A stretch of 64,000 nucleotides of DNA from contig JBAXHO010000001.1 of the NCBI GenBank assembly GCA_037138855.1, positions 6,105 through 70,104 of the forward strand, in the 5' to 3' direction. Shown piece by piece: positions 1 to 64,000 of the stretch. This DNA comes from a bacterium. Lineage in GTDB: Bacteria > Patescibacteriota > Dojkabacteria > B142 > OLB20. The notes under the pieces were generated by a model. It did not search any database and had not been told where the DNA came from. It saw only the letters and a program-made list of their open reading frames with translations. A program made the position numbers and the translations under genes. Each line of letters starts with the position of its first letter. Positions within the stretch are counted from its first letter, which is position 1.

Positions 1-3000
1 GTGGTGTCCTGGTGAAGTTGCTGAATATGGTTATACATTTCCTGATCAGCAGGAAGTAAGTTGGGTAGTTGGTAGCTCGTAGCTCGTAGCTGAGATTCGA
101 GATTCGAGATTCGCAATTCGAAGTCTTCCAGATTCATGAGAATAAATTTCCCGGCATTCCAGAGTTTGTTGCAGAAATTACGGTTGTTGGCGATTTTTTC
201 TTCATATAGTCGGTAATTTTGACCAACAGAATTTCCCAGGATAAAACTGAGGCGGAGGGCATCTGTCCCGTATTTCTGCATCATTTCAAAGGGGTCAATC
301 CCATTTCCTTTAGATTTACTCATTTTAACGCCATTTTTATCAAGCACTAGTCCATGGAGGTAGACATCTTTGAAAGGAGCTATTTTTTCACCTGGTTGTT
401 GATCCCAGGGTTTGCCGTTTGACTTCTGTAGTTCTTTGGCAGCGCGGTAAGGATTGAGTAACATCATTCTAGTCACCCAGAAAAGCAAGATATCCCAACC
501 TGTTTCCATTACTTGGGTCGGGTAGAAGTCCTGATAGTCATTGACACCACTTGCTTTGAGCGTCAAATATGGCCATTGACCGGAAGAAAACCAGGTGTCG
601 AGGACGTCGGAATCTTGATTCCAGATCGGTGACCGGTTATCGGTGACCGGTAATCGGAAGGGAAAGGAATTGATCTCGAGATTGTTGATTTCGTGGGCGC
701 GACTTGCGGCGGGAGTTTCGCCACCAAGTTCTCTTTTAAATACCCGAATTACACCGGAATGGGTAACAATGAGTATTTTTTTGTGGGCATATTTTTGTTT
801 AATGTCAGCGATGAATTCTTGGACACGGGATTCAACTTCTTGGATGCTTTCTCCTCCCGGAATAGTTTCCTGGTAGTTGGCGTCGTTGGCTGAGGTGAAT
901 TCAGGATATTTTAGCTCAGCTTCCTGCCAGAGTAGTCCTTCTAAAATGCCGAAGTTACGTTCTTTCAGTCGATCATCAGTAATTACTTCCAAGCCAAGCT
1001 CTTTGGCAATGATTGTCGCGGTAGTATAGGTTCTTTTTAACGGTGAACTGATAATTAAATCATAGCCGGTATTTTCAGACTTTAGTTTTTTAGCCAATAA
1101 TCCAGTCTGAGTGACACCATTGGCATTGATTTGAGAATCATTTTGACCTGAAATTCTGCCAATATGATTATTATCTGTTTCCGCATGGCGAATCACGTCA
1201 AGAGTTTCGCTTTGAGAATTGGGATTATCGAGTCCCACATAGAGCAGATCTTGATAATCTGAGTTTTCTGAAATGGTTTTACCGGCAATTTTTTCGCGAA
1301 CTACACCATTTTCATCAATAAATTGTTCATGAGTGCCTTTGTACCAAACTGGAATCCGATAACCCCACCAGAGTTGTCTGGTGATACACCAGTCTTCCGG
1401 CGTATTCATCCAGTCAAAATAAGTTTTCTTTTTGCCTTCAGGCATAATTTCAGTAAAACCTTGTTCGACAAGTTCTTTTGCTTTGGCTTTCAAGGGTTTA
1501 GTATCGACAAACCACTGATGAGAAACTAGTGGCTCGATTGGATGTTTGCAACGTTCACAGATTCTGATGCGGTTTTCATATGCAGTATCAATGGAAATCA
1601 GCATCCCGGCAGTTTTCATATCTTCAAGCATTGTCTTTCTAGCTTCATCGGCTTTCATGCCATTATATTTACCAGCCAAATGGTTCATGGTACCATCGAA
1701 ATTGATTACTTGTTTCTCCGGCATACATTCAGTTTGATGACGTTTAGCAATATCCCAGTCTTCCATGGCATGAGCAGGAGTAATTTTGAGTGATCCTGTT
1801 CCAAATTCAGAATCCACTGCTTGATCGCCAATAATATTTAGTTTTGTTGTACTTGTAATAGTTCGAACTGCAAAGCTTTTACCGAGGAATTCCTGATAAC
1901 GCCAGTCATCAGGATCCACTGCAATAGCTGTATCGCCAAAGATCGTTTCCGGTCGGACAGTTCCGATGATAAAGCCATTATTGTAAAATTTATCTTCAGG
2001 ATAGTCAGCAAATTTAATGATATGTACTCCGGCAAAATGCTTACAATAATGCAGGAAAAGTTTTTCTAGTTCATCCTGCAACTCGTTAAGATTTTTTTCA
2101 GGATTAATTACAATTAATTTGTAATCTTTATCGAAACGCATCATGATCGCTTCAGCTTTTCCAGTTACCTTATCACCCTTTTTGAGATTATCAAATCCCA
2201 AAATCCAGGCATCTAGATCTTCACCATCATTGGGATTTTTTTCACCAGCAATATAGCCATAATAATCAAAGGGCCATTGATATTCTTCACCATTTTTTGT
2301 GGTGAATTTATCTCCTTTGCTTCTTTCGACAGTAACTTCAATTTCTTTTCCGGCAAATTTATTTTTTAGGCTAACTGCATATGGTTCGGCATCGATTAAA
2401 CCATATTTAAAATAGATAAATGGGCTTTGACTGTCTTTAAATTCAGTGTCAATATCCGCAAGAGCAGAGGAACAGCGGGGACACCAGTTAATGATTCGCT
2501 TCCCACGATAAATCAGACCATCTTCGTACATCAGGATAAAGGCCTTCAGTACTTCATCGACAATTTTTGGATCCAGTGTAAATAATTCTCTCTCAAAATC
2601 TGCTGATAAGCCGATTTTTTTCTCCTGATTACGCGCTGTAGCAGAATTGTCCATACAGAATTTATAGCAGGCTTTATAGAAAGTTTCTCTCCCTAAGTCT
2701 TTTTTACTTTTACCTTTTTTCGCCAGTTCCTTTTCAAAAACAACTTCTGTCTGAATACCAGCATGATCTTTGCCAGGTAGTAGCAATACTTTTTTACCTA
2801 ACATTCTCTGATATCTACCCATTAGATCCTGGTAAGCATAACCGGACATGTGTCCGAGATGAAGGTTGCCATTGGCATTGGGTGGGGGCAGGGTAATCAT
2901 GAAACTTTCCCGCTCAGGCAGGTGAGCGCTCGAAAGTTCTCGATCGCTTGTGTATTCCGGAGCGTAAAAATTATGATCCAGCCAAAATTTCAGCATCTCT

Positions 3001-3041
3001 GCTTCAGTTTCGGATGGTTTGTAGGGTCCTTTGGGGAGCAT
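1..3041 (-). CDS. valS: Valyl-tRNA synthetase; start codon at 3041-3039, the ORF runs off the window start (3' end of the gene lies beyond position 1)
   Basis: Translating the minus strand from ATG at 3041 gives MLPKGPYK...PPPNANGNLHLGH (HIGH motif), ...INWCPRCSSALADID, ...GTGSLKITPAHAMEDWDIAKRH, ...HGLVLDKNGVKMSKSKGNGIDP (KMSKS), ...DALRL..., NKLWNAGKFILMN. The frame stays open to position 1. It is absent from the ORF track only because there is no stop inside the window. Confidence 0.9.
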   Translation of the reverse strand, partial: MLPKGPYKPSETEAEMLKFWLDHNFYAPEYTSDRELSSAHLPERESFMITLPPPNANGNLHLGHMSGYAYQDLMGRYQRMLGKKVLLLPGKDHAGIQTEVVFEKELAKKGKSKKDLGRETFYKACYKFCMDNSATARNQEKKIGLSADFERELFTLDPKIVDEVLKAFILMYEDGLIYRGKRIINWCPRCSSALADIDTEFKDSQSPFIYFKYGLIDAEPYAVSLKNKFAGKEIEVTVERSKGDKFTTKNGEEYQWPFDYYGYIAGEKNPNDGEDLDAWILGFDNLKKGDKVTGKAEAIMMRFDKDYKLIVINPEKNLNELQDELEKLFLHYCKHFAGVHIIKFADYPEDKFYNNGFIIGTVRPETIFGDTAIAVDPDDWRYQEFLGKSFAVRTITSTTKLNIIGDQAVDSEFGTGSLKITPAHAMEDWDIAKRHQTECMPEKQVINFDGTMNHLAGKYNGMKADEARKTMLEDMKTAGMLISIDTAYENRIRICERCKHPIEPLVSHQWFVDTKPLKAKAKELVEQGFTEIMPEGKKKTYFDWMNTPEDWCITRQLWWGYRIPVWYKGTHEQFIDENGVVREKIAGKTISENSDYQDLLYVGLDNPNSQSETLDVIRHAETDNNHIGRISGQNDSQINANGVTQTGLLAKKLKSENTGYDLIISSPLKRTYTTATIIAKELGLEVITDDRLKERNFGILEGLLWQEAELKYPEFTSANDANYQETIPGGESIQEVESRVQEFIADIKQKYAHKKILIVTHSGVIRVFKRELGGETPAASRAHEINNLEINSFPFRLPVTDNRSPIWNQDSDVLDTWFSSGQWPYLTLKASGVNDYQDFYPTQVMETGWDILLFWVTRMMLLNPYRAAKELQKSNGKPWDQQPGEKIAPFKDVYLHGLVLDKNGVKMSKSKGNGIDPFEMMQKYGTDALRLSFILGNSVGQNYRLYEEKIANNRNFCNKLWNAGKFILMNLEDFELRISNLESQLRATSYQLPNLLPADQEMYNHIQQLHQDT

Positions 3042-3347
3042 AATAAAATCATAAAAGATAAAAGATAGAAGTTAAAAGATAAAAGAATAATACCTTAATA
3101 ATTATTGACTTTTAACTATTAGCTTTTAGCTATTAACTTTTTCCACAAAAAATCCCCACACAACTATCAATCTTGATAATCATATAGGGACCTAGTAAAT
3201 CGGTGGTTCCACCCTAATTCCAATTAAATTTAATTAACTGGCTCTTGAATAGCGATAACGGGCTGCCCGGAAGAATTAGCATTAAGGATTTTCTTCAGCT
3301 CCTGCGGTGACGTCTTTCGCAGTCTAGTGCTTTTAGTTATTAAATTG
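3042..3347 (-). promoter_or_regulatory. Candidate T-box riboswitch leader of valS with an extended -10 promoter (TGTGTTATAAT at 3365-3355, minus strand)
   Basis: Minus-strand sequence GGAATTAGGGTGGAACCACCG (plus 3215-3195) matches the T-box consensus AAUUAGGGUGGNACCGCG. It is followed by an imperfect hairpin and GGGGAUUUUUUGUGG (terminator) about 100 nt upstream of the valS ATG. Leader length is ~300 nt. The specifier loop was not resolved. Confidence 0.55.
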
Positions 3348-3390
3348 TGCTTGAATTATAACACAATCAGAAAAATGCAGTGGTAAAGAA

Positions 3391-3993
3391 TTAGTCTTTC
3401 CTGAAATAAAAAACATGCCAGTCACCTGTTGTTGATTGGGCATTGGTGTATTTAATTAATTGGAAATTATTTTTGTCAGCAAGTGCCAGGATTTGTTCTT
3501 TTGAATAATAGTAGAATGTCAGTGGTAAATTTCGAAATTCAGCAGTTCTGACAACTTTTTTTCCCTGGCCATTTTTTACACAGATGAATAATATTCCATT
3601 CTTTTTGAGAAGCGTATAAAAATCCTGGATTACTTTGGCGACTTGATCAAAATCTAAATGTACTAATGAACTCATGGCCCAGATCGCATTAAAGGAATTT
3701 GGCTTGAAAGATAAAGCATTGAGGTCAGCTATTTCAAATAGCGCTTTAGGTGCATATTTTCGAGCAGCAGTAATCATGTTTTCACTCAGATCAATTCCTG
3801 TTACTTGAAATCCATTTTCGGTAAAAACCTTACTATCGCGTCCAAATCCACATCCTGCATCCAAAATGTGAGCTGACGGTTGCAATAGCCCCATAAATTC
3901 TTCAAGTAAATGCGAAAAACCTTTACTAGATACTCTTGCCTTAAAATATTCTGCAGTAATTTTATTATATGTATCAATTGTCTGATCTTCCAT
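3391..3993 (-). CDS. Class I SAM-dependent methyltransferase
   Basis: 200 aa ORF with motif ILDAGCGFGRDS (Rossmann motif I) and a downstream acidic motif. Confidence 0.8.
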   Translation of the reverse strand: MEDQTIDTYNKITAEYFKARVSSKGFSHLLEEFMGLLQPSAHILDAGCGFGRDSKVFTENGFQVTGIDLSENMITAARKYAPKALFEIADLNALSFKPNSFNAIWAMSSLVHLDFDQVAKVIQDFYTLLKKNGILFICVKNGQGKKVVRTAEFRNLPLTFYYYSKEQILALADKNNFQLIKYTNAQSTTGDWHVFYFRKD

Positions 3994-4101
3994 TGGTAAA
4001 TGTGAAAATATGTTGAAATTATAGCATGGAGAAAAATCAAAAGTATGAAACCTACAATCTAAAAAGAATTTTTAATAAGGTGTCTTAAGTCACATTTGGT
4101 A

Positions 4102-4296
4102 TTAAATCGTAGTAGGGTCAACTTTTTTATGCTCAGGACAGCAGTAAAATGCTCGGCTCATAATTTTTTGAATTTTGGCATTTGAAGCAGTACAAAAGTT
4201 ATTACTTAAAAACGGACAGGCATATGTAGTTTGAGTTGGTTGGCCGAGTGCATTATCACAGCGATTATCTTGTTTTAATTTACAGTGAATCTTCAT
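4102..4296 (-). CDS. Small Cys-rich hypothetical protein (7 Cys, CCPEH motif)
   Basis: 64 aa ORF; no recognisable family. Confidence 0.3.
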   Translation of the reverse strand: MKIHCKLKQDNRCDNALGQPTQTTYACPFLSNNFCTASNAKIQKIMSRAFYCCPEHKKVDPTTI

Positions 4297-4465
4297 ATAT
4301 TAAATATATCACATTACTTTTCTGCCTAGCAAGAAAAAATGAATACTTGTGATATATCAAATTCAAAGCTTTGTATAATGAAGAATAATAAAACGAAAAT
4401 GTCCGGATTTAAGAATTTTTTAAGAATTTGATGCGAGAATGGAAAAGTAGCAAGTAGCAAGTATC

Positions 4466-5134
4466 ATGACAAAATTAATCAATTTCATTCTTGATTTTCT
4501 TTTTCCGAAGTTCTGTGAATTTTGCGGGATAAAAGGCAGTTATATTTGTTTGGAATGCGAAAAGACTAAGTTTGAATATTATCAGGAGCATGAATGTCAT
4601 GTTTGTCGTAAAAGATGTGGCGAAGGATATGTACACAAATCTTGTACATCGAAAACGGATTTGGATGGTGCTTTCTATCAATTGAAATATACTGCAAACG
4701 TAAAGCGTATTCTACAGCAGTTTAAATTCAATTTTTATTCTTCCTATGTAGAAGACATTGCCCGGGTTTTAAACCGGAAATTCATAAAGCTTTCTCTACA
4801 ATTTGATTTACTGGTAGCTATTCCTTTGCATCGTAAAAGGTCATGGGAGCGTGGCTTTAATCAATCGGAATTATTGATTAAAGCCCTTGGATATCAGGCG
4901 AGTAAATGTTTGATTCGGATTCGTAATACACCTTGTCAATCAAACTTGAAAAGAGAAGAGCGCCTAATTAATTTGAAAAATGCTTTTAAAATCTCTGAAA
5001 ATGTCAGAGGAAAATCCATACTATTGGTTGATGATGTGATTACGACCGGTAGTACTTTGGAAGAATGTGCAGCGGTTTTAAAATTGCATGGAGCTAGAGC
5101 AGTATATGGATTGTGCTGGGCAAGGGGAGAGTAA
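4466..5134 (+). CDS. comF: ComF-family protein (double zinc-ribbon plus phosphoribosyltransferase domain)
   Basis: N-terminal CxxC...CxxC pairs. C-terminal PRTase motif ILLVDDVITTGSTL. The ATG is embedded in an upstream GTAGCAA/GTATCA tandem repeat. Confidence 0.75.
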   Translation: MTKLINFILDFLFPKFCEFCGIKGSYICLECEKTKFEYYQEHECHVCRKRCGEGYVHKSCTSKTDLDGAFYQLKYTANVKRILQQFKFNFYSSYVEDIARVLNRKFIKLSLQFDLLVAIPLHRKRSWERGFNQSELLIKALGYQASKCLIRIRNTPCQSNLKREERLINLKNAFKISENVRGKSILLVDDVITTGSTLEECAAVLKLHGARAVYGLCWARGE

Positions 5135-5184
5135 TTAAAATTTGAACATTTGTACCATAAAAGGTACAATTTTTACTATATTGT

Positions 5185-5502
5185 ATGAATCTAAAGCAAG
5201 ATATCCAAGTTGATCCAAATGCAGCAAAAGAGATTTTAAGATTTCCAATTGAAGTCAAGAAAGAATTGATGGTGATATTACATATATTGGCAATAGATGG
5301 GCATTTGCAGCAGCCATATGCAAAAAAACTTACGCTTTCATTATTTGAAATTAGAATTAAAGTCAAAGGACAGTGGAGGGTAATATATGCATATTTAGCT
5401 GATAGATGTATTATCATTTTATCTGCTTTTAAAAAGAAAACACAAAGAACTCCAAGTACAAATTTGCAACTTGCAAAAAAGAGATTATTTAGATATTTAT
5501 AA
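5185..5502 (+). CDS. Type II toxin, RelE/HigB (Gp49-like) family
   Basis: LFEIRIKVKGQWRVIYAY...ILSAFKKKTQRTPSTNLQLAKKR resembles the Gp49/HigB-type toxin signature. An HTH gene follows immediately. Confidence 0.6.
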   Translation: MNLKQDIQVDPNAAKEILRFPIEVKKELMVILHILAIDGHLQQPYAKKLTLSLFEIRIKVKGQWRVIYAYLADRCIIILSAFKKKTQRTPSTNLQLAKKRLFRYL

Positions 5503-5508
5503 AAAATT

Positions 5509-5839
5509 TATGATGAATAAAAATAATTATCAAATTCCGACCATTCAAACCCAAGAATCGATTCGTAAGAACACACTCTCTCTTAGTCAGATGATGGATG
5601 ATTTCTCAGATTCTGATCAAATAGATATTTTAGAGCAGGTGAGATATTATGAATTAAAATTATTGTTGCGAGATACACGTAAAAAAGAAGGAATGACTCA
5701 ACAAAAATTAGCTGACTTATTAAATATTCCACGCACTACCATCGCAAAAATTGAGTCTGGCCAAAGAAATGTAACGGTATTAACATTAATGAAGATCGCC
5801 AAAGTGATGGAGAAAAAATTAATAATTGAACTGAGATGA
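5509..5839 (+). CDS. HTH XRE-family antitoxin (HigA-like); the track ORF begins at a TTG at 5471, the ATG ATG at 5509 is more likely
   Basis: C-terminal helix-turn-helix GMTQQKLADLLNIPRTTIAKIESGQRNVTV. Toxin-then-antitoxin order is typical of HigBA. Confidence 0.6.
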
Positions 5840-5877
5840 ATTATCTCTGAAAGTACTTCTAAGAAAGCAAGAAACCA

Positions 5878-6582
5878 TTATTCCATCTCTAGTCTTGGGT
5901 GCCAGGTAGTATCAAGTTTGAGTATTTCATCCGGAGTGTATTTTACTTGTAGATATTTTCCATCCAGTTCGTAAACAGTAAACTGGTAATCAGTAATTAT
6001 CGGAAATAAGGTAGGGAAGAAGCTGCATTGGTTTTCATTACCTAGAAGTATTGAGAGCTTTTTCAGTTTAGCTGGTTCATCCTCCAGAGCATCAATTAAT
6101 GCATCCAACATGAGCTGACTACAGGTTTTTTTAGATGGGTTATATAAAGCTTGAGCTGGAGGATTAAGCATAGTTTTTAAATTTGTCTTAATTTGTGGTT
6201 TATGGTATTTGAGATAAAATAAATGTCCTAATACATTTGTAATACTGTATTTTATTCCTTTATCCTGAAACTCAAGGAGTTTTTGAATGTATTTTATTTG
6301 AATTTTTTTATTAAAAATTGTTTTTTGATAGCGATAAATATGGACGTATGGTCCCAATTCCTTGATTAGTTCTACAAAAGGGCTGACGATAATATTTTTG
6401 AAAGCGATAGTCTGAATCACCTTTTTCCTAGCTAAATATGATGCTGAATGAGCGATAAATGTACCTACAGGAAAGTATGTCAGTGTGCGTAACACATCGT
6501 TTATATTTAAACGGGTTAATAATACGTCACCCGGTTGAATTATTTTGTCAAAATTTTTAATTTTATTTGAGAGAACTTGCAT
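5878..6582 (-). CDS. Hypothetical; possibly a YiiX/DUF830-like permuted papain-fold (NlpC/P60-LRAT-like) enzyme
   Basis: GDVLLT...IAHSASYL (His) precedes ...KKTCSQLMLD (Cys), the order seen in permuted NlpC/P60 proteins. It overlaps the stop of the upstream acyltransferase fusion by 20 nt (same operon). Confidence 0.35.
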   Translation of the reverse strand: MQVLSNKIKNFDKIIQPGDVLLTRLNINDVLRTLTYFPVGTFIAHSASYLARKKVIQTIAFKNIIVSPFVELIKELGPYVHIYRYQKTIFNKKIQIKYIQKLLEFQDKGIKYSITNVLGHLFYLKYHKPQIKTNLKTMLNPPAQALYNPSKKTCSQLMLDALIDALEDEPAKLKKLSILLGNENQCSFFPTLFPIITDYQFTVYELDGKYLQVKYTPDEILKLDTTWHPRLEME

Positions 6583-9100
6583 GTTTGAAATATATTTCTT
6601 CCAAAAAATGAGTAATTTCTATAGCGGATAGATTTTTTGTTGGGTAAATTGGTTTTTCAATGATGAGTTTTACAATACCGCGCTTCTTAGGTCGATATTT
6701 TTGTGAAAAACTGCGATTATCATCATCATCACGGACTGGCCAAATTGTGTCATAACCTTCCAAATAGATTGGAAGAATCGGTTTGGAAAGCTCTTTAGCA
6801 ATATAGCCAATTCCGAAGTTAAATTTATTATGAAAACTATCTGTTTGTAATCTACCTTGAGGAGAGTAAAGCATATAATAGCCTTGTTCAAAGAGATCAG
6901 AAGAAAATTTCAGAATTTTAATTAATTTTTCAGCTTTCTCGTAAAGCGGGATTCCGCCACCAATGACTTCAAGTGCCTTGCCAATGATTTTCAAATTAAG
7001 ATTGTTACTAGTCCAATGAGTTTCTTTAGACAGTAAAAAACATTTTTTTAAACCAAATTGGTTTAGAGCTCGGAGTACACAAATACCATCAAGATAACCA
7101 CAATGATTAAATGAGGCAATAAAACCTTTGGAAGTATCAATTGTTTTAAAATTTTCTATTCCAGAAACTTCAAGTTTGGCATAATGTCCATGTAACGGGA
7201 AAATGATATTTTTTCTGATAGTTGATGTAAATGCTGTTCCTACTTTGCTAAACTGCCATTTTGGAATATATACTTTTTCTGTGACAGCCTGATTATTTTC
7301 AAGATATTTTTGCAGATCAGCGACAGTTGTCTTTGAGGTAATGATTGTCTCCGGGATTACTACCCCCAAATATTCTTCAATTTGGGCTACCAATTCTACT
7401 CTGGTTAAAGAGTCTAAATTGAGATCTTCAGAAAGGATATCTTCATTAGCAATAAATTCTTTTTTTAAACCTGATAAATTTGCAAGAATATCGAAAACGT
7501 TAACAATTGCAGTTTGTTCCTGATAATGTTCTGAGATAATCTGATTGTTTTCGATTTGCAGCGATGCTACTTTCCTCCGGTTTGTCTTCAGGGTATTGGT
7601 TCTGGGGAAATCATCCTCTGGCCATAAAGCATAATTACGGATTTGCTGTTTAGATTCTAAATTTTGATTGATTTCAGAAATAATGGTATCAAGGTTTTTG
7701 GTTGTATGAGATTCGAGAATCAAATATGAAAAGATTTGTGGTTTACCTTGAATTTCTTTTTCCAGCACGCAAGAATATTTTACATCCTGATGCTGGTCAA
7801 TTTTATTCTCTAAGTCTTCGACATAAATTTTTTCTCCACTAGCCAGGACAATTTTAAAAGTACTACGACCAGAGATAGTAAAAAAACCATTATTATCAAT
7901 TTTTCCAATATCTCCAGTATAATAACCGTTGGTTTTGAATGCTGCTGCTGTTTTTTCGGGATTTTCGAAATAACCTTGACTGACGGACTTACTTGTAATT
8001 ATTATTTCGTTTTCTGGTGAAAGAGTAATATTTACTCCGGTGATCGGTTTACCTGCTGAACCAAAACGGTAATGTTTTCGGAGATTGAGAGTAGCTACTG
8101 CTGTAACTTCAGTAGCACCATAGCCTTCCATAATTTCAAAGCCTAAATTATTCCAAATTTCGGCGATTTTTGTATTGAGTGCAGCACCACCAGTTCCTAT
8201 AAAGGCCAGATTATTACCAAAAGTTTGGTGTACTTCTTGGAAGATTTTTCTTCGTAAAAACTTTGGGAGATATTTGGCAATTTTCAGACCTTTTTCTAAT
8301 TTGCTTAATTTACCTTGTTCTGTAGCTTTTTGACGAATTCTTTGCCAAAATAAAGTGAAAAGTTGTGGTACAAAAACAAGGTATGATGGATTGAATTCAT
8401 TCATAGCTTCAGCGAGCTTGAAACTATTAATTCTAGGAAGATAAATAATTTTACCACCCCGGTAAAGAACTGTATAAAGACCAATAAGCTGCTCTAACAT
8501 GTGGCTTAGTGGCAGAATAGAAATTGTTTGATATATTTTTAATTTGGGAATTTCTTTATTCACAGCTTGTAAATTTTCTAAGATGTTTCTGTGTGTAAGT
8601 ATCACGCCCTTAGGTTCTCCGGTAGTACCAGAAGTATAAACTAATTCAGCAATTTGATCAGGATTTGAATTTGGTTCGTATGGTTTTCCGGTTGTCAATT
8701 CATCAAAAAGATCTTCAATAATGAAAATATTTTTTACCTGGAGTTTGAGAAAATCATATCTGAGATATTTTGAAACAAAGGCTATTTGAATCTTGGTTTG
8801 GGTAATAATTTTTGTAATAGTTTCATCACTATTTCGGTAATCAACTGGTACAGCAATTCGAGATGTATCAAACATACTCAATAGTAGAAGGGCATATTCA
8901 GGTGAATTCATCCCCCAGATTAAAACCTTGTCGTTTTTCTCGGTATTTTCTGCCAGGTATTTTGCATAAATACTTTGAATTAGACCAGGTATTTCTTGAT
9001 AGGTTACTTTACTATTGGTAATTTTGCGACGGATTTCAAAGCTGGTTTTTGAAGAGAATCGATCTGAGGCAAAAGTAATTAAATCATGAAAAATCTGCAT
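6563..9100 (-). CDS. Tridomain fusion: AMP-forming fatty-acyl ligase, acyl/peptidyl carrier domain, and PlsC-type lysophospholipid acyltransferase (Aas-like, domains in reversed order)
   Basis: Adenylation motifs YTSGTTGEPKGV, EGYGATE, YYTGDIGK...GR. Carrier motif LNLDSLTRVEL. Acyltransferase motifs FNHCGYLDG (HX4D), YSPQGRL and KPILPIYL. Confidence 0.85.
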   Translation of the reverse strand: MQIFHDLITFASDRFSSKTSFEIRRKITNSKVTYQEIPGLIQSIYAKYLAENTEKNDKVLIWGMNSPEYALLLLSMFDTSRIAVPVDYRNSDETITKIITQTKIQIAFVSKYLRYDFLKLQVKNIFIIEDLFDELTTGKPYEPNSNPDQIAELVYTSGTTGEPKGVILTHRNILENLQAVNKEIPKLKIYQTISILPLSHMLEQLIGLYTVLYRGGKIIYLPRINSFKLAEAMNEFNPSYLVFVPQLFTLFWQRIRQKATEQGKLSKLEKGLKIAKYLPKFLRRKIFQEVHQTFGNNLAFIGTGGAALNTKIAEIWNNLGFEIMEGYGATEVTAVATLNLRKHYRFGSAGKPITGVNITLSPENEIIITSKSVSQGYFENPEKTAAAFKTNGYYTGDIGKIDNNGFFTISGRSTFKIVLASGEKIYVEDLENKIDQHQDVKYSCVLEKEIQGKPQIFSYLILESHTTKNLDTIISEINQNLESKQQIRNYALWPEDDFPRTNTLKTNRRKVASLQIENNQIISEHYQEQTAIVNVFDILANLSGLKKEFIANEDILSEDLNLDSLTRVELVAQIEEYLGVVIPETIITSKTTVADLQKYLENNQAVTEKVYIPKWQFSKVGTAFTSTIRKNIIFPLHGHYAKLEVSGIENFKTIDTSKGFIASFNHCGYLDGICVLRALNQFGLKKCFLLSKETHWTSNNLNLKIIGKALEVIGGGIPLYEKAEKLIKILKFSSDLFEQGYYMLYSPQGRLQTDSFHNKFNFGIGYIAKELSKPILPIYLEGYDTIWPVRDDDDNRSFSQKYRPKKRGIVKLIIEKPIYPTKNLSAIEITHFLEEIYFKHASSLK

Positions 9101-9114
9101 TATGAAAGCGCAAT

Positions 9115-10047
9115 TTAATAATTAATAAAGCCAAGTTTTTTTGCTTCTAGATAAGAATATACTGGACTTAAACAATAATTGTTATCTTCGGCTACCCATT
9201 CAGCTAATGTTTTTTGAGCGATAATATTTTGGATCAGACTAATCACTGTTTCAGAAGTAGAAAAGTTATGTTGACTATAATCAGTTAGTTTATTTGTGGT
9301 ACAAAAATCATACCAAAATGCGGGTTCTAGAGCTGCTAAAACCATATAGCGATCATCTTTGGTTTTGTAGATATGGTAACAGGCATATTTGCCCCAAAGA
9401 GGCATTTCGTTTGGAGCAATATTATGTTCTAATTTAGCTTCTGCTGGTGCAGTTAGCGTAAAAAGATGCTGCATTGCCTGTAACATGGAAATATCTAGCC
9501 AGGTTGCTTTTCCGGTGATTTTTGTTGCTAAAATTTTATTTACAGCTTGATAACTTGTAATCACATCAGCAATTTGTACCGGTGGCAAAGGCATCTCTTC
9601 AGAATAGCGGGATTGATAGTCCAGATAACCACTGACTGCAAGAATATTTATATCATGTGCTGCCTTTTTACTTAACGGGTGTTCGTAGCCATAACCGGTA
9701 ATGGAACAGTAAATCAGATTGGGATTGATTTTAATTAAATCCTGGTAGCCTAAACCCATTTTATCCAGAAAATGCGGACGAAAATTTTCGATAATGGCAT
9801 CAGCGGAGCGAACTTCTTCAAGAATTTGTGCTTTACCTTGGTCACTGCGGAGGTCCAGACGAATTAATTTTTTATTTTTATTCAATTCCTGATAAATGAC
9901 ACTAATACCATTTTCAGTAGGTTGTAAATTTCGGAGTAAATCAAAATTGGCATCATGTTCAATTTTGATAATTTCTGATCCCAGTTCGCCGAGAATACTG
10001 GCTGCAAGAGGACCTGGTAACAGGCTGGATAGATCGATTATTTTCAT
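9115..10047 (-). CDS. CoA-transferase family III (CaiB/BaiF/alpha-methylacyl-CoA racemase family)
   Basis: N-terminal IDLSSLLPGPLAASILGELGSEIIKIE is typical of family III CoA-transferases. 14 bp upstream of the fusion gene on the same strand. Confidence 0.8.
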   Translation of the reverse strand: MKIIDLSSLLPGPLAASILGELGSEIIKIEHDANFDLLRNLQPTENGISVIYQELNKNKKLIRLDLRSDQGKAQILEEVRSADAIIENFRPHFLDKMGLGYQDLIKINPNLIYCSITGYGYEHPLSKKAAHDINILAVSGYLDYQSRYSEEMPLPPVQIADVITSYQAVNKILATKITGKATWLDISMLQAMQHLFTLTAPAEAKLEHNIAPNEMPLWGKYACYHIYKTKDDRYMVLAALEPAFWYDFCTTNKLTDYSQHNFSTSETVISLIQNIIAQKTLAEWVAEDNNYCLSPVYSYLEAKKLGFINY

Positions 10048-10517
10048 ATTTTGTCATTGAATAGTGAATATTATGCATACTAATTTGTGGAAAATCAACG
10101 TTTTGTTATTTTTTGATGGTGCTAAAGTAGATAATTTAAATAATAATTTCGTCAAGCAGACTGTAGGATAAAGTGCCTCAGATGTAAAAATATTTATTAT
10201 AAAAATCTCCGGGGCGTTGGCACGCCCACCCCCAAGTTCATTATAGAACTTTTTATTAAGACTTTCATTGTGATGTAACACAAATTTCAACTTAATCTTG
10301 ATTTAATATTGTTGCACAGAAATGAAGTCATAAATGCTATATGGTTTTGTTTGGTATAATACCGGTCTTAGTTCGATTTTGTGAATTTGTAATGAATATC
10401 AATCAAACTGATGTGCTATTAATTGTGAATTTCACTTTTTTGACAAACTATCTTTTTAATCCGATAATAAAAGTATCCTTTTGTAATTTCGCATTAATTA
10501 TTTAATATTTCTTTATC

Positions 10518-11255
10518 ATGTGCACAACCTTCGCCAAAAAAATCGACAATACTTGGTATCTCGGTAAGACTCGCGATCCTGTTAGTTGGATGCGTTGGGA
10601 TGATGAGATTAAATTGTTTGCAGAGGCAGGGGATAAATTCAGGAAATTGCTTGTGCAAAATCCCAATCCTAAAGAGGATGGTTATTATGGAGGTATTAAT
10701 GAAAAGGGTGTTGCTATAGTTGCTACCTATGTTAAAACAGCTGAAGAACAGGTTTCTTATATTCGACGTCCATACGTAAGATTAATTTTGGATGCTGCAA
10801 CTGCCGAAGAAGCAGTGGAAATTATTAAAAAATTTAATCCTTTAATCGGTGGCAATATGTTTGTGGCTGATAAAAAGAAGTGTTTCGGTATTGAAGGTGG
10901 CTCTAAAAGTATTTATGTGGAGGAAATTAAAGATCAGGCAGTGAAAACTAATCATTTTCTGCATTTGGATGAAGTTAATCTTAATTTTTCCAGATTACCT
11001 AAGTTTAAGGACTGGACTGAGGCTCATTTTGATCGGGCAACGGAATTACTTGGTGCAGCAAAAAGTCTGGAAGGTTTAGAAAATCTTCTGAAAGATCGCC
11101 AGGGCAGTGAATTGAAGCAGGCAATTTGTACGACAAGTGCCGAAGATGAATGCTATACCTATTCGGCGGTGATTTTCGATACGAACAAAGTAATTGCACA
11201 TTATGCTCAAGGGAACCCCAGTGAAGTGCCTTTTAAGGAATATAATTTTAAGTAA
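10518..11255 (+). CDS. Ntn-hydrolase with N-terminal Cys nucleophile (choloylglycine hydrolase / penicillin V acylase / C45-like linear amide hydrolase)
   Basis: Starts MCTTFAKK...; Cys2 after Met removal is the hallmark of this family. It is shorter (245 aa) than typical members. Divergent from the CoA-transferase operon. Confidence 0.5.
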   Translation: MCTTFAKKIDNTWYLGKTRDPVSWMRWDDEIKLFAEAGDKFRKLLVQNPNPKEDGYYGGINEKGVAIVATYVKTAEEQVSYIRRPYVRLILDAATAEEAVEIIKKFNPLIGGNMFVADKKKCFGIEGGSKSIYVEEIKDQAVKTNHFLHLDEVNLNFSRLPKFKDWTEAHFDRATELLGAAKSLEGLENLLKDRQGSELKQAICTTSAEDECYTYSAVIFDTNKVIAHYAQGNPSEVPFKEYNFK

Positions 11256-11260
11256 AAAAA

Positions 11261-11488
11261 ATGAAAAGAAAAATAATATTAATATTTGTAATAATAGGAT
11301 TTCTAATCAGTGCGATTGTATTATTTTTTTTAACAGCTAAATGTGATGATTATGGTGGATATCAAGTTGATGTTAAATCGTCTTGTACTTGTGATGGGTA
11401 TGAATGGGTAGTGTATGACAAGACCTCAAGTGATGGTTACCGATTGTCCTACTGCCTAGGTAGAAAACAGCCAGGAATTCATGGATAA
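11261..11488 (+). CDS. Small membrane-anchored Cys-rich protein
   Basis: N-terminal TM helix followed by CDDYGGYQ...SSCTCDGYEW...SYC. Confidence 0.3.
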   Translation: MKRKIILIFVIIGFLISAIVLFFLTAKCDDYGGYQVDVKSSCTCDGYEWVVYDKTSSDGYRLSYCLGRKQPGIHG

Positions 11489-11503
11489 CAAAGTGCGTTC
11501 TAA

Positions 11504-12439
11504 CTAAATTTTTCCTACCACCCAGACCCAAAAACTTACACTGGCGAGTGCTAATATTGATGAGACTAATACATTGCCAGCAGCGAGTTTTTTATCAAGT
11601 TGATAGAGATCAGCTAGAACGATGGTAAATACAGCTGAAGGCATGGCACCTTGAATGATCGAGGTGATAATGCCAGCATGAGAAATGGGAAATAGGTATT
11701 TTACTAAGAGAAGAATGAATGCTGGAACAACCATTAATTTAACAAAGCTGGTAAGAAGATTTAATTTGATATCAGTGAAATTATATTTAAAGTTATGTGC
11801 CAGGGTTAATCCCATTGATATTAAAGCTAGAGCACTGATTGATTTACCAAGGATATCAAGTGAGCGATAAATTGTTGCTGGAAGCGCTATTTTTGTGGTA
11901 AATAAGGCAAGCCCCACAATTGTAGCCATGACAAGGGGAATTGTGATCAGCCGAATTAGTTCTGATTTTAAGGTAGCTTTTCCATTCACATCACCAGCGC
12001 GTTGAATAATAAAATAGAGAATTGCTTCAGGGATTGTGATTACAGTAAGGGCATAGATCATTCCTAGGCGATAATATTCCTGGCCAAATAAACTCAGTAA
12101 AATTGGTAAACCAAAGTATAAATTATTCCCGGCCACCATGGAATAAACTAAAACAAATTTCTTTTGATACCTCACGCCCAGTACTTTGAAAAGTAGGATT
12201 AATGAAAAAAATAATATGAGCTGGATAATTAGTGTAACTAAAATGAATTTCTTCAAATCCTGAAATTCCTGGTGGCTAATACCACTAATACTGATGAGGG
12301 TAGAGGCTGGTACAGCAATATAGAATACAAATTTATTAAAATATTTCGAGGCATTTTCATCGAGAATTTTATATTTTCCAGCCAAAAAGCCTATTAAAAT
12401 AACCAAAAACAGGGAGATGAGTAATAGAAGTTGTTGCAT
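11504..12439 (-). CDS. AEC-family (auxin efflux carrier/malate permease-like) transporter
   Basis: 311 aa, ~10 TM helices. N-terminal LLISLFLVILIGFLAGKYKIL is typical of AEC transporters. Confidence 0.7.
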   Translation of the reverse strand: MQQLLLLISLFLVILIGFLAGKYKILDENASKYFNKFVFYIAVPASTLISISGISHQEFQDLKKFILVTLIIQLILFFSLILLFKVLGVRYQKKFVLVYSMVAGNNLYFGLPILLSLFGQEYYRLGMIYALTVITIPEAILYFIIQRAGDVNGKATLKSELIRLITIPLVMATIVGLALFTTKIALPATIYRSLDILGKSISALALISMGLTLAHNFKYNFTDIKLNLLTSFVKLMVVPAFILLLVKYLFPISHAGIITSIIQGAMPSAVFTIVLADLYQLDKKLAAGNVLVSSILALASVSFWVWVVGKI

Positions 12440-12552
12440 GGAAGAAATAAAAGCTAAAAGTTAATAGTTACAAGTTAAAAGCTAAGAGAAACAAACGAGT
12501 ATCAAGTATCAGGTAGTAAAAAAAGTATCTGGTACCTAGTATCTAGTAGCTG

Positions 12553-12610
12553 AAAAAAATAAAAACTCATGATTCGATCCTGAAGTTGTTTCAGGACGAA
12601 ATTCGTCCCT
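12553..12610 (-). terminator. Rho-independent terminator for the SDR gene (two hairpins plus T-run on the minus strand)
   Basis: Minus-strand read: GGGACGAATTTCGTCC, CCTGAAACAACTTCAGG, then GAGTTTTTATTTTTTT. Confidence 0.6.
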
Positions 12611-13354
12611 TTACAATAGATTCCCGCCGCCGTTGACGCCAATTACTTCTCCATTAATGAATTCTGCCTTAGGCGAAATTAAAAATTCTACTACATTTGC
12701 AATGTCTTCAGGCGTGCAATTTCTTTTCATTGGATTTTTTTCGGCCTCTCCCTGGAACTTATCATCAGCCATGTTTATATTTCTGGTCAGATTGGTATCC
12801 ATAAGAGAAGGATTGATCACATTCACTTTAATTCCATATTTCGACCATTCTAGTACACACACCTGACTAAACTTGATGAGTCCTGCCTTGGATGCTCCAT
12901 AAGCTCCGGTGGTGGGTGATGTCTTCTCTTTACCTAGTCTGGATCCGATGTTGATAATTTGTGATTTTTCTGCTTTTTTCAAGAAAGGCAGGGCAAATTT
13001 ACTCATGAGTATCGGACCGACAAGATCAACCGCAATGATTTTTTTTAATTCTTCCACGGATGCTTCCTCAATGAGTTTAGCAGAATCGATTGCAGCATTG
13101 TTAACGAGTACATCCAATTGATTTGTAATTTTAATGATATTTTCAAAAATAATTTTTACGTCGGCTTCACTGCTTACATCTCCTGGTACCAGATAGCTAG
13201 TTCCGCCTTGAGCTTTGATTTCATCCATTACCTGCTCGGCGTTTTGCGTATCAGAAATATAATTAATAAAAATTGTGTAACCATGCTTCGCAAGATTTAA
13301 AGCAATAGATCTACCTACACCTTTGCTTGAGCCAGTAATTAATGCGTATTTCAT
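12611..13354 (-). CDS. Short-chain dehydrogenase/reductase (FabG-like)
   Basis: MKYALITGSSKGVGRSIA (TGxxxGxG), NNAA, YxxxK. Confidence 0.85.
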   Translation of the reverse strand: MKYALITGSSKGVGRSIALNLAKHGYTIFINYISDTQNAEQVMDEIKAQGGTSYLVPGDVSSEADVKIIFENIIKITNQLDVLVNNAAIDSAKLIEEASVEELKKIIAVDLVGPILMSKFALPFLKKAEKSQIINIGSRLGKEKTSPTTGAYGASKAGLIKFSQVCVLEWSKYGIKVNVINPSLMDTNLTRNINMADDKFQGEAEKNPMKRNCTPEDIANVVEFLISPKAEFINGEVIGVNGGGNLL

Positions 13355-13547
13355 TGATATTTAGATGAAAATATTTTTTCATTATATGATCATTATTTAT
13401 TTTCTGCAAGGAAGCAGAGAAAATGATCAGATTTAAGAAATTTTTAAGAATAATTTGATAATTTAAAAGGGTAGAAATTCAATATTCCGTTTAAACGATA
13501 TTGACTAAACATAAATAAATAATTAAAATATAAGTATTAAAAATTTC

Positions 13548-13814
13548 ATGTTGGAACTAATGCAAGTTAAATTACAAAAAATTGGAAATTCATTTATGGT
13601 TACCATTCCAAAGGCTTTGAAAGAGCAAGCTAAGTTACATTTAGGAGATATGCTGAACATTGAAATTGCAGAAAATTCTTTGCTGATCAAGCCAGCTGTT
13701 TTAGATAAACTTACCAAAGCTCAGGTTGAAGGTGGATTGTTACAAATTCCAAATTTTCACATTCAGAAAGTAATTCAGGAAATCAAAAAACGAGATTATG
13801 AAAGAGAAAGATAG
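13548..13814 (+). CDS. AbrB/MazE/SpoVT-type antitoxin (VapB-like)
   Basis: VKLQKIGNSFMVTIPKAL swapped-hairpin DNA-binding motif. It overlaps the downstream PIN gene by 17 nt. Confidence 0.6.
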   Translation: MLELMQVKLQKIGNSFMVTIPKALKEQAKLHLGDMLNIEIAENSLLIKPAVLDKLTKAQVEGGLLQIPNFHIQKVIQEIKKRDYERER

Positions 13815-14226
13815 TATATATGTTGATACTAATGTTTTTATTGCCTGGTTAGTAGCTAGTCACCCTGACTATAAACAAGCAAGATGTATTTTTAAACAAT
13901 ATTCTAAATATCAGTTCTATTATTCTTTATTAGTGATCGATGAAATACTGTTTGTTATGACAAAATATCGGATTAGTAAAAATATCATTCAAAATATTAT
14001 TAAATCTAACTTAATAGAAAATCCGATTTGTATTTTAATTGAAGATACAATTAATCATGAACAGATTGAGAAGTATTTAAATCTTTGGGTTAACTGTGGT
14101 TTGAAACCTAGAGATGCATTACATTACTATTATATGAAGAAGATGAAGATTACTACTATCGCCACTTTTGATCAGGATTTTATTAGACAACAAAAAAAAC
14201 TTGGTATAAAAGTTTTAAAATATTAA
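13798..14226 (+). CDS. PIN-domain toxin (VapC-like ribonuclease)
   Basis: IYVDTNVFI...D...E...ATFDQDF conserved acidic residues of the PIN fold. Confidence 0.7.
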   Translation: MKEKDSIYVDTNVFIAWLVASHPDYKQARCIFKQYSKYQFYYSLLVIDEILFVMTKYRISKNIIQNIIKSNLIENPICILIEDTINHEQIEKYLNLWVNCGLKPRDALHYYYMKKMKITTIATFDQDFIRQQKKLGIKVLKY

Positions 14227-14242
14227 AAATGTAGTGAAAAAT

Positions 14243-14509
14243 TTAGATGCTTTGGATAACTAAGCTATATCCTGCTACCGAAGCACCAGTTCGTAGCTTT
14301 TTATATGCTTTCATAGAAATTTTGTAAGTATCTTTTTTACCAGAAGCTAATTCAAGTAATTTTACTTTTCGTAGGTTAGGTTTCCAAGTACGTAGAGTTC
14401 TTTGTGCTTTGAAACGCCAAACTCCTCCTCCTCCGGAAGAGCCTCTTTGATGTTTGCGAGAACCGCCGAAAGCAATTGTTTTATTGGTGATGTCACACTT
14501 GTTTGACAT
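14243..14509 (-). CDS. rpmB: 50S ribosomal protein L28 (bL28)
   Basis: MSNKCDITNK...FGGSRKHQRG...WKPNLRKVK matches the bL28 pattern. The track ORF begins 4 codons upstream, at 14521. Confidence 0.8.
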   Translation of the reverse strand: MSNKCDITNKTIAFGGSRKHQRGSSGGGGVWRFKAQRTLRTWKPNLRKVKLLELASGKKDTYKISMKAYKKLRTGASVAGYSLVIQSI

Positions 14510-14659
14510 AAAAATGATCACTTAAGATATATGCAGAACGAATTGTAGCAGATAAAACCCAGATATGAAAGAAAAAAGATGAAAAAAATAATATTTATCT
14601 GGTAAGTTAGAATTTAAAATTGTAAACTAATAACTTGTTTATTTCTTATTATTGTTTAA

Positions 14660-15634
14660 ATGATTAATCAAAAATATTTTGATGATATTACGAAATTTCC
14701 AAGTCAATTGGCGATTGGAGTTCAGCAAGCTAATGAAATTAAGGCACTTCGTTCTTTTCAAAAAGTGATTTTAAGCGGTATGGGGGGGAGTTCCCTTTTC
14801 GTTGAATACATCAATCAAATGAATGCTTCCCTAGGCTTTACCGAAAGAATTGATATAAATCGCAGTTATTCAATTCCAAAATTTGCTGATGCAGATACAT
14901 TATTAATTGCATCTTCATATTCCGGAAATACTGAAGAATCAGTTAGCTTTCTTAAGGAAGCATTGGAAAGAAAATTGAATTGTATAGTAATTTCTGCTGG
15001 AGGAGAATTAGTAGAACTTGCCAAGACAAACAAGCTACCATTAATTATCATTCCACAAGGTGTAGTGCCTCGTCTTGCTACAGGATATTTTATTGGCGCG
15101 CTGGTAAAATTTTTAACAGACAATTTATTTTTTAAAGCAGCACTTTTAGAAAAAATTCTTACTGTTAAGTTTGATGTAGATCAGACAGCAGCGAAGCTTT
15201 TTGCAGAAAAATTATATAAAAAAGTACCAATTATTTATAGTTCGATTGAGAATTCAGCGACAGCAAGAATTATTAAAATTAAATTTAATGAAAATAGTAA
15301 AGTGCAAGCATTTTGGAATGAATTTCCGGAACAAAATCATAATGAATTAGAAGGATTTACTAATTTAATTATAAATCCTTACATAATTTTATTGAAATCA
15401 AAATTCACCCATCCCAGAATCAGCAAGCGGTTTGATATTTATCAGGAAATTTTTTCGAAGAAAGGTTTGGTGATTGAAACTATACCTCTAAAAGGGAAAA
15501 GTATGTTGGAAGAAATGTTCAACACAGTACATTTCTTTGATTATGTTAGCTTTTTTCTGGCAGAACTTTATAATACTAATCCGGAAAGTACAAATTTGTT
15601 GGAAGGATTTAAGCTGGAATTGAAAAATTTGTAA
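14660..15634 (+). CDS. Bifunctional phosphoglucose/phosphomannose isomerase (SIS domain; archaeal-type PGI/PMI)
   Basis: SGMGGS...SYSGNTEE SIS motifs; ~320 aa, typical of the bifunctional PGI/PMI family. Confidence 0.75.
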   Translation: MINQKYFDDITKFPSQLAIGVQQANEIKALRSFQKVILSGMGGSSLFVEYINQMNASLGFTERIDINRSYSIPKFADADTLLIASSYSGNTEESVSFLKEALERKLNCIVISAGGELVELAKTNKLPLIIIPQGVVPRLATGYFIGALVKFLTDNLFFKAALLEKILTVKFDVDQTAAKLFAEKLYKKVPIIYSSIENSATARIIKIKFNENSKVQAFWNEFPEQNHNELEGFTNLIINPYIILLKSKFTHPRISKRFDIYQEIFSKKGLVIETIPLKGKSMLEEMFNTVHFFDYVSFFLAELYNTNPESTNLLEGFKLELKNL

Positions 15635-15716
15635 ATACTTCTGATATTTCCTATTGACACCATAACATCATCTCGATAAACTAATTAAAAGTAGTTAATT
15701 TCTAATCTTTATTACT

Positions 15717-16169
15717 ATGTTGAGCGTCAATGCTTTATTTTCTAAATTACACGGTTTAGAACCTAAAAAAAGAAAAATGCTAGTTTTAGGATCTTTAGTA
15801 GGTTCATTTCTTTTTGTATTGATTGGGGTAGTTTTTGTCATAGCTAATCGTGGCAATATTACTTTACCGGAAACAGGAACTTATTCGATTGTGGTTGATA
15901 AGAATACTGATGAAGCTGGTTCTTGTGAGTTTGGAACCGATGTTAAAGCAGTTAAAACTTGTACTTTACGTGGGGCAATTAATAAAGCTAATACGCTGGG
16001 CACGAATAATAGTGTGAATATTACATTTGAATCAAATTTGGCTGATAGCAGTACCGGGGTTACGACAATTCAGCTGCAATCTCAATTACCAATCATATCT
16101 TCAGAGGCTTCAGTATTAATTTCTGGAAATAATTCTGATCCAAGTAAAGTAGTAATTAAGATGAACTGA
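15717..16169 (+). CDS. Membrane-anchored hypothetical protein; looks like the N-terminal start of a beta-helix surface protein (possible fragment)
   Basis: N-terminal TM helix, then CTLRGAINKANT...ISGNNS resembling the first rungs of the beta-helix domains of the neighbouring giant protein. Confidence 0.4.
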   Translation: MLSVNALFSKLHGLEPKKRKMLVLGSLVGSFLFVLIGVVFVIANRGNITLPETGTYSIVVDKNTDEAGSCEFGTDVKAVKTCTLRGAINKANTLGTNNSVNITFESNLADSSTGVTTIQLQSQLPIISSEASVLISGNNSDPSKVVIKMN

Positions 16170-16198
16170 TTTTTTAATTCATTTATTCAATTAAAAAT

Positions 16199-19100
16199 AT
16201 GGAACCGCAGTCTGCTCAAAGTATCAATCATGTTGCTCAAATCCGTAAATATTTCCCGATAATTATCGTTACAGTGGTTGTTTTAGTAGCTGCTTTAGCT
16301 ATTGTTGTGGTACAACGCATTCGCATTAATAACCTGCCAAATACAGGTACTGATAATCCCATTCCTACAGTGCCGCCAACATGTGATTTGGTTTGCGCAG
16401 ATGGACATTTGGATCCAAATATTTGTAGCTGTGTGCCAGATGTCACGTCAATTATTTCAACGAATACACCAATACTTATAATGGGAAACTATTTGTTAAA
16501 AAGTATGAGTGTTAGTCTTGATCAGGCAACTGGAAACAATGTGATTACTTATAAAGTTCAAAATGATGGTACAGCAGAAATCGCAGGGAATAGTTTTCAG
16601 AATACATATTGGATAAATCCCGTTCCAGAGCCAAGTAGTATTAATAATATTCAACCTACTCAATCCTTATTTCAAGCTAAGATTTTAACCAGTCAAAGAT
16701 TAAGTGCTGGTACATCTGGTCTTGGGACTATTTCAATTAATAATTCATCCATACCAGCAGGGGTCTATAAATTATGTATGTGGTACGATAGCTCAAAAGC
16801 CGTTAATGAGGCTAATGAAAATGACAATATTCTCTGTAGTCAAGTTACTCTAGCTATACCAGAAGCACCGGCATGTACCTCATTTACAAATATGTGGATT
16901 AATGATTGTAATAGTACAGGGTTACTCGGCACACCTCAATGTGCTACTACTTCTGATAAAGCAACGATTCATTATAATTCCAATGCTGCAAGTATGAAAT
17001 TTCTGGATGCAACATCTATGCCAGGTATATTGTGTAGTGCAATTCCGGATAGTACTTTTACCGGACAATCACAAATCTATGATGCAAATAATCCGACAAT
17101 TAATTGGACCTTAACACCTGGATTTGGATTAAAAAAGATTTGTGTCAGATTTGAAAATAGTGCTGGATCAAGTAAGTGTGGAGGAACTATTAATTACACG
17201 GGTGTTACTCCAGTTGTTACTAATACAGCAATACCAGTAAGTCCACCTCAATGTACATCATTTCAAAATATGTGGATTGAAGGATGTCAGAGCTGGAACG
17301 CAGCAGATCCAACGGCAAATGCTAGCTGTATCACAAACAATACAAATGTTCAAATTAATTTGAATTCTTCTAATGCTACTACAATGAGGTTTTATGAAAA
17401 GACTGCGAATTTGGATATAGCATGTAGTGCCCTTGATCCTGGAGCATTTCCAGTGGTATTTCAAAGTTATTATCCAACACACAATATTACATTATCATCG
17501 ACACCAGGAGAGAAGCAGGTATGTGTGAGTTTAGGAAATAGTGCAGGGTCAAGCCAATGCGGAGGAAAGATCTGGTTCCAACCATCAATTACTCCTACAA
17601 TTTCTACAATACCTTCACCAACTCCGACACCTCAAGGGGCACCGGAATGTACATCTTTTGTGAATATGTGGCTAGAAAATTGTAAAACTAATCAGATGAC
17701 AGGTCCAGATTGTACAATTAATACAAACAAATTAAATATCAATTTAGCTGTACCCAATATTACAGCTGGTTCGAAGATGAGTTTTTATGAAAAAACGGCT
17801 GCGGATGATCCAAAGGTGCTTTGTAACTCGATTGATCCAAATAAATTTTCTACACCAGTAGATTATGCTACTCAGGTAAAAGATTACCAATTACAAGCCA
17901 CAACTGGACAAGTGAAGGTCTGTGTTCGTTTAGTGAATAGTAGTGGCGCAGCTAGTCAGTGCGGTGGTGGAATAAATATTGTAGAACCTGTGTATCGAAT
18001 TTTAAAAGTTGAATCAGGAGCTGTTGTGACACTTTCCGGTTTGACCTTGATGGGTGGTCGTGCTGATATTGGTGCAGCTATCGAGAATTTTAGTTTTCTT
18101 GAGATTAATAATAGTATTATTGCCAATAATATCGCTGATGTTTATGGTGGCGGTATTTACAATGAGGGATATCTTTCGGTGAGAAATTCTATTTTCCACG
18201 CTAACTCAATAGGAAATACAAATGGAGCAGGAGGAGCGATATATTCGAGAAATACAAATGGCGGATCTTATCTTCAAAACTCTTTGACTATTAGTAAGAC
18301 TATGTTTGAAGGGAATATTGCAGGGACAGGAGGAGGAGGAGCTATTTATTCAGAGGATACTCCAGTAATGATATCAAGAAGCTCTTTCAAATTAAATCTA
18401 GCTCCGAGTGGAGGCGCATTGTATCTAACAGCTATAAGGAGTAACGATATATTAAATAGAATTGATAACTCCACATTTGCAAGTAATACAAGTATGTATG
18501 GTGTAATAAATAATACCGGTTCCAGCAAACATGTCAGGTTAGATTTAATGTTCTCTACTTTTGTATCTGATTTACCAAGCTCAGCAAATAATTTCACACT
18601 TTATTCTGGTACAAATTCAGAAATCAATTTTAGGAATAATATTTTAGCAGCAAAGGGAGCTACTCAATGTAATTCCATTCCAAATAGTTTAGGTGGAAAT
18701 GTAATAATTGATAGTAGCTGTACAGTATTACCTGTAAGTAATAATGATATAGTTGGAACTCAAGTCAACCCACTGTTATCTGCAGAGCAGACCATACCAG
18801 GAAACAAGACAGTATTTTTCTCAATTGATCAAAGTAGTCCAGCATTTAATAATGCGATAAATTGTACAGGTACACCAATCGATCAACTTGAACAAACACG
18901 TCCTCAGGGAAGTGCTTGTGATAGCGGTGCTTATGAATTTCCAATACCAGTAACGACAACTGTGACACCCACGCCTGCTACAGTGGCGATGACTTGTAGT
19001 GAGGGATTTACAGATGATTTCGGGAGATTTATGATCGATAGTAGCAGATGGAAAGTAAATATTGCTGACAGTTTAAAAACGAGTGTGGAAATTAATGCTC

Positions 19101-22100
19101 AGGGAGGTATGCTACTAATTCATATTAAGAAAGATAATTTAAATTTTGATACAACTCCTAATGTTCAGCTACAGCGTTGGATAACAGGAAATTTTAATGT
19201 AGAAGTAGATATGCTCCAATGGCAAACACCATTACCATTAGATAAGAAAGATACAGCAGTGGCTGCATTCCAAATTGTAGATAATACAGGATATGTCAGA
19301 AAAATTTGGTTTGAAGCAGCAACTTTATCAGATGGGGTAACAATTGATCCGAATAATTATCTATTAGCTTCTGATTCATATAAATTTAAAATTTTAGTAC
19401 CAAGATATGGTTCGGTACGATTGAAGGCAATTAAAACAGGTGAAGAAATCTCATATTTTTATACGGTTTTAAATCGTAACGATGGTAGTACGACTACAGG
19501 TTTTATTGGAAAAGATACTGGAGTGAAGGGAGTAAATGTTATGCCAATAATGAAGATGTCATCACCTCTAGCAAATACTTTTGAATTTGATAATTTCACT
19601 TTAAATTGTGATCAGGCAGTACCGGTATGTACATCATTTCAAAATATGTGGATAGAAGGATGTCAGAGTTGGAATGCAGCAGATCCAACGGCAAATGCTA
19701 GCTGTATCACAAACAATGCAAATGTTCAGATTCATTTAAACTCTCCTAATGCCAGTCAAATGCAGTTCTATGAAAAAACTGCAAACCTAAATATACCATG
19801 TAGTGCGCTTGATCCTGGTACATTTCCTCCAGAACAATATTATTCTTCAACACAAAATATTACATTATCATCGACACCAGGAGAGAAGCAGGTATGTGTA
19901 CGATTAACTAATAGTAATGGGTCAAGCCAATGCGGAGGAAAGATCTGGTTCCAACCATCAATTACACCTACAATTTCTACAATACCATCACCAACTCCGA
20001 CACCTCAAGGGGCACCGCAGTGTACATCTTTTGTGAATATGTGGTTGGAGAATTGTAAAACTAATCAGATGACAGGTCCAGCTTGTACAATTAATACAAA
20101 CAAATTAAATATCAATTTAGCTGTACCCAATATTACAGCTGGATCGATGATGAGTTTTTATGAGAGAACGGCAGCAGATGATCCCAAGGCTCTATGTAGT
20201 TCCTTTGATCCAAATAAATTTTCTACACCAGTTGATTATGCTACTCAGGTAAAAGATTACCAATTACAAGCTACAACTGGACAAGTGAAGGTCTGTGTTC
20301 GTTTAGTGAATGGTAGTGGTGCTGCTAGTCAGTGCGGTGGTGGTATTAATATTGTAGAACCTGTGTATCGAATTCTTCAAACTGCTGTAAATACAAATGT
20401 TACACTATCAGGAATTACTCTGCAGGGAGGTAGGGCAGATGGAGTTGGAGGAGCAACTATGGGTGGAGCTATAGCTAACTATGGAATTATGAATTTGAAT
20501 AATTCTATTTTAACAAATAACTCTGCGGTTTCTTCAGGAGGTGCAATATACAACGAAGGTATGCTTAGGATAAACGCTTCAAGAATATTTGCAAATACTA
20601 CTAAAGGGACTGGAATTGGTGGTGGAGGAGCAATTTATAACAATGGTACTCAATTAAACATTAGCACTTCAGCGCTAAATAGTAATCAATCTGGATCTGC
20701 CGGAGGAGGTGCGATTCTTTCTCGAGGTAGTGAGGTAAATATTTTAAAAAGTTCCTTCAAAGATAATATTACTACTGGTTCTGGAGGTGCTCTGAATTTC
20801 TTCAATGATCATGCCAGTATTCTGAAAAACATCATTATTAACTCTACATTTGCAGATAACTCTGTGCAATCAGGAGAAATCTATTCTAATGCAAGTTATC
20901 AATATAGTTTAGTGACAAATATTTCATTTTCAACTTTTACTTCAAAGAGTTCTGGGTCAAATACACTAGGAACAACATTGTTTGCAACTGGAAAGTCGGA
21001 AATGTTTATTAAAAATAACATTATCGCTGATAATCGTACAACTCAATGCAATTCACCTTTATTGATCGATAGTTCTGGAGGTAATGTGGTCTTAGATAGA
21101 TCATGTTTACAAGATCCAAATAATTTGAATGGCGATATTATTCAAAATCCAAAATTACAAGTTGAGGCTTCAAATGTAAATTATTATTCAGTTGCATATC
21201 CTATTGATCTTACTAGTCCAGCTGTTGATGCTGTTAAGGATTGTATGGATCTCGATATTACAACAATTGTCGAAGATCAGTGGGGTAGAGTAAGACCAAA
21301 TGGTAGTCTTTGTGACAGTGGTGCTTATGAATTTCTAATGGATGTGACACCTACTATTTCCACAATACCTTCACCAACCCCAACTCCAGTGGGAGCACCA
21401 GCATGTACATCTTTTGTAAACATGTGGATTGAGAATTGTAATGATAGTCAGGTTCCTGCTGGTCTTTGTACGGTATATAAAAATCATGTAACAATTCATT
21501 TGAATACGACAAATGCTAGTATGATGAGTTTTTATGAAAGGACGGCAGCAGATGATGTCAATGCGTTATGTAGTTCATTTGATCCTACTAAATTTTCGCC
21601 ACGAGTAAATTATGCTTCACAAGTAGATAATTTTCTATTGCATGCAACACCAGGGAAAGTAAAGGTATGTGTACGATTTGAGAATAGTAATGGAGCAGCG
21701 AGTCAGTGTGGTGGAGTGATTATTCTTGGAGATGCAATACCTACAGTGACACCATCCGTTACTCCTGTGCAGCCAAGTAATACTGTGATGCCATCAGCTA
21801 CAGCTGGGGTACAAAATAGTAATACACCGACACCAATTCGACCATCAAATACTGCTTCTGTCCCGACTAATACGAGGCCAGTGGTATATTACAGCGCGAC
21901 ACCTAGACCAACAACAAATGGCATAGTGACACCGACTATAACCGGTACAATTACCATAACTCCCAGTGGTTCGATTACAGTTACTCCGACAATAAAAGTA
22001 ACTGTCACTAATACTGGTACAGTGACACCTACAACAACGAATGGCGGTGGAATTTTAGGAAACTTTGATTTTGGTACATTTTTCTCCGACTTATTAAGTG

Positions 22101-22240
22101 GTAAGGCTTCACCATGGGGTTATCTTGGAGTAGCGCTTTGTTGCTTGTTCTGGTTGATATTGCTCTTATTATTAGTAGGATTGTTACGTCGCAGAAAAGA
22201 TGAAAATGGTGCCAATGCCATGTTTACTAATCAGATTTAG
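16199..22240 (+). CDS. Giant (2013 aa) surface adhesin: N-terminal TM, 6 copies of a ~120-aa 4-Cys domain (CTSFxNMW...QCGG), two polymorphic-membrane-protein (Pmp GGAI/FxxN) beta-helix regions, a lectin/LamG-like domain, a Thr/Pro stalk, and a C-terminal TM with RRRK stop-transfer
   Basis: Repeated GGAIY / GGGIYN / FHAN / FEGN / FKLN motifs. Six CTSF(Q/V/T)NMW(I/L)E..C modules. C-terminal TPTITGTITITPSG...LGVALCCLFWLILLLLLVGLLRRRK. Confidence 0.8.
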   Translation: MEPQSAQSINHVAQIRKYFPIIIVTVVVLVAALAIVVVQRIRINNLPNTGTDNPIPTVPPTCDLVCADGHLDPNICSCVPDVTSIISTNTPILIMGNYLLKSMSVSLDQATGNNVITYKVQNDGTAEIAGNSFQNTYWINPVPEPSSINNIQPTQSLFQAKILTSQRLSAGTSGLGTISINNSSIPAGVYKLCMWYDSSKAVNEANENDNILCSQVTLAIPEAPACTSFTNMWINDCNSTGLLGTPQCATTSDKATIHYNSNAASMKFLDATSMPGILCSAIPDSTFTGQSQIYDANNPTINWTLTPGFGLKKICVRFENSAGSSKCGGTINYTGVTPVVTNTAIPVSPPQCTSFQNMWIEGCQSWNAADPTANASCITNNTNVQINLNSSNATTMRFYEKTANLDIACSALDPGAFPVVFQSYYPTHNITLSSTPGEKQVCVSLGNSAGSSQCGGKIWFQPSITPTISTIPSPTPTPQGAPECTSFVNMWLENCKTNQMTGPDCTINTNKLNINLAVPNITAGSKMSFYEKTAADDPKVLCNSIDPNKFSTPVDYATQVKDYQLQATTGQVKVCVRLVNSSGAASQCGGGINIVEPVYRILKVESGAVVTLSGLTLMGGRADIGAAIENFSFLEINNSIIANNIADVYGGGIYNEGYLSVRNSIFHANSIGNTNGAGGAIYSRNTNGGSYLQNSLTISKTMFEGNIAGTGGGGAIYSEDTPVMISRSSFKLNLAPSGGALYLTAIRSNDILNRIDNSTFASNTSMYGVINNTGSSKHVRLDLMFSTFVSDLPSSANNFTLYSGTNSEINFRNNILAAKGATQCNSIPNSLGGNVIIDSSCTVLPVSNNDIVGTQVNPLLSAEQTIPGNKTVFFSIDQSSPAFNNAINCTGTPIDQLEQTRPQGSACDSGAYEFPIPVTTTVTPTPATVAMTCSEGFTDDFGRFMIDSSRWKVNIADSLKTSVEINAQGGMLLIHIKKDNLNFDTTPNVQLQRWITGNFNVEVDMLQWQTPLPLDKKDTAVAAFQIVDNTGYVRKIWFEAATLSDGVTIDPNNYLLASDSYKFKILVPRYGSVRLKAIKTGEEISYFYTVLNRNDGSTTTGFIGKDTGVKGVNVMPIMKMSSPLANTFEFDNFTLNCDQAVPVCTSFQNMWIEGCQSWNAADPTANASCITNNANVQIHLNSPNASQMQFYEKTANLNIPCSALDPGTFPPEQYYSSTQNITLSSTPGEKQVCVRLTNSNGSSQCGGKIWFQPSITPTISTIPSPTPTPQGAPQCTSFVNMWLENCKTNQMTGPACTINTNKLNINLAVPNITAGSMMSFYERTAADDPKALCSSFDPNKFSTPVDYATQVKDYQLQATTGQVKVCVRLVNGSGAASQCGGGINIVEPVYRILQTAVNTNVTLSGITLQGGRADGVGGATMGGAIANYGIMNLNNSILTNNSAVSSGGAIYNEGMLRINASRIFANTTKGTGIGGGGAIYNNGTQLNISTSALNSNQSGSAGGGAILSRGSEVNILKSSFKDNITTGSGGALNFFNDHASILKNIIINSTFADNSVQSGEIYSNASYQYSLVTNISFSTFTSKSSGSNTLGTTLFATGKSEMFIKNNIIADNRTTQCNSPLLIDSSGGNVVLDRSCLQDPNNLNGDIIQNPKLQVEASNVNYYSVAYPIDLTSPAVDAVKDCMDLDITTIVEDQWGRVRPNGSLCDSGAYEFLMDVTPTISTIPSPTPTPVGAPACTSFVNMWIENCNDSQVPAGLCTVYKNHVTIHLNTTNASMMSFYERTAADDVNALCSSFDPTKFSPRVNYASQVDNFLLHATPGKVKVCVRFENSNGAASQCGGVIILGDAIPTVTPSVTPVQPSNTVMPSATAGVQNSNTPTPIRPSNTASVPTNTRPVVYYSATPRPTTNGIVTPTITGTITITPSGSITVTPTIKVTVTNTGTVTPTTTNGGGILGNFDFGTFFSDLLSGKASPWGYLGVALCCLFWLILLLLLVGLLRRRKDENGANAMFTNQI

Positions 22241-22284
22241 CAAAGAGAAAAGAATATAGGAATCAAAGAATAGAAAGCGTTATA

Positions 22285-22327
22285 AAGTCCTCGGTAATCA
22301 ATTGTAAGATTACCGAGGACTTTTTGT
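22285..22327 (+). terminator. Rho-independent terminator of the giant adhesin gene
   Basis: GTCCTCGGTAATC aattgtaa GATTACCGAGGAC TTTTTG. Confidence 0.75.
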
Positions 22328-22365
22328 AAGTAGTTAAGATTATGCAGCTGGTAATTAATAAATAA

Positions 22366-22394
22366 TTGACAGAATGAAATCCTTTAGTTATAGT
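22366..22394 (+). promoter_or_regulatory. Sigma-70-like promoter TTGACA-17-TATAGT driving the cysK leader
   Basis: TTGACA at 22366-22371, a 17-nt spacer, TATAGT at 22389-22394. Confidence 0.5.
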
Positions 22395-22486
22395 TGCTTT
22401 ATGGTTTACTTAATTAATACATTCAATTCTTGTTGTTGTCCACACTTAGTGGACTAGAATTGTATTAAATAATTATTCAATTTATA

Positions 22487-22518
22487 GCTAGTCCTTTAAA
22501 TAAGACTAGCTTTTTTTT
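22487..22518 (+). promoter_or_regulatory. Leader hairpin plus U8 (intrinsic terminator/attenuator) 21 nt upstream of the cysK start
   Basis: GCTAGTC ctttaaataa GACTAGC TTTTTTTT, preceded by a second hairpin GTCCAC actta GTGGAC at 22436-22452. Confidence 0.45.
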
Positions 22519-22539
22519 ATCTATTAAATTTTAAAAATT

Positions 22540-23433
22540 ATGCAGAATTCTAAATTAGTTGTTGCTGAAAATATTTTTGAGTTAATTGGGAATACCCCGT
22601 TGCTTAGGATTCCTCTAGAACAATCAGAAATAAAGCTTTATGCCAAGCTGGAAGGGCAGAATATCGGTGGTTCGGTAAAAGACCGTGCTGCATATTCGAT
22701 GATTGTGGAAGCTGAAAAAAGAGGTGAATTAACAAAAGAAATGGAAATTATTGAAGCGACCAGTGGTAATACTGGTATTGCTTTAGCGATGATAGCAGCT
22801 GTCAAAGGCTATAAAATCACTATTGTGATGTCAGAAGCGATGAGTGTCGAGCGACGCAAAATGATTCAATTATATGGAGCCAATTTAATTTTAACTCCGG
22901 CAGCATTAGGTACTGGTGGAGCGATAACAAAAGTTCATGAAATGATGGCAGCTCAACCAGGTAAATACTGGCATGCTAATCAACATGATAATCCGGATAA
23001 TGCTTTGATTCATTACAATACCACTGCTATGGAAATTCTAGAACAACTTCCTGATGTCACACACATTTTCGCCGGTATCGGTACTTTTGGAACTGTACGA
23101 GGTATATCTAAACGTTTTAGAGAAGAGAAACGAGCTATCAAAATTATCGGAATTGAACCTTTTGCAGGTATACCAATTCAGGGATTACGCAATATGTCTG
23201 AAATAAATCCTCCGCAACTATTTGATAAGAATTTTTTAGATGAGATAATCAACGTTGATGCTCAATTTGCTAAACCACGTTTGGAAGAATTAGCTAGAAA
23301 GTCTGGATTATTTGTTGGATTTAGTTCCGCAGCAATTTATCATGGTGCATTAACTTATTTAAAAAATGTTGATTCAGCCACGGCAGTAATGATTTTTCCA
23401 GATAAAGGTGAAAAGTATCTGAGTATGATATAA
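22540..23433 (+). CDS. cysK: Cysteine synthase (O-acetylserine sulfhydrylase, PLP-dependent)
   Basis: LIGNTPLLRI, ...GSVKDRAA (PLP-Lys), SGNTGIALA. 297 aa. Confidence 0.9.
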   Translation: MQNSKLVVAENIFELIGNTPLLRIPLEQSEIKLYAKLEGQNIGGSVKDRAAYSMIVEAEKRGELTKEMEIIEATSGNTGIALAMIAAVKGYKITIVMSEAMSVERRKMIQLYGANLILTPAALGTGGAITKVHEMMAAQPGKYWHANQHDNPDNALIHYNTTAMEILEQLPDVTHIFAGIGTFGTVRGISKRFREEKRAIKIIGIEPFAGIPIQGLRNMSEINPPQLFDKNFLDEIINVDAQFAKPRLEELARKSGLFVGFSSAAIYHGALTYLKNVDSATAVMIFPDKGEKYLSMI

Positions 23434-23689
23434 AATGGAAGTTGGAGAATCGTATATCGCATTTCGCATATCGGAAAGGAGAAAGAAAATTTAGGAATTT
23501 GAGAATCTAAGAATCTAAGAATTAGTGAAGACGTAGTGCAAATTTTGAATAGTACTATAGATTGTATTCAATAGACAGACATTAGTTATTAGGAAGATAG
23601 TTGATTTATATATTTTTTTAACTAATATCTTTTAACTTTTAGCTATTATCTATTAATTCCAGCTATATTTATACATTAATTAAATCATC

Positions 23690-25129
23690 ATGCTGAAGGT
23701 TTACAACACACTTACCAAGCAAAAACAGGAGTTTATTCCCATCGAACCTAAAAAGGTAATGTTTTATCATTGTGGTCCGACAGTTTACTGGGTACAACAT
23801 ATCGGGAATCTTCGCGGTATGATCTGTGCTGATTTAATTCGTCGCTCTTTGATTTACATGGGTTATGAAGTTAAATTTGTTCGTAATTATACCGACGTTG
23901 GGCATCTGACTGGTGATAACATCGGAGATGCAGATACTGGTGAAGATCGCATGGAAAAAGCTGCGAAACGAGAAGGATTGGATCCAGACAAAATTGCCAA
24001 TAAATATATTGAACTTTTTAATATTGACTTGGAGAAGTTGAATATTCTGCAGCCAACTTATACACCAAGGGCGACAGAATTTATCCAGCAAATGATAGAT
24101 TTAGTGCAGGTTTTACTGGATAAAGGTTTTGCCTACGCCACACCTAAGGCAATTTATTTCGATGTTACTAAAAAAGCAGACTACAATAAATTAAATCGGC
24201 AAAATCTTGAGGAAAATCGTCAAGGTTCTGGCACCGGAGATGTAAGTGATCCAGCTAAAAAGCATCCCTTTGATTTTGCTTTATGGTTTTTCAAAACTGG
24301 AGTGCATAGTAATGCTTTGCAAACCTGGGAGTCACCGTTTAGTTCAACTGAAGTTGAAAAGGGACGAGGGTTTCCTGGCTGGCATATCGAGTGTAGTGCA
24401 ATGTCCAGCTCTCTCTTAGCCGATACGATTGATTTACATATGGGTGGTATTGAGCATATTGCGATTCATCACACCAATGAAATTGCTCAAAGCGAATCTG
24501 CCAGTGGCAAGGAATTTGTCCATTACTGGCTGCACAACGAGCATTTAACTGTAGATGATCAGAAGATGTCAAAGTCACTTGGTAATGTATATGCAGTTTC
24601 CGATATTGAAGCTAAGGGTTATGATCCACTTGCCTTACGTTATTTTTTCTTGCAAGCGCATTACCGTTCTAAGCAAAACTTCACCTGGGAAGCACTGGAT
24701 GCAGCCAAGCAAGCCTTTTCCAAACTGAAAAAAGAGGTTCTAAACTGGAAAAAAGCTGAAAGTAGCTCAAATACAGCCGAAAATGAGGTGGAAACCCTAA
24801 AAAATGAGTTTCTAAGGGCTCTGGAAGATGATTTTAATATTCCTCAAGCACTTGCAGTGGTTTGGAAAACCAATAATTTTAAAGCCCTGTCTGATCAGGA
24901 AAAATTAAATTTGGTTTTGGACTTTGATAAAGTATTAGGTTTGAAATTAAGTGAAGTGAAGGAAAATCAGGTAGAGATACCAGAAGCTGTGAAAAAATTA
25001 CTTGAGGAAAGACAACTTGCCAGGGTAAATAAAGACTGGGCAAAATCAGATCAAATTCGTGAACAGATTAAAAAGGAATTCGGGATGTTGGTTGAGGATA
25101 GTGGTGAAGGACAGAAGATTATCGGTTAA
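23690..25129 (+). CDS. cysS: Cysteinyl-tRNA synthetase
   Basis: Class I motifs HCGPTVY...HIGN (HIGH-like) and KMSKSLGN; 479 aa. Confidence 0.9.
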   Translation: MLKVYNTLTKQKQEFIPIEPKKVMFYHCGPTVYWVQHIGNLRGMICADLIRRSLIYMGYEVKFVRNYTDVGHLTGDNIGDADTGEDRMEKAAKREGLDPDKIANKYIELFNIDLEKLNILQPTYTPRATEFIQQMIDLVQVLLDKGFAYATPKAIYFDVTKKADYNKLNRQNLEENRQGSGTGDVSDPAKKHPFDFALWFFKTGVHSNALQTWESPFSSTEVEKGRGFPGWHIECSAMSSSLLADTIDLHMGGIEHIAIHHTNEIAQSESASGKEFVHYWLHNEHLTVDDQKMSKSLGNVYAVSDIEAKGYDPLALRYFFLQAHYRSKQNFTWEALDAAKQAFSKLKKEVLNWKKAESSSNTAENEVETLKNEFLRALEDDFNIPQALAVVWKTNNFKALSDQEKLNLVLDFDKVLGLKLSEVKENQVEIPEAVKKLLEERQLARVNKDWAKSDQIREQIKKEFGMLVEDSGEGQKIIG

Positions 25130-25159
25130 TTACCGAAAATTATCATTATCATAATTTCC

Positions 25160-25600
25160 TCACTTAAATTTTTTTAAGATGAGATAAATAATAATACCGC
25201 CAATACATAATGTTCCAAAAGCTCCAATCATATAAATAATAGGTGAAATTGAGCTATTTGATAATTTGATAGTTAATGTTTTTTGGGAAACTGCAGCACC
25301 TAGCACAATAGATTGAATGTATTCTTTATTATTGATTGTGATGACTACTTTATAGGTTCCATTTGGAATATTTTCAATTTGAATAAAGCCCTTATCGTCG
25401 GTTATGTAATCTCTATCATTCAAATTGACTTTTACATTTGTAGCAGGTTTTCCATTGGGGCTAATCACTTGTATCTTGAACATTTCTGCTGTTGCTTGTT
25501 CATTTGAAAAAATCATTGTAGGGATAAGAATATATTCGGTCGTAGGAGTTATTGTGGGTGGTATGGTTAAGACAATGGTTGGAATTGATGAAGGTTTCAA
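25160..25600 (-). CDS. C-terminal portion of a split surface protein: TP-rich stalk remainder, CarbopepD_reg/Ig-like beta-sandwich, C-terminal TM anchor
   Basis: KIQVISPNGKPATNVKVNLNDRDYITDDKGFIQIENIPNGTYKV (carboxypeptidase-regulatory-like fold), then IYMIGAFGTLCIGGIIIYLILKKFK. The 5' end lies 8 bp from the stop of the upstream ORF, in a different frame. Confidence 0.55.
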   Translation of the reverse strand: MKPSSIPTIVLTIPPTITPTTEYILIPTMIFSNEQATAEMFKIQVISPNGKPATNVKVNLNDRDYITDDKGFIQIENIPNGTYKVVITINNKEYIQSIVLGAAVSQKTLTIKLSNSSISPIIYMIGAFGTLCIGGIIIYLILKKFK

Positions 25601-25608
25601 AGTAAATG

Positions 25609-27612
25609 TTAAACGTGATGTTGGAATTTTGGTATTAACAACAATAGGCGTAGCGTATGGACCTGTAATGGAGTGTTTGTAGGTACATTTGTAGTAACTA
25701 GAATAGTTGTATTAGTAGGTAAGATTGTAGCAGTGGTAATTGGAGTAGTTGTACTAGTAGGTAAGATTGTAGCAGTGGTAATTGGAATGATTGTACTAGC
25801 AGGTGTGCTTGTAGGTATGAGAGTTGAAACTGGTGTATTGGTTGGAGAGTTGGTTGAAGTTGGGACAGCTGTAGCAAATGGAGTAGGAGTAGGTGTGTCA
25901 GTCAGAGTGGGTGTTGGCGTTGGGCTGGGATTTTCCTGGTAAGCACCGATATTTGTCCCGTCATTAGCACTAGAAATGATTGGAGAGCCAATGTTCGGTG
26001 TACTGCATAAAATAACTCTATCTCTCAGTTGCTCAATCGGCAGAGCCAATAATTGCGCTCTGCTACACTGGCTTTCATCAGAAATTGTAGGATTGGTATC
26101 CATAAATTTAGAATGAAACTCATATGCCTGCTGTTCGTTATACGGGTCATTGTTTAGGCATTTGATAGCAAGAGAACCCAACCGCACTACACAGGTAGTA
26201 CTATCAGTTTTCGTTTTCGGATAGTATGCATTAAAATCGCTCTCAGCAGGTAAATAACCAGCATATGAATAAACATGATATTCACCTCTTGTAATGCCTG
26301 AGCCAGAGACTCTCCTAGCGCCTATCATCAAGTTATTCATTATTACATTTTCGATCCCAGGATAAGAAAGTGATTTTATACTGGTGTATTCACTAACATT
26401 TCCTGAAGTCTCACTGATACCAACAATAGTATTATTCTTTATGATATTTGCTGCAGATCTTTCAGTTATACTAATTCCATTGGCATTGTAAGTAAACTGC
26501 GCCCAGGAATAAAGATAATTATGGTGAATATTGTTTTCATAAGATGCCATATATGTTGGAACACTTTCGGAATTTAAGTATTTGTAGGCTTCGACTCTAT
26601 CGCTACCGGGGTCAGAAGGGGATTCACTCATTACCCGAATTCCATTGTTGGGAGAACCAACTATTACATTATCAGTGATTTCGTTATTATGTCCGCGGAC
26701 ATCTATCTCGCTTCCCTCAACAAACTGCCTAGTTGCTGATATAGTATTACCACGAACAATATTATTTCTTGTATCAGGCTTGAGCTCAACTGCCTCATTC
26801 CAGGAGTTAATAATATTATTATTTTCAATTACATTGCCTTCGACCCAGGTCCGGCTAAAGCCTTGTTCCGGAGACCAACAGTTTCCCGACACCACATTGC
26901 CGGCACTACCGACATAGAAGCTTTCATCTAAATTTTCAATTGTATTATTACTAAATGTACTATTTATAGTTTTGCATATTGAAAAACCTGTATTTTGACT
27001 ACCATCATGTTCTACTATGGTAACTCCATTTTTATCGTGTCTTCCTTTAACCTCACCAATACCGAGGCTGGAATAGTATGTGCAACCGGCATATTCGCCT
27101 ATTTCACTCGGGCTACAATTACCGTCAAATCCTAAATGAATGTAGTTATTTTTTATAGTTAGATCTGAAGAGATATAAATTGGAAATCCCGAACGGGAAA
27201 TATCAACAATCTCAAAGCCATCTATAGTAATATATGATGAATTTACCAGCCTAATGCCTGAATAGCCTTTGAGAACTGGTCTTTGATCAGGATCATAAGC
27301 CTTGAGAATAATATTATTTCCGAGTGCACCATGTTTATTGACAAAAGAAGCGACTTCGCCATAGATATTATTGTCAGACTGAGTATAATTCCCGGGTATT
27401 ACAAGAATTGTATCGCCCGGAGCGCTTGTCATATCTATGCCTTTCTGTATTGTCTTGAATGGAGTCGAAATTGATAAGCCTGAATTGGAATCATCTCCGT
27501 CAGGTGCAACGTAATAAGTAGAACTGGCAAAGACCGGAACTACAAAAAGGCATAATAAAAGAAAAGCACTAATTATGGCTAATCCGTATTTCAATTTGAT
27601 AACTGAAAACAT
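25609..27612 (-). CDS. Secreted right-handed parallel beta-helix (pectate-lyase/NosD-like) repeat protein with a TP-rich stalk; the 3' end appears frameshifted into the 25160-25600 ORF
   Basis: Signal peptide MFSVIKLKYGLAIISAFLLLCLFVVPVFASS. Repeated N-rich beta-helix rungs (NNTI, GNVIEN, NNIV). Tandem 42-bp DNA repeats encode PITTATILPTSTTT. The last ~20 residues look like out-of-frame garbage. Confidence 0.7.
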   Translation of the reverse strand: MFSVIKLKYGLAIISAFLLLCLFVVPVFASSTYYVAPDGDDSNSGLSISTPFKTIQKGIDMTSAPGDTILVIPGNYTQSDNNIYGEVASFVNKHGALGNNIILKAYDPDQRPVLKGYSGIRLVNSSYITIDGFEIVDISRSGFPIYISSDLTIKNNYIHLGFDGNCSPSEIGEYAGCTYYSSLGIGEVKGRHDKNGVTIVEHDGSQNTGFSICKTINSTFSNNTIENLDESFYVGSAGNVVSGNCWSPEQGFSRTWVEGNVIENNNIINSWNEAVELKPDTRNNIVRGNTISATRQFVEGSEIDVRGHNNEITDNVIVGSPNNGIRVMSESPSDPGSDRVEAYKYLNSESVPTYMASYENNIHHNYLYSWAQFTYNANGISITERSAANIIKNNTIVGISETSGNVSEYTSIKSLSYPGIENVIMNNLMIGARRVSGSGITRGEYHVYSYAGYLPAESDFNAYYPKTKTDSTTCVVRLGSLAIKCLNNDPYNEQQAYEFHSKFMDTNPTISDESQCSRAQLLALPIEQLRDRVILCSTPNIGSPIISSANDGTNIGAYQENPSPTPTPTLTDTPTPTPFATAVPTSTNSPTNTPVSTLIPTSTPASTIIPITTATILPTSTTTPITTATILPTNTTILVTTNVPTNTPLQVHTLRLLLLIPKFQHHV

Positions 27613-27950
27613 TACTTTTTCAAGATTTCTAATATAATAATCATATATGTTATAAAAAGTGTTAGCAAGATTATGACTTGAAATTCTGAACCAGAAATCC
27701 AGAAACTATTTTCTGGATAATTTTTTATGGTGAAATGTAAGATATCCTGCACCAAAGAGGAAAATTCTGTAGTTCAAGCTTATGAGATTTATTTTGGTAT
27801 TGGTAAGTAATGACAGGAATTATTGCTAAATAAGATTGCTTGCGCATTTTGGTGAAGTTAATTAATTTTATTATAGTCAAATTATCTTGAGAAAGAAAGA
27901 ATTATGCATTATTTAGCGCAATAGGAGAGAATGGTTTATAATTGATTGGA

Positions 27951-28006
27951 ATCTAGGAATCTAGGAATCTAGGAATCTAGGAATCTAGGAATCTAGGAAT
28001 CTAGGA
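27951..28006. repeat. Perfect tandem octamer (AATCTAGG)x7 in a divergent promoter region
   Basis: Read directly from the sequence; it lies between the starts of the 27612 (-) and 28068 (+) genes. Confidence 0.95.
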
Positions 28007-28067
28007 ATAAAGGATAGTTAAAAGTTAAAATTCAAAATTAAAATCTGTAAAGGAAATAAAAGAAGTT

Positions 28068-28424
28068 ATGAATATAATTACTAACTGGAAAATTAAACAG
28101 AGTATCTATTCCAGATATGATAAGGCTTATCAGGAATTATTTCAGTATTTTTTTGATAAACAAGCTCTTAGTGCTGAAAGAGCAATTCAAATTAGCCAAG
28201 TTGAGCTAAAAAAAATTGGAATTAAATTTGCCCCAGGAGATTTTTCTTGTTTTAGAGAGATTAGTCCACAAATTTATTGGTTAGATAAATTAGAATTGAA
28301 ACGTTGTGAAAGGAGACAAAAGAAAATTGTAAAAATTTCGGTAATCTTTTTAATTTCATTGATTGTGTTTATTCCTGTTTTAGGATATTGGGTGATATTA
28401 TTATATTTAGCCAATTTTTATTAA
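28068..28424 (+). CDS. Hypothetical protein with a C-terminal TM helix
   Basis: 118 aa ORF, 20 bp upstream of the DHH gene. Confidence 0.4.
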   Translation: MNIITNWKIKQSIYSRYDKAYQELFQYFFDKQALSAERAIQISQVELKKIGIKFAPGDFSCFREISPQIYWLDKLELKRCERRQKKIVKISVIFLISLIVFIPVLGYWVILLYLANFY

Positions 28425-28444
28425 TTACCAATTATTGATAAATC

Positions 28445-29407
28445 ATGAGTAGACTAGTTGTCACCTCCGGGTGTAATTATGCTGATATTGATGTGTTAGC
28501 CTGTGTTGTGGCATATACGGAATTGCAAAGGTTACTGGGTAAAAATGCTGTGACATTACTCGAGGCTCCCTTCAATGAATCAGTTCCGAGGACAATTCGG
28601 AGTTGGGAAATGCCAATTGTTCGGAAATATGTAGCTGAAGGCGGCGATCAATTTGCAGTTGTTGATGTTTCAGAAGCGAAGTATTTTGCGAAGTTTATAC
28701 AGGAAGAACAAATAGCAGTTCTGATTGATCATCATTTTGGGCATGAAGATTACTGGCAGCAGAAATTAGGCAATAACAGTATTATCGAACCAGTAGGATC
28801 ATGTGCGACTTTGATTTGGGAAGAATGGAGGAAAGCGAATTGCGTCCTGAAACAAGTTCAGGATCGAATTTCGAAGCTCAGTGCTAATTTACTTTATACG
28901 GCAATTATTTCCAATTCTTTGAATTTACAGGCGCAGATTACCAAAGAATCGGACAGGCAAGCTGCAGAAGAATTATTGCAATATACAGATTTGCCAAAAA
29001 ATTGGCTTGAGGTTTATTATCAGGAAGTTGAGCAAATTATTTTAGAATCTGGAACAAATTTAATCCAGTTAGCAATCAATTACAAAGATTATCCTAGCTT
29101 TAGAATGACCATGGGGCAATTGGAGCTCTGGGATGGTAAGACATTTATCTATAAATATCGGGAAAAATTGTTGACTGAATTGAAAAATGTCCAAAGTGAT
29201 TACCTTTTTTATTCCATTCCCAGCATTGGTGAAAATTGTAATTACCTACTTACCTTCAGACAAAAAGAGCGTGATTTTCTCAGCAAATTGTTTCCAGTTA
29301 GCTGGAATGGCGATATCGGAGTAACTGAAAAACTTTGGTTACGGAAGGAGATCAAGCAGCTGGCCGGGAAATTTATTTTTTGTAACCCCCGGCGAATTAA
29401 TAAGTAA
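28445..29407 (+). CDS. DHH-family phosphoesterase (NrnA-like nanoRNase/pAp phosphatase type)
   Basis: N-terminal ADIDVLAC (DxD motif), LIDHHFGHED (DHH motif), EPVGSCATL (GS motif). Confidence 0.55.
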   Translation: MSRLVVTSGCNYADIDVLACVVAYTELQRLLGKNAVTLLEAPFNESVPRTIRSWEMPIVRKYVAEGGDQFAVVDVSEAKYFAKFIQEEQIAVLIDHHFGHEDYWQQKLGNNSIIEPVGSCATLIWEEWRKANCVLKQVQDRISKLSANLLYTAIISNSLNLQAQITKESDRQAAEELLQYTDLPKNWLEVYYQEVEQIILESGTNLIQLAINYKDYPSFRMTMGQLELWDGKTFIYKYREKLLTELKNVQSDYLFYSIPSIGENCNYLLTFRQKERDFLSKLFPVSWNGDIGVTEKLWLRKEIKQLAGKFIFCNPRRINK

Positions 29408-29439
29408 GAGCAGTATTTAATTTATTAGAAAAACAAAAA

Positions 29440-29958
29440 ATGCCAAATAAACTTCTCTTCAAGGTATTTTCAGTTATGGCAGTAGTTATTTTTTCAGGAG
29501 TGCCGATGGCTTTGACAGCTGAGGCAGCTGTTCGGGATACAGTTTCTCCAACTAAAATCGAAAATCGCTGTGAGATTATCACAGCACGAGTAGATTTAAT
29601 TTTGTCGCGTTATGCTGCCCATAAAGTACGTTATGATGAGAGATTCCAAAAGGTTAGTGAAAAATTAACAGCGTTAATTCCAGTTTTGAAAACTAAAGGT
29701 TACGATACTACCAAGTTGGAAGCTGATTTAACTCAATTGAATCAATACCGTGAGCAATTTAAAACATCCTATCAGGATTATATTAACCACCTGAATCAGT
29801 CTAAGACATTGGCTTGTGGGAATAGCGAAGGTGCTTTCAAAGCAGAAATTGAAGCGGCAAGGACTGATTTACAAAAAGTACGAGAATTATCACTGCAAAT
29901 CAGATTATACATAATTGAAACCATCAAACCTGATTTACAGGCCTCGAAAAAGGTATAA
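29440..29958 (+). CDS. Secreted coiled-coil hypothetical protein
   Basis: Signal peptide MPNKLLFKVFSVMAVVIFSGVPMALTAEA; a terminator follows. Confidence 0.4.
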   Translation: MPNKLLFKVFSVMAVVIFSGVPMALTAEAAVRDTVSPTKIENRCEIITARVDLILSRYAAHKVRYDERFQKVSEKLTALIPVLKTKGYDTTKLEADLTQLNQYREQFKTSYQDYINHLNQSKTLACGNSEGAFKAEIEAARTDLQKVRELSLQIRLYIIETIKPDLQASKKV

Positions 29959-29965
29959 ATAATAA

Positions 29966-29996
29966 GAGCTCCGGAATTTTAACCGGAGCTTTTTGC
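29966..29996 (+). terminator. Rho-independent terminator
   Basis: AGCTCCGG aattttaa CCGGAGCT TTTTG. Confidence 0.7.
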
Positions 29997-30022
29997 TATT
30001 TTGAAACTTTTAATTTAAAAAG

Positions 30023-30346
30023 ATGAATAAAAAGAATTTAATCATAATTGCTGTTGCATCTTTGCTTGTAATATTGAGTCTGGGCTTAGCTTTACAAAGA
30101 CGAATCAGCAAAAGAAATCAAGATACAGCTGCAGTGAATCAGGCAATTGATCAAGTTTTGAATGAAAAAGATGAAATCCCGGATTTAAATATTGATAATG
30201 AGCTGACAGGTACACCTGCAGTAAGTACCACTAGTACTAATGCTAATGCTGATAGTGATATTGATCAAGTGTTAAAATATCTGGAAAGTGATGTAAAGCA
30301 ACTTGATGCCAGTAGTGATTTTAAAGATTTTGGCACGGTGGAATAG
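30023..30346 (+). CDS. Small membrane-anchored acidic hypothetical protein
   Basis: N-terminal TM helix, then a D/E/T-rich tail. Confidence 0.35.
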   Translation: MNKKNLIIIAVASLLVILSLGLALQRRISKRNQDTAAVNQAIDQVLNEKDEIPDLNIDNELTGTPAVSTTSTNANADSDIDQVLKYLESDVKQLDASSDFKDFGTVE

Positions 30347-30530
30347 ACTGGAAGCAGAATGAAAATTGGAATTTGCAATTTAGAGGAAAATGAAATAGTT
30401 AGAAGTTAAGAGATAAAAGTTAGAAGAGGAGAAAATTCTCTAATTTTTTTGAGCTATTAGCTCTTAGCTTTTAACTTTTAGCTTTTTAATTAACTGTCCG
30501 CTCACTGGATACCAATTACCGTTTTAACCT

Positions 30531-31034
30531 ATGTCCCGAAAATACGAAGCGGAATTTAATACATTTTATCAGAAAAGTTTTTTAGTTTTAATCAAGTATT
30601 TTTTAAGACGAGTACCGAAGTTGGTTGATGCTGAAGATTTGACAGCTGAAACATTTATTGTAATCTGGGAAAATTGGGAGAAGATTGAAAAAGAAACCAG
30701 GCAGAATTTTCTTTTTGGCATTGCCCGAAATAAGTTAAATACATATTTGAGAAAAAAATATCAACTTGAGATAAGAACCCGAGAATTTGATGAGAATACT
30801 GATCTAGAAATAGTTTCTGAGCAAAGAATTAATCCGGGAAATGCTAATTTGAAAAATATTTTAAGTGAATTAGTTAATCAGTTATCAGAACGGGAACAGT
30901 TTTTGATCAAAGCTAAATATATGAAGCACAAGACTTTTCGGGAATTGGCAGCCGAACTCAAGATTACTATCAATAATGCCAAAGTGATTCATAATCGTTT
31001 AATTAAAAACTTAAACAATCATGGCAACAAATGA
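30531..31034 (+). CDS. ECF-type RNA polymerase sigma factor (sigma-70 regions 2 and 4)
   Basis: Region 2 FLFGIARNKLNTYLRKK; region 4 SEREQFLIKAKYMKHKTFRELAAELKITINNAKVIHNRLIKNL. Confidence 0.8.
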   Translation: MSRKYEAEFNTFYQKSFLVLIKYFLRRVPKLVDAEDLTAETFIVIWENWEKIEKETRQNFLFGIARNKLNTYLRKKYQLEIRTREFDENTDLEIVSEQRINPGNANLKNILSELVNQLSEREQFLIKAKYMKHKTFRELAAELKITINNAKVIHNRLIKNLNNHGNK

Positions 31035-31365
31035 TTTAAACCACAATTTTGAAAAATATCTGGGTGATTCACTCAGTAATTCTGAAGAAAATTTTGATAT
31101 CCAATTAAGTCAGGTACGGGTTTTACAAAAAATAAAGGCAAAAACTCAGCAGTCGAAATGGCTGGTAATATTTAGTTATGGTTATTTAGTGTTGGCGATG
31201 GTAGTTGGACTTATTGTGATTTTTAATTTTAGTCCAACGGGTCTGAATAATTTTAGAATAAATAATACTATAAAAAATATTGATGAACAAAGCCAGGGCT
31301 TAAAAAGCGATGCAGCTGTATTCGACCAGATGGATGCAGATTTGAATGAGCTGGCTGAGCTGTAG
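31021..31365 (+). CDS. Putative anti-sigma factor (single-pass membrane protein), overlapping the sigma gene by 14 nt
   Basis: Position and overlap; single TM helix WLVIFSYGYLVLAMVVGLIVIF. Confidence 0.5.
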   Translation: MATNDLNHNFEKYLGDSLSNSEENFDIQLSQVRVLQKIKAKTQQSKWLVIFSYGYLVLAMVVGLIVIFNFSPTGLNNFRINNTIKNIDEQSQGLKSDAAVFDQMDADLNELAEL

Positions 31366-31500
31366 GAGGAAGATCGAATAGCGCAGGGCGAATTTTGGTA
31401 GTACTACCTTTATAAAATTGGATATAGAATTATTAAATATTCAGTTTTCAGTAGAAAAAAGTGGAATCTTTGTGGGATAATCAGAAAAGTTTGATAAAAA

Positions 31501-32109
31501 ATGATTGAAGTCCCTTCAAGAGTAATAGTATATGAACCCCCTATTGTTTTGCTTGCTACTCCACAAAATAAATTTTCTCCAGATAATAAACCTGGCCATC
31601 AAATTATAACTGGTCAGGTAATAATTAAAGAAATACAATACAATTCTTATTGTGAAGAATATGGTAATGCTATTTTCATTACTTTACATGATAGTTTAAG
31701 TAAGTTAATTCTTTCTGTTACTGGAGTAGTAGGTGATCATTTGACAGTTAGATTACGAGATGATGTTGAAAATTACATTTTGCGAGATTGTCCTGTGTCT
31801 GCTTTACTTCAACCAGCAAGTTTATGTGTTAATGAGGAGCAAAATTTAACAGACGAAGTGATTCCTGGGGATTTATTGGGTAATATTAGTACAGTGATCT
31901 TTACTAAAAAAATTGCAGCAGATACACCAGATATTCGGATAACAGATTTACAAAAAATATTTGAATTAATAGTTCAGGCAAATCAGTATGCACTAGCAAT
32001 TCCAGGAGCAACGCAGCTTTTACAATATTATCTCAAAAGATCTCAAGGAAATAGAGCAATGACATTCGAGGAGTTTATACAGAAAAAAAGTCAAACAGCT
32101 GAACCATAA
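31501..32109 (+). CDS. Hypothetical protein
   Basis: 202 aa, no recognisable motifs. Confidence 0.35.
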   Translation: MIEVPSRVIVYEPPIVLLATPQNKFSPDNKPGHQIITGQVIIKEIQYNSYCEEYGNAIFITLHDSLSKLILSVTGVVGDHLTVRLRDDVENYILRDCPVSALLQPASLCVNEEQNLTDEVIPGDLLGNISTVIFTKKIAADTPDIRITDLQKIFELIVQANQYALAIPGATQLLQYYLKRSQGNRAMTFEEFIQKKSQTAEP

Positions 32110-32155
32110 ATTCCAATTTGACACATATTATAAGCTAGCTATAATTTTTCTACAG

Positions 32156-33067
32156 TCACGGACTCCAGTCAGCTTTCACATCATTAACTGCAGTTATTTT
32201 TTTACAGCGGGAATCTTTGGCACAAGCATCACTGGCTGCAGTCCAAACTACTGGAGTACAGTAGCTCACTGTACATTGTGCCTGGGTAGTTTGACGTTGC
32301 ACTGACTGACGGTCACTAGTGCACTGATTGCTACAGGCAATACCCAGACAGACATCAGCACATCCTGTGGCTGAACAGGTGCAAGTACCAGTAGCAGCAG
32401 CTGGTGTATTTGTCGGAGCAGTTGTATTTATCGGAGTAGGGGTTGGTGTATTAGCCACCATTGTAGTAGGACTAGGTCGGACCACAATACTAGGTGCAAT
32501 AGTCAAGGTTGGAGTATTACTGGATGGTAAAATTGTTCCAGGAGTTGGCGAATTAGCTGGAGGTGGATTACTAGTGGTCACAACACATTGGCAACTATTA
32601 TTACAAATTTTATTAGCATTACAGCCTTGATTGGAATAGGGTGGATCACACATTTCTCCTGAATTTAATACGCCATCACCACAAGTGGTGGTACCGGATT
32701 TTTTTTCAGTTTCTAAACGCCAGCAATATAAAACTCTAGAGATGTCATAGATATCAACTTTTTGGTCAATGGTGGTAGCAGATCCCCAGAGATCTGCACG
32801 GGTGTCGCGTGGAGTTACTTGCCAGTTCCAATTTGTCAGTACTAGATTTAAATCATAACTGTCGACCTTATTATCTTTGATGTTGTTGGCTCCGGTAATA
32901 TCAGCTTGAGAGCAGGCAGTATCCTGGGTTTGAATTAATTTCGCAAGTAAACGGGGGTCAAGACTTCCAATTTTGAGAAGCATCCAACTAGAACCAATAG
33001 TTACTAAACTTATAGCAATAGTGGAAACCAGAAAGTATAAATTTTTCTTTTTTAGTTTGATCTTCAA
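32156..33067 (-). CDS. Secreted dockerin-like (duplicated Ca-binding segment), Cys-rich and TP-rich protein
   Basis: Two dockerin-like segments: ADITGANNIKDNKVDSYDLNLVLTNW and ADLWGSATTIDQKVDIYDISRVLYCW. Then Cys-rich modules and a PTPT stalk. N-terminal TM/signal. Confidence 0.5.
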   Translation of the reverse strand: MKIKLKKKNLYFLVSTIAISLVTIGSSWMLLKIGSLDPRLLAKLIQTQDTACSQADITGANNIKDNKVDSYDLNLVLTNWNWQVTPRDTRADLWGSATTIDQKVDIYDISRVLYCWRLETEKKSGTTTCGDGVLNSGEMCDPPYSNQGCNANKICNNSCQCVVTTSNPPPANSPTPGTILPSSNTPTLTIAPSIVVRPSPTTMVANTPTPTPINTTAPTNTPAAATGTCTCSATGCADVCLGIACSNQCTSDRQSVQRQTTQAQCTVSYCTPVVWTAASDACAKDSRCKKITAVNDVKADWSP

Positions 33068-33085
33068 CTGAAGTTAAATTATGAA

Positions 33086-33727
33086 TTAGATGGGATGAAA
33101 TTCTTCTAATTTACGATGTCGGTGCTTTAAACCGGCAATAATTATTAATAGAATGGATATCAATATTACTCCCCAGATCGAGATGAGAAGTGTATTATTT
33201 CCTAACTTACTGATAAAAGGAATATCTCCAGTAGCAGGTAAAGGTGCTTGAGCAAGAAAGCTGGAACTGACAAATGCAGAGCTCCGGTCTACAAGAATAT
33301 TTTCTGCTCTAGTATTTAAGAGTGAGGAAGTATTATCAATTTTTATTTCGGAAAAACTGTTTTGTTTTAATTTAAAATATATTCTAGCTAGTTTGCCCTG
33401 CCCTGTGAAAGCATTTCCAGGACTTACAAATTGAGAGATTTCAATTATTCCAGGTTGAAGTTCTTGGGCTTTTACTATTTCATCAAACACACTTTGGTTA
33501 TAGTCTATCTTTAAATATTCCAGTTGATTTTGTGGAAAAATAATAACTGCATTTACTACATTTACTGATTCTGAAGCTGTATCCAGATTCAGATCTACTA
33601 CAATTGTCTCACCAGCTTGTGCCAGTAAGTTTTGTGGTGTAAGTTCAAGTTTGGCAGTGAGTTCACTGGCTAAAACTAATCGTTGAGGAAGAGATAAAAT
33701 AATTACAATTAATAAAAAAATTATTAA
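33086..33727 (-). CDS. Cohesin-domain surface protein with a C-terminal LPXTG sortase signal; the true N-terminus is upstream of the track ORF and has no canonical start codon
   Basis: In-frame upstream translation gives FLIIFLLIVIILSLPQRLVLASELTAKLELTPQNLLAQAGETIVVDLNLDTASESVNVVNAVIIFPQNQLEYLKIDYNQSVFDEIV... (cohesin-like beta-sandwich signature). C-terminus LPATGD plus hydrophobic helix plus KHRHRK. In-frame stop at 33731-33733; no ATG/GTG/TTG between it and the signal peptide. Confidence 0.55.
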   Translation of the reverse strand, partial: LIIFLLIVIILSLPQRLVLASELTAKLELTPQNLLAQAGETIVVDLNLDTASESVNVVNAVIIFPQNQLEYLKIDYNQSVFDEIVKAQELQPGIIEISQFVSPGNAFTGQGKLARIYFKLKQNSFSEIKIDNTSSLLNTRAENILVDRSSAFVSSSFLAQAPLPATGDIPFISKLGNNTLLISIWGVILISILLIIIAGLKHRHRKLEEFHPI

Positions 33728-33804
33728 AAATTAAATTTTTTAGCTTAGAGTTCCAATTGGTTAGATTTTGTTGAAGAAAATTCATTAATTATTTTTGCCT
33801 GGTA

Positions 33805-34731
33805 TTAAATTGCCGTGATGGCTGCTTTTATTACTTTAGCAGATTTTTTCAATTTAGTTAATTCTGAAGCATTGAGTTTAGGAATAATTCTTTGCTGGGC
33901 GCCTTGAAAATTAAGTTGGACGGGCAAACTTAAGCAAACATTATTTAGTCCAAATTCACCTTCAAGTAGTGTGGAGAGTGGAAAAATCCTTCCAGAATTT
34001 GTCACTAACGCCTCGACGATGCTGGCAATTACTGCACCAATCCCATAATAAGTGGATTTTTTACCGGCGATAATTTTATATGCGGATTCGCGAACGTCTT
34101 TTTCTAATTGTTTGGTTTGAATTTTTTCCATTTTTAGTTTTTCTGTGATAGGTAGACCACCATAACTGGCAATACTTTCTGCGAAAAATGAGCTGTCGCC
34201 ATGTTCGCCTAGTTGATAGGCATGAATATTAATGGGATTAAGATTGAGTTTATCACTGATGAAATAGCGAATCCGGGCTGTATCCAAGGAAGTACCACTA
34301 CCAAAAACCATTCCTTGGGGCATTTTAGCCTGTTTAATTGCAAAATAAGTAACTACATCAACAGGATTAGTGACAATTAAAATATATAATGGTTTGGCCA
34401 CGGCGGTAAGTTGGTCAATTACCTGATTGACAATTTTAACATTGATTTTGGCAAGATCAAGTCTCGACTGGCCCGGTTTTTGAGCGGCGCCACAGGTTAT
34501 TATTACAATATCATTAGGTCTCACATCTTGATAAGTACCGGTAAAAACCTTGACGCCTGGTGCATACGAGCTACTTTGTTGCAAATCCATTACTTGAGCT
34601 TCCACCAATTCCTTGGCGATATCAATTAAAATAACTTCACTAACAATTTGGCGAAGCATCAAGGCATAGGCTGCTGTAGAGCCAACCATGCCAGCTCCGA
34701 TAATTACAGCACGACGATTAGGTTGAATCAT
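33805..34731 (-). CDS. ldh: L-lactate dehydrogenase
   Basis: IIGAGMVGSTAAYAL (NAD fold), ...QLGEHGDS (LDH signature), VTNPVD. Confidence 0.9.
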   Translation of the reverse strand: MIQPNRRAVIIGAGMVGSTAAYALMLRQIVSEVILIDIAKELVEAQVMDLQQSSSYAPGVKVFTGTYQDVRPNDIVIITCGAAQKPGQSRLDLAKINVKIVNQVIDQLTAVAKPLYILIVTNPVDVVTYFAIKQAKMPQGMVFGSGTSLDTARIRYFISDKLNLNPINIHAYQLGEHGDSSFFAESIASYGGLPITEKLKMEKIQTKQLEKDVRESAYKIIAGKKSTYYGIGAVIASIVEALVTNSGRIFPLSTLLEGEFGLNNVCLSLPVQLNFQGAQQRIIPKLNASELTKLKKSAKVIKAAITAI

Positions 34732-35115
34732 AATAATATTTTAAAAAAGTAATAAGTATTAGTGTAGCAAATTGGTGATACAAAAGAAAAGGTGGATGAG
34801 TAGTTGAAATAAAAGATTAAAATATTAACGAGTTAACGGATTAATCCTGAAATATGTTCAGGAAAAAGGATTAAAATGAAAACTGGAATCCGGAATCTGA
34901 AATCAGTAAATTAATATTAGGTTTAACAGGAGGGTTTGCAGATCTGCAAACCGTGCGGCGAGCTCTTCTCCAAATTGCTATTTGCAAATTTCAAATTGCA
35001 TAATTCTTTCAGATTTCGGATTTCATAATAACGAATTTTGCTGATGTTACGGTTTTTTTGTGATCAAGGTGGTTGCTCTTACGTTTTAGCATCTTATCTT
35101 TTAAATTTTAAACTG

Positions 35116-35478
35116 ATGAAAAAATTAATTATTTTTGTTACTGTGGGAATTTCATTACTTTTGGTAGGCTGCGGCAGTAGTAAGACATCCAGTTCTACCA
35201 ATTCTACTATTAAAAATATTGTTACGATAGTACAGTCGCAAACGTATACTATTACTGATGTTGCGAAGCATAGTACAGCTAACGATTGTTGGACAATTGT
35301 TGGTGGTAACGTTTATGATTTGACTTCATTTGTCGGACGCCATCCTGGTGGTGACGTAATATTGCAGGCTTGTGGTATTGATGGCACCAATCTGTTTAAC
35401 AATCGTAATGGTTTAGGCCCGCATCCAGGAAAAGCTGAAACGACTTTGGCGACTTTGAAGATTGGAGTAATCAAATAA
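35116..35478 (+). CDS. Lipoprotein with a cytochrome b5-like heme-binding domain
   Basis: Lipobox LLLVGC at the ATG 35116 start; HPGG motif FVGRHPGGDVI. The track ORF begins at an upstream alternative start, 35038. Confidence 0.6.
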   Translation: MKKLIIFVTVGISLLLVGCGSSKTSSSTNSTIKNIVTIVQSQTYTITDVAKHSTANDCWTIVGGNVYDLTSFVGRHPGGDVILQACGIDGTNLFNNRNGLGPHPGKAETTLATLKIGVIK

Positions 35479-35625
35479 AAAAACAATTTAAGATTAAAAA
35501 GGTAAGTAACGAATTTTGACTTTCGTGTTATAATTATTTTGTTCTTTGACAATCCTTTCGACGTTCCCCACCAGAAAATAAATTTTGAAACCGATAACCG
35601 GTCACCGGATACCGATTTTTTGGTG

Positions 35626-36113
35626 GGGGATGTATGGCTTCGACAGGGAATATTACTGGTTTTTGGCAAGCCGAGGTTTTTGGATACGGAGTCCTCGTAA
35701 AACAAACTGGTCCTCCGGTTATTTTGACCGGGCCGCATAATAAGCGTCAAAACCAAATTTCAAGATTTCGTTGCTGGCGTACAGGGCACAGTTGCAGCTA
35801 TCGCTGCTTCCTTTGCTCCTGCATTAGCTTTCAACGGAGTTGTTGCCTAAACTGGAGTTTCTCCAGGGATAAGCGCGAAAGCGCGGTAACCTTCTAGTGT
35901 TCTTCTCTCCTGATGGGAGGCACTAGGAGAAACATAGTCAGGATACAAGACTTAGCAATAGCATTCTGCTAAGTCCCACGCAAAATGTCTGCTGGCGGGA
36001 ATTGGTTTTAGCTTACTTCTATCAACTTCTCGTCTAAAAATCCAAGTAAGCTACGCTTGTACACTGAGAATCGGTAAGTTTTCTGGACGCGGGTTCGATC
36101 CCCGCCATCTCCA
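35626..36113 (+). ncRNA. ssrA: tmRNA (ssrA), one-piece, CCA not encoded; unusually long (~488 nt)
   Basis: 5' end GGGGAUGUAUGGCUUCGACAGGG (acceptor plus tRNA-like D region). PK1-like GCCGAGG...CCUCGUAAAAC. Ala-rich tag frame ...GTVAAIAASFAPALAFNGVVA followed by UAA. 3' end GGACGCGGGUUCGAUCCCCGCCAUCUCCA (T-arm plus acceptor). 5' GGGGAUG pairs with 3' CAUCUCC. Confidence 0.7.
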
Positions 36114-36127
36114 TAAATTTTGCCTGC

Positions 36128-36277
36128 AAAATTTATCCCGAACTACGAATTACTAACTACGAAACGAGCCAAGCTCGACTCAACACAATAATCCAAAATT
36201 TGCGAAATTTGTATTTCGTAATTAGTAATTCGGAAAAAAGAAGAAACAAATAAAATTTATCCCGAACTACGAATTAC
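36128..36277. repeat. Perfect 25-bp direct repeats (AAATTTATCCCGAACTACGAATTAC) flanking ~100 bp immediately 3' of ssrA
   Basis: Copies at 36128-36152 and 36253-36277. The interior carries a 48-nt segment ~75% identical to 41404-41455. Confidence 0.9.
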
Positions 36278-36417
36278 GTAAACTCTTACCAAAAATGTTA
36301 TATATTTATTTCAAAGACTTTATTTATTAGCCAGAATTTTTTTTCTTCTGATAATGATTTGGGTATTTCAAACGTTGTAAAATTTTTAAAAATACTATGT
36401 CGATAACCCCAATTCTT

Positions 36418-36963
36418 TTAAGTTGCTGAGGTTGCAAGATTCTGAGAAAAAGGCTCATAAATATAACCATCTTTTACTACGTTAGAAAGGGTTGGATCAT
36501 TCTGATCATCAATTCCAGAAAAGAGTGAAATATCATGATTTATTAGATCATTGCGGAATTCATCTAAAATTTTGCTAGATATTCTCTGACTAGTATAGAA
36601 ATAAAAAGCATCTGATTCTAAGTCCTCATGAAAAGAAAATACATTGTTGAAATGATAATTATTGAGCTGTTTGATGATACGACTTGCTTCTAAATCATCT
36701 GTATTTTCAGAAAATGACCTGTTTAAATCATTTTCATTAGAGTTCTTTCTGGTTTGTGCTTTTACGGCTGTAGGACTAGCTTCTGGTATAAATAAACAAG
36801 GTGGTAATTTATCGATATTTTCTTTCAAAAAGTCTCTTAAATCGTTAATAATACTAAACTCATCACCATGCATGCCAGAAATTATTAATAGTTCTGGATT
36901 TTCTGAATTCGTATATGATTCTATGGGAGAATTGGTTATTAATTTTAACATCCTATCCGACAT
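36418..36963 (-). CDS. Putative M14-like/AstE-AspA family zinc hydrolase (short)
   Basis: LLIISGMHGDE (GxHGxE zinc-ligand motif) and a later FHED; 181 aa. Confidence 0.45.
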   Translation of the reverse strand: MSDRMLKLITNSPIESYTNSENPELLIISGMHGDEFSIINDLRDFLKENIDKLPPCLFIPEASPTAVKAQTRKNSNENDLNRSFSENTDDLEASRIIKQLNNYHFNNVFSFHEDLESDAFYFYTSQRISSKILDEFRNDLINHDISLFSGIDDQNDPTLSNVVKDGYIYEPFSQNLATSAT

Positions 36964-37194
36964 GAATTCTTATTACAAAGATATGTAAGTATATCAAAAC
37001 TGCGAGTAAAAGTTAAAAATCTACTTTCCTCTCAAATTTGTATTGCAAAACAATGATTTTATTTTGTTTTTCGGGATAGAATTGGTTTTGTTGCATAATT
37101 CTTGCGTATCAAAATTATATATCTAGCGTATTATAACGATACGTTGGAGCTAGGCGTTTGATACGCGGGAGTTAATTTGGGCACATTCTAAAAT

Positions 37195-38045
37195 CTACCT
37201 TCTGGCAAAGCTCAGAATAAATATTCCGGCAGTAGCTAAAATTGTTCCAAGTGTGAGTATTTTCCAATGGAGACGGAGATGATATTCTTTGAACCAAAAG
37301 ACTCCGAAAGCTATAACGACAAGGAAATTGAGTTGGATGATATTGAACGCAATTGATGATTCCAGATTTTGGAATGCTAAAAGCATAAATACTGATGCTC
37401 CAAAATATAGAAATCCTGATGCAATTGCTGAGAATATTTCTTTATTAGTTCCTAGATTTTTTGTGGTAAATTTTTTTTGAGCTAAAGCAATTACAATTAA
37501 TGTTCCAAGAATAGAAAGTGCCCATACTAATTCCTGATTGTAAATTCCGGCGGTTTTAATCACATAATTATTAATTAATGAAACGATACCAAAAAGGATG
37601 CCGGAAGCAATTGCAAATATTACTCCGTTATTTTTTGTTCTGGTAATAAAGCTTGATTTAAGGTTGAAGACAGATGCGGAGACGAAGATTAAGCAACTTG
37701 AAAGAATAGCCAAAAACGGGTTAACTAATGATGCTTCACCTAAGATAATAAGATTCAAGATCACGCCAACCGGTCCTTGCAAATTTTTCCACTGATTTGA
37801 TCTGACAACTCCAATCTCATCAATCGCCTTGATTAGTAATGTAAAGGCAATTCCCCACAAAATACCTGCAAGTACAGAATAGAGGAGATTATGATTTAAT
37901 AGATTAAATAAGCAATTGTAGCTGTACTTGTAAAGCCAAGCGCCATTAAGATGGTATACATAAAGGGAGGCAGATGACTACCTTTTTTGGGTAATGTATA
38001 TAATCCAAAAAATAATGCTGATAGAACTGAAAAGATAATTCCCAT
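37195..38045 (-). pseudogene. EamA/DMT-family transporter interrupted by a frameshift near 37900 (an N-terminal 50-aa piece in another frame)
   Basis: From 38045, MGIIFSVLSALFFGLYTLPKKGSHLPPFMYTILMALGFTSTATIAYLIY then stop. Shifting +2 continues NLLNHNLLYSVLAGILWGIAFTLLIKAI..., the 221-aa track ORF. Joined, they give a ~285-aa 10-TM protein. Confidence 0.5.
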
Positions 38046-38661
38046 AGGGATATTTTAATACTCGGGCTAAAATAATATTTTATTATCACTAGAAAATATC
38101 ACAGCAGAAACAATTTCTCGGGTTAGTTCTTTTAATGGCATGTCTGGAACATAACAATTTGATACGTTTTAGTATATTATATTTTTTCTAGATTATTCAA
38201 TATCGTGATTGTGATATTTAACTCAACTTAATGCTTCTTTATGTTTGATTACCATCTAGTCTTATCTTTAGCTGGAATACATCTTTTAAAAGTATCTCTG
38301 TCCTAAATAACGTATAGGTATTTCCTTTTATGTTTGATGACTTCTGGTTTAATTCAATTGATAGTCTTTCATTCTCACAATTGGTTTATCATCTACTGTA
38401 TTTTGATCCTAAATCAAATTATTTTGAGACGATATTTGCAAAATCTGAAACTAAGCAATTAAAGAATTACTTTGGATTTTCTTCTTTCTTGGATATAATT
38501 GGCATCAAATACTTAATTGATATTATTAATGACCACAGCTATTTTTAATAGACTTGTAGTTCAGATTGATAGAGTAGGATCTGTAACACTAAAACCAGTG
38601 GAGGACATTAACTGGAGCGCATGCAAGTACTCCTGAAGCAGATAACGCTTGTGTTGATGGG

Positions 38662-38928
38662 ATGCGGACAATTATTAAGGATAAATTTGATGGCGAAAGG
38701 CCTTCTTTACATCCATTAGCTATGCATATTGCTGGAGAATTATTGCAAGGTTTGCAATTAGGACCCACAACGGTTGCTAATAATCCAAAAAGTTTTCTTC
38801 GAGGAGTAGATAGATTTTATGTAGCAGATCTACCTGGTAGTATTTTAGGGGGCAATACAAGTATGATACAAGATGTCTTGGATATCAGTAATAAAGTTAA
38901 TCAAAGATCTTTTAATAATGTAATTTAA
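38662..38928 (+). CDS. Short ORF, possibly a gene remnant in a ~950 bp gene-poor stretch
   Basis: 88 aa, no recognisable family. Confidence 0.15.
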   Translation: MRTIIKDKFDGERPSLHPLAMHIAGELLQGLQLGPTTVANNPKSFLRGVDRFYVADLPGSILGGNTSMIQDVLDISNKVNQRSFNNVI

Positions 38929-39053
38929 CTTGTAATCCCAAAAGAGAATATTCGTTTCAGAAAGATAAATTTTTTCGAAAGATTATTGCAAAGATTTAAA
39001 ATCTCATCCTAACTTTTCCATTTCCACAAATGCCTTCTGTAAAGCAGAATGGA

Positions 39054-39623
39054 CTATTTGGATTGAATTTTTAAAGTGAAATTGGTATCCAAAAGTAGCC
39101 TGCCTGGGAATCTGTCAAGCAATGATAAAGTTGCTTTTTGCTCTTTGCTTAAAAAAGAAATTAGAAAATAAGTGTTGCTCCCACTTGGTATATGCCCAGT
39201 AATAATTTCAGTATCTGCTTCTTTCTGTCGTTTAGTAATCCAAGATTTATCAACAGCGAAGATATTTTGGATGGTAAAGATGTTGATGAATAGATTGATA
39301 ATACCGACGAAAATGCCACCCATTATAGCAATCCCATAGAAGATAATGGGATAATTGAACTTGAAAACTAGTTGTATTATAAAAAGAAAGGCAGTCAACC
39401 ATATTGGGCCGACTAACATGGAGATAAATGATTGTAATATCACAGGTACTCGTTTATCAAAATATAGCTTTTTATCCGTTTCTACCATTGGAAGTGGTTT
39501 TAAATGAAAATATTTTCCAAAACTTAAACCTGATTTCCAAGTATCTATTAGTTTGATATTTGATTTGTTGATGATGGATTCTTCAGGAAAGAATCTCTGA
39601 ATAATGGTCGTCAGTTGTTGCAT
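39054..39623 (-). CDS. Hypothetical membrane protein (TM hairpin, possibly PH-domain YdbT-like)
   Basis: Two central TM helices; flanking soluble regions. Confidence 0.35.
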   Translation of the reverse strand: MQQLTTIIQRFFPEESIINKSNIKLIDTWKSGLSFGKYFHLKPLPMVETDKKLYFDKRVPVILQSFISMLVGPIWLTAFLFIIQLVFKFNYPIIFYGIAIMGGIFVGIINLFINIFTIQNIFAVDKSWITKRQKEADTEIITGHIPSGSNTYFLISFLSKEQKATLSLLDRFPGRLLLDTNFTLKIQSK

Positions 39624-39712
39624 ATATTCATTATAATTGATGGTTATTATACTCTATATAATGATGAATGTAAGGGTTTTGCAGTATAATAATCTTGGAT
39701 ATTTAAATATTT

Positions 39713-40219
39713 ATGGAAAGAATTAGAATATATCAAGACAGAGATAAAGAAGCAGTATTAGATTTTATTCATGGTGTTATTCGTAATGAATTTCCTGAAG
39801 TTGGAATTAAAAAGCAGATTAATAGTTTTAAAGATTTTTTTGTAAAGTCTTTTAACCTTAAAATAGCTTTTTTATCAGATTTATATGAAGTACAAAAAGA
39901 ATATTTTGCTAAGAATGGCGTTTTTTATATTGCCGAGCAGGATGGTAAGATAATTGGCACGATTGCTTTAAAATATGATCAACCAAAAATAGCACGTTTG
40001 AAGAGACTATTTGTGGCTAAGCAATACAGAGGTCAAGGTTTAGCACAAACTCTTTTCGATAAAGTATTATTCTTTGCTAGACAAAATCATTATGAAAAAA
40101 TTGTGCTTTCTACATTACCAGTGATGAAACAAGCGCAAAAATTTTATCAGAAAAATGGTTTTATCGTGATGAGCAGAGATGAGAAAGTTCATATGGAAAA
40201 AATATTAATCAAGACTTGA
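39713..40219 (+). CDS. GNAT-family N-acetyltransferase
   Basis: RLFVAKQYRGQGLAQTLFDKVL acetyl-CoA binding motif (Q/RxxGxG/A). Confidence 0.8.
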   Translation: MERIRIYQDRDKEAVLDFIHGVIRNEFPEVGIKKQINSFKDFFVKSFNLKIAFLSDLYEVQKEYFAKNGVFYIAEQDGKIIGTIALKYDQPKIARLKRLFVAKQYRGQGLAQTLFDKVLFFARQNHYEKIVLSTLPVMKQAQKFYQKNGFIVMSRDEKVHMEKILIKT

Positions 40220-40263
40220 TAATTCTTATTTTACCTTCTTTTTACAGTCGTTTATCCTGAAAA

Positions 40264-40911
40264 ATGAAAAAAAACCAACAAAAGTACAGTAAAAATCTAG
40301 CAGCATTCAAATCATTTCCTCTTCTTTTGCTAATTGGAGTAGGATTGCTATTTATTTGTTTAGGGTGTTGTTTGAGCTGTGTTTTAATCAGTATTGTCTT
40401 ACCAGATGCGGCTGTAAATCCTGAAAGATCGATTTTGACAACAACACCTACTGCTAATTTTATTCCAACAGATACTGAAGTTCCAAAGTTATTTTATAAA
40501 GTGACTAAGATTATTGATGGAGATACAATAACAGTGGAAACTCTTGGAAAGATTAGATTAATCGGCATTGATTCACCAGAGTCTACGAATGCCCAGGAAT
40601 GTTTTGGAAATGAAGCTAAGATTAAAATTACTGAATTAATAAATGGCCAGAATGTTTTTATTGAACTTGATCCAACACAAGGAGAAAAAGATAAGTATGA
40701 TCGTACTTTGGCGTATGTATTTGTAGCAGGGGTAGAAGAATCAATAAATTTTCAAATGATTCAAACTGGTTATGCCTTTGAATACACTTATAATAAGCCT
40801 TATAAATATCAAGAGTCTTTTCAGAAAGCTGAGGAAGAGGCGAAGAATGAAAAAACAGGGTTGTGGGCAACGATTACGTGTAATTGTCTTTATTCCATAT
40901 TGTTGATATGA
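40264..40911 (+). CDS. Membrane-anchored thermonuclease (staphylococcal nuclease/SNase-like)
   Basis: KIIDGDTITVETLGKIRLIGIDSPES ... DRTLAYVFV ... GLWA; N-terminal TM helix. Confidence 0.8.
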   Translation: MKKNQQKYSKNLAAFKSFPLLLLIGVGLLFICLGCCLSCVLISIVLPDAAVNPERSILTTTPTANFIPTDTEVPKLFYKVTKIIDGDTITVETLGKIRLIGIDSPESTNAQECFGNEAKIKITELINGQNVFIELDPTQGEKDKYDRTLAYVFVAGVEESINFQMIQTGYAFEYTYNKPYKYQESFQKAEEEAKNEKTGLWATITCNCLYSILLI

Positions 40912-40958
40912 TGCTTTTAAGTCTTTAATTCACTAGTGCTCCGCGCCATTTATTAATT

Positions 40959-41402
40959 ATGGATATTTTATATTTTCTTCTTGTTTGGGTGGTGTTTGGT
41001 TTTGTATTTGAAATGATAGCTGGCTGGAAACAAATATCAAATGAAGATATCAATATATTAAAACAACTGACTCCAATTTATATCAAACACTTTAGTAGTA
41101 TTTGGATTAATTGGATAGGTTATCGAGGGTGTATTGTGGTGAAATTTTATCCTCAGGGCATATTTCTCAAACCATATTTGATTTTTACTGTATTGAATAA
41201 AGGTATATTCTTAAGTTATAAGAAGATGATTTTTGATGCTCCAGATAGTAGTTTCCTGAATTTTTTTCATCCCAAAACAAGCATTACATATAATGGTAGA
41301 GTTTTATACCTGGATTCAGCCTCGTGGGAAATGGTAAAAAAAGAGTATGATCAGTTCAAAACAAAGTTGATTAATACAGCAACGCAGTCAAATTTATCAT
41401 GA
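40959..41402 (+). CDS. Hypothetical membrane protein
   Basis: 147 aa with an N-terminal TM helix. Confidence 0.35.
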   Translation: MDILYFLLVWVVFGFVFEMIAGWKQISNEDINILKQLTPIYIKHFSSIWINWIGYRGCIVVKFYPQGIFLKPYLIFTVLNKGIFLSYKKMIFDAPDSSFLNFFHPKTSITYNGRVLYLDSASWEMVKKEYDQFKTKLINTATQSNLS

Positions 41403-41723
41403 ATTACGACTTATTAATCACGAAACGAGCTAAGTTTGATCTTGGGCAATCATCCCAACCAATGTCTCTCTTAGATTTACAGTAATCAAATCATTTTGAG
41501 ACGATTCGGCAAGTTTTTTGAGACGATATTAATGAAATTTACATATTTCCCAATTGTTAAGAGAAGAAAGTGCAGATTATAAAAAAGAAGAACCGAAGGA
41601 ATAATCGATTTGAGATTGGGATTCTAATACTTTCAGCTAAATTTAATGGCTGTCAAATACGAGAAGCTAATTGATATTTGCACAAACACCAATTTTATTG
41701 GACTGATAAGATCTTTATTTTTA

Positions 41724-43211
41724 TTAGTACCTCACACTCTTCAAAACCTCCGCAGCTTCCTGAGCAACTATGGTATCTGGAGTGCAATCCTGAGAAATGG
41801 GCTTGAAGTTTAGATCAGTTTTACCAAAACCGGAAGATTCAAAATCAATAGTGTATTTATTGTTGACTAAATAGACATAGGACTCAAATAAAGTTGAAAT
41901 ATAATATGTTGGCTTATCATAATTATCTGGTTCGCCTTCTCCTGACTGGAAATATTGAAATTTTTGCTGAGAATTATTAATTGCAAATGTTTTATCCAAT
42001 TTGGGGTCGGCAATAGTTCCAGGCCAGTAACCTTTTTTTAATTGGGTAAAATCAGTATCTCTCATATCGAAGAAAATTTCGTAAGAGCCAAGTACTTTAC
42101 CTTGTGTACAGTTTTCCCCAACTGGTGATCTGAAAACAATAGTTTTCGGATCGATACTTGTATCTAGAACCCAAGTTGGTGGATATTTCAGACTAAATGG
42201 AAAAGCATTATTGGTGTATGATTGCCAATTAGAGGTATCTATTCCTGCTGTCGGACTGACAACTGTATTAGTCGGAGTAGCTGTCAAGTCAGTTGGTATT
42301 ATTGAAGAAGGAGTAAGAGTAATTGTAGGTGAAATTATGGCTTTGGGTGTAGATTTTTCATTTTTAACTGTAATAAAGGCGATAGAGGCAGTGGCAACAG
42401 CGATAACTGGAAGAATGATCACTGCCAATTTAACAGCAATTGCAGTAGCTTTGGCAGTGGTAACTGCAGTACTTAGATGATTTGCAGAAATAGTTTTCGG
42501 ATTCATTTTTGTTAATGTGCTAAATTGAAAATTATTAAGTTTGGTAATTACCAAATCTGATAAAGTTGTTAAAAAAGTTGGATCGGGAGCTAAAGTTAAA
42601 GCTGATTTTAATTGTTTGATCCCGATTAAGATTAAGAGAGGATTGATACTGTAAAATTTCTTGTAGTCTTTTTTCGCAAGCATATTTTGTAAACTTTTCA
42701 CCCCACGATGGAACTTGCTGATAGCTGTTGACTGATTTACATTTAAAAATTCCGCAATTTCTTTAAATTTCATATCTTCCCAGATTTTCAAAGTAATAAT
42801 TTCTCGAGATTCTGGATCCAGTTGAAATATCAGTTCTTTCAGTAACTTTTGTTGTTCTGTATCAACTGCTTGTTCTTCGAGTGGTTTTTCGTCAAGGTCT
42901 ACCAGATATTCTTCCTGAAGATCGGTTTCGACACTTAAGTCATTTTTTGTGACAATATTTTGATAAATAAGATTACGGGCAATTTGTAAAAACCAATATT
43001 TAATGGAAATACCACGCCATTCGAAAGTAGAGATTTTTTCGAGGGCAACTAGAAAAGTCTTGGAAGTCAGATCTTCTGCTTGTTCTTTGTTACCACTGAC
43101 TGAATATGTGTAGCGATAGATGTCTTTGGTAAAATTCTGATAAAGCTCACTAAACGCAGTCTTATTAGTGCGACATTCTGCAATTAACTTTTGTTCTTGT
43201 TCGAGTTGCAT
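41724..43211 (-). CDS. Sigma-70 family (ECF-like) sigma factor fused to a TM segment and a C-terminal extracytoplasmic domain
   Basis: Region 2 TFLVALEKISTFEW...YWFLQIARN; region 4 ESREIITLKIWEDMKFKEIAEFLNVNQSTAISKFHRGVKSL; TM AIAVKLAVIILPVIAVATASIAFITV; then a ~200-aa TP-rich outside domain. Confidence 0.7.
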   Translation of the reverse strand: MQLEQEQKLIAECRTNKTAFSELYQNFTKDIYRYTYSVSGNKEQAEDLTSKTFLVALEKISTFEWRGISIKYWFLQIARNLIYQNIVTKNDLSVETDLQEEYLVDLDEKPLEEQAVDTEQQKLLKELIFQLDPESREIITLKIWEDMKFKEIAEFLNVNQSTAISKFHRGVKSLQNMLAKKDYKKFYSINPLLILIGIKQLKSALTLAPDPTFLTTLSDLVITKLNNFQFSTLTKMNPKTISANHLSTAVTTAKATAIAVKLAVIILPVIAVATASIAFITVKNEKSTPKAIISPTITLTPSSIIPTDLTATPTNTVVSPTAGIDTSNWQSYTNNAFPFSLKYPPTWVLDTSIDPKTIVFRSPVGENCTQGKVLGSYEIFFDMRDTDFTQLKKGYWPGTIADPKLDKTFAINNSQQKFQYFQSGEGEPDNYDKPTYYISTLFESYVYLVNNKYTIDFESSGFGKTDLNFKPISQDCTPDTIVAQEAAEVLKSVRY

Positions 43212-43341
43212 GATTGGTAAATAACTAGTTATATAATCCGATATTTTATATACGAGTACAACTTAATTTAAGTGATTACTGTCTTTTAAATGAATGAGGT
43301 GGAAATTTATCCACCTCATTGTGATTCATATATTTTGGTTT

Positions 43342-43716
43342 TTAAAATTTGGCACAAACGACGCAGGTAGTTACCTGAATTGAGCTGGCAGATTTATTAT
43401 TCCAAACACACTTCATACCAGGCTGTTCATAAGTAAGATTTTGTGGAGAACAACCAAGTTGAAAAATATTATCGATGCCACCAGTGTGGTAGCTATAGAC
43501 TGAAATTACTTTTTTACCTGTGGAACAATATGAAGCGATGGTATTCCAGCTATTGGGATGCACATAAGTAGGATTGGAGCAAATTGTTTCATAATTGCTT
43601 GTAACTGGGATAGATGGTAGTGGCATTTGAGTAGCTGCCTTGCTGGGTCTCAAATATACTGCGCTGATAACTAAGATAACTGCTGTTGCACTCACGACGA
43701 GAAGTTTTTTATACAT
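43342..43716 (-). CDS. Small secreted Cys-rich protein
   Basis: Signal peptide; 7 Cys in a 100-aa mature region; sits upstream in the same orientation as the sigma-fusion gene. Confidence 0.4.
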   Translation of the reverse strand: MYKKLLVVSATAVILVISAVYLRPSKAATQMPLPSIPVTSNYETICSNPTYVHPNSWNTIASYCSTGKKVISVYSYHTGGIDNIFQLGCSPQNLTYEQPGMKCVWNNKSASSIQVTTCVVCAKF

Positions 43717-43939
43717 GGAGATTTAAATAAAAAGTAAAATAGTAGAGCTTTCTCAGGCTCTATATATATAAACCAGAAATATCAGGAAATTGTTGCAAGA
43801 AAATCGAGGAAATGAATATTAGGTTAAATTAAAGATCAAATTTTGGTCGATCAACAATTTATTATAATCCTACTAATGAATCTAACTTCATTTTCATTTT
43901 AATCTGGGTTATACTTAATCAATTATTATCCATACCCCC

Positions 43940-44686
43940 ATGACACAACCTGCATCCATCTTAAAAAACAAAGTAGCCCTTGCAGTAGTTGCTGTACTTG
44001 GAGTTTGCTTAGTCAGTGCTTGCTGTATTGTAATTTTTATCATCGCTTTTGGTAACAAGAACTCCTCATCTGATGGATCAACTGGTTCTACTACAAGCAA
44101 AAAGAAACTCAGCATTTCAGAATGTCAAAGTAATGCTGCTAAGTTTGATAAAAAAGTGCTAAAAATTAGTGGTAATGGCATTCAGGGAACTGTCGCACTT
44201 ACTGCCAATGTCTCAGAGTGCCGAATTGAAGCACAATATCATTTACTTTTTCCAGCAGGCTTACCCCAAAATCCTTATAATAGTTATTTTAATCAATATA
44301 ATTACATTGCCTTAATTCACAAAACTTCAGAAAGGGAACGTCAGAATAGTTATGGAATTGGGGTGATTTTTGCTGCCTATCGAAACAAAGCACTTTTGCC
44401 AATTGACTCATTTGCATCAATGCTAAATGGATTTTATGCTGAAGGTGCAGAAGCCAATCAGCTTGGTGCTACAGAGACTTTTTATGCCATACCTGAACGC
44501 TGGTTTGAACTGTCTGATAAAGGTTATGCTGATATGTTATCAGATACAGTTTTTGAATTAATTGACAGTAAGCCATATATTATTGAAGAAAAAATCGGAA
44601 ATGCTTCAACATACACTACCGATACCGCCAAAGCAGAAAAGCAAGGGACGATTGTCAAAACTTATAATTGGCAGTATCAGGAATAG
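43940..44686 (+). CDS. Membrane-anchored hypothetical protein
   Basis: N-terminal TM helix; 248 aa. Confidence 0.4.
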   Translation: MTQPASILKNKVALAVVAVLGVCLVSACCIVIFIIAFGNKNSSSDGSTGSTTSKKKLSISECQSNAAKFDKKVLKISGNGIQGTVALTANVSECRIEAQYHLLFPAGLPQNPYNSYFNQYNYIALIHKTSERERQNSYGIGVIFAAYRNKALLPIDSFASMLNGFYAEGAEANQLGATETFYAIPERWFELSDKGYADMLSDTVFELIDSKPYIIEEKIGNASTYTTDTAKAEKQGTIVKTYNWQYQE

Positions 44687-44694
44687 AGTATTTT

Positions 44695-44949
44695 CTAATA
44701 ATGAAAGCGACAGGAAATGACAGTTATCTGATCAGTCCGATTACTGTAAATCAGTCTATGTTCGTGGGTGATTCTTCGTGAATAGTAGCCAGCAAGATTG
44801 CCAACCAATTTTTCTGGTTTACCAATACCGGTAAGGGGACTTTGTTCAATTTCTCTGAGAAGAAACTTTATCCGTAAAAAAATTCTATTGTCCTTTTTCT
44901 TCCAGTAAAATAGATCTTTTGCAGCTAGTTTAGTAAAAGTGATTATCAT
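44695..44949 (-). CDS. yoeB: YoeB/Txe-family type II toxin
   Basis: KDLFYWKKKDNRIFLRIKFLLREIEQSPLTGIGKPEKLVGNLAGYYSRRITHEHRLIYS ... CRFHY is very similar to the YoeB consensus. Confidence 0.8.
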   Translation of the reverse strand: MIITFTKLAAKDLFYWKKKDNRIFLRIKFLLREIEQSPLTGIGKPEKLVGNLAGYYSRRITHEHRLIYSNRTDQITVISCRFHY

Positions 44950-45203
44950 AAATTATCCAGATCAATAGCTACAACATTTCCTAATTTTACATCTTTAATG
45001 GAATCTTTGAGATGTTTGGCATTATTTGGATTGGAAAGCAGATAAAGGGTTTCTGCCATTGCCGAATATTGGTCAGCAGCAAGTACCACTACATCATCAC
45101 CATGTCGTCTGGAGATAGTAGTAACTGTTTTATTATTGGCAACATCATCTAAAGTCGCTTTGAGATTTTGTCTTGCTTGAGTATAAGAAATTTTGTTATC
45201 CAT
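44946..45203 (-). CDS. yefM: YefM/Phd-family antitoxin (4-nt overlap with yoeB)
   Basis: ISYTQARQNLKATLDDVANNKTVTTISRRHGDDVVVLAADQYSAMAETLYLL. Confidence 0.8.
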   Translation of the reverse strand: MDNKISYTQARQNLKATLDDVANNKTVTTISRRHGDDVVVLAADQYSAMAETLYLLSNPNNAKHLKDSIKDVKLGNVVAIDLDNL

Positions 45204-45448
45204 GGATTAAAATTTATTAAGTACAGAATTACTGTACAATTGAATAATTGATTTGTCAATCTGATAAATTTAAAAAATCTATAGACCTTTCATTTTAAAT
45301 CTGCTGAAGTTAATTTCGAATATGCACACCAGATTTAAAATTTCAGGCTATTATAGCCACAATTATTAGTTATAAGTTCTAGTTTTTGACATAATTCCTA
45401 ATATCTGTTAAACAATTATTACCATATTTTATTTTTTAAAATTTCAAA

Positions 45449-45901
45449 ATGTTTGGATTTAAAAGACCAAATACTGATGATCCTCAAGCTGCCATTGATC
45501 AGGCAAACAAGACAATGAATAGCGGGATTACAGGTGGACTTACCAAAATGTTTATGGGTAAGGATTTTGTCAATAAGGCAAATGATGGTTTGGCTACAGC
45601 CCAAAGTGCGATGGATGATGCCAAAGAAATGCAGGAATTGATGGTTTCAGGAGTTGATGCGAAAGCATTGGTTAAAACACTTGCTGATACTGGAAAGTTG
45701 ATTAATTTTAATCCAGTACTTCAAATGAAACTGGAAGTTAATCCAGGTACTCCAGAAGCTTATGAATTGGATGTGGAAAAAATGGTATCGAAAATTATGA
45801 TCCCAAGAATTGGTGATACATTGATGCTTAAAGTGTCTCCCACTGACAAGCAGAAAATTGCGATTATGGGAATTATGCCACCTACACCTGTAGCAGCTTA
45901 A
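45449..45901 (+). CDS. Hypothetical protein
   Basis: 150 aa, no recognisable family. Confidence 0.35.
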   Translation: MFGFKRPNTDDPQAAIDQANKTMNSGITGGLTKMFMGKDFVNKANDGLATAQSAMDDAKEMQELMVSGVDAKALVKTLADTGKLINFNPVLQMKLEVNPGTPEAYELDVEKMVSKIMIPRIGDTLMLKVSPTDKQKIAIMGIMPPTPVAA

Positions 45902-45917
45902 TCTGTCTAAATCATAA

Positions 45918-45952
45918 ATTTAAAGAGCGGATCGCATGATTCGCTCTTTTTT
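45918..45952. terminator. Bidirectional intrinsic terminator between convergent genes
   Basis: AGAGCGGATC gcat GATTCGCTCT TTTTTG on plus; the minus strand also has an A/T run. Confidence 0.65.
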
Positions 45953-45971
45953 GATTTTATTAATATTAACT

Positions 45972-46340
45972 TTAAGCAAGGAGCTTCTTAGCCTGAATAA
46001 TATCTGTGGAAATTTGTTGTTGCAGTTCCTGAAAGTTGGCAAAATCTTTTGGTGCTCTAATGAATCCTACAAGTCTGAATGCGATATTTTCGCCGTAAAC
46101 TTCAGAGATTTGGGCGAGTAAATGAATTTCACAAATCGTTTTTGTTTCACCGAGGATATATCGGGGACCAAGGTATAATACTCCAGGATAAATTTGTCCG
46201 GAGAGAGTAACTCTCACAGCATAAACACCTGGTTTAAAGTCAAAATCAACTTTGGTAAGATTCAGTGTCGGAAAGCCAATTGTCCGGCCGAGTTTATTGC
46301 CATGAATAATTTTGCTGTGAAAAATAGTATCAGGTATCAT
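45972..46340 (-). CDS. Riboflavin kinase domain protein (monofunctional)
   Basis: GNKLGRTIGFPTLNL...GVYAVRV...GVLYLGPR matches the RibF C-terminal kinase domain. Its start codon is embedded in a GTATCA repeat. Confidence 0.75.
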   Translation of the reverse strand: MIPDTIFHSKIIHGNKLGRTIGFPTLNLTKVDFDFKPGVYAVRVTLSGQIYPGVLYLGPRYILGETKTICEIHLLAQISEVYGENIAFRLVGFIRAPKDFANFQELQQQISTDIIQAKKLLA

Positions 46341-46558
46341 GTATCAAGTAGTAAAAATAGTAGCTGGTAGCTTGTAGCTCGTAGCTGAGAAAATCAGATT
46401 TCAGATTCCGGATCCCAGCTTTCATTTTTCCTAGATTCTTATCTTTTAACTTTTAACTAGTAGCTTCTAACTTTTCCCTCTTTTTCTTACCCAAATTGCA
46501 ATTTGCAAATTCCAAATTTCAAATTTCACTCTCATTCTGATTCCAGATTCCATTTTAT

Positions 46559-47464
46559 TCACCGTCTTCCGATTTTTACTACCTGAAAAATGCCAAAAAT
46601 TAAAATTATCATGCCAATGATTTGCGTGAGTGAGTAGGATTCGTGAAAATAAAAAATTCCAATGAGAAATGCTGACGCTGGCCAGGCAAGCTCGGCAATG
46701 GTGCTGATCCGGGCTGGCGTGTGACGCAGTCCGTAATAGTAGATTCCGGTTCCTACAGCTCCAGCCGAAAGCGTGACTATGAGAAGAGAAATAATTTGAG
46801 TTGGAGTGATCGCCATACCTGCGACTTGTCCGCCCTGGAAAAAATAAATAATTAAACTGGTGATTGCTGCAATAACGAAGCGGAGAAAAAGTACTTCCAG
46901 AAAGCCAGCTTCTTTGAGTAGAATTTTGGAAGTAGAAGTGGAGGCACCCCAGATCACACCAGCGAGGAGTGCATAAATTGCTGCAATGATCGTCTGGGAA
47001 TTATTTTGCCAGTTGATGCTGAGGTCTTTGAAACTAACGAGAAATGCTCCGATCATCGCGAGAATAGCCCAAGGGAGAAAGCGTTTGGAGATTTTTTCCT
47101 GTAAGAGAAAATAAGCAGCAGTGATTGCCCAGATTGGTTGCAATTGCTGCATCAAGACGACTGCTGAAAAGGGAATAAAATTAACTTTGGCAAGTGCTGC
47201 CGTATAGAGAATAGTTGCTACAGCACCGGAAAGTACTCCAGTGACAACTAAGGCCAGCCATTCAGCTTTGGTAAACTTTTTTAAGCTACGTTTTACTGCT
47301 GGTACAAGTGGCAGCATGAAAATCAAGCCTAAACTGTGCTCCCAGAAAACAATAAGTGGTGCTGGTAGAACATATAAACTACGACGTACAATCGCATCCA
47401 GACTCCATAAAATGGCAGCAATAATGATGAAGATGACTGGGTATTTAAATCTGGCTTTTGGCAT
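46559..47464 (-). CDS. EamA/DMT-family transporter (10 TM)
   Basis: Two EamA-like halves; 301 aa. Confidence 0.8.
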   Translation of the reverse strand: MPKARFKYPVIFIIIAAILWSLDAIVRRSLYVLPAPLIVFWEHSLGLIFMLPLVPAVKRSLKKFTKAEWLALVVTGVLSGAVATILYTAALAKVNFIPFSAVVLMQQLQPIWAITAAYFLLQEKISKRFLPWAILAMIGAFLVSFKDLSINWQNNSQTIIAAIYALLAGVIWGASTSTSKILLKEAGFLEVLFLRFVIAAITSLIIYFFQGGQVAGMAITPTQIISLLIVTLSAGAVGTGIYYYGLRHTPARISTIAELAWPASAFLIGIFYFHESYSLTQIIGMIILIFGIFQVVKIGRR

Positions 47465-47579
47465 GAAATGAAATTTTAATTTGGATGCGCTGATTTTACC
47501 ATAAGTTTAAAGTGAATTATTTTAAAAGGATGACGGATTGATAAATTTAATTAAAGAAAATATTTATTTGAGGAGAATG

Positions 47580-48149
47580 TTAATTTTTCTCTAAATAATA
47601 CAAAATATGTAAGAATTTTACTCCAAGATTCTGGTCAAAATATTGTTCACTTTGTTTAACAGCGAAATTTTTGCTTTGAAAGAGTTTTCGCCACTCGCAA
47701 TCTGAGCGATAAGATTGCCAGTTTGCTCGAAACTGAAGATTAGCTAAGGTATCAGCCAGTACAGTTATAAATTTGTGAAAGGGATTTAAAAATGAAGTTT
47801 CAATGATCAGTAAGTTCTTAGCCACTCTGGCTGCTTCGTGAAATACAATTTCCGGATCTGGTGTATGATGCATGACCATAAGGAGCATCGCGGTTTCAAA
47901 TTGTTGATCAGCAAAGGGCAGGTGGCTTCCGTCATAAATTATTGGTTCGCTGAGTCGTGGTCCATGAAAGCTGGCTACATCTACTGGAGTCACAGCAAAG
48001 CCCTGATTTCTTAGTGCGAGAGTAATAGCTCCAGGTCCAGAGCCAATATCGAGAATTTTACCAGATTGGGGAAGATAAGGGAGAATTCTTTTTACAAATA
48101 ATGCCGTTCGTTTATCATTAAACTTCTGAAGTAATTTTGTTGGGATCAT
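47580..48149 (-). CDS. Class I SAM-dependent methyltransferase
   Basis: ILDIGSGPGAITLAL motif I. Confidence 0.8.
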   Translation of the reverse strand: MIPTKLLQKFNDKRTALFVKRILPYLPQSGKILDIGSGPGAITLALRNQGFAVTPVDVASFHGPRLSEPIIYDGSHLPFADQQFETAMLLMVMHHTPDPEIVFHEAARVAKNLLIIETSFLNPFHKFITVLADTLANLQFRANWQSYRSDCEWRKLFQSKNFAVKQSEQYFDQNLGVKFLHILYYLEKN

Positions 48150-48173
48150 CGGTCGTCTTAATATCGTATTGTA

Positions 48174-50540
48174 TTAGTTTTCATTTCCCTCAGTAAACTG
48201 TGTTTCTCTGATATTCTGAATATTGGAATAGCTGAGTAAGTCCCCGAAGAGATACATGTATTTCGTACCATCATAATAAAATGCTTCTGCTGGAGCTAGG
48301 GCATTTTTTTCTCCGGTTAGATTACGTCCAAATCCTGAGATAATTGGTGCTGGATTAGTGAGGGTAGTTATGTTGGCATTGACGATTAAGCCACCTTTTA
48401 AGAATAAGCCATCATTTTGTGTATCGTTAGGAATATTAATATTAGCTGTAATTATAAAAGCCTGAACCTGGTCATAGTTTGCATTAGAAGTACCGTTTGT
48501 TTTATTTGTGCCTTCGTTAATTGTCGTGGTGTCGCTTACTACAAACAAACAGGCACTAGAAGAGTTGTCAGTAAAATCCGGGTTGATGATAAGTTGATTA
48601 ACAAGAAAAATTGTTTTAGAGTTGCAACTTGAATTGGATTCAAGCGTAAGCTCTGGAATTGATACGACAAAGGGATTAGCATTATTGTAACCACTACAAA
48701 TTGAACTTAGTAAGTCAGCCGAATTGACATTTAAGGTCTGATTATCCAGAGTAGAACAAAAAGTATTTTGAGAGGTGGCTTTGGCTTTGACTGTAGTATT
48801 AAAATATTCAATCCAGGAATTGGTATTACTATTGCGGGTTTTGTAGTTCAAATCTGTATAAGACTGATTGGTATAACTATTGACAGACATGGGTAAACTT
48901 TTGGAAGTGATAGTAGACAATCCTGTATAAGTAGATAAGAAAGCTGGTTGATCAGCAAGTGAAGGAATATTTGTATTTGTTGTGATTTTACTTGGCGCCT
49001 TCACTCCTAGTAAAAAGTCAAAACTATTACTAAATGCCTCACCATTCATGGTCATCAGCCAAGGGTCGCTCATTTGATTGAGAGAAACTGAGGTAGCATG
49101 AATATTACAGGCCTGGTCTTTGACACTCCAGTCGATCCGGAGTGAGCTATAGCTACTCCCTTCAGAAATCGAATAATTTTTTGAAGTGGTACTGGTGATC
49201 TGGGAAAAGAAGTCTGATTTAGGTGTGGTCTGATTATCTAAAGTGAAGGTATGAGATTGACCATCGCTGGAGATGGTGGAATTAGCTGTAACTCCATTAG
49301 CGGTTCCGGTAGTAGTTCCGGAAATAATGCTATTTACTTCATCCGAAATTGTGAAATTCACTGTGAAACCTGAAGTTGAGGCATTAGTAATCCCGAGATT
49401 AATTGCTGGATCTGTGAGATCTACTCGCCAGAGAGTGGGATTACTTTGATCCCAGGAATATGCCCCCTTTTTATCTGCAGCAACTGTATATACTGTGAGT
49501 GGATCTTGATCAAAGATATTAGTTCCATTATCGAGGAATCCTACTTTCCAGGTTAATTTCACTTGGGTTCCGGAGACATCCTGGTTGGCCATGAGCATTA
49601 CCCAAGATGTAAAGTTACTATTACCTTCCACTACGTTTCCATTTGTTGGGTCAATCGTGCAGATTGATTGGGCACCATTATTTTTATCGGTGCAGATAGC
49701 TCTATTTGGAATGATATCTGCAAGACTAGAAGTAAAAGTTTCTGGAGCGGTATAATATAAATATTGGTAACTGCCCGGTCCGTTTTTTTTGACACGGATA
49801 TAGGCACCACCTTCTGCTCTGGTATTCCAGCCCAGTGCAGGCTCTGGTGATATCCAGAAGCCCATGCGGTCTAAGTCAGTATTGCCATCAGCATCATTAT
49901 GATATGTGATGACAGTGAGTGGATTATTGGCAGGATTGGTTTGACTTGTACTCAGTATATTAGCGTTACTTCCGCTATTCGTTGCCAGTTTACCTGACCA
50001 GTTAGGAAAACCGGAACTACAAGTCGAAGTATTGGTTATTTCTGAAGTAGAATCGGGTACATTATCGATAGGCACCGGAGTATAAGTAGGTCCAGGAGGA
50101 CTGGTCGGCCCTGGAATAGTAGGCGTAGGGCTAGGACTAGGCCACATGCAATAGCCATAATTCATCACTGGATTACATACGCGTTTTGTAGGTAACGAAC
50201 AACATCGTGCAGTAAAAATTGCATTTACTTCAGGAACATTTCCGGCAATGAACATTTGGCAATAGGGGGATGGATCATGCTGAAAAGTATCCCCACAATA
50301 TCCTAGAGAGTCTAGGGGGCAACTAACATGATTCCAACTATGTGTGACTGAACAGTATGAATAATTCCATGGATCACAGTAGCCACCACCGAACCAATCA
50401 TCATGATTAGTTCGATAACCTGCCAAAGGGTCCCAACCATGTACTATTTGGGTTTGCATAGTGAATAAGCCCATTAGTATTATAAATGCAAAAATAAAAA
50501 GTTTTGTTTTTAATTTGTTTTTTACCAACAATTGTTGCAT
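48174..50540 (-). CDS. Large secreted/surface hypothetical protein with an N-terminal 12-Cys module and a Pro-rich linker
   Basis: Signal/TM peptide; ...GYCDPWNYSYCSV...SCPLDSLGYCGD...YCQMF...ARCCS...; PSPSPTPTIPGPTSPPGPTYTP; an S/T/N-rich 600-aa domain. Confidence 0.5.
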   Translation of the reverse strand: MQQLLVKNKLKTKLFIFAFIILMGLFTMQTQIVHGWDPLAGYRTNHDDWFGGGYCDPWNYSYCSVTHSWNHVSCPLDSLGYCGDTFQHDPSPYCQMFIAGNVPEVNAIFTARCCSLPTKRVCNPVMNYGYCMWPSPSPTPTIPGPTSPPGPTYTPVPIDNVPDSTSEITNTSTCSSGFPNWSGKLATNSGSNANILSTSQTNPANNPLTVITYHNDADGNTDLDRMGFWISPEPALGWNTRAEGGAYIRVKKNGPGSYQYLYYTAPETFTSSLADIIPNRAICTDKNNGAQSICTIDPTNGNVVEGNSNFTSWVMLMANQDVSGTQVKLTWKVGFLDNGTNIFDQDPLTVYTVAADKKGAYSWDQSNPTLWRVDLTDPAINLGITNASTSGFTVNFTISDEVNSIISGTTTGTANGVTANSTISSDGQSHTFTLDNQTTPKSDFFSQITSTTSKNYSISEGSSYSSLRIDWSVKDQACNIHATSVSLNQMSDPWLMTMNGEAFSNSFDFLLGVKAPSKITTNTNIPSLADQPAFLSTYTGLSTITSKSLPMSVNSYTNQSYTDLNYKTRNSNTNSWIEYFNTTVKAKATSQNTFCSTLDNQTLNVNSADLLSSICSGYNNANPFVVSIPELTLESNSSCNSKTIFLVNQLIINPDFTDNSSSACLFVVSDTTTINEGTNKTNGTSNANYDQVQAFIITANINIPNDTQNDGLFLKGGLIVNANITTLTNPAPIISGFGRNLTGEKNALAPAEAFYYDGTKYMYLFGDLLSYSNIQNIRETQFTEGNEN

Positions 50541-50546
50541 GTATTC

Positions 50547-51509
50547 TTATTCTAAAATCGAAAAATAATAGTTTTGAAAATTAAATAGCTGGTTCTGTTC
50601 GTCAGCACAGCGTAATTTTTTATCCAATTGAACCATTTCAGTTTTATTATATTCATTAAAAATACTAAAAGTGACTAAAGTGACTTGATTATTATCGAGA
50701 TATGTAGTTTGAAGCATGGCCACGATATTTTGAAAAAGTAATTTGCAATAAGAACAAGAAAAATCTATAAAAACTATAATATAATTAGTATTACTATTAC
50801 CTTGAGTAATACCACCGGTAATAGTAATTGGTTTTATTGGATAACCTTGTTGAAATTTCGCCTCGATTTCAGCCATTTGAGTTGTCAATTGTTGTTGCTG
50901 AGTTGCTTCATTAGAGAATTCACTTTGGCGGGAAATGATATCTTTATTAATTTCATTCTCAATTCCTTTCAGCTGAGAGGCAATCCAAAGGTCGTGGGTT
51001 TTGGTGATGTTGTTTTGGGTGAGATAATTCAGGATTGTTTTCAATTCTTTTGCTTGTGTCGACTCAGGTACTTCAAAGCCTTCTAGTTTGTCGCCATTTT
51101 TTTTGGCGATAAAGACAGAAGGAGAAAATCCGACCTTATTGTCCTGGTAGCTTTTTTCGGCAGCGGCGATTTGGCTGGTAAAATCCTGCGTTTGTAGACA
51201 TTTATCAAATTGAGTTTTATCGATTTGTGATTTATCCAGATAGAGATTGGTACATTGATCAGACAATGGGTTACTTGGCTGACAGCCATAATTATCTAAT
51301 ACCACTTGTTCAATAACGGGAATAGCAATTGTTGGAGCTGGCGTAACATTAATTAAGCTAGTAGAGTTATTATTCTCGGAATCCGGGTTAGTTTTGAATC
51401 TCATTACAATTATCACGAAAATAAGTCCAGCGAAAATCCCAATCAGGAAAGAAGCAAGTAATATAATTGGAAGTTTTTGCTTCATAATTAAAGTAAGAAA
51501 AATCAACAA
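50547..51509 (-). CDS. Membrane-anchored DsbA/thioredoxin-like thiol-disulfide oxidoreductase
   Basis: CxxC active site FIDFSCSYCKLLF in a thioredoxin-like context; N-terminal TM. Confidence 0.6.
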   Translation of the reverse strand: MLIFLTLIMKQKLPIILLASFLIGIFAGLIFVIIVMRFKTNPDSENNNSTSLINVTPAPTIAIPVIEQVVLDNYGCQPSNPLSDQCTNLYLDKSQIDKTQFDKCLQTQDFTSQIAAAEKSYQDNKVGFSPSVFIAKKNGDKLEGFEVPESTQAKELKTILNYLTQNNITKTHDLWIASQLKGIENEINKDIISRQSEFSNEATQQQQLTTQMAEIEAKFQQGYPIKPITITGGITQGNSNTNYIIVFIDFSCSYCKLLFQNIVAMLQTTYLDNNQVTLVTFSIFNEYNKTEMVQLDKKLRCADEQNQLFNFQNYYFSILE

Positions 51510-51650
51510 GAAGTGAATATATTTATATATTACATAAATTCTAAAAGTTTGTCGAAGAAAATTAAATTAAGATCGGTGTTCTACATTCGGTAATCGGTGA
51601 TCGGTGAACGGAAGATAGAATAGCACAATAGATTAGGAGTTTAGCACTCA

Positions 51651-52292
51651 TTAATTTCGATTTTGCTTTTGGATAAAGTGTGACAGTAGTAGGCCACAAA
51701 TCAAGCCAGTACCGTGGGCTACTAGGTATGGATAATTATGTGTTACTAACATGGAAATAAGAAAACTAATGATAATACCAATTCCCAATACGCGTTGCCG
51801 ATAGGTTCTTAATATCTGGGGAATCAATAAATAAATACCCATTAAGCCAAATCCTACATTGGAAAGTCCAATATCCTGATAATTTCTCAATTGAAAAAGT
51901 TGATATAAAACTAAATATTCTACTAAGATTGTAATGATATTGTAGATCATGATTGTAAAGAGCAGCTTTTTGCTGCCCAAACAATATTCATACCAGAAAA
52001 AGAAGGGCACCATGAGTAAAATCCCTGGTAACATTGCTGGGTCTCTCACAGCTAGAAGCATTGTAAAATGCCGATAAAGTAGACTGAGATCAATTTGATT
52101 AAAAATTATTCCAAATTTGGTGATAACTGTTTCACTATGATTAAAGTTATATAAAGTACCAGAATAGGCATTGATAATCATAATACCAAGGAAAATACAG
52201 CAGGAAAGAGGCATTTTGAAAATCAGCTGTTTAAAATAACTAATTTGTTTTGTAATGTTCATGATAGAAATAATTTTAGCATTAAAGAGCAA
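51651..52292 (-). CDS. Polytopic membrane protein, possibly rhomboid-like
   Basis: GLSNVGFGLMG (cf. GxSGxxxG) and VAHGTGLICGL (cf. AHxxGxxxG); low certainty. Confidence 0.35.
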   Translation of the reverse strand: MLFNAKIISIMNITKQISYFKQLIFKMPLSCCIFLGIMIINAYSGTLYNFNHSETVITKFGIIFNQIDLSLLYRHFTMLLAVRDPAMLPGILLMVPFFFWYEYCLGSKKLLFTIMIYNIITILVEYLVLYQLFQLRNYQDIGLSNVGFGLMGIYLLIPQILRTYRQRVLGIGIIISFLISMLVTHNYPYLVAHGTGLICGLLLSHFIQKQNRN

Positions 52293-52624
52293 GTAATAAA
52301 TAGTAGTCTTACAACTCTGAGTTGAAAATAAATCTTTTAAATTTAAGAAGATCGCCAGCAGAGATCCAAATTAAATAATATCCTATAATTGTTAAAGCAA
52401 AATGATATCAAAAAATATTAATTATGTAAAAATGCTTTAACGATTTTGAACTTACTGCCTCATATATTCAGCTGATATTGTAAATCTGGATTTTATAACA
52501 ATAATTCGTATCTTTATTCATTTTAATTTGATAAATATTTGTGACTTGTAATATCCTTTTTCTTACTAACTATTTTTATCCTATAATTATCCTTTTTTTC
52601 TTTAATTTGTGATATAATAGGCAG

Positions 52625-53128
52625 ATGAGTACAATTTTACCAGTTACAATTTATCGTCAAAGTATTGCTGCTGATCGTGAGCAGATTAACTATTTAATGG
52701 AGAAATTATTAGTTCATCTTGCTAAGATTAGCCCGACACGAAAAGATAAGCCAGAGGATGGCTTTACTGATATTTATCATGATAGAGTGATCAAATTGGT
52801 GCAGCAAAAAAAAGCGAATATTCTGGTAGCTGAACAAGAAGGAGTAGTTGTCGGCTTTGGTTTCGGTGTGATCAAAGAGCACAATATTGAAGCACTTCAG
52901 GAATTCAAAGATCTTAAATCAGGCTTAATTACTGATCTTTATGTAGACTGTAATTACCGTGGTCAGGGGATTGGCCGGGAATTAGTGAAGCAATTTATGG
53001 CATATTTTAAAGCAAATGGCTGTCATCAGGCAGAGATTTATGTCTTACATGCTAATGATCAGGCGCATGAACTATATAAACGTCTTGGCTTCAAGGATGA
53101 GCTTTCGGAAATGTGTATTCCTCTCTAA
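52625..53128 (+). CDS. GNAT-family N-acetyltransferase
   Basis: YRGQGIGRELVKQFMAYF motif. Confidence 0.8.
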   Translation: MSTILPVTIYRQSIAADREQINYLMEKLLVHLAKISPTRKDKPEDGFTDIYHDRVIKLVQQKKANILVAEQEGVVVGFGFGVIKEHNIEALQEFKDLKSGLITDLYVDCNYRGQGIGRELVKQFMAYFKANGCHQAEIYVLHANDQAHELYKRLGFKDELSEMCIPL

Positions 53129-53149
53129 CAAATTTTTCAATCTGTTCTT

Positions 53150-54208
53150 TTATGGTAATGCCACGGTTCCGCTTGGCCCAATTGCTTTATACTCATGAGG
53201 ACACATCCCTTGATCTGGTGTACAGGTAATGGCTACTGATTGTAGTTCGCGGTAAGTAATTGTGTTTTGCTTGGCATTAAATTGAAAATCACCAGCTTCG
53301 GGTAGGCTGATATCCTGGTTGGTAAAGGTATTGAGGAGAATAGTTTTCCCTGGTCCGATTTCATCACAGCCATAGCAGCTAGTTAGTCTGATATCAAGGT
53401 AATTGCCTGCGTAGAGTGTGTCGACAAAGAGACCGCCTTTGTATTTGCCAAGCGGAATTTGTTTATTATTAATACCGGTAACTGCAGTCGTGCCATCGAG
53501 TGGTCGGGAATAAAGTGGGGCACTAGCATCAGTCGCTAGGTTAAATTCAAATATTGTCGTTGTATCCGGATAATCATAAGTACCTGCTTTGCCAAGTGCC
53601 AGACCGAAATAGGCACGTTGGCTAGTTGCATCATAATAAAAGCCGGTGAAATAGATTTCCTGTTTGGTAGCAGCTTGATAAAGCACATGTTTTTCACTCA
53701 ATAAATTGAAATCAGCAGTGTAATTAGCATCATCCGGAATCGTTTGATTGGGTTCATGCATATAGGCAACTTCCTCAATGAAATTTCTGGAAGCATCACT
53801 ATTTTTAAAAAATAATACATATTGTCCCTGATATTTACCGAAATATACTGTTTGTTGGTGTAAGCTGGAGATAGGAGCTTGGTCGACTTTGCTCCAGTTT
53901 AATAATTTATCAGAAAATTGTGCAGTAGGTAGAGTGGTTGGAGTAATATTACTGTTGTTGATTGTAGGTGTCACAATCTCTGTGGGTGTGATAGTGCCAA
54001 AATTAAAAAGATAATCAGGGCCAAGGTTATTTAAAGGATCATGGTTTTTCTGATAATTCTTGAGAATTAATCCAATGCCAATTACTCCGCTACAGCAACA
54101 AAAAAGGATAATAACGATTGTGAGAATGATCAGGAGACTTTTTTTTGTGACTGATTTGCTTTTTAGCGCAGGTGAGGCTGGGACATTAGAATTTGGGGTA
54201 GGATTCAT
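53150..54208 (-). CDS. Membrane-anchored secreted protein, paralog family A (YFGKYQG... / CYGCDEIGPG motif)
   Basis: Shares architecture and motifs with 56961-57947 and 59955-61094. Confidence 0.5.
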   Translation of the reverse strand: MNPTPNSNVPASPALKSKSVTKKSLLIILTIVIILFCCCSGVIGIGLILKNYQKNHDPLNNLGPDYLFNFGTITPTEIVTPTINNSNITPTTLPTAQFSDKLLNWSKVDQAPISSLHQQTVYFGKYQGQYVLFFKNSDASRNFIEEVAYMHEPNQTIPDDANYTADFNLLSEKHVLYQAATKQEIYFTGFYYDATSQRAYFGLALGKAGTYDYPDTTTIFEFNLATDASAPLYSRPLDGTTAVTGINNKQIPLGKYKGGLFVDTLYAGNYLDIRLTSCYGCDEIGPGKTILLNTFTNQDISLPEAGDFQFNAKQNTITYRELQSVAITCTPDQGMCPHEYKAIGPSGTVALP

Positions 54209-54402
54209 AATATTTTTTGTAATAGCTGATAAATAAATAGTACAAGTTTTCTTAGCAACTGTAAATTAAAAATCTCTTTGAATTGTCTAGAGAATTCTTT
54301 TGTTTTGGATTTTAATTTTGAAGCTGACAAATTTGTATCACAATACATTGTTGTTTCTGTCTGACCAGTTTATAATAATTTTTTATCTAAATTATTATAA
54401 AT

Positions 54403-55398
54403 GTGATGCTAAAAAGATTTAATGCTTATTTGACATGGCTCGATGAGAATGAAGACCATCGCTCCGTTCGCCTTATCAATCAAATTTTTCCGGTAATAAC
54501 CTGTTTGATTCTCTTTATTGTATTCATGTTTTTTTCGATTATCTTCATTAAGTTTTTAATGAATCCTTTTGCCTCTGATCCGATTGAACTGAAATTGCAT
54601 TTTTCCAGCATGGCGGTAGGATTTTTTCTATATTTTGTCACTGCAGTTGATTATGCTTTGATTGTAGGACGGATGCAGGCTGCCAATCCCGGAATCAAAG
54701 CGCGTTTCGCAATGAATGTTTTTACCTGTATTGGTTGTTTTATAGGAGTTACAGTAGTTTTGTTTCTCTGGGGTTTTGCCAAAGAAGTTTCCTGGTTAAT
54801 TTTGCCACTCCTAATCTTTGCTGGGAGTGTAATGATAAAATTGGCATATGAAGGAAGAGGATATTTTGAAAAATCAAAAAGTGTTCCGTTTTTTATTAGA
54901 ATTCCACTTGCCCGCTTATTAAAAATATTTTTTTACTTCAGTAAACCCTTGACTTTCTGGATTCCAGAATTAGGCAGTCCTAATGTCCAGAAAATGCGGA
55001 TCCGTAACTTGGCAAAATGGGCATTTTTATTACCATTTATTATTGGTCTTGATGATTTTGTCGGTTATATGGGGGCGATGACGATTTATAATGTTTTTTC
55101 TTTACTATTTGGGATTTATTTAGCCGATATTGTGATTGATCTCTTGATTTTTATTTCTCCAAAGTTTACTAAGAAGGTAGTGCAGAGTGCATTACTATCA
55201 TTATTAGCTGCTTTTGCGTTTCTTTATTTAGCTTATAAATCATATTCTGAGTCATATCATCTTTTACATGAGAAATTTAATCTTGAGACAACTACAATTA
55301 TCCTAGGTGCACTTGGTTTTTTTACAATCGTGACAATTGTGGATTTGTTGACATTAATAGTAAGAAGAAAAGCAGGGCATAGTAAAAAATCTGAATAA
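54403..55398 (+). CDS. Polytopic integral membrane hypothetical protein
   Basis: ~8 predicted TM helices. Confidence 0.45.
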   Translation: MMLKRFNAYLTWLDENEDHRSVRLINQIFPVITCLILFIVFMFFSIIFIKFLMNPFASDPIELKLHFSSMAVGFFLYFVTAVDYALIVGRMQAANPGIKARFAMNVFTCIGCFIGVTVVLFLWGFAKEVSWLILPLLIFAGSVMIKLAYEGRGYFEKSKSVPFFIRIPLARLLKIFFYFSKPLTFWIPELGSPNVQKMRIRNLAKWAFLLPFIIGLDDFVGYMGAMTIYNVFSLLFGIYLADIVIDLLIFISPKFTKKVVQSALLSLLAAFAFLYLAYKSYSESYHLLHEKFNLETTTIILGALGFFTIVTIVDLLTLIVRRKAGHSKKSE

Positions 55399-55453
55399 TC
55401 GGTCACGTTTGTTTTAGATCATTCGTTATCGCAGGTCAATATTTTTTTGAGTA

Positions 55454-55886
55454 ATGTTTAAGCTTACCCGGAAGCAACAAAAACTGATAATAGCAGCTGT
55501 CACGGCAGTTGCAATCTGTATTTCTTGGATAATATCCGTGGTATTTGGCGTCACTATTCTGGTTCAGGCGCCTGAAAGCAAAGTGGCAATAATTCCAGAA
55601 GTTACTCAGCAGCTTAGAACGAATCTTGTTGCAACAAAAAGTTTATCTTGCGTATGACACAGTGCAGCCCCAGCGGGATCGTTATCAGCGTTTATTGTTA
55701 TATGTTTATTTACCGAAAAGTGACGGGACCACATTATTTATCAATCAATATTTGGTTGCTGAAGGATTTGCCAGGATTTATGACAAAGTAAAATCCCGTG
55801 AATTAAAAAATTTTCAACAGCTGGAAATGCAGGCGAAAAAGGAGCAAAAAGGTTTATGGCGGGCATGCATACTGAGTAATGAGTAG
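55454..55886 (+). pseudogene. Degenerate/split thermonuclease (SNase) paralog
   Basis: The second ORF (55626-55886) encodes only the SNase C-terminal half (...RYQRLLLYVYLPKSDGTTLFINQYLVAEGFARIYD...KGLW). The first ORF (55454-55657) has the TM anchor, in another frame; the catalytic N-half motifs are missing. Confidence 0.5.
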
Positions 55887-56023
55887 GGAGTATTGAGTAA
55901 TTAGTAATTAGGAGTGATGAGTGAGTTGTAGTGGGAGGGGGGATTTTTGAGAAATTAAGAAACATGATATAAATTTTTTGATATAGATGTTATCATTAAT
56001 ACATTATCTTTTATTTTTTCCTG

Positions 56024-56758
56024 ATGGATAAGAAAGTCATTATAATTATTGTCGTACTGTTGGCAGTTTGCTGCTGTGTTTCGACATTGGGAATTATCGG
56101 ATTTGCTATTGTAGCAAGTAATTCCGACACTAGTACTAGCGGTGGCAGTGTAACCGATACAGTTTTTCCTACTGTAGAGATGAATACAGTTACTTCACTT
56201 TTTGATACATTTGATAGTAATACTTCTAAATGGAATCTTGGTAAAGATGATAGCGAATTTGCTGTTTCTGATGAATATCTCAAAGATGGCAAAATGTTGA
56301 TTGACGTTACTGCTAAACAGGCTGTCGTAGTAAGTGATGAATTACCTTCTCAGGCAATTAAAAATTTCGATTTATCGATTGAGGGCAAACAGCTTTCTGG
56401 TGCTCAAGGTGGTGATTATGCCGTGATCTTCCGCAGATTAAATGGCGATAATTACTATCTTTTTGGAGTCAATGAGGCTTATCAGGAATATACTTTGGCA
56501 GTTAAAAAAGATGGTGAGTGGGTAGATCTGATCGAATGGAAAAAATCATCAGTTATCAATCAAAATGCTGTCAATGTAATCAAAGTATCAGCAGTGGAAA
56601 GTCAATTGACTTTATATATCAATAATCAGCAGGTAAGTACTATTAGTGATTCTTCCATTCTCGAGGGTGGAGCAGTAGGTGTTGCCGGCGAATTGTATGA
56701 TGCCACTGACACAGCATTATTTCAATTTGATAATTTGTTGCTGACTGTGAAAGATTAG
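56024..56758 (+). CDS. Membrane-anchored concanavalin-A-like lectin/glucanase-fold (LamG/DUF1080-like) protein
   Basis: N-terminal TM helix, then a ~200-aa beta-sandwich-like region similar to the lectin-like insert of the giant adhesin. Confidence 0.4.
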   Translation: MDKKVIIIIVVLLAVCCCVSTLGIIGFAIVASNSDTSTSGGSVTDTVFPTVEMNTVTSLFDTFDSNTSKWNLGKDDSEFAVSDEYLKDGKMLIDVTAKQAVVVSDELPSQAIKNFDLSIEGKQLSGAQGGDYAVIFRRLNGDNYYLFGVNEAYQEYTLAVKKDGEWVDLIEWKKSSVINQNAVNVIKVSAVESQLTLYINNQQVSTISDSSILEGGAVGVAGELYDATDTALFQFDNLLLTVKD

Positions 56759-56877
56759 TAGGATACAAACTGTTTTTATCTTGCGAAGCGAAACAAGCGT
56801 AAGGGTAGCGAGCAAATAGGAAGTAGCAAGTATCATGTAGCATGTAGCAAGTAGAAAAGAGAAATTACGATAAAAAA

Positions 56878-56910
56878 ATGAGCTGCGGGAGCAGCTCTTT
56901 TTTTGTGACT
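56878..56910 (+). terminator. Intrinsic terminator GAGCTGCGGGAGCAGCTC plus T7
   Basis: Read directly; near-identical copies recur at 57965-57995 and 58245-58270. Confidence 0.7.
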
Positions 56911-56960
56911 ATTAACTGGCAATTCTAGTTTGAGGAGATATTAATTTATCATATATTATA

Positions 56961-57947
56961 ATGATGCAAGTTGATCAGCCGATTATGGCAAGTAGTAAAC
57001 AAGTGGAACAAAAGTTGGGGCAAAATGTTGTGAAGGCTACACTTTTGTTGGTGACATTATTGGTTTCCGTAGGAATTGTCGGAGCAGCAGTAGCCTTACA
57101 TTTTCGTAATAAAAATCAGCCAGTCAGTAAACCGGAAATTATTGTGTTAACTAGCCCAACTCCTGCATTAGTGGCTGGAAATTTACAGCCTACAGTCAAG
57201 GTGGCAGAGGCGACTCTCGCAGCGCCGACTACAGCAGCAACAGTTACAGCAGTGACCAAAGATGTGCTTTATCTCGGAAAATATCAGGAGAAACAGGTGC
57301 TGTTTTATGAGCCATATGCCAAAAAAGGTGAAGAACAGCCCGGTCTGAGCTTTGGGGTTGTGTCTGAAAATCAGGGATTTGCTGCTGCCAGAATTGATTT
57401 TGCACAAATTACAGATGCCAAAGCCTTTATGCAATTTACCGATCAAAAACAGTATTCTTATGTCGATTTCTTTATGTTTGATCAACATAACCTTTTCATT
57501 TCAGTTTTGAACACTGCTGATTTTTTGAATGAAAATAAACCAATTAATAATGATATTTACCGTTTTGACTTAACAACTGGCAAGTCGACGCTAGTTCGTT
57601 CCAAATTGATGACTAGCGGTCCAGTCACTTTTGATTCAGCGACAACTGATCAGTATTTAGTCCTGGAGCAATTACCTTGCTGGTATTGTGGTCCGGAGCA
57701 ACCGACTGACATCTTGGTTTATAATATCCAAACCCAAAAAGAAATCAATCTCAGCATGGCTGCCAATATAGTGTTGGACCAAACTAAAGTGAAATATCAA
57801 CTTTATCTAGAAACCACTGAACGCCCAAGTTGTAATACCGATGAATGTAATAATACTTTCTGTGCCCAGCCAGATATCTTCTGTACCTTCATGCAAGAAA
57901 TCGTCTGGAAAGTCGGAGGCGAGGTCAAGGAGCAGAGCTTACCGTGA
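56961..57947 (+). CDS. Membrane-anchored secreted protein, paralog family A
   Basis: LYLGKYQEKQVLFY..., LPCWYCGPEQPTDILVYNIQTQKEINL. Confidence 0.5.
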   Translation: MMQVDQPIMASSKQVEQKLGQNVVKATLLLVTLLVSVGIVGAAVALHFRNKNQPVSKPEIIVLTSPTPALVAGNLQPTVKVAEATLAAPTTAATVTAVTKDVLYLGKYQEKQVLFYEPYAKKGEEQPGLSFGVVSENQGFAAARIDFAQITDAKAFMQFTDQKQYSYVDFFMFDQHNLFISVLNTADFLNENKPINNDIYRFDLTTGKSTLVRSKLMTSGPVTFDSATTDQYLVLEQLPCWYCGPEQPTDILVYNIQTQKEINLSMAANIVLDQTKVKYQLYLETTERPSCNTDECNNTFCAQPDIFCTFMQEIVWKVGGEVKEQSLP

Positions 57948-58035
57948 GGGGATTGTTTTCTGGTAAAAAAAAGAGCTGCCGGAGCAGCTCTTTTTTTGAT
58001 AATCATTTAAATATAAACAAAACAGGAATTCTCGG

Positions 58036-58080
58036 CATGATCCGTACGGACAGGTTTCAAACCTGTCCGTACGGATCATG
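58036..58080. repeat. Perfect 22-bp-arm palindrome CATGATCCGTACGGACAGGTTT c AAACCTGTCCGTACGGATCATG
   Basis: Read directly; a second near-identical copy (1 mismatch) is at 58723-58762. Confidence 0.95.
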
Positions 58081-58277
58081 GTGTCGAAACCAACGAACGT
58101 CCCAGCTGCAATACTGATGAATGTAATAATACTTTCTGTGCCCAGCCAGATATCTTCTGTACCTTCATGCAAGAAATCGTCTGGAAAGTCGGAGGCGAGG
58201 TCAAGGAGCAGAGCTTACCGTGAGGGGATTGTTTTCTGGGAAAAAAAGAGCTGCCGGAGCAGCTCTTTTGGATATTA

Positions 58278-58661
58278 TTAAGGCGCAGATAAATTATCTT
58301 GAGTAGGTTTTGGTTTTGCACGTTCTGTTGCTGCTGTATTTGCTTGTCTTGTTTCTACTGCTGGTCTAAACATTTCTCCCCCATACTGTCTAGTTGTTTC
58401 AAAGCATGGACTACCTGGTTGACAATTTGCTGGTAATGGGATTCCGATTGGAGTTGGAGTACTGTTTAGATTACCATTACTTCCACTACCACCACCACCA
58501 TCGCAGCCATTTAATATTGTGCCAGCTACGCCAGTAAATAAGGTAAAAGCTAGTACTCCTCTTGATACTATGTGATAAATTTTAACTTCTATTGGAAGTT
58601 GATCAAAATTAGGGATACCTAAAAATTTCGACATGAATATATATCTAATATATAAAACCAA
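58278..58661 (-). CDS. Small membrane/secreted hypothetical protein with a Gly-rich region, inside the palindrome-bounded segment
   Basis: Probable start MSKFLGIPNF...; TM helix VLAFTLFTGVAGTIL; CDGGGGSGSNG. Confidence 0.35.
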   Translation of the reverse strand: MVLYIRYIFMSKFLGIPNFDQLPIEVKIYHIVSRGVLAFTLFTGVAGTILNGCDGGGGSGSNGNLNSTPTPIGIPLPANCQPGSPCFETTRQYGGEMFRPAVETRQANTAATERAKPKPTQDNLSAP

Positions 58662-58722
58662 GCTAATATTTTAACATATTGAAGATATATTTTCAACCTT
58701 TTCAAAAATTATTCTAACATCC

Positions 58723-58762
58723 CTCCGTACGGACAGGTTTGAAACCTGTCCATACGGAGGAT
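58723..58762. repeat. Second copy of the palindrome (CTCCGTACGGACAGGTTT g AAACCTGTCCATACGGAG)
   Basis: Read directly. Confidence 0.9.
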
Positions 58763-58832
58763 CGATGCCAACTCAGCAATCACGACCTATTGCCATCCCT
58801 CCCCCAAACCACTACAATACTTTCATACCTGA

Positions 58833-59786
58833 TTGCCAATGGTTTTGTCGAAAGCTCTGAAAATTATTATTATCGTCCTTGTCGCAGTAGCAGTGATGTT
58901 GCTTACTGTTTTTTTATTGTTTGTCAGCGGGGTGACGCATGAGGTGCAGTTAATTATTTTTCCTCCGACAGCGACACCGCTGCCTACTATAACTCCGATT
59001 CCGACGCCTACGCCGACACCGACTTTGACGCCTACGCCGACACCGGATTTGAATAATTTTGCGAAAGATTATGATTATCCGCCGAAAGAGCAAAATAAAG
59101 GGACTGTGCGTATCCCGGTTTTGACCTATCATCATGTCGCTCCGATCCCGGATCAGCAAAATATGCAGGCTTATTACGTCACGCCAGTGATGTTTGAAAA
59201 GCAGTTGCAGTACCTGAAAGAAAAAAATTATCGTACTTTGACCACCAGAGAGTTTCTCGAGCAAGTGAAAAGCGGTCAAAATCCCAGTCAGAAGTCGATA
59301 GTGCTCACTTTTGATGATGGTGCGAAAAATAATTATGATAATGCTTTTCCCTTGTTGAAAAAATATGGTTTTGTCGGTGTGTTTTACATCCCGACGAATA
59401 AAACAGGTATAACCCAGACACAGCTCAAGGAAATGGCTGATGCTGGTATGGAAATTGGCTCACATTCCAAAACTCATCCGGATCTCAGTAAAATTTCGGA
59501 TGACGCGAAATTAACCGATGAAATTATTAATAGTCGGGGGATGCTGCAGAGCTGGACCGGACAGGATATTTATAGTATTGCCTATCCCGGTTGTACTGCA
59601 AATTCTCTGAACATCAGTTATGTGACCAAAGCCGGTTATCAGGTGGGTTTTTCCTGTGGAAAAGTGATTGATCATAAATATTCGCAGCGTTATGTCCTTT
59701 CCCGGATCCATGTTTACAGTAATTTGGATAATTTTAAGAAAATCCTCTCTGGTTTGGGAGAATTTACGACGGAGTATGGGGATTGA
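58833..59786 (+). CDS. Polysaccharide deacetylase (CE4/NodB family), membrane-anchored with a TP-rich linker
   Basis: IVLTFDDGAKNNYDNAFPLL (TFDDG), GMEIGSHSKTHPDL (H-x4-H), PTPTPTPTLTPTPTP linker. Confidence 0.85.
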   Translation: MPMVLSKALKIIIIVLVAVAVMLLTVFLLFVSGVTHEVQLIIFPPTATPLPTITPIPTPTPTPTLTPTPTPDLNNFAKDYDYPPKEQNKGTVRIPVLTYHHVAPIPDQQNMQAYYVTPVMFEKQLQYLKEKNYRTLTTREFLEQVKSGQNPSQKSIVLTFDDGAKNNYDNAFPLLKKYGFVGVFYIPTNKTGITQTQLKEMADAGMEIGSHSKTHPDLSKISDDAKLTDEIINSRGMLQSWTGQDIYSIAYPGCTANSLNISYVTKAGYQVGFSCGKVIDHKYSQRYVLSRIHVYSNLDNFKKILSGLGEFTTEYGD

Positions 59787-59954
59787 GAGACGGTAACCGG
59801 TGATCGGTGAGCGGAAGAAGGATGAGTATCAAGTAGCAAGTATCAAGTAGTAGTAAGAAAAACGTTAGTGAACTATTACTAATGTTAAGGTACTATCAAG
59901 TAATTTTTTATGCTATATTATTATGCGCAAAGTTAAATTTAATAAATTGCTAAA

Positions 59955-61094
59955 ATGATTGAACAAATCTCTGAAAAACCAAGTTTAGAAGCGGTACAGC
60001 CTCTTAATCAAGTTTCAGCTAATTCAGCAGGAGTTACAGAATTATCTCAGCAAAAAGGTAAAAGTAATCAAAAACCTTTATTAATATTGGCTGTGACAAG
60101 TTTGATGCTGTTGATATTTTTATTAATTTGCGGTTTTGTTTGGGCGCTGGTGCGTGCAAGACAAAATAACACTGCCACACAATCCTGTAATTACCAGGGG
60201 ATTAATTATGATAATGGCATTGGTTTTCCGTCTAGTGATGGTTGTAATAGCTGTTCCTGTGCTGCCGGTCAAGTAGTATGTACAGAAATGGCTTGTTTCA
60301 ATCCAACTGAGACACCGGCAGTGACAAAAATGCTTAGTAATCAGCCAACTGTCACTTATGACCAGACAGAACAGAAAAATACTTTGTATCTCGCAGAATT
60401 GAATGGGCAAAAAGTAATTTATACCCGGGTGCAAGGTAACTGGATTTCCTGCGGCGATGCTGCCAAGCCGGCAATTTACAATAGTCTTTCCGCAAAAAAT
60501 GGCTTTCAGTTTGCTGGTGATCCCAGCTGTACTGAGTTTGCTAGTTTGAGTCAGGCACAAAGAATTCTGGAATTTAGCGGGACAGAGCAGTATGATTTTT
60601 ATGATTATTATCAGGTAGATAATTTCTTGTATGTTTCTGTGCTTAAATCAGTCAATCTGGCTAGTTTGGAAGATCATACTTTTAATGAGGTTTATCAAGT
60701 AGATTTAACTACTTTGCAAAAGCAATTATTGTGGACCCGAGAAATTGGTGATGCCAAATATGCCAGCAAAGGGCCAATTCAGTTCCTGCCAGTGACGACA
60801 AATAAATATGTGGTGATGAATGTATTATCTTGCTGGAGTTGTGGTCCGGAAACACCAGATGATGTAATTATTTTGAATATTGCTACCAAAAAAGAATCGC
60901 TGGCAGAACGTGCTACTAATATTATTCTCGGTAGTGGCCAATATACATTCAAGCAGTATATTGATCATGCATATTTTGACATTAATGATAGCAGTAGTTT
61001 TGCGACTTATTGTCACTCAGATCAATACTGGTGTGGCGATGGTGGTAGCTACTGGAAACTAGATAATCTTATTTCGACAAGACCGTTGCCATAA
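59955..61094 (+). CDS. Membrane-anchored secreted protein, paralog family A
   Basis: LYLAELNGQKVIY..., LSCWSCGPETPDDVIILNIATKKESL. Confidence 0.5.
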   Translation: MIEQISEKPSLEAVQPLNQVSANSAGVTELSQQKGKSNQKPLLILAVTSLMLLIFLLICGFVWALVRARQNNTATQSCNYQGINYDNGIGFPSSDGCNSCSCAAGQVVCTEMACFNPTETPAVTKMLSNQPTVTYDQTEQKNTLYLAELNGQKVIYTRVQGNWISCGDAAKPAIYNSLSAKNGFQFAGDPSCTEFASLSQAQRILEFSGTEQYDFYDYYQVDNFLYVSVLKSVNLASLEDHTFNEVYQVDLTTLQKQLLWTREIGDAKYASKGPIQFLPVTTNKYVVMNVLSCWSCGPETPDDVIILNIATKKESLAERATNIILGSGQYTFKQYIDHAYFDINDSSSFATYCHSDQYWCGDGGSYWKLDNLISTRPLP

Positions 61095-61840
61095 TGTTCA
61101 GTGTCGTTATTCCTACTTTTAATGAAGCCAAGTTTTTAGGTGATTTATTGCTGGCAATTAAGGCTCAGACGATTCAGCCGGTGGAAATTATTGTGGCGGA
61201 TAATCATTCCAGTGATCAAACAAGAATGATTGCCAAACAGTTTGGTTGTAAAATAGTCAGCGGTGGCAGTCCTGCTGTCGGTCGTAATCATGGCGCCAGA
61301 GCGGTAACGCAAAAAATTATCTTTTTTTTGGATGCTGATGTAGAGTTGGCAAGTCCGGATTTTTTTGCTCGAGCCTTAGCTGAAATGAATAAAGAATCGG
61401 GATCGATTGGCAGCTGTCGGATTAAAAATTCTACAATTGCGGGAAATCGTTCGATGCGATTAGGAGAACTTATCACTGATGTTCGTCCGCTTTTAAATCA
61501 AGCGACTATTGCACTGACTGGAAAATTATTTTCCGATATGGGAGCAGTTATGATTTGTACCAAAGCGCTTTGGGAAAAGATTGCTGGTTTCGATGAAAAG
61601 CTTTATACGATTGAAGATACAGATTTTTTTCGGAGAGCGGTAGCAGCAGGTGGCAAGTACTTTTTTGTGAAGGTTACTGTTCTGATTTCACCACGGCGTT
61701 TTATCAAGCGTTCCCGTTTGAAATTGGTAAAAATGTCAGTGCTGTTAATTGCAATATTGACATTAAGTTTTTTTGGAATTAAAAAATATGCCGGGTTGCA
61801 TGAGGAGTATCAAAAAGAAAAAGGCAAGTTGGGTGGTTAG
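61094..61840 (+). CDS. Family 2 glycosyltransferase (DPM1-like) with a C-terminal TM
   Basis: VVIPTFNEAKFL, ...IIVADNHSSDQT, FLDADV (DxD). Confidence 0.85.
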   Translation: MFSVVIPTFNEAKFLGDLLLAIKAQTIQPVEIIVADNHSSDQTRMIAKQFGCKIVSGGSPAVGRNHGARAVTQKIIFFLDADVELASPDFFARALAEMNKESGSIGSCRIKNSTIAGNRSMRLGELITDVRPLLNQATIALTGKLFSDMGAVMICTKALWEKIAGFDEKLYTIEDTDFFRRAVAAGGKYFFVKVTVLISPRRFIKRSRLKLVKMSVLLIAILTLSFFGIKKYAGLHEEYQKEKGKLGG

Positions 61841-61891
61841 TTGTTCTTCAGTAAAAAAAAGTTTATACTTAATTATTCTTAAAAAAATTTC

Positions 61892-62167
61892 ATGGAAAAT
61901 AAATCTTTACAAAAAACCAATCCTAAGTATTTATTAGCTGCTGGTGTAATAGCATTATCCATTGTTACTCTTGGTGGGGCAGTGGCTTTTTATAAAGTTA
62001 AAATTGATCAGGGACAGGCAAATCTGCAAAATGAATTACCTGTTACAGGCATTAAGGATCCAGAGCCTAATTTTGGCTGCGATGAATTTAGTTATGGTAA
62101 AACTCAGGTAGTCAATACCACGCGTTGGGTTTGTGAAGATACCGGCTGGCAAGGATATTCTTTGTAG
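61892..62167 (+). CDS. Small membrane-anchored hypothetical protein
   Basis: N-terminal TM helix; 91 aa. Confidence 0.35.
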   Translation: MENKSLQKTNPKYLLAAGVIALSIVTLGGAVAFYKVKIDQGQANLQNELPVTGIKDPEPNFGCDEFSYGKTQVVNTTRWVCEDTGWQGYSL

Positions 62168-62210
62168 GATAAAGGGTAATTAGATATAATTTTCAGTTTT
62201 ATCACCAACT

Positions 62211-62501
62211 ATGTCAAAACTACAGCCGCAGGATGTTTTAGAAAAGTTAATTGCCTGTTTTGTCGAAGCACATTGTACTGCTTTGCAATTTGAAACCAAT
62301 GATTTGGAAACCTCGAATGATTATTGCATTAGTGTGATTAAAAAAGCCTTTGAAGAAACTGGCGGGAATTTTGATAAGCCTACGAAAGATTCTATTTTGG
62401 CTGTTACTAATTGGCTGGCAAATTTTTCTGCCAATTTTCGTCGCCCGGAAATAATTAAGAAAAATTATAATAAAATGATGGGATACATTGACCAGTTATA
62501 G
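62211..62501 (+). CDS. Hypothetical cytoplasmic protein
   Basis: 96 aa. Confidence 0.3.
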   Translation: MSKLQPQDVLEKLIACFVEAHCTALQFETNDLETSNDYCISVIKKAFEETGGNFDKPTKDSILAVTNWLANFSANFRRPEIIKKNYNKMMGYIDQL

Positions 62502-62537
62502 ATAGTGAACAAATATTTTTATTCTGTTGAAATTGTG

Positions 62538-62921
62538 TTATTTCACTACCTGAAAAGGGCTGACACTGATGTCGATAGTTTTACTGGTGTTGAAATAATA
62601 TTCATTAACTGCTGCTGAAATTAAAATATTACGAAAGTTCGCTTGAGTGGGATGGTTAGAGATAGTAGCTTGACAGTTCCCAGCTGTTAGAGTGACTGTA
62701 AGATTCCCGGTATAATTCTGATTAATTTTAAGTTTCTGTAGGCTTTCTTCAAAGCAGGTATCAGCGACTACAATCGCCTCGGTATTATTTAATTTTGCCT
62801 TAGAGGCTTTTGCTAAATCCACACTGTTAAATACCACAATCATTCCACCGATCAGGAGAACCCCGGAAAGGGCAATTACTGTTATTAAGGAAGCACTAGC
62901 AGGTAATTTTTGCTGTTTCAT
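62538..62921 (-). CDS. Putative minor pilin / pilus-associated protein
   Basis: N-terminal hydrophobic segment LITVIALSGVLLIGGMIVVF; last gene of a pseudopilin operon. Confidence 0.4.
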   Translation of the reverse strand: MKQQKLPASASLITVIALSGVLLIGGMIVVFNSVDLAKASKAKLNNTEAIVVADTCFEESLQKLKINQNYTGNLTVTLTAGNCQATISNHPTQANFRNILISAAVNEYYFNTSKTIDISVSPFQVVK

Positions 62922-63419
62922 TTAGTCTAAACTTAATACTAGATTAATTTGGGTTTTACGATCGCTGCGGGTCAGATGGGCGAGCTCTAATTCTACAGCA
63001 ATTGCTCTGGGAATGCCTTGTAAATCATTGATTTTAGTAAGATGAAATTTGGTAACATTCATCGTATCCGGGGTAATCGGGTTAATCTGACCGTTGGCAG
63101 AAAATATTAAACGGTTATTTTCCAGGTAATATGTTTTAAATATGGTAGAAGTAGTGAGATAAATCCGTCCCTGATCAGAATCGAAAGCACTTTGTGCAGT
63201 ATCGATACCAGAAGTATTGCGAAAGCTATCTTCTAAATGTTCGGTGATAAAAATCTTTTGTTTTGCCAGAGTATTGTCGGTATTAACCTTTAAATTACTT
63301 TCTTGAATCGAAAGGACAAATTGGATAATGGCAGTAAAAATAATTGCAAACAGTGCCAAATAAATAATAGTTTCTACTAATGTAATCGCTTTTAATTTTT
63401 TTTTGAAAATTTTCTTCAT
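62922..63419 (-). CDS. Type IV pilin-like / pseudopilin (prepilin N-terminal cleavage-methylation domain)
   Basis: KAITLVETIIYLALFAIIF matches the class III signal (G/A)(F/I)TLxE plus a hydrophobic helix. Confidence 0.6.
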   Translation of the reverse strand: MKKIFKKKLKAITLVETIIYLALFAIIFTAIIQFVLSIQESNLKVNTDNTLAKQKIFITEHLEDSFRNTSGIDTAQSAFDSDQGRIYLTTSTIFKTYYLENNRLIFSANGQINPITPDTMNVTKFHLTKINDLQGIPRAIAVELELAHLTRSDRKTQINLVLSLD

Positions 63420-64000
63420 TGATAATCCAGACTAATGTCATAAAATATTGGTGTGCCGTAACGATTGGATGAAAGGAAAGCTTTATATTGGACATAGCGC
63501 TTATCCTGGACACTAGTTGGTAGTGTACTGCCTGCTTTATCGGTAAAAAATGTATTACCAGTATTATCTGGTCCGACAAAGATGGCACCACTTAAAGTAG
63601 CAGTATCGCTAGCCCGGATTTGTAATTTGAGATCAGTATTGGCTGGGATTAGGCTATTCCAGCTGATGGTGTATAGTTTGGGATCAGCTCGCTTTGTATC
63701 AAAGATAGATGAAGTATAAGTACCATTTTCTACATAACCATAACCATTGCCAGCTCCACCACCAGGACCACCGCGAATAATTTTGAATTCAGCATTGGGA
63801 TCACCGGTAATCAAATAAGCAAAAGCATTACCCTCAGCATCATAGCTAGCATCTAGATCGTAAATACCATTATCAATTTGAAGTCCACCACAACGGGTTG
63901 GATGACGTTCATCGGAAATATTATAAACCTGATATTCTTCACCACCGGTACCGGCCAAAATGGCGACATTACCACTGGCAACTACAGCAATACCTTGCAC
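63416..64000 (-). CDS. C-terminal part of a larger pilus-operon protein (continues beyond the window end)
   Basis: The open frame reaches position 64000 without a start codon; Gly-rich GPGGGAGNGYGY; 4-nt overlap with the pseudopilin gene. Confidence 0.4.
   Translation of the reverse strand: MQGIAVVASGNVAILAGTGGEEYQVYNISDERHPTRCGGLQIDNGIYDLDASYDAEGNAFAYLITGDPNAEFKIIRGGPGGGAGNGYGYVENGTYTSSIFDTKRADPKLYTISWNSLIPANTDLKLQIRASDTATLSGAIFVGPDNTGNTFFTDKAGSTLPTSVQDKRYVQYKAFLSSNRYGTPIFYDISLDYQ

Follow-up and report, generated by a model that had tools for sequence, protein, structure and literature searches.

Intergenic-type heptanucleotide repeats carried in frame by two linkers of a Dojkabacteria valine–tRNA ligase

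Short tandem repeats with a 7-nt unit are found in cyanobacteria such as Calothrix and Nostoc, where the STRR heptamers are CCCCAGT, TTGGTCA, and CAACAGT. The cyanobacterial valine–tRNA ligase (ValRS) in turn carries a CAAD membrane anchor, a lineage-specific insertion in an aminoacyl-tRNA synthetase. In many bacteria, heptanucleotides are the commonest class of long simple-sequence repeats; their proposed origin is polymerase slippage (Mrazek et al. 2007, as related in PMC4679880). Heptamer repeats are scarce in coding DNA and favoured between co-directional open reading frames (ORFs) (PMC4692102), and stop codons have been treated as a limit on the orientation in which such units can enter an ORF (PMC4679880). 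Here we describe heptamer arrays that lie inside the coding frame of a ValRS from the Dojkabacteria.

The valS gene (positions 1..3041, minus strand) lies at the start of the 64-kb stretch of DNA analysed, referred to below as the window. Its ORF runs uninterrupted from 3041 to the window edge and covers residues 1-1013 of 1120, the 3′ end lying past the window start. The product, which is 100% identical to MEI7578408.1, matches Pfam tRNA-synt_1 (E 4e-111) and NCBIfam valS TIGR00422 (647 bits, with a cut-off of 612), and aligns with Thermus ValRS (1GAX, E 7e-42). The core motifs PPPNANGNLHLGH, DVLDTWFSS, and KMSKSKGN are all present and flank the inserts, and together with the full-length match to the valS models they identify the protein as a class Ia valine–tRNA ligase. 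An earlier note had placed two repeat elements in this frame without disruption of the reading, and Tandem Repeats Finder (TRF) and translation agree that both are in frame and stop-free and encode the residues that it gave.

Site 1 is found in the loop opening the anticodon-binding helical domain and is formed by two adjacent blocks. Block A (92..121, minus strand; TRF x4.3) comprises three perfect GAGATTC units plus GCAATTC, which read on the coding strand as GAATTGC and then three times GAATCTC, and encode ELRISNLES. Block B (65..91, minus strand) comprises GTAGTTG and (GTAGCTC)x2.9 (TRF 72-91, 100% matches), the degenerate unit GTAGTTG carrying the GTAGCTC array on to position 65; on the coding strand it reads AGCTACG/AGCTACC/AACTACC and encodes QLRATSYQL. 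Both arrays had been seen before, one of them under the unit GATTCGA, which is a rotation of GAGATTC. Translation of 63..122 (minus strand) gives residues 974-993, FELRISNLESQLRATSYQLP. Between conserved flanks, the aligned segment spans 76 aa, compared with 69 aa in 43 of 50 relatives, a gain of 7 aa, and Thermus ValRS (1GAX) is shorter by 14 residues at this point. The gain of about 15 residues proposed earlier is too large with respect to close relatives, where it is 7 per site; with respect to Thermus it is ~14. Since about 60 nt of site 1 are heptamer-periodic and the net gain is just 21 nt, the plain addition of three units is not its full history, and the repeat DNA has largely replaced the ancestral loop instead of merely extending it.

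Site 2 (624..657, minus strand) is a (CGGTRAY)x~5 array, reported by TRF both as the 14-mer ATCGGTGACCGGTA x2.4 and with period 7 x4.9. The coding strand reads CCGATTA, CCGGTCA, CCGATAA, CCGGTCA, and CCGATCT, and translation of 624-656 (minus strand) gives RLPVTDNRSPI, residues 796-806. Rather than a loop native to ValRS, this segment is the linker by which the chain leaves an inserted histidine phosphatase domain and rejoins W-x-QD-DVLDTWFSS. The inserted domain (His_Phos_1; 663..1196, minus strand; residues 616-793) is 178 residues long and matches Pfam PF00300 over profile positions 3-179 of 194 (E 6e-47); many relatives have it and others are without it. This domain, whose junction holds site 2, had been overlooked in the earlier note, and a search of the accessible literature returned no report of a ValRS-phosphatase fusion nor of heptamer repeats in Dojkabacteria. 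The aligned segment at site 2 spans 56 aa, compared with 49 aa in 22 of the 31 relatives bearing the phosphatase insert, again a gain of 7 aa. If three units are removed, the sequence becomes ...CGATTACCGATCTGG..., which restores the ancestral length and retains a 5-nt direct repeat spaced by 7.

Period 7 accounts for 24 of the 56 TRF rows in the window, which is ~86% ORF and ~14% non-ORF. Twenty of these rows are in or straddle intergenic gaps, three are in valS, and one, a weak row of 2.7 copies at 39131-39149, is in another ORF, so that the earlier statement that such elements otherwise occur only between genes holds for the window. A stringent periodicity score retained 7 period-7 arrays, two of them the site-1 arrays; periods 6 and 8-12 gave 0-1, and shuffled sequence gave 0. 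The units also recur more often than expected, with 6 matches to GTAGCTCGTAGCTC at ≤2 mismatches (0.07 expected), 5 to GAGATTCGAGATTC (0.46 expected), and 8 to CGGTGACCGGTWATCGG at ≤3 mismatches (0.06 expected), and units agree within 1 mismatch in 30 of 276 array pairs (2.9% expected). About six families of heptamer units can be distinguished in the host genome, which has a GC content of 35.5%; with at least three head-to-tail units, an over-represented period of 7, and a mostly non-coding location, they belong to the heptanucleotide class. Arrays are present in 10 of 22 co-directional gaps, compared with 2 of 13 divergent and 0 of 4 convergent ones, which matches the co-directional preference described in PMC4692102. 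With 100% and 94% matches, the arrays of valS rank with the most perfect ones of the window, and such near-perfect copies suggest that these arrays are young or actively homogenised.

Both valS sites have counterparts between genes. That of site 1 (46357..46420, plus strand; BLAST E 6e-8) comprises (GTAGCTN)x4, the junction GAGA, and SAGATTY units, and its blocks match those of valS in order and orientation, including the junction GTAGCTGAGA. Positions 46360-46408 align locally with valS 65-112 over ~50 nt with a score of 57, all other array regions reaching at most 28, and block B is identical to 46360-46390 at 29 of 31 nt. The counterpart of site 2 (35588..35615, minus strand) lies directly upstream of the tmRNA gene (35626-36116) and has an exact 18-mer in common with it, at 35590-35607. 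Site 2 is also an 85-90% match to 51588-51614 and 59791-59810, which fall in the intergenic arrays (TCGGTRA)x3.6 (51587..51614, plus strand) and (CGGTRAN)x3 (59791..59814, plus strand, immediately past a stop codon), both ending in CGGAAG as site 2 does.

In order to place the inserts among orthologs, 51 Dojkabacteria ValRS were aligned, the closest ValRS being just 62% identical and the 90% cluster having one member. Both sites exceed the modal length by exactly 7 residues (21 nt, three heptamers), and the residues of either insert are absent from all 51 aligned orthologs. The alignment had been suggested in the earlier note, and judged by it both inserted segments are lineage-specific. Heptamer arrays nevertheless recur in other ValRS of the phylum. 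P0021/L004 has an N-terminal insertion of ~56 aa made of AGGACAG, GAACRAA, and AGGATCA arrays, and the site-2 linker holds (ACCTCGG)x3.7 in frame in P0027/L016 and (TCAACTC)x3.0 in frame in P0058/L019, the last two units being unrelated and without a second copy in their own 11-kb loci. We regard these three as independent cases, each with a different unit. The length of the site-2 linker differs among several lineages, and TRF on 15 valS genes gave periods of 7, 14, or 28 in 14 of 28 rows. Relatives P0015, P0020, and P0039 have extra residues at sites 1/2 with no detectable heptamer array, so some length changes at these positions are not demonstrably repeat-derived. A contig search for relatives yielded ValRS that are 56-65% identical, from genomes that are mostly almost free of period-7 arrays.

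In the AlphaFold model of this ValRS (mean pLDDT 88.1), values below 50 are found only at residues 799-801 and 987-991, both within the inserts, and residues 971-990 have pLDDT of 58 and 48. Residues 799-801, in site 2, are coil, and in site 1 a short low-confidence helix is predicted at 978-987. Taking low pLDDT as a proxy for disorder or exposure, the model fits inserts that would be tolerated as flexible loops. The earlier proposal of repeat-derived, tolerated loop insertions agrees with these values and with the match of the units to the intergenic families, and needs correction for site 2, where the insertion is in the linker after His_Phos_1 rather than in a loop of ValRS itself.

Taken together, both features are probably lineage-specific insertions, in frame, by which the genome's own heptamer families entered two flexible ValRS linkers. 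A 7-nt unit does not divide into codons, and valS therefore stays readable only when its length changes by three units net (21 nt, 7 codons); the units in valS sit in a stop-free orientation, and for each unit no other orientation would last in a reading frame. The first event may have been recombination or template switching between arrays, by which DNA of an existing repeat family was copied into the loop or seeded there; replication slippage would then amplify and homogenise the repeat, and selection would retain only in-frame, stop-free, and hydrophilic outcomes at places where length is not critical. We infer slippage or copying as the mechanism, each of which has evidence in its favour. 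As for the added peptides, they most likely play no part in aminoacylation and are carried along as neutral passengers, a neutrality that we assume.

The alternative that survives best, although we consider it unlikely, is a purely local origin, in which slippage set in at a direct repeat that the ancestral loop codons happened to contain, nothing was transferred from other loci, and the intergenic arrays look similar because slippage favours the same sequences at each place. In its favour, the copies inside the valS arrays are perfect, slippage is what published work has proposed, site 2 without three units still has the spaced 5-nt repeat at the ancestral length, and the units of the P0027 and P0058 linker arrays are unrelated and occur nowhere else in the respective 11-kb loci. 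However, the valS units recur at several loci well above chance, site 1 and 46360-46408 agree in two different adjacent blocks as well as in their order, orientation, and junction GTAGCTGAGA, and site 2 and 35590-35607 have in common an alternating 14-mer and the exact 18-mer, and independent seeds are hard to credit for such agreement.

We doubt that valS was hit twice by small mobile elements, arrays that would insert as units and be either MITE- or REP-like or moved by some unknown activity specific for heptamers. The families are dispersed, a composite match of ~50 nt links a coding and an intergenic locus, and between genes the arrays are often paired in inverse orientation and fold to long hairpins in the manner of REP or MITE sequences (z -6.0, -3.7, -3.2). 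At the valS sites, in contrast, terminal inverted repeats and target-site duplications are not visible and the RNA folds are unremarkable and not significantly stable (z -0.8, -2.1), on which ground RNA structure was also rejected as the reason for the coding arrays. Moreover, within the 64 kb analysed the number of units varies from copy to copy and the ends are not fixed, the arrays could be tied to no transposase, and the junction pattern GTAGCTNGTAGCTCGTAGCTGAGA, searched in metagenome contigs, matched only two unrelated contigs of 62-64% GC and no related genome. A related and similarly speculative reading, to which we give little weight, is that the heptamer arrays are composite copy-and-paste elements colonising coding DNA and not passive products of slippage. 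Such elements would combine blocks that differ in their heptamer and often lie as inverted pairs able to form hairpins, and since 7 is 1 modulo 3 the frame could always be regained by the gain or loss of one or two units; if true, they would repeatedly supply new linker peptides to CPR proteins, among them essential enzymes such as ValRS.

That the inserted peptides are adaptive, through a tRNA or partner contact or a tuned phosphatase linker length, with the repeats merely as raw material, is improbable. Both inserts are kept in an essential enzyme, a short helix is predicted within site 1, and the length of the site-2 linker varies in several lineages, but the residues are conserved in no relative and are modelled with less confidence than any others in the protein, the repeat units dictate the peptide sequences, and near-perfect DNA copies point to a recent origin and not to long-term selection. 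Least probable are an error of assembly or sequencing and, as its alternative, phase variation in which the gain and loss of units would turn valS on and off, and we reject both, as well as a pseudogene, because even though tandem repeats are open to mis-assembly and non-triplet repeats in ORFs are a hallmark of contingency loci (PMC2651432, Haemophilus influenzae), the frame is kept with exactly +21 nt between conserved flanks at both sites, the arrays (≤60 nt) are under the read length, the identical protein MEI7578408.1 is on record in NCBI, JGI, ENA, and Logan, and ValRS is an essential, single-copy housekeeping enzyme whose tracts, at 3-4 units, fall short of what a switch would need.

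The preferred reading, insertion of the genome's own heptamer families, makes the valS arrays a tidy, if not unusual, instance of loops that grow by repeats, of modest interest because heptanucleotide repeats are already a known bacterial class, and our understanding of how ValRS works is unchanged by them. They nonetheless offer a natural example of a non-triplet repeat entering a protein, in which each three-unit step adds a 7-residue module to a disordered linker, and they add a small AT-rich genome of a candidate phylum to the hosts of heptanucleotide families, which include cyanobacteria, Beggiatoaceae, Xanthomonas, and others. The linker after the phosphatase insert of Dojkabacteria ValRS is a recurrent landing site, with three different units in three lineages. 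On the practical side, such arrays can lead gene callers and assemblers into frameshifts, and are candidate strain-typing markers in these uncultured bacteria.

Among described systems, the arrays resemble the bacterial heptanucleotide repeats of Mrazek, Guo and Shah (2007), as represented in PMC4679880 and PMC4692102, being short 7-nt tandem arrays, mostly non-coding, with period 7 uniquely over-represented, for which slippage is proposed and only frame-preserving lengths are expected to last in ORFs. The genomes for which that survey is cited are mainly large or of high GC (Burkholderia, Xanthomonas, cyanobacteria, actinobacteria), whereas the host is here a Dojkabacteria genome of 35.5% GC, and a further difference from the survey as cited is that arrays here are also within an essential aminoacyl-tRNA synthetase. 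The cyanobacterial STRR and the GGGNATC repeats of Xanthomonas and Nostoc (PMC4692102) likewise comprise several families per genome that are intergenic, favoured in co-directional gaps, and poor in coding DNA, but they belong to other host phyla, their unit sequences are absent here, and no G-quadruplex potential is present. The TAACTGA direct repeats of marine Beggiatoaceae (PMC4679880) are also intergenic heptamer arrays, with 2-6 copies near start codons; there, however, a single unit dominates and a regulatory role was proposed, whereas TAACTGA arrays are absent here and no such role is implied for the coding copies. A search for tandem dimers (≤1 mismatch) of any of the six units of the named families STRR1-3, TAACTGA, and GGGAATC/GGGGACT returned none, the nearest being arrays of the TGGAATC-CGGAATC type, at 2 mismatches. 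With contingency loci (Haemophilus influenzae, PMC2651432) the valS arrays have in common a non-triplet unit in an ORF, where gain or loss of a single unit shifts the frame, but assignment to that class was rejected, the gene being an essential housekeeping one, valS, and its tracts just 3-5 units long. Lastly, as with CAAD-type insertions, ValRS accepts foreign surface sequence while its core motifs are kept; CAAD-type insertions are folded domains, in contrast to the 7-residue repeat-encoded linker extensions described here, and their closer analogue in this protein is the His_Phos_1 domain beside site 2.

The valS gene is essential, and in this genome its open reading frame (ORF) lies on the minus strand with the start codon at 3041, the window beginning inside it. 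The product is a valine-tRNA ligase (ValRS; Pfam tRNA-synt_1, E 4e-111; NCBIfam valS TIGR00422, 647 bits, exceeding the cut-off), 100% identical to MEI7578408.1 (P0001, 1120 residues, 'MAG: class I tRNA ligase family protein [bacterium]'), and its relatives belong to Candidatus Dojkabacteria (WS6, candidate phyla radiation). Our analysis covers 64 kb from one genome, with the closest ValRS 62% identical, and the structure discussed is a prediction. Tandem Repeats Finder (TRF) confirmed the two in-frame repeat regions that the earlier note had described in this gene. Site 1 consists of GTAGCTC x2.9 at 72-91 (100% matches), adjoined by a degenerate GTAGTTG unit at 65-71, and of GAGATTC x4.3 at 92-121; it is read at 63-122 of the minus strand as FELRISNLESQLRATSYQLP (residues 974-993). 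Site 2, at 625-657, is the 14-mer ATCGGTGACCGGTA x2.4, also detected as period 7 x4.9 (units CGGTGAC, CGGTTAT, CGGTGAC, CGGTAAT and CGGAAGG), and is read at 624-656 of the minus strand as RLPVTDNRSPI (residues 796-806), followed by WNQDSDVLDTWFSS. In the frames read, stop codons are absent from GAGCTAC, GAATCTC and CCGRTYA but present in GTAGCTC and CGGTGAC. The encoded peptides are rich in E, S, R, T, N, Q and L, a composition that suits exposed linkers.

Period 7 is uniquely enriched in the window, which has a GC content of 35.5%: it accounts for 24 of 56 TRF rows, and under a stringent periodicity score it gives seven arrays, against none in shuffled sequences and none or one for periods 6 and 8-12. 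ORFs occupy ~86% of the sequence of the window; even so, 20 of 24 period-7 arrays are located in intergenic gaps or across their edges, the others being three in valS and one weak 2.7-copy row in another ORF. The claim that the valS elements are otherwise intergenic is thus correct for this window, where intergenic counterparts were found. Heptamer arrays are present in 10 of 22 co-directional gaps, in 2 of 13 divergent gaps and in 0 of 4 convergent gaps. Grouped by rotation and reverse complement, the units form about six families (ATAAAAG/TTAACTW/TTAGCTW, AGTATCW/AGTAGCW, GTAGCTN, CAAATTG, SAGATTY/GGAATCT and CGGTRAY), and 30 of 276 array pairs are at most one mismatch apart (2.9% expected). 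Inverted array pairs are common between genes and often fold as long hairpins, as at 34882-35028 (z -6.0, 19-bp stem), 3045-3145 (z -3.7) and 30392-30490 (z -3.2); further intergenic arrays lie at 46320-46560 and in other gaps. The longest and cleanest repeat of the window is a perfect 8-mer array, (GGAATCTA)x7.6 with 100% matches, in a divergent gap at 27948-28008, related to the SAGATTY/GGAATCT family. Two further coding repeats, both in frame, have a period divisible by three: 42 nt x2.6 at 25694-25804 (ORF 25609-27612) and 24 nt/CCGACG x7.5 at 58995-59052 (ORF 58839-59786). They resemble the usual Thr/Pro-rich linker repeats and do not look derived from heptamers.

By sequence kinship, the valS repeats are members of these intergenic families. 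Searches with the three valS patterns returned 6, 5 and 8 matches in the window, against 0.07, 0.46 and 0.06 expected. Site 1 (65-95) is identical to the intergenic stretch 46360-46390 at 29 of 31 nt (E 6e-8), and the match extends to ~50 nt with two small gaps; both blocks occur there in the same order and orientation with a common junction, GTAGCTGAGA. The alignment scores 57, whereas no other array region exceeds 28. An exact 18-mer of site 2, with alternating CCGATAA/CCGGTCA, recurs at 35590-35607, directly upstream of the tmRNA gene, and site 2 is 85-90% identical to arrays at 51588-51614 and 59791-59810, the ending CGGAAG being common to it and to the arrays at 51587-51614 and 59791-59814. 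The tmRNA gene itself (35626-36116, 112.7 bits, tag peptide AAIAASFAPALAFNGVVA) is directly preceded, from 35588, by a (CCGRTYA)x4 array; a 141-codon ORF overlapping it on the opposite strand is probably spurious. Because the two-block composite of site 1 and the 18-mer of site 2 are common to intergenic arrays, we favour putative copying of another array rather than independent seeding of each tract in place. Strict mobility is a candidate reading only, as neither element ends, target duplications nor linked enzymes were found for the valS arrays.

An ancestral origin of the inserted residues is not supported, as they were not found in any ortholog among 51 aligned Dojkabacteria ValRS. In this alignment, proposed in the earlier note, the inserts are lineage-specific, and segment lengths could be measured at both sites. 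At site 1, the segment from NKLWNA to LYDSF measures 76 residues here, compared with 69 in 43 of 50 relatives; at site 2, the segment ending in DVLDTWFSSGQ measures 56 residues here, compared with 49 in 22 of the 31 relatives that have the phosphatase insert. The excess at either site is thus exactly 7 residues (21 nt, three heptamers), the smallest repeat step that keeps the reading frame. The extra residues suggested for site 1 are real, but the gain is 7 relative to relatives and not ~15 (14 relative to Thermus ValRS, 1GAX). Since ~60 nt (8 units) of site 1 is heptamer-periodic, its ancestral 17-residue loop has been largely overwritten by repeat DNA, not simply extended. Removing three units from site 2 gives ...FPFRLPIW... 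and restores the ancestral length.

In an AlphaFold2 model built from the ValRS alignment (mean pLDDT 88.1), pLDDT falls below 50 only at residues 799-801 and 987-991, and the ten-residue blocks 971-980 and 981-990 average 58 and 48. Site 2 is predicted as coil and site 1 as a weak helix followed by coil, in the loop that joins the NKLWNAGKF helix to the anticodon-binding bundle at its first long helix. This is in keeping with the loop setting that the earlier note proposed. Site 2 is a domain linker and not a native ValRS loop: it leads from a complete His_Phos_1 domain (histidine phosphatase/phosphoglycerate-mutase-like; 663-1196, minus strand, residues 616-793, Pfam E 6e-47, with RHAET and THSG motifs) back to the conserved W-x-QD-DVLDTWFSS. 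In relatives without this domain the preceding strand runs directly into W-x-QD. The His_Phos_1 insert is common to many Dojkabacteria ValRS, while some have no insert, some carry Ser_hydrolase (PF06821) at the same site and others contain HAD or GNAT domains. A second insert of ~130 residues (~2007-2399, minus strand, residues ~215-345), also common to relatives, separates FKYG from the TVRPET motif in the editing region and is confidently modelled as a beta-barrel plus helix (pLDDT ~80-95); it has a weak, sub-threshold match to PF18823 'InPase' (E 0.0017) and by eye appears to resemble family I pyrophosphatase (YGYI...DGEDLDA). These two inserts are arguably more unusual than the repeats; a literature search found no paper on a ValRS-phosphatase fusion or on heptamer repeats in Dojkabacteria.

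Other Dojkabacteria ValRS present independent cases. P0021 (L004 752-4306, CAYSKC010000038.1) has a ~56-residue N-terminal insertion (roughly 8 x 7) after STAYV, composed entirely of three heptamer arrays (AGGACAG x7, GAACRAA x5 and AGGATCA x6), with further arrays right after the valS stop codon. P0027 carries (ACCTCGG)x3.7 (L016 6428-6453), read in frame as RTSDFGPRTSP, and P0058 (GCA_015657915.1) carries (TCAACTC)x3.0 (L019 6054-6074), read as TINSQLST; both lie at the same phosphatase-to-core linker as site 2, which appears, from these arrays, to be a recurrent landing site in three lineages. Across the valS coding sequences of 15 genomes (50 kb in all), periods 7, 14 and 28 make up 14 of 28 TRF rows. 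P0015, P0020 and P0039 have extra residues with no detectable heptamer array. The loci of most relatives are almost devoid of period-7 arrays, so that the repeat load is lineage-dependent.

Most likely, then, loop-coding segments of valS received repeat DNA from a family already present in the genome, and replication slippage would most likely have amplified and homogenised the arrays afterwards. Their near-perfect copies (100% and 94% matches, vs ~75-85% in most intergenic arrays) suggest that homogenisation is recent or still under way. In an essential gene, selection would pass only multiples of three bases, which with 7-nt units means three-unit steps, only the stop-free unit orientation, and only sites where length is not critical. 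We infer that the inserts are neutral. The interpretation of the earlier note, of intergenic-type repeats tolerated within the protein, is supported.

Heptamer families are known elsewhere, such as the STRR families of Calothrix and Nostoc. According to Mrazek et al. (2007), as relayed in PMC4679880, heptanucleotide units are the commonest long simple sequence repeat class in many bacteria, polymerase slippage is proposed and arrays within ORFs are expected to have frame-compatible lengths. The GGGNATC heptamers of Xanthomonas and Nostoc are under-represented within ORFs and occur preferentially between co-directional ones (PMC4692102), and marine Beggiatoaceae have a TAACTGA family (PMC4679880). 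STRR, GGGNATC and TAACTGA units are not found in tandem in the window, so its arrays belong to the heptanucleotide class and to none of these named families. Two unrelated metagenome contigs of 62-64% GC (L020 1990-2013 and L021 1254-1277) carry (GTAGCTN)x3 facing inverted (AGCTACN)x3, a hairpin-forming pair with arms ~30 nt apart, and thus a similar unit in a very different organism. Three points are noteworthy: the three-unit rule, the fact that heptamers recur at a single linker in three lineages, and the occurrence of these repeats in the genome of a candidate phylum. The valS arrays differ from contingency loci in that they are short tracts in an essential gene.

Follow-up and report, generated by a model that had tools for sequence, protein, structure and literature searches.

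A probable valine-specific T-box riboswitch with an ultrashort Stem I and an intrinsic terminator upstream of valS

The stretch of DNA analyzed here, referred to as the window, is 64 kb long and carries a valyl-tRNA synthetase gene, valS, at its very beginning. The gene lies on the minus strand with its ATG at position 3041 and exits the window at the window's start, leaving 1013 of its 1120 amino acids visible (1..3041). Its start codon is fixed by the N-terminus MLPKGPY, which is kept in all close homologues, and the encoded protein (ValRS) is 100% identical to a 1120-amino-acid MAG protein, P0001. The nearest named homologues of this ValRS belong to Candidatus Dojkabacteria/WS6, a candidate-phylum lineage of the candidate phyla radiation (CPR)/Patescibacteria. 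The upstream neighbor of valS is a methyltransferase ORF (3993..3391), and 349 nt separate its stop (3391) from the valS ATG. Read in the direction of transcription, this intergenic region holds the extended -10 sequence TGTTATAAT, the elements of a T-box, a terminator hairpin followed by UUUUUUGU, and an AU-rich spacer of about 100 nt (Table 1).

Table 1. Features of the valS upstream region, in window coordinates.
Feature	Position	Strand	Description
Extended -10 promoter TGTTATAAT	3355..3363	-	Read directly; 314 nt from the valS ATG
valS leader (5′ UTR), whole	3042..3348	-	Intergenic, methyltransferase ORF stop to valS ATG
Stem I, ultrashort	3298..3330	-	K-turn-like base, 5-bp helix CUGCG/CGCAG and 11-nt apical loop AAAGACGUCAC
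Specifier GUC (Val), 3311..3309, with conserved 3′ purine A3308	3308..3311	-	Invariant in relatives, upstream of valS
Stem II	3270..3296	-	GAAGAA/UUCUUC with a 15-nt top; 5′ strand purine-rich
Stem IIA CGGG/CCCG, F-box CCCGUUA and predicted IIB pseudoknot AGC/GCU	3251..3269	-	
Linker AAGAG (RRRNG), 3246..3242, and Stem III CCAGUUAA/UUAAUUGG, 3241..3220, then AA, 3219..3218	3220..3246	-	
Antiterminator (discriminator)	3185..3216	-	A1 UAGGG/CCCUA; 7-nt bulge UGGAACC; A2 ACCGA/UAGGU
Intrinsic terminator	3145..3193	-	17-20 bp hairpin, 3193..3150, and UUUUUUGU U-run, 3152..3145
AU-rich spacer, terminator to start codon	3042..3144	-	Carries UAUCUUUU repeats; no Shine-Dalgarno

The anatomy of the leader was drawn as a hand structure and checked base by base. 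Stem I stands on a K-turn-like base, GC-ACUA-GA ... GA-GC (3330..3323 and 3301..3298), whose bulge is 4 nt rather than 3 nt; at the sequence level this provides the K-turn (GA motif) of T-box leaders, and the motif is seen in most relatives. The apical loop above it divides as AAAGAC-GUC-AC. Stem II, read by homology to the related leader L082, contains GAA/UUC and a GAAAA/GCUAA internal loop and is without the canonical AGUA(GAA) S-turn signature. Beyond it, the pairing of AGC with GCU in the IIB pseudoknot is predicted, and Stem III is a helix of 8 bp. Both the role of the F-box in T-boxes (PMC7583486) and the RRRNG-Stem III-AA motif (PMC7778990) have been described previously.

The antiterminator reads UAGGG-UGGAACC-ACCGA...UAGGU-CCCUA, with the T-box sequence AGGGUGGNACCNCG in its 7-nt bulge and UGGA at 3211..3208. 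Its predicted free energy is -7.6 kcal/mol versus -23.2 kcal/mol for the terminator, whose core, UCCCUAUAUGAUUAUCA/UGAUAGUUGUGUGGGGA, contains many G-U pairs. The terminator is far more stable than expected by chance (z = -5.6; 0 of 200 shuffles equally stable), and the whole leader gives a folding z of -2.7. The 5′ arm of the terminator takes in CCCUA, the 3′ strand of A1, which renders terminator and antiterminator mutually exclusive. Transcription is predicted to start at about 3348. No good -35 element could be recognized upstream of TGTTATAAT, and for this reason the promoter went unlisted in a simple two-hexamer promoter/terminator scan, which did not list the valS terminator either.

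An initial sequence-only reading of the window had proposed a T-box leader on valS, and most of its particulars were borne out. The T-box motif, GGAAUUAGGGUGGAACCACCG (3221..3201, minus strand), had been placed about 155 nt upstream of the valS ATG and was measured at 160 nt from its 3′ end and 180 nt from its 5′ end. The TGnTATAAT promoter, put at roughly 300 nt from the start codon, corresponds to TGTTATAAT, and the imperfect terminator hairpin with its U-run is the G-U-rich hairpin that ends in UUUUUUGU. The reading would have been abandoned had no antiterminator/terminator alternative been foldable at the GGGUGG element; both fold, and they compete for the adjoining CCCUA. It had also called for a Stem I with a GUN codon as specifier, and both are present, the codon being GUC followed by A3308. 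Its remark that T-box regulation would stand out if the organism were CPR-like applies as well, given the Dojkabacteria/WS6 affinity of the ValRS. What did not hold was the description of the geometry as canonical. The distal half of Stem I, with the AG bulge, the distal loop and the elbow platform (IDTM) that mark class I T-boxes, is missing, leaving the specifier in the apical loop.

Taken alone, the T-box motif is only weakly unusual: its core, AGGGTGGNACCNC (11 specified bases), occurs a single time in the 64 kb, at 3215..3203, where 0.19 occurrences would be expected with up to one mismatch. The significance of the T-box call therefore comes from a covariance-model match and not from the motif by itself. 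The sequence-only reading had suggested a search with the Rfam T-box model, RF00230, and the reverse complement of 3336..3183 matched this model over its full length (positions 1-219) with 56.4 bits, corresponding to E = 1.2e-11 on 601 nt and 1.3e-9 on both strands of the whole window. The match falls short of the RF00230 gathering score of 93 bits, which is why default Rfam annotation misses the valS leader; a scan of the window at gathering thresholds reported a tmRNA alone. The alignment shows where the bits were lost. Where the model has positions 21-95 (74 positions, the upper two thirds of Stem I), the leader has 9 nt, and this Stem I deletion, common to all of the approximately 30 leaders described below, accounts for the low score. 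The tmRNA gene itself (35626..36116, plus strand) is 491 nt long against a 374-position model, with large insertions of 25, 70 and about 45 nt, and encodes the tag peptide AAIAASFAPALAFNGVVA; a similar tmRNA occurs near valS in L028.

No further T-box was detected when the window was scanned with Rfam (E up to 0.1) and with R1, a covariance model derived from the window's leader alone, with its structure assigned by hand. This includes cysS (23690..25129, plus strand), which has a 257-nt intergenic region upstream. Two close relatives likewise showed no T-box across the 40 kb surrounding their valS, where cysS and a further class I synthetase gene are located. In the sequence seen, T-box control is confined to valS.

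For comparison, 80 CPR valS loci (one genome per species) and 80 valS loci from metagenomes were collected, with 3 more obtained by exact-protein look-up, and were searched with R1, with Rfam at E-value thresholds, and by motif search and reading. An attempt to align the raw leader segments with MAFFT and RNAalifold gave a poor alignment with 8 pairs only, and R1 was used in its place. Homologous leaders located before valS, or before an operon ending in valS, were found by R1 at about 20 loci, and motif search with manual inspection brought the number to about 31, all such counts being lower bounds. The carriers include Dojkabacteria/WS6 (L001, L007 and L015), two weak or truncated cases labelled Doudnabacteria (L014 and L056), and many Patescibacteria MAGs. 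L014 scored poorly with R1 (E = 0.017), gave no Rfam hit below E = 0.1 and was accepted on manual reading only. Fourteen relatives gave an Rfam T-box hit, at 34-52 bits and thus all below the gathering score, and the same Stem I deletion is seen in the seven of their alignments that were read.

In several loci, other genes intervene between the leader and valS. An ORF6N-family gene lies between the Val T-box and valS in L001 (1918-2460), and the same family occurs just downstream of valS in L163 (7500-8042). A 281-amino-acid ORF and a NUDIX-like ORF occupy this position in L015 (WS6 OLB20; 1217-2523), as does a 103-amino-acid ORF in L014 (2161-2472). In L092 (897-1445) and L088 (296-841 and 859-1404), free-standing genes of the PF00300 family stand between the terminator and valS, which would place them within the same T-box-controlled operon. 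The ValRS of the window holds a domain of this very family, His_Phos_1 (PF00300), as an insertion at amino acids 616-793 (window 660..1196, minus strand; E 5.9e-47), and the free-standing phosphatase-family genes are 28% identical to it (E 9e-14). The insertion point varies in content among homologous ValRS proteins, with PF00300, PF06821, HAD, GNAT and ASCH domains all occurring there. These arrangements suggest a functional link between the PF00300 phosphatase and ValRS.

Support for the structure comes from covariation. Across 11 diverse sequences, 93% of pair cells hold standard pairs, and both sides have changed at 30 of 35 pairs; the alignment was fitted to the model and hence leans towards the structure. 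In control analyses, none of 500 shuffles scored as high, and sliding the partner by 1-3 columns reduced pairing to 32-51%. RNAalifold recovered the same helices independently from the same alignment, with 28 of 33 pairs compensatory. By element, compensatory changes occur in relatives at each of the five helix pairs and the two K-turn base pairs of Stem I, at every helix pair of Stem II, at all eight pairs of Stem III, and in antiterminator helices A1 and A2. The four pairs of Stem IIA are invariant in 11 of 11 sequences, and the IIB pairing shows one compensatory case (GGC/GCC in L007) and one mismatch (L002).

Conservation extends to the decoding, promoter and terminator elements. GUC and the purine after it (A, or G in three) are invariant in all 28 leaders whose 5′ part is complete, and GUC always lies on the 3′ side of the Stem I loop, next to the 3′ strand of a helix of 4-8 bp. 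The Stem I hairpin is of the window's type, with GUC in a simple apical loop, in 26 of the 28; in the other two, L082 and L084, the loop bears an extra, class IV-like mini-hairpin. In 23 of 28 leaders, an extended -10 resembling TGnTAnAAT precedes the specifier by 30-66 nt, and in 27 of 31 a hairpin of -11 to -35 kcal/mol ends at a U-run 45-142 nt after UGGN. In most of these, the terminator's 5′ arm begins with the 3′ strand of A1. Three or four relatives (L003, L018, L010 and L082) show no clear U-run. Separately, insertions of about 90-120 nt atop helix A2 were seen in L010 (2239-2400) and L084 (510-650); the former is followed by a hairpin and a weak U-run only, the latter by a terminator with a clear U-run. 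Large A2 insertions have been described for translational T-boxes (PMC7583486).

The region between Stem I and the antiterminator exists in more than one form. The GAAAA/GNNAA variant of Stem II is common to the window, L082, L084, L088, L092 and L028, while in most other relatives Stem II reads GAAGAA ... AGUAGAA. In L033 (2300-2340), L034 and the clade L048/L063/L141/L148/L152/L160, a plain hairpin replaces the Stem IIA/B pseudoknot and F-box (examples are AUCCAAUUAGUUGGAU and CCCUA...UAGGG), and these same leaders read UGGUAAC in place of UGGUACC. An engineered pseudoknot-to-hairpin substitution was reported to keep much of tRNA binding (PMC7583486), and the plain hairpins of this group are its natural counterpart.

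T-boxes have been divided into four classes: class I, with a long Stem I and a Stem II (e.g., Bacillus subtilis tyrS); class II, with a long Stem I and no Stem II (e.g., glyQS); class III, with a short Stem I, a specifier in the apical loop and a needed Stem II (e.g., Nocardia farcinica ileS); and class IV, with an intermediate Stem I (e.g., Actinomyces odontolyticus ileS) (PMC10482949). The class III examples cited in PMC7583486 include ileS of N. farcinica and Mycobacterium tuberculosis (Sherwood et al. 2015; structures 6UFM and 6UFG). The leader in the window resembles class III in its short Stem I without the interdigitated T-loop platform, in the specifier placed in the apical loop and followed by a purine, in the presence of a Stem II, a predicted IIA/B pseudoknot that includes the F-box, a Stem III and a T-box discriminator, and in having C as the third codon base. 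It departs from class III in carrying an intrinsic terminator with a U-run, where actinobacterial ileS has a Shine-Dalgarno (SD) sequestrator, and in pairing Val with valS in the CPR (Dojkabacteria) rather than Ile with ileS in Actinobacteria. Its apical loop is also longer, at 11 nt (6-11 nt in the family) versus 5-6 nt in published class III members (PMC10482949), and its Stem II loop, GAAAA/GCUAA, is not the canonical S-turn (GAA/AGUA). In class III, Stem II with its S-turn and the IIA/B pseudoknot are both required for tRNA binding (PMC10482949).

With class I T-boxes of the Firmicutes (the B. subtilis tyrS type), the leader shares the order of elements, from the K-turn to the AGGGUGGNACC T-box in the antiterminator, as well as a terminator and U-run that compete with the antiterminator and an aminoacyl-tRNA synthetase gene controlled at transcription. 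Unlike class I, it lacks the distal two thirds of Stem I, in which the AG bulge and distal loop dock the tRNA elbow, and its specifier occupies a terminal loop rather than an internal one. Class IV, as represented by A. odontolyticus ileS (PMC10482949), is approached by L082 and L084, which have an intermediate Stem I, a specifier at the junction with a small extra hairpin, and no elbow platform (the U-run is weak in L082 and clear in L084), whereas the window's own leader has the simpler class III form. Like the class II glyQS leader, it would be a minimal natural T-box acting by transcription termination, but the two are reduced in opposite ways: in glyQS the long Stem I is retained and Stem II and IIA/B are lost, and in the valS leader the reverse is true. 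From its sequence, the leader is best described as a class III decoding module joined to a class I-type terminator, Val-specific and located in the CPR, and hence as a variant of a well-known mechanism.

The leader matches the T-box family in sequence and structure; its helices covary, its specifier is invariant, its terminator and antiterminator compete, and its promoter and terminator are conserved in relatives. The sequence-only proposal of a T-box leader on valS is thus supported by the covariance match, the GUC specifier and the competing helices. On this evidence, the leader is most probably a T-box riboswitch specific for valine, with valS controlled through transcription attenuation.

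One alternative is that the leader is a decaying or non-functional relic that no longer senses tRNA and now serves as a constitutive attenuator or simply as a 5′ UTR. Its Rfam score beneath the gathering score, its UGGA unlike the family's UGGU, its lack of a canonical S-turn in Stem II, and the lack of a leader in the nearest ValRS clades could all be read this way. Indeed, L081, L161/L162 and L163, which represent those clades, have no T-box leader, implying that T-box control is dispensable in near relatives. However, all helices are intact, and the window's variants are shared by the subfamily L082, L084, L088, L092 and L028 and are not private lesions. The specifier, the purine, the F-box, RRRNG-Stem III-AA and the terminator have all been kept, the low Rfam score is wholly due to the Stem I deletion found in about 30 members, and an unregulated terminator of -23 kcal/mol before an essential single-copy gene would be costly. 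A relic is accordingly unlikely. As to gene order in the leaderless clades, a ROK-family gene lies upstream in L081 (1480-1510) and L161 (9162-10001)/L162, its stop overlapping the valS ATG, and valS follows a 154-nt divergent intergenic region in L163 (3896-4050). Synteny with the window is kept in that a phosphoribosyltransferase gene lies upstream on the opposite strand; in the window, the methyltransferase and the T-box leader replace ROK.

Another alternative is a translational T-box, acting alone or together with termination, as in class III T-boxes of Actinobacteria. Ribosomes would then be kept from their loading region by an alternative helix or by the AU-rich hairpin downstream. Architectures of classes III and IV "mostly regulate translation initiation" (PMC10482949), the relatives without a clear U-run would fit such control, and the spacer can be folded on paper into a long imperfect hairpin (3137..3050) that ends 6 nt before the AUG. 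Against this, the switch helix ends in UUUUUUGU some 100 nt before the AUG, and 27 of 31 relatives likewise carry a U-run after a terminator hairpin. The spacer hairpin, considered as a second regulatory element (3144..3042), was rejected, being no more stable than shuffled sequence (z = -0.75). Nor is there an SD to control: GGAGG/GAGG-like sequences are absent from the 30 nt upstream of valS and of all 35 ORFs of at least 180 amino acids that were checked in the window, leaving an actinobacterial-type SD sequestrator nothing to hide before valS. The regions upstream of these ORFs are AU-rich, and, to judge from them, translation in the host organism seems to be initiated without an SD. Translational control is thus quite improbable, and since the leader also contains no Val-rich leader peptide of the kind used in Proteobacteria-type attenuation, transcription attenuation at the terminator and its U-run is the best-supported mode. 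Pyrimidine-rich repeats of the UAUCUUUU type were observed just upstream of the valS start in several leaders (the window, L092 and L033), and these may be an SD-independent ribosome-loading tract.

That the T-box reads another tRNA through a different triplet of AAAGACGUCAC, namely GAC (Asp), ACG (Thr) or CGU (Arg), is extremely unlikely: these triplets do occur in the window's 11-nt loop and UGGA would suit a tRNA with discriminator U, but GUC alone is conserved across the family, with the preceding bases free to vary (ACGUC, UAGUC, UUGUC, UCGUC, GUGUC and CUGUC) and no other codon scoring above 17 of 28 when judged by the same geometry, its position is the canonical one, with the conserved purine and then the helix's 3′ strand coming next, and the regulated gene is valS in every case.

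For the valine-specific T-box acting by attenuation, we infer tRNA binding, the role of Stem II and the regulatory outcome from sequence, and the following course of events would be expected. Transcription would begin just downstream of TGTTATAAT, and the nascent leader would fold into the K-turn and a 5-bp Stem I displaying GUC-A, followed by Stem II, the IIA/B pseudoknot and Stem III. The anticodon of tRNA-Val(GAC) would then pair with GUC. With Stem I lacking an elbow-binding platform, the tRNA is presumably held by the groove between Stem I and Stem II, as in the class III T-boxes of actinobacterial ileS. If the tRNA were uncharged, its free 3′ NCCA would pair with UGGA of the T-box bulge, stabilizing the weak antiterminator and permitting readthrough into valS. 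If the tRNA were charged, or if none were bound, the more stable terminator would form and transcription would stop at the U-run. The specifier and the terminator are about 160 nt apart. The usual energetics of T-boxes are of this kind, the default state being "off" unless an uncharged tRNA props up the antiterminator. The third codon base of GUC also fits, as T-boxes containing Stem II prefer tRNAs with G34 (PMC7583486).

Several observations sit less easily with this mechanism. The variable T-box base is A (UGGA) in the window and in L007, C in L088, and U in 27 of 31 relatives. No tRNA genes were found in the 64-kb window, and scans of all loci yielded a single CPR tRNA-Val(GAC), in the unrelated Harrisonbacteria locus L065; its discriminator, A73, fits the UGGU of the 27 relatives and not UGGA. 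By analogy with that tRNA, an A-A mismatch between UGGA and the discriminator of tRNA-Val is possible in the window, in which case either the host tRNA-Val differs at the discriminator or the leader works with a mismatch. Furthermore, the S-turn signature absent from the window's Stem II is essential in class III T-boxes (PMC7583486), and transcriptional T-boxes have generally been held to need a long Stem I for fast tRNA capture (PMC7583486, PMC11297988).

A broader proposal is that the CPR carry a lineage of valS T-boxes, previously unannotated, in which an elbow-less class III/IV decoding module is combined with an intrinsic terminator. We regard the chances of this as roughly even; the lineage is taken to cover Dojkabacteria and, on weaker cases, loci labelled Doudnabacteria and other Patescibacteria. 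A 2008 census placed T-boxes in Firmicutes, Actinobacteria, Chloroflexi, Deinococcus-Thermus and two deltaproteobacteria (PMC2494555). TBDB ran its short-Stem-I model only on Actinobacteria and on sequences that the Rfam model had picked up beforehand (PMC7778990). A literature search for T-box together with candidate phyla radiation, Patescibacteria, Saccharibacteria or Dojkabacteria returned no report, a result that covers one library and is not proof of novelty. Given leaders below the gathering score and the scope of the TBDB model, routine annotation would miss a regulator of an essential gene, and such an omission matters in CPR organisms, which have very few known regulators.

The leaders also bear on how T-box architecture relates to mode of control. 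A long Stem I with elbow contact has been linked to kinetic (transcriptional) control and a short Stem I to thermodynamic (translational) control (PMC7583486, PMC11297988). Approximately 27 natural leaders that join a short Stem I to a terminator offer a direct test of that link and, if the present reading is true, docking of the tRNA elbow would not be generally required for co-transcriptional tRNA sensing. For synthetic biology, the leader is predicted to be a compact (about 190 nt) transcriptional tRNA sensor. The CPR are placed beside Chloroflexota in recent rooted trees. If true, the reach of T-box control into the CPR would fit a Terrabacteria-wide origin of the mechanism, and organisms without SD sequences, for which SD sequestration is unavailable, would have coupled the short-Stem-I design to termination.

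Follow-up and report, generated by a model that had tools for sequence, protein, structure and literature searches.

The question raised by this locus is whether a very long reading frame of a Patescibacteria bacterium encodes a new kind of surface adhesin or a large arrangement of known parts. The frame occupies positions 16199-22240 of the window (the whole stretch of 64,000 nucleotides that was analysed) on the forward strand, as do all features described below, and it encodes 2013 amino acids as a single ORF. Its product is identical to NCBI MEI7578426.1, which is labelled [quoted passage not shown], and it is a singleton: among 15 billion proteins no orthologue with more than 50% identity was found. 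The preliminary description had listed two transmembrane (TM) segments, two Pmp-type beta-helices, six Cys-containing modules, a lectin-like domain and a Thr/Pro stalk. The ORF and this order of domains proved to be real, and the membrane segments, helices and stalk were recovered by hydrophobicity, motifs and composition, respectively. What the list lacked were a borderline CARDB-like domain and two choice-of-anchor-Q caps.

A Kyte-Doolittle scan of the protein shows exactly two strongly hydrophobic segments. The first (aa ~19-38, 16253-16312) would be either a signal-anchor or an uncleaved signal peptide, judging from its sequence. The second (aa ~1972-1996, 22112-22186) is a C-terminal TM helix followed by a basic tail, RRRKDE. 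The last 168 aa gave no NCBIfam match (E <= 0.1) to a C-terminal sorting signal, and inspection of the C-terminus reveals neither an LPXTG nor a PEP motif, but the hydrophobic helix and the basic tail only. This helix is preceded by a stalk recognised by its Thr/Pro/Val/Ser-rich composition (aa 1846-1970, 21734-22108). Behind the N-terminal helix lies a short Cys cluster, CDLVCADGHLDPNICSC (aa 62-78, 16382-16432). A similar C..VCADG motif also occurs at the N-terminus of P0100, a protein that bears the Cys-rich module described below. The adjoining CARDB-like beta-sandwich (PF07705; aa 112-212, 16532-16834) is a borderline assignment, with 21.7 bits against a cut-off of 22.7 for the segment and 17.3 bits in the whole-protein scan.

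The ORF is followed by a terminator-like hairpin with a 10-bp stem, a 10-nt loop and a T-run (22289-22326). It was read from the sequence, as the automatic hairpin scan has a loop limit of 8 nt and hence missed it. Upstream lies a 150-aa ORF (15717-16169) that contains a TM segment. It also has a CSLREA-like cap (CTLRGAI), which scores 15.7 bits against TIGR04214, below the cut-off of 25. This ORF resembles a truncated head of the beta-helix family found in the giant ORF, with which it may be co-transcribed. That the two are one frameshifted gene is not favoured, since the giant ORF possesses a start and an N-terminal TM helix of its own.

The six modules carry the signature CTSFxNMW...[KQ]CGG, which starts at aa 226, 352, 484, 1144, 1275 and 1736. 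They cover aa 223-335 (16865-17203), 349-462 (17243-17584), 481-596 (17639-17986, preceded by the linker TPTISTIPSPTPTPQGAP), 1141-1253 (19619-19957), 1272-1387 (20012-20359) and 1733-1845 (21395-21733); the DNA of module 6 is 72-74% identical to that of modules 3 and 5. They had been described as a novel four-Cys module. However, six cysteines are invariant across 73 module copies from 61 proteins, with the spacing C-x10-C-x9-15-C-x~30-C-x~32-C-x11-12-CG, and this invariance suggests that they may form disulfides.

The claim of novelty holds in part. Searches of Pfam (E <= 10) and NCBIfam (E <= 1) returned no match to the modules, and PDB sequences no meaningful one. An exhaustive HMMER search of 1.84 billion proteins found about 60 family members, each standing for one 50%-identity cluster; all are metagenomic, and all are "hypothetical" or unnamed. 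The module is a real family that is uncurated in Pfam and NCBIfam. A word-indexed search of a 5.8-billion-protein set with the module alignment gave no match and also missed the query protein itself, and four pattern matches in a genome scan with a module alignment yielded no confirmed copy. Among 80 Patescibacteria loci (1.2 Mb), a six-frame HMM search detected modules in this ORF only. What did not hold is the absence of relatives. Structure prediction gives the module an Ig/Fn3/PKD-like sandwich fold, and it aligns collinearly with a common bacterial Ig-like repeat (hhalign 99%, E 4e-18 over 63 columns), to which it is also linked by HMMER cross-matches. On this profile evidence, the module is related to a very common Cys-free repeat and differs from it by its cysteines. 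Across the family, the module is found alongside extracellular enzymes and anchors (PL8 lyase, BNR_4, dockerin, cohesin, M64 peptidase and Laminin_G_3), usually in 1-3 copies beside enzymes and not in long tandem arrays.

The protein has two right-handed beta-helices. Helix 1 (aa 597-857, 17987-18769) has Pmp-type GGA[ILV] and FxxN repeats and passes into a choice-of-anchor Q domain (NF041518; aa 858-914, 18770-18940) that ends in CDSGAYEF. Helix 2 (aa 1388-1671, 20360-21211) was assigned by its motifs and its likeness to helix 1, and it is capped by a second such domain (NF041518; aa ~1671-1712, 21209-21334). The two motifs are confined to these regions (three GGA[ILV] and five FxxN in helix 1, five and three in helix 2). 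The PF02415 search that had been proposed earlier bears out the Pmp-type character, as helix 1 scores above the cut-offs of both PF02415 (26.6 bits versus 20.6) and TIGR01376 (16.4 versus 15); helix 2, with 15.8 bits, stays below that of PF02415. NF041518 (cut-off 25) matches the whole protein with 65 bits in two stretches, and the single units with 40.4 and 30 bits. The 152 helix homologues, at ~25-35% identity, are labelled CSLREA, "predicted outer membrane repeat protein", PF02415 or PF13229, and most of them contain PF02415. By sequence, both helices are members of the widespread CSLREA/Chlam_PMP-repeat/choice-of-anchor-Q class. We know of no ligand for any helix of the CSLREA/choice-of-anchor-Q type. 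MAGs labelled Chloroflexi, Anaerolineales and cyanobacteria (Rhizonema) encode members of the family too, as do a great many environmental metagenomes. Pmp repeats had been called typical of host-attached lifestyles; since the same family is common in free-living phyla, such a helix is not diagnostic of host attachment.

The region between the two halves (aa 929-1139, 18983-19615) had been called lectin-like. Its predicted model shows ConA-like fold matches, but at low confidence (pLDDT 54.8), and we thus assign a ConA-like lectin/glucanase fold tentatively. A word-indexed search of the 5.8-billion-protein set with this domain found no match, missing the query protein as well, and a PDB sequence search with helix 1 plus this region gave no meaningful match.

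The gene contains a long internal repeat. Copy A (17251-18007) covers modules 2-3 with the linker and reaches 7 aa into the helix, and copy B lies at 19627-20381; these blastn borders agree with those given earlier (~17250-18000 and ~19630-20380). A blastp self-comparison of the protein gave no off-diagonal matches, and pairwise alignments were used instead. The repeat had been taken for a recent, tandem-like duplication of more than 95% identity. However, the copies are 89.6% identical over 758 columns (959 bits, E 0.0), in a patchy manner (73-98% per 60 nt), and about 89% of the codons are identical. The copies are dispersed rather than tandem: they start 2376/2373 nt apart, in frame, and are separated by helix 1, its choice-of-anchor-Q domain and the lectin-like domain. 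A dS of ~0.32 rules out a recent duplication of the cassette, and a dN/dS of 0.24 indicates purifying selection on the copies.

An artefact of assembly had to be considered here, as the gene is carried by one contig only of a short-read metagenome assembled with MEGAHIT (k141) and contains direct repeats of 757 bp, so that the repeat or even the whole long ORF might be collapsed or chimeric. We regard this as very improbable. The copies differ at ~79 of 758 positions and share no exact run longer than 60 bp, which is below k=141 and typical read length, so that they can be resolved in assembly; the collapse suspected earlier is ruled out on this ground. In addition, the frame is intact over 6 kb, the differences between the copies carry the signature of purifying selection, and the flanks of both copies run in frame into diverged paralogous helices.

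We propose a history of nested internal duplications for this gene. The two halves, whose helices are now 40% identical (helix 2 unit versus helix 1 with its cap, over the whole unit, E 2e-54), would go back to an old duplication of a module-module-helix-cap unit. A later duplication or gene conversion would have been limited to the two-module cassette, with sharp borders. The cassettes lie in frame at a distance of 2376 nt, so that a 792-aa block could in principle be lost or gained through recombination between them. It is tempting to go further and to suppose that the six-Cys family is a distinct, disulfide-locked specialisation for the extracellular proteins of ultrasmall or uncultured bacteria and that the cassettes, which are partly homogenised, serve as recombination substrates for switching the helix-lectin block of 792 aa in or out. 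We think this rather unlikely; if it were true, a host-attachment protein of a CPR episymbiont would thereby vary in length or antigenicity.

As to function, we consider it probable that the product is a large, doubly anchored surface protein of a Patescibacteria (CPR) bacterium, with adhesion or glycan binding, on a polymer surface or another cell, as its most likely role. It would be held in the cytoplasmic membrane by the C-terminal TM helix with its basic cytoplasmic tail, and probably by an N-terminal signal-anchor too. From the N-terminus, the ectodomain would consist of the CARDB-like sandwich, three six-Cys spacers, the Pmp-repeat helix with its choice-of-anchor-Q cap, the probable ConA-like domain, two spacers, helix 2 with its cap, the sixth spacer and the Thr/Pro-rich stalk. 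The Ig-like modules and the stalk would act as rigid, extended spacers that project the binding surfaces, namely the helices and the lectin-like domain, off the cell. It is chiefly the placement of the organism among the Patescibacteria that makes adhesion plausible here. Nearly all of the best relatives of CysS (53-63% identity) bear the label of a Patescibacteria/CPR lineage (Dojkabacteria, Microgenomates, Parcubacteria and others), some only a generic or apparently automatic one.

The same architecture could also belong to a membrane-tethered enzyme that degrades polysaccharides, in which one or both helices would be catalytic in the manner of pectate lyases, or the ConA-like domain would resemble GH16 or PL7, with the Ig-like modules as spacers or carbohydrate-binding units. 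Right-handed beta-helices are a classic fold of glycan-active proteins, and the company kept by the module family fits this picture: it includes PL8 lyases, BNR_4, a pectate-lyase-like helix, dockerin and cohesin, and a GH18 gene adjoins one module protein. However, scans of the protein and its parts gave no match to a CAZyme or lyase family model, the helix is of the Pmp/CSLREA repeat type, for which we know of no catalysis, and the model of the middle domain (pLDDT 54.8) is too poor for seeking catalytic residues. We thus hold an enzymatic role to be unlikely. Less likely still is a structural envelope or S-layer-like protein that is anchored at both ends and recognises no specific ligand. 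Anchors at both termini, a long row of rigid beta domains with a stalk, and the fact that highly repetitive surface proteins contain relatives of the Ig-like repeat would all suit such a component. Yet a conserved envelope component would not be expected to be a singleton without a close orthologue, and lectin-like and Pmp-type domains typically serve binding.

Patescibacteria in cultivation live as obligate episymbionts, and how they bind their hosts is largely unknown (bioRxiv 10.1101/2024.11.25.624915); for this reason large surface proteins such as this one are reasonable candidates for host binding. The practical yield is modest. The six-Cys Ig-like family of ~60 proteins is cleanly delimited and rare and could enter domain libraries, and the gene documents a build-up through nested duplication. 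The protein is less unusual than the preliminary description had assumed: it is no new kind of system, every part besides the six-Cys module belongs to a known class, and NCBI already labels the protein choice-of-anchor Q.

Among known systems, the CSLREA/choice-of-anchor Q proteins (NF041518, TIGR04214, PF02415 and PF13229) resemble it in that both helices here end in an NF041518 domain. Typical members have 400-950 aa and one helix. Unlike them, the giant protein places two helices among six Cys-rich Ig-like modules and a lectin-like domain, and the N-terminal CSLREA cap (TIGR04214) is absent from its ORF and weakly matched in the separate upstream one.

As in the chlamydial Pmps, the rungs of a right-handed beta-helix bear GGA(I,L,V) and FxxN tetrapeptides; in Chlamydia pneumoniae such repeats mediate adhesion (PMC2997323). 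Neither the whole protein nor its parts gave a Pfam or NCBIfam match to an autotransporter beta-barrel or a Pmp middle domain. Chlamydial Pmps are type V autotransporters, whereas the giant protein is anchored by a TM helix and ends in a stalk and a single TM helix. Patescibacteria are a group without a classical outer membrane. Because the protein has no beta-barrel and a TM helix at its C-terminus, it is not a chlamydial Pmp autotransporter; by analogy, it plausibly works like a Pmp passenger domain without being a member of the family.

In the adhesin-like proteins of methanogens, TM anchors (at both termini in some cases) occur together with a right-handed beta-helix and repeated Ig-like "Big" domains, with occasional carbohydrate-binding domains and, in a few proteins, Chlam_PMP repeats (PMC11532034). 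They share the building logic of the giant protein, as an architectural analogy only: their origin is archaeal, and the Ig-like domains in them (ABD) form a different, Cys-poor family. Closest to the modules is the common Ig-like repeat of ~93 aa with the consensus DxxxPxGxxxINxGAxYT...SNDG..WS.WE.Y..K.W.L..GDG.KTVYV.F.D.AGN, which weakly matches Big_13 (PF19077), Big_7 (PF17957), the OmpL47-type domain (NF047446) and the SiiE BIg domain (2yn3). The six-Cys module shares the predicted Ig/Fn3-like sandwich with this repeat, but is distinguished by its six invariant cysteines, its longer N-terminal part and its rarity.

A single ORF on the + strand (16199-22240) encodes the giant protein of 2013 aa and is followed by a hairpin with a 10-nt loop and a T-run, read from the sequence, at 22289-22326. 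NCBI lists an identical protein under MEI7578426.1 ('MAG: choice-of-anchor Q domain-containing protein [bacterium]'), a singleton cluster whose source is one 88.9-kb MEGAHIT contig (ENA assembly ERZ27300156). The ORF is real, and the preliminary description of it is largely correct but oversold. The domain order it gave was found throughout: six modules of the form CTSFxNMW...[KQ]CGG start at aa 226, 352, 484, 1144, 1275 and 1736, GGA[ILV] and FxxN motifs are confined to two helix regions (helix 1, aa 597-857; helix 2, aa 1388-1671), and a Thr/Pro-rich stalk lies N-terminal to the C-terminal helix. Exactly two strongly hydrophobic 19-mers are present (aa ~19-38 and ~1972-1996), the second directly followed by RRRKDE.

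The DNA encoding modules 2-3 (17251-18007) was compared with that encoding modules 4-5 (19627-20381). By blastn of the ORF against itself, these two-module cassettes are 89.6% identical over 758 columns (959 bits), and not >95% as had been stated. The identity is patchy, ranging from 73 to 98% per 60 nt and falling to background exactly at both borders. The copies had also been called tandem-like and recent, but their starts are 2376/2373 nt apart, both distances being divisible by three, and dS is 0.32, so the duplication is older than stated. With dN at 0.076, dN/dS is 0.24 (Nei-Gojobori), with tighter constraint in module 3/5 (0.09) than in module 2/4 (0.29); purifying selection acts on both copies. 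Runs of 40-60 identical bases could support occasional homologous recombination between the cassettes; no variant is known.

Helix 1 and helix 2, each taken with its choice-of-anchor Q cap, are 40% identical (E 2e-54). The gene therefore grew first when a [module-module-helix-cap] unit was duplicated long ago; subsequent duplication or gene conversion was restricted to the two-module cassette. Modules 3 and 5 are 72-74% identical to module 6 at the DNA level, and a linker, TPTISTIPSPTPTP[Q/V]GAP, lies immediately N-terminal to each module of this 3/5/6 subtype (~17585-17638, ~19958-20011 and ~21335-21394), so that the duplicated unit was linker plus module. One useful yield is this clear case of a gene, for a candidate CPR surface adhesin, that was built by nested internal duplication.

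Each module has six invariant cysteines, rather than the four counted before, and this invariance would correspond to three disulfides per module. The module had been reported as not recognised, and indeed nothing in Pfam, NCBIfam or the PDB sequences matches it. When 1.84 billion representative proteins were searched exhaustively with HMMER, 193 matches in two classes were obtained. The full-length class comprises 73 module copies in 61 proteins, nearly all with exactly six Cys and with the family consensus PxCxSWxxxxINxC...C.T....VTL.L....AT.MRF.N......C......WS....Y.....WTL..G.G.KKVCV.F.N..G....CGG.I. These unnamed proteins come solely from metagenomes, and most have no other Pfam domain; partners found in some are PL8 lyase, BNR_4, dockerin, cohesin, M64 peptidase, a pectate-lyase-like helix and Laminin_G_3. 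On each of two independent contigs (L082, 4195-7380; L083, 2675-5860), the gene for P0003, a protein with two modules, lies directly 3' of a gene of the GH18 (chitinase) family. Members of the module family are thus associated with extracellular proteins that act on glycans. The partial matches sit where a very common Cys-free repeat of ~93 aa forms long arrays; this repeat itself weakly matches Big_13, Big_7, the NCBIfam OmpL47-type domain and SiiE BIg. Because profile-profile comparison links this repeat to the six-Cys family (99% probability, E 4e-18), the module is a Cys-decorated, uncurated offshoot of bacterial Ig-like domains and not a new fold. The other useful yield is a rare six-Cys Ig-like domain family, so far uncurated.

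In the whole giant protein, Pfam gave nothing beyond a weak CARDB match, whereas NCBIfam matched choice-of-anchor Q (NF041518) twice. The helices were scanned separately with cut-offs of 20.6 (PF02415), 15 (TIGR01376) and 25 bits (NF041518). Helix 1 scored 26.6, 16.4 and 40.4 bits, respectively; helix 2 scored 15.8 bits with PF02415 and 30 bits with NF041518, and had no match to TIGR01376. With aa 590-1143 as the query, 152 homologues were found (about 25-35% identity), aligned over the helix part only. They are labelled CSLREA domain-containing, 'predicted outer membrane repeat protein' or choice-of-anchor Q, carry PF02415 and/or PF13229, and some come from Chloroflexi, Anaerolineales and one cyanobacterium. 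From these labels and sources, the helices are members of a widespread environmental family with the Pmp repeat, one that is common and already recognised in NCBI annotation. No solved structure related by sequence to helix 1 and the lectin-like region was found among the PDB sequences.

The lectin-like middle domain (aa 929-1139) matched no family model, and a word-indexed search, in which the query protein itself was likewise missed, gave no homologues. At 20% identity it can be aligned collinearly to the part of P0100 that follows the module; P0100 is a 472-aa protein consisting of one module, this domain and a stretch that matches dockerin weakly, below threshold. A C..VCADG......C.C motif follows the N-terminal hydrophobic segment both in the giant protein (aa 62-78; 16382-16432) and in the unrelated P0100 (aa 26-45), and may be a small N-terminal element common to the two.

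Housekeeping genes (L28, PGI-like, CysK, CysS) adjoin the giant gene. The nearest relatives of CysS (53-63% identity) are nearly all labelled as Patescibacteria/CPR lineages (Dojkabacteria, Blackburnbacteria/Roizmanbacteria of the Microgenomates, Parcubacteria, Buchananbacteria, 'Saccharibacteria'), some labels being generic or apparently automatic, and the window is therefore assigned to a Patescibacteria bacterium without a close sequenced relative. Upstream of the giant gene, at a distance of 30 bp, lies a 150-aa ORF (15717-16169, +) with a promoter-like site 5' of it (15654-15682). It encodes a TM segment followed by a cap that resembles CSLREA (CTLRGAI; TIGR04214 15.7 bits, under the cut-off of 25). 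Its product can be aligned to the N-terminal end of P0226, one of the beta-helix homologues, and the ORF looks like a CSLREA-type helix gene of which only a truncated head is present. A second right-handed beta-helix protein of 667 aa (25609-27612, -; Beta_helix PF13229, NosD, TIGR03804 para_beta_helix) is encoded 3.4 kb downstream; it contains no six-Cys module and looks unrelated. Upstream of the L28 gene lies a MazE-antitoxin/PIN-domain toxin-antitoxin pair (~13548-14226, +; Pfam labels). The cluster of an 845-aa AMP-binding, PP-binding and acyltransferase protein (6563-9100, -), a CoA-transferase family III protein (9115-10047, -) and an AAT-family acyltransferase (10518-11255, +) is unusual in a reduced genome. 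A tmRNA gene (35626-36116, +; Rfam RF00023, 112.7 bits) has the predicted tag AAIAASFAPALAFNGVVA, and ARAGORN found no tRNA genes in the whole 64-kb window.

The giant protein begins with a basic stretch and a TM helix, continues through ~1930 aa of beta domains and closes with another TM helix and a basic tail. This topology would fit either two membrane anchors with the ectodomain as a loop between them, or a signal that is cleaved off and an anchor at the C-terminus alone. By analogy, the protein is best read as an adhesin or glycan-binding protein: binding would fall to the beta-helices and the lectin-like domain, with the stalk and the Ig-like modules as spacers. This reading is unproven; it is made plausible by the obligate episymbiotic life of cultivated Patescibacteria, whose binding to hosts is little understood (bioRxiv 10.1101/2024.11.25.624915). 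The protein could instead be a membrane-tethered polysaccharide-active enzyme, which we consider unlikely. A structural role in the envelope is less probable still. We give very little credit to an assembly artefact: a risk of collapse at the repeat had been raised, but is unlikely because the longest identical run (60 bp) is well under the assembly k of 141.

The adhesin or glycan-binding reading also draws on known systems. In chlamydial Pmp passengers, FxxN/GGA repeats mediate adhesion (PMC2997323), an analogy that backs this reading. Chlamydial Pmp identity was rejected for the helices, as Pfam scans found neither an autotransporter barrel nor a Pmp middle domain in the giant protein, which is instead anchored by a TM helix. 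Methanogen adhesin-like proteins combine a right-handed beta-helix and Ig-like repeats with TM anchors, sometimes at both termini (PMC11532034), and are a second analogy that backs the adhesin or glycan-binding reading.

Follow-up and report, generated by a model that had tools for sequence, protein, structure and literature searches.

A probable non-cellulosomal cohesin–dockerin surface-display cassette in a Patescibacteria-like genome, with its cohesin gene broken in a T7 run

Two adjacent genes on the reverse strand of the window (the whole 64-kb stretch of DNA that was analysed) probably form a non-cellulosomal cohesin–dockerin surface-display cassette, in which an anchored cohesin would receive an exported, dockerin-bearing stalk protein and in which the cohesin gene is broken by an extra T. 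This reading rests on the identities of the two modules, on the frame break itself, on a gene order conserved in relatives and on a paralogous locus in the same bin. The cohesin gene is here called gene A and the dockerin gene gene B. Their features, with the gene that precedes them, are as follows.

33805-34731, reverse strand: L-lactate dehydrogenase gene, directly upstream of gene A (Pfam Ldh_1_N 1.1e-37, Ldh_1_C 2.4e-29)
33721-33785, reverse strand: upstream-frame 5' part of gene A, with the n-region and first part of the Sec signal peptide
33714-33720, reverse strand: T7 homopolymer, the likeliest site of the +1 frame break (deletion of one T brings the ATG and the cohesin sequence into a single frame)
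33086-33730, reverse strand: gene A, 214 codons and a stop in the cohesin frame, which encode the remainder of the signal peptide, then cohesin and sorting signal
33257-33667, reverse strand: cohesin module of the 'type 1' paralogue group (Pfam Cohesin, PDB profile search, fold search)
33227-33241, reverse strand: LPATG sortase-type motif of gene A (sequence)
33110-33190, reverse strand: hydrophobic helix of gene A (33128-33190), then the KHRHRK stop-transfer tail (33110-33127) (sequence; model)
32156-33067, reverse strand: gene B, 303-aa stalk protein that bears a dockerin and starts at TTG (full-length homologues P0003, P0004, P0005 and P0009, alignment A3)
32939-33040, reverse strand: N-terminal leader of gene B, with the h-region LYFLVSTIAISLVTIGSSWMLL and then the conserved SLDPRLLAK (alignment A3)
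32720-32914, reverse strand: dockerin module of gene B, C52-W116, with two loop-helix repeats (32828-32902 and 32720-32794)
32585-32683, reverse strand: Cys-rich CGDG...E.CDPP repeat of gene B (many multi-repeat matches to residues 126-166)
32387-32578, reverse strand: Pro/Thr-rich linker, or stalk, of gene B (sequence; length variable among homologues in A3)
32159-32386, reverse strand: C-terminal Cys-rich domain of gene B, about 76 aa, the presumed displayed 'head' (conserved Cys columns in A3)

In the proposed working of the cassette, the product of gene A would be a single cohesin with a Sec signal peptide and a sorting signal composed of LPATG, a hydrophobic segment and a positively charged end. 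It is from this C-terminal signal that processing by a sortase, and hence linkage of the cohesin to the wall, is predicted; otherwise the cohesin would remain membrane-anchored. The product of gene B would be exported and its divergent calcium-loop dockerin would plug into the cohesin. Such physical binding, predicted here from sequence, would hold the Pro/Thr stalk and the small Cys-rich head at the cell surface, where the head would most likely act as an adhesin or ligand-binding tip.

The sequence features described in the initial annotation were all found where it had placed them or within a few bases. It had observed that gene A lacks a canonical start near the signal peptide, and this holds, the earliest ATG, GTG or TTG in the cohesin frame being a GTG at 33490; the start at 33727 that it gave is arbitrary, as the codon there is TTA. 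The stop-to-stop ORF spans 33089-33730 (reverse strand), with its stop codon at 33086-33088, and opens on the remainder of a signal peptide, LLIVIILSLPQRLVLA followed by SE. In the upstream frame, an ATG at 33785-33783 (reverse strand) begins the translation MNFLQQNLTNWNSKLKNLIFNNF, and the N-terminal signal peptide, the export signal of gene A, is complete only after repair of the T7 run. This run is the longest homopolymer between the last ATG-frame residue and the first cohesin-frame residue to match the paralogue. In BLASTP, the repaired protein matches the same-bin paralogue (L001:8732-9397) at E 8e-32 overall, and NWNSKLKNLIF, upstream of the break, aligns with the paralogue's NLNTKLILIF. 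The rare start codon or mis-assembly proposed earlier is therefore better replaced by a one-base break in T7 below the ATG at 33785: the upstream-frame peptide aligns with the N-terminus of the paralogue, and the truncated call appears in JGI, NCBI, ENA and Logan. The lactate dehydrogenase stop lies 19 nt from this ATG, and that gene is possibly co-transcribed with the gene A locus; a scan for promoters and terminators gave the same counts as in shuffles.

As sequenced, gene A cannot give a secreted cohesin. The break is probably a genuine mutation, and its nature, judged from the sequence, would be that of a recent pseudogene or of a slippage-prone off state. The truncated 134-aa product is called on the 40,016-bp contig of JGI/IMG and on the 88.9-kb contig of NCBI, ENA and Logan, which argues that the break is real (pseudogene or off state), with the limit that assemblies sharing it may come from the same or related read sets. 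It is unlikely that the break is a sequencing or assembly error, the true run being T6, gene A intact (232 aa from the ATG at 33785) and the pair a fully functional two-gene docking unit. The T6 version does yield a textbook signal peptide, MNFLQQNLTNWNSKLKNLIFNNFLLIVIILSLPQRLVLA followed by SE, the family's invariant residues are kept in the remaining 214 codons, which are otherwise undamaged, and indel errors classically fall in homopolymers. Against an error stand the identical 134-aa product of the two contigs, the length of the run, seven bases being short for a consensus error, and a damaged cohesin gene in the relative L004/L005, of which a deleted remnant is left and from which it follows that decay of such genes does occur. 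The other 214 codons of gene A are stop-free, which is compatible with decay and equally with an error, a reversible switch or a break of very recent origin.

That gene A is translated in spite of the break is very unlikely, whether from a non-canonical start (ATA at 33724 or ATT at 33721), by +1 ribosomal frameshifting or by transcriptional slippage on U7/T7. The cohesin frame has no canonical start before 33490, the ATA and ATT codons lie right behind the in-frame stop, and T7 permits tRNA-Phe to re-pair in the +1 frame. Starting at ATA or ATT would, however, produce a leader lacking both a charged n-region and a recognisable ribosome-binding purine tract, and would leave unexplained why the upstream-frame peptide is homologous to the paralogue. 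The shift needed is +1, yet the codon behind the slippery UUU is the common AUU, neither a stop nor rare; the homologues, moreover, have ordinary ATG starts. T7 is below the run length usually tied to efficient transcriptional slippage. A -1 frameshift on U UUU UUA was also considered and is ruled out, as the frames need +1.

Gene A holds one cohesin only. The Pfam searches proposed with the initial annotation gave less than it expected: Cohesin (PF00963) matches gene A just below its threshold (E 9.3e-5, 23.1 bits; gathering score 24.1), and Dockerin_1 (PF00404) has no match in gene B at E<=1. The trimmed cohesin domain has no Pfam Cohesin match at E<=0.1, and the model matches four of eight members (gene A and seven relatives), with a best E of 1.9e-7. 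The identification of gene A as a cohesin with an LPXTG-type sorting signal is upheld by the profile of these eight members, which matches the PDB cohesin 3l8q_A at E 1.3e-8 and four further cohesins at about 8e-5; some 20 of the 26 PDB matches listed are cohesins. The single-sequence AlphaFold model of the domain is of low confidence (pLDDT 58) and has nine predicted strands, the cohesin fold being a nine-stranded jelly-roll beta-sandwich; Foldseek places cohesins at the top for this low-confidence model (6kge_A, 5nrm_A, 2jh2_A, 1g1k_A and 2xdh; E about 3e-3, TM 0.37-0.40). Identity is 36, 30 and 28% to type 1 cohesins of relatives and 20-25% to their type 2 cohesins. When gene A, gene B and the cohesin domain served as queries in word-indexed homologue searches, each returned the query protein itself only; PDB searches with single sequences gave nothing useful, and a first metagenome scan with gene A as query gave no matches. 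Three alignments were used: A1 for the dockerin, A2 for the cohesin and A3 for gene B with its full-length homologues.

The C-terminus of gene A runs from LPATG through a 12-residue spacer and a hydrophobic segment of 21 residues, LLISIWGVILISILLIIIAGL, to KHRHRK and seven more residues. It thus has the pattern of a sorting signal, with an LPXTG motif, a hydrophobic segment and a positively charged tail, and the low-confidence model has a helix at mature residues 158-189. At the equivalent place the type 2 cohesins of relatives carry LPHTA, LPATG, IPNTA, IPDTA, LPNTG, LPQTG, VPATG or LPETG, so that the motif of the paralogous cohesins can be written [LIVM]PxT[GA]. As type 1 orthologues of gene A lack an LPXTG motif, that of gene A would be lineage-specific. 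An origin of gene A by fusion, with the domain from a type 1 cohesin and the tail from type 2, was considered and rejected, because the segment after LPATG (FISKLGNN..., then a TM helix) resembles, by inspection, the type 1 tails of L006 and L008. Among ORFs of at least 100 aa in the 64-kb window there is no sortase by TLxTC motif or Pfam Sortase match, and none was found in the fetched flanks. LPXTG-type proteins other than gene A are present in the same bin and in relatives, and one of them, an LPNTG protein of the same bin (L001 15738-16484), suggests that a sortase gene exists in the bin; a sortase has been reported in a closed Microgenomates genome (PMC7143001).

In gene B, the dockerin module is flanked by near-invariant cysteines, C52 and C115, and each of its repeats has a 5-residue insertion in the calcium loop. 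The 26-residue repeats ADITGANNIKDNKVDSYDLNLVLTNW and ADLWGSATTIDQKVDIYDISRVLYCW have 12 of 26 residues identical and score 58 when aligned without gaps under BLOSUM62; the best repeat score in 300 shuffled versions of the gene B protein had a mean of 28.1, a standard deviation of 4.6 and a maximum of 47. Dockerin loops have Asp or Asn ligands at positions 1, 3, 5, 9 and 12. Across 20 sequences, Asp at loop positions 1, 5 and 12 is invariant in both repeats and position 9 is D, N, S or T; in gene B position 3 is T or W and the insertion lies behind position 4. At the site of the insertion, homologues P0005 and P0009 have an uninterrupted canonical 12-residue loop, DFNSDGLINGAD. Gene B therefore has the tandem loop-helix (F-hand) arrangement of a dockerin, and a high-confidence model predicts the dockerin fold. 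The module also behaves as a terminal tag on diverse secreted proteins, as dockerins do: residues 48-117 have matches at the very C-terminal ends of some 20 larger secreted proteins, which include beta-helix/NosD, subtilase, pectate-lyase-like and 3-keto-disaccharide-hydrolase-like proteins.

Gene B lies below the curated thresholds of both PF00404 and NF041540. Seven relatives have weak Dockerin_1 matches (13.8-16.6 bits, cut-off 22.9); NCBIfam NF041540 (dockerin_GC) gives gene B 18.6 bits and all four family members tested 18.6-23.1 bits, the cut-off being 29. Dockerins make up 6 of the 11 PDB matches of the dockerin profile and EF-hands another 3, and with a repeat score beyond the shuffle maximum this sustains the earlier claim of a two-segment dockerin, albeit a divergent one; no other dockerin motif was found in the 64-kb window. 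That the two genes are mere neighbours, a generic spacer or Ig-like beta-sandwich beside a generic EF-hand-like calcium-binding stabiliser with no cohesin–dockerin contact, is highly improbable, even though the curated models are not passed and calmodulin and LETM1 EF-hands appear at similar E-values in the same profile search.

Gene B starts 18 nt past the gene A stop, and the position of its TTG agrees with the N-termini of homologues; the NCBI version (275 aa) begins at Met29 and loses the hydrophobic leader. The leader motif SLDPRLLAK is found in 16 dockerin-bearing matches and in no other real ORF of about 180 kb of fetched DNA. The Cys-rich and TP-stalk regions noted earlier are indeed present, as the CGDG...CDPP repeat, the Pro/Thr linker and the C-terminal Cys-rich domain. 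This last domain has no Pfam or NCBIfam match, and gene B has no catalytic domain. A DsbA-like thioredoxin encoded at 50547-51509 is consistent with extracellular disulfides. No relative was found in scans of GTDB genome contigs, whether the query was gene B by itself or the alignment. A metagenome scan with A3 yielded just two loci that are true orthologues, most of its matches being unrelated CGDG-repeat proteins.

Gene B and its dockerin module have relatives labelled Candidatus Dojkabacteria or Patescibacteria, and it is on these labels that the Patescibacteria placement of the bin, that of an uncultured, ultrasmall and low-GC bacterium, is based. Every gene B relative examined (L001, L002/L003, L006, L008 and L041) has one or more cohesin genes directly upstream, fused double cohesins occurring in L006, L008 and L041, and in L004/L005 it is the deleted cohesin remnant that occupies this position. 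Relatives have two cohesin paralogues, one TM-anchored and one LPXTG. In L042/L043 and L044/L045, a set of two or three genes for dockerin-tagged enzymes directly precedes cohesin anchor genes, also two or three in number, and dockerin-tagged beta-helix and pectate-lyase-like proteins adjoin two or three anchored cohesin genes in other Patescibacteria. This conserved adjacency agrees with the initial suggestion of a general protein-display module. On a second contig of this bin lies a paralogous cassette that is complete, with three genes, for a TM-anchored cohesin, an LPHTA cohesin and a gene B paralogue, P0003 (MEI7578872.1, WCJ58_02405; the window genes are WCJ58_00175 to 00185). The pair cannot then be called a minimal system, as it had been, with gene A as sequenced unable to give a secreted protein and a complete cassette elsewhere in the bin; because of that second cassette, gene B may still be displayable.

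A wider proposal is that Dojkabacteria-type Patescibacteria possess a surface-assembly system of their own, apart from cellulosomes, of which the window holds a phase-variable copy; as a whole this is speculative and quite improbable. Its dockerin subfamily would be marked by extended calcium loops and a Cys-Cys clasp, and an N-terminal leader on almost every cargo (a hydrophobic segment, then S-L-D-I-R-x-x-A) would mark the route. Membrane-anchored and wall-anchored cohesins would be paired as receptors, and slippage at T7 would toggle the anchor, varying the Cys-rich adhesive tip shown to a host cell or substrate.

Patescibacteria, or CPR bacteria, are thought to be attached to other cells or particles, and how their surfaces are built is little understood. 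The display cassette favoured here is a compact, conserved unit that combines genes for anchored cohesins with genes for dockerin-tagged proteins. Because the dockerin subfamily is too diverged for the standard models, surveys that rely on Pfam or NCBIfam will undercount such systems; alignments A1 and A2 and the high-confidence dockerin model are possible seeds for better searches. The principle is not new: cohesin–dockerin display and sortase anchoring are established, and so are uses outside cellulosomes.

Among known systems, ScaE-CttA of Ruminococcus flavefaciens pairs a sortase-anchored single-cohesin protein with a neighbouring dockerin-bearing, non-catalytic adhesin. As in the window, one cohesin is followed by an LPXTG sorting signal and, by analogy, the neighbouring gene would encode a non-enzymatic dockerin protein with a binding module at its other end, the shared role presumably being cell-surface attachment rather than catalysis. 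Any sequence similarity between the two pairs is confined to the module level. Unlike CttA, gene B has its dockerin near the N-terminus, lacks an X-module and carries a Cys-rich head in place of a cellulose-binding module; the window organism, moreover, is a Patescibacteria-like MAG whose relatives use TM-anchored and LPXTG cohesin paralogues. The NagH dockerin and NagJ cohesin of Clostridium perfringens (PDB 2ozn) form a non-cellulosomal toxin-enzyme complex, but their modules lie within large glycoside hydrolases, the cohesin has no dedicated anchor protein and the calcium loops are the canonical 12 residues.

Among family models, NF041540 ('GC-type dockerin domain-anchored protein') matches gene B across both repeats (profile positions 1-57 of 67), and the module ends, as in NF041540 and PF00404, in a G-C-W-like motif, LYCW in gene B and LGCW in most relatives. 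Most gene B-type members differ from these models by the five residues inserted after position 4, ahead of position 5, in the loop of each repeat and by a conserved Cys ahead of repeat 1.

A cellulosome is defined by a scaffoldin with two or more cohesins and dockerin-fused glycoside hydrolases (definition quoted in PMC13487519), whereas gene A has a single cohesin and gene B no catalytic domain. The minimal cellulosome-like system of Cellulosilyticum lentocellum (PMC13487519) likewise falls below the scaffoldin definition, with a single-cohesin protein and a dockerin partner, but its dockerin forms part of an active GH5 cellulase, as a fusion, and its cohesin protein has a CBM. The earlier view that such pairs are rare outside cellulolytic Firmicutes is not supported, as non-cellulosomal and CPR cohesin and dockerin genes have already been reported (PMC13487519, PMC10066038, PMC9123182, PMC10633639). 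The population of non-cellulosomal modules is described as wide (Peer et al. 2009, as quoted by PMC13487519 and PMC10066038), genes for both module types are reported in the CPR Microgenomates Cand. Shapirobacterales and Cand. Roizmanbacterium (PMC9123182), and an essential dockerin-domain protein is reported in a Saccharibacterium (PMC10633639). Among the features described in the accessible portions of the last two reports, operon layout, dual anchors and a loop-insertion dockerin subfamily do not figure, and the domain annotations are read there as cellulosome or glycan targeting, unlike here. These organisms resemble that of the window in belonging, as judged by the relatives of gene B, to the same superphylum, in having the same two module types and in encoding a lactate dehydrogenase, like the gene directly upstream of gene A.

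The cohesin–dockerin cassette of the window is real and of a known type, and it is partly disabled at this locus. Its two genes, the cohesin gene (gene A) and the gene for a dockerin-bearing stalk protein (gene B), follow a lactate dehydrogenase gene with short spacing:

33805-34731 (-), lactate dehydrogenase gene (Pfam Ldh_1_N, 1.1e-37)
33785-33783 (-), ATG opening the frame upstream of gene A, 19 nt past the dehydrogenase stop, encoding MNFLQQNLTNWNSKLKNLIFNNFF...
33730 to stop at 33086-33088 (-), gene A open frame, by translation
33227-33241 (-), LPATG of gene A, then a 12-residue spacer
33128-33190 (-), 21-residue hydrophobic segment of gene A, then KHRHRK and a short tail
33067 to 32156 (-), gene B, by translation from a TTG 18 nt past gene A

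The gene A product begins with a hydrophobic leader ending ...LPQRLVLA|SE, and ~137 beta-rich residues lie between this and LPATG; as a rough, inferred estimate, an LPxTG would fall within 30 residues of the helix by chance at ~5e-4. The initial annotation described the features of both genes accurately, and each part could be located.

The gene A frame has no ATG, GTG or TTG from 33730 until a GTG at 33490, for which a rare start or mis-assembly had been proposed. HIV-type -1 frameshifting on U UUU UUA is ruled out, as the shift needed is +1. A better explanation than a rare start is a frame break, most likely in a T7 run (33714-33720) downstream of the ATG at 33785: removal of one T joins the ATG frame to the cohesin frame, and the repaired N-terminus, MNFLQQNLTNWNSKLKNLIFNNFLLIVIILSLPQRLVLA|SELT, is a normal Sec leader. 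In a BLASTP comparison with its paralogue, the repaired protein aligns across the break, NWNSKLKNLIF pairing with the N-terminal NLNTKLILIF, which shows the upstream segment to be, judged by sequence, the ancestral N-terminus. A truncated 134-aa call from GTG 33490 stands in the JGI/IMG record (40,016-bp contig) and identically in NCBI (MEI7578439.1, WCJ58_00185), ENA and Logan (88.9-kb contig), so a real mutation is favoured over an error. As gene A has no further defect, the sequence suggests that the break is recent or reversible. Cohesin-gene damage has a second instance in the family, at L004 9380-10011/L005 1-569 (from a relative), where the first cohesin has been deleted along with the 5' portion of the next; the remnant is preceded by an in-frame TAG and the dockerin gene is intact.

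Pfam Cohesin matches the whole gene A protein at E 9.3e-5, although its 23.1 bits are borderline, under the gathering score of 24.1; the trimmed domain gave no Pfam Cohesin match at E<=0.1, and a single-sequence PDB search gave none. Relatives were collected from the neighbours of gene B homologues, and a profile of eight domains (A2) matches PDB cohesins (3l8q_A, E 1.3e-8; 1zv9, 1qzn, 3f2l and 3bwz, ~8e-5), which make up ~20 of the 26 listed matches. Pfam Cohesin is present in four of the eight (best E 1.9e-7), gene A matches its paralogue at E 8e-32 by BLASTP, and a fold search ranks cohesins first even with a low-confidence model of the single sequence (pLDDT 58). The relatives decide the borderline case, and we accept gene A as a putative divergent cohesin, as first proposed. 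It falls in the type 1 of two paralogous cohesin groups (28-36% identity, vs 20-25% to type 2). The remaining type 1 members are anchored by a transmembrane (TM) helix only, so its LPATG is a lineage-specific acquisition.

The 303-aa gene B product has a Lys-rich start, a 22-residue hydrophobic segment and a conserved SLDPRLLAK motif, then a pair of 26-residue repeats, a Cys-rich repeat of the form CGDG...CDPP, a Pro/Thr linker and a 76-residue Cys-rich end. The NCBI annotation (MEI7578438.1, 275 aa) starts at Met29 and would lose the hydrophobic leader; alignment of the homologues supports TTG 33067 as the true start. The repeats are the best internal pair (BLOSUM62 score 58; shuffles mean 28.1, sd 4.6, max 47). 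Among 1.84 billion representatives, searched exhaustively with HMMER, 37 proteins matched, four of them full-length homologues, and residues 48-117 match the extreme C-terminus of ~20 larger proteins (beta-helix/NosD proteins and one each of the subtilase, pectate-lyase-like and 3-keto-disaccharide-hydrolase-like kinds). Terminal placement on diverse larger proteins is usual dockerin behaviour. Across 20 aligned modules (A1), both repeats have an invariant Asp at loop positions 1, 5 and 12, and each end of the module has a near-invariant Cys. Two homologues, P0005 and P0009, have a canonical first loop, DFNSDGLINGAD, where gene B has DITG-ANNIK-DNKVDSYD; by this comparison its oddity is five extra residues following loop position 4. 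The A1 profile gave 11 weak PDB matches, six of them dockerins and three EF-hand proteins; an AlphaFold model of the module built with A1 (pLDDT 92.1, pTM 0.81) drew dockerins as all seven of its Foldseek PDB matches. Fold, repeats and use as a C-terminal tag in larger proteins uphold the proposed dockerin. The curated models do not: Pfam Dockerin_1 gave no match to gene B, and its NCBIfam dockerin_GC score of 18.6 bits falls short of the cut-off, 29. The module has, as modelled, the fold and logic of a dockerin, in a variant overlooked by standard profiles.

Relatives of gene B and of its module bear the labels Candidatus Dojkabacteria or Patescibacteria group. The window genes are WCJ58_00175 to 00185 of an NCBI MAG, and the closest homologue (P0003, 42% identity, MEI7578872.1) is WCJ58_02405, so its locus, L001, is another contig of the same bin. 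There a second, complete cassette lies at 8732-10930 (JGI Ga0194063_10000156), with first two ORFs overlapping by 29 nt and a gene B paralogue of 309 aa; the bin holds a further LPNTG protein. Cohesin genes lie directly upstream in all gene B relatives with recoverable context, and recur beside tagged enzymes:

L001, TM-anchored cohesin, LPHTA cohesin, gene B homologue
L002/L003, TM-anchored cohesin, LPATG cohesin, gene B homologue
L006 937-2256, L008 3-1007, L041 8740-10011, two cohesins fused in a single ORF by a TM hairpin
L042 5981-13916 (GCA_043816305.1), L044 10001-15200, two to three dockerin-tagged enzymes, then directly two to three cohesin anchor genes

In the fusions, a TM helix leads through a basic loop into another helix that resembles a signal peptide, an arrangement that would leave both cohesins facing outward. 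The tagged proteins of L042 and L044 are beta-helix or pectate-lyase-like, and the anchors end in a TM helix, LPNTG and LPQTG on one contig and VPATG and LPETG on the other; each is a small cellulosome-like locus in Patescibacteria, possibly pectin-directed. This gene order supports the general display system envisaged by the initial annotation. No sortase was found among window ORFs of at least 100 aa by Pfam scans or by the TLxTC motif; a closed Microgenomates genome is reported to encode one (PMC7143001).

In three loci the cluster has an ECF-type sigma-70 gene within 1-5 kb (window 30531-31365; L042 18901-19458; L044 20796-21341). In the window it overlaps a downstream small membrane protein gene, a possible anti-sigma factor. 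By analogy this nearness recalls sigma/anti-sigma control of cellulosome genes, and may be coincidence.

Dockerin-bearing proteins share a leader: a Lys-rich start and ~20 hydrophobic residues, followed 3-6 residues later by [S/N/T][L/F]-D-[I/P]-R-x-x-A. It is carried by gene B (32939-33040), P0003, P0004, P0008, P0010, P0011, P0013, P0019, P0023, P0024, P0025, P0031 and P0034. The motif is confined to dockerin-bearing ORFs in ~180 kb of fetched DNA, where ordinary A-x-A signal peptides are found on the cohesins and on other secreted proteins. The leader may serve as a signal dedicated to sorting or processing, or may simply reflect shared ancestry. A DsbA/thioredoxin-like protein (50547-51509 (-), E 3.4e-9) fits the many extracellular Cys-rich domains, and the adjoining gene encodes a weak, below-threshold rhomboid-like membrane protease (51651-52292 (-), E 6.2e-4), which might, speculatively, process membrane-anchored leaders.

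Elsewhere in the window, a cytochrome b5-like product (35038-35478 (+), E 5.1e-18) has a lipobox-like LLVGC after an internal Met, which suggests a surface lipoprotein. A tmRNA gene (35626-36116 (+), 112.7 bits; ARAGORN tag peptide AAIAASFAPALAFNGVVA) probably carries insertions, being 491 nt long against a 374-position Rfam model; ORFs called over it (35313-35756 and others) are spurious. A 2013-residue ORF (16199-22240 (+)), giant for a small-genome organism, has no Pfam match at E<=0.001.

The premise that such pairs are rare outside cellulolytic Firmicutes fails: earlier reports note CPR Microgenomates with genes for cohesins and dockerins (PMC9123182), a dockerin-domain protein in a Saccharibacterium (PMC10633639) and a wide population of non-cellulosomal modules (PMC13487519, PMC10066038). 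New here are a Cys-clasped subfamily of dockerins with loop insertions, the conserved dual-anchor cassette and the frame-broken paralogue, gene A. In Ruminococcus flavefaciens, ScaE-CttA combines a sortase-anchored single cohesin with a neighbouring dockerin adhesin, and the gene A–gene B pair may be likened to it in function. In structure, the modelled gene B dockerin is nearest a non-cellulosomal dockerin of Clostridium perfringens. The pair is not a cellulosome under the usual definition, as quoted in PMC13487519.
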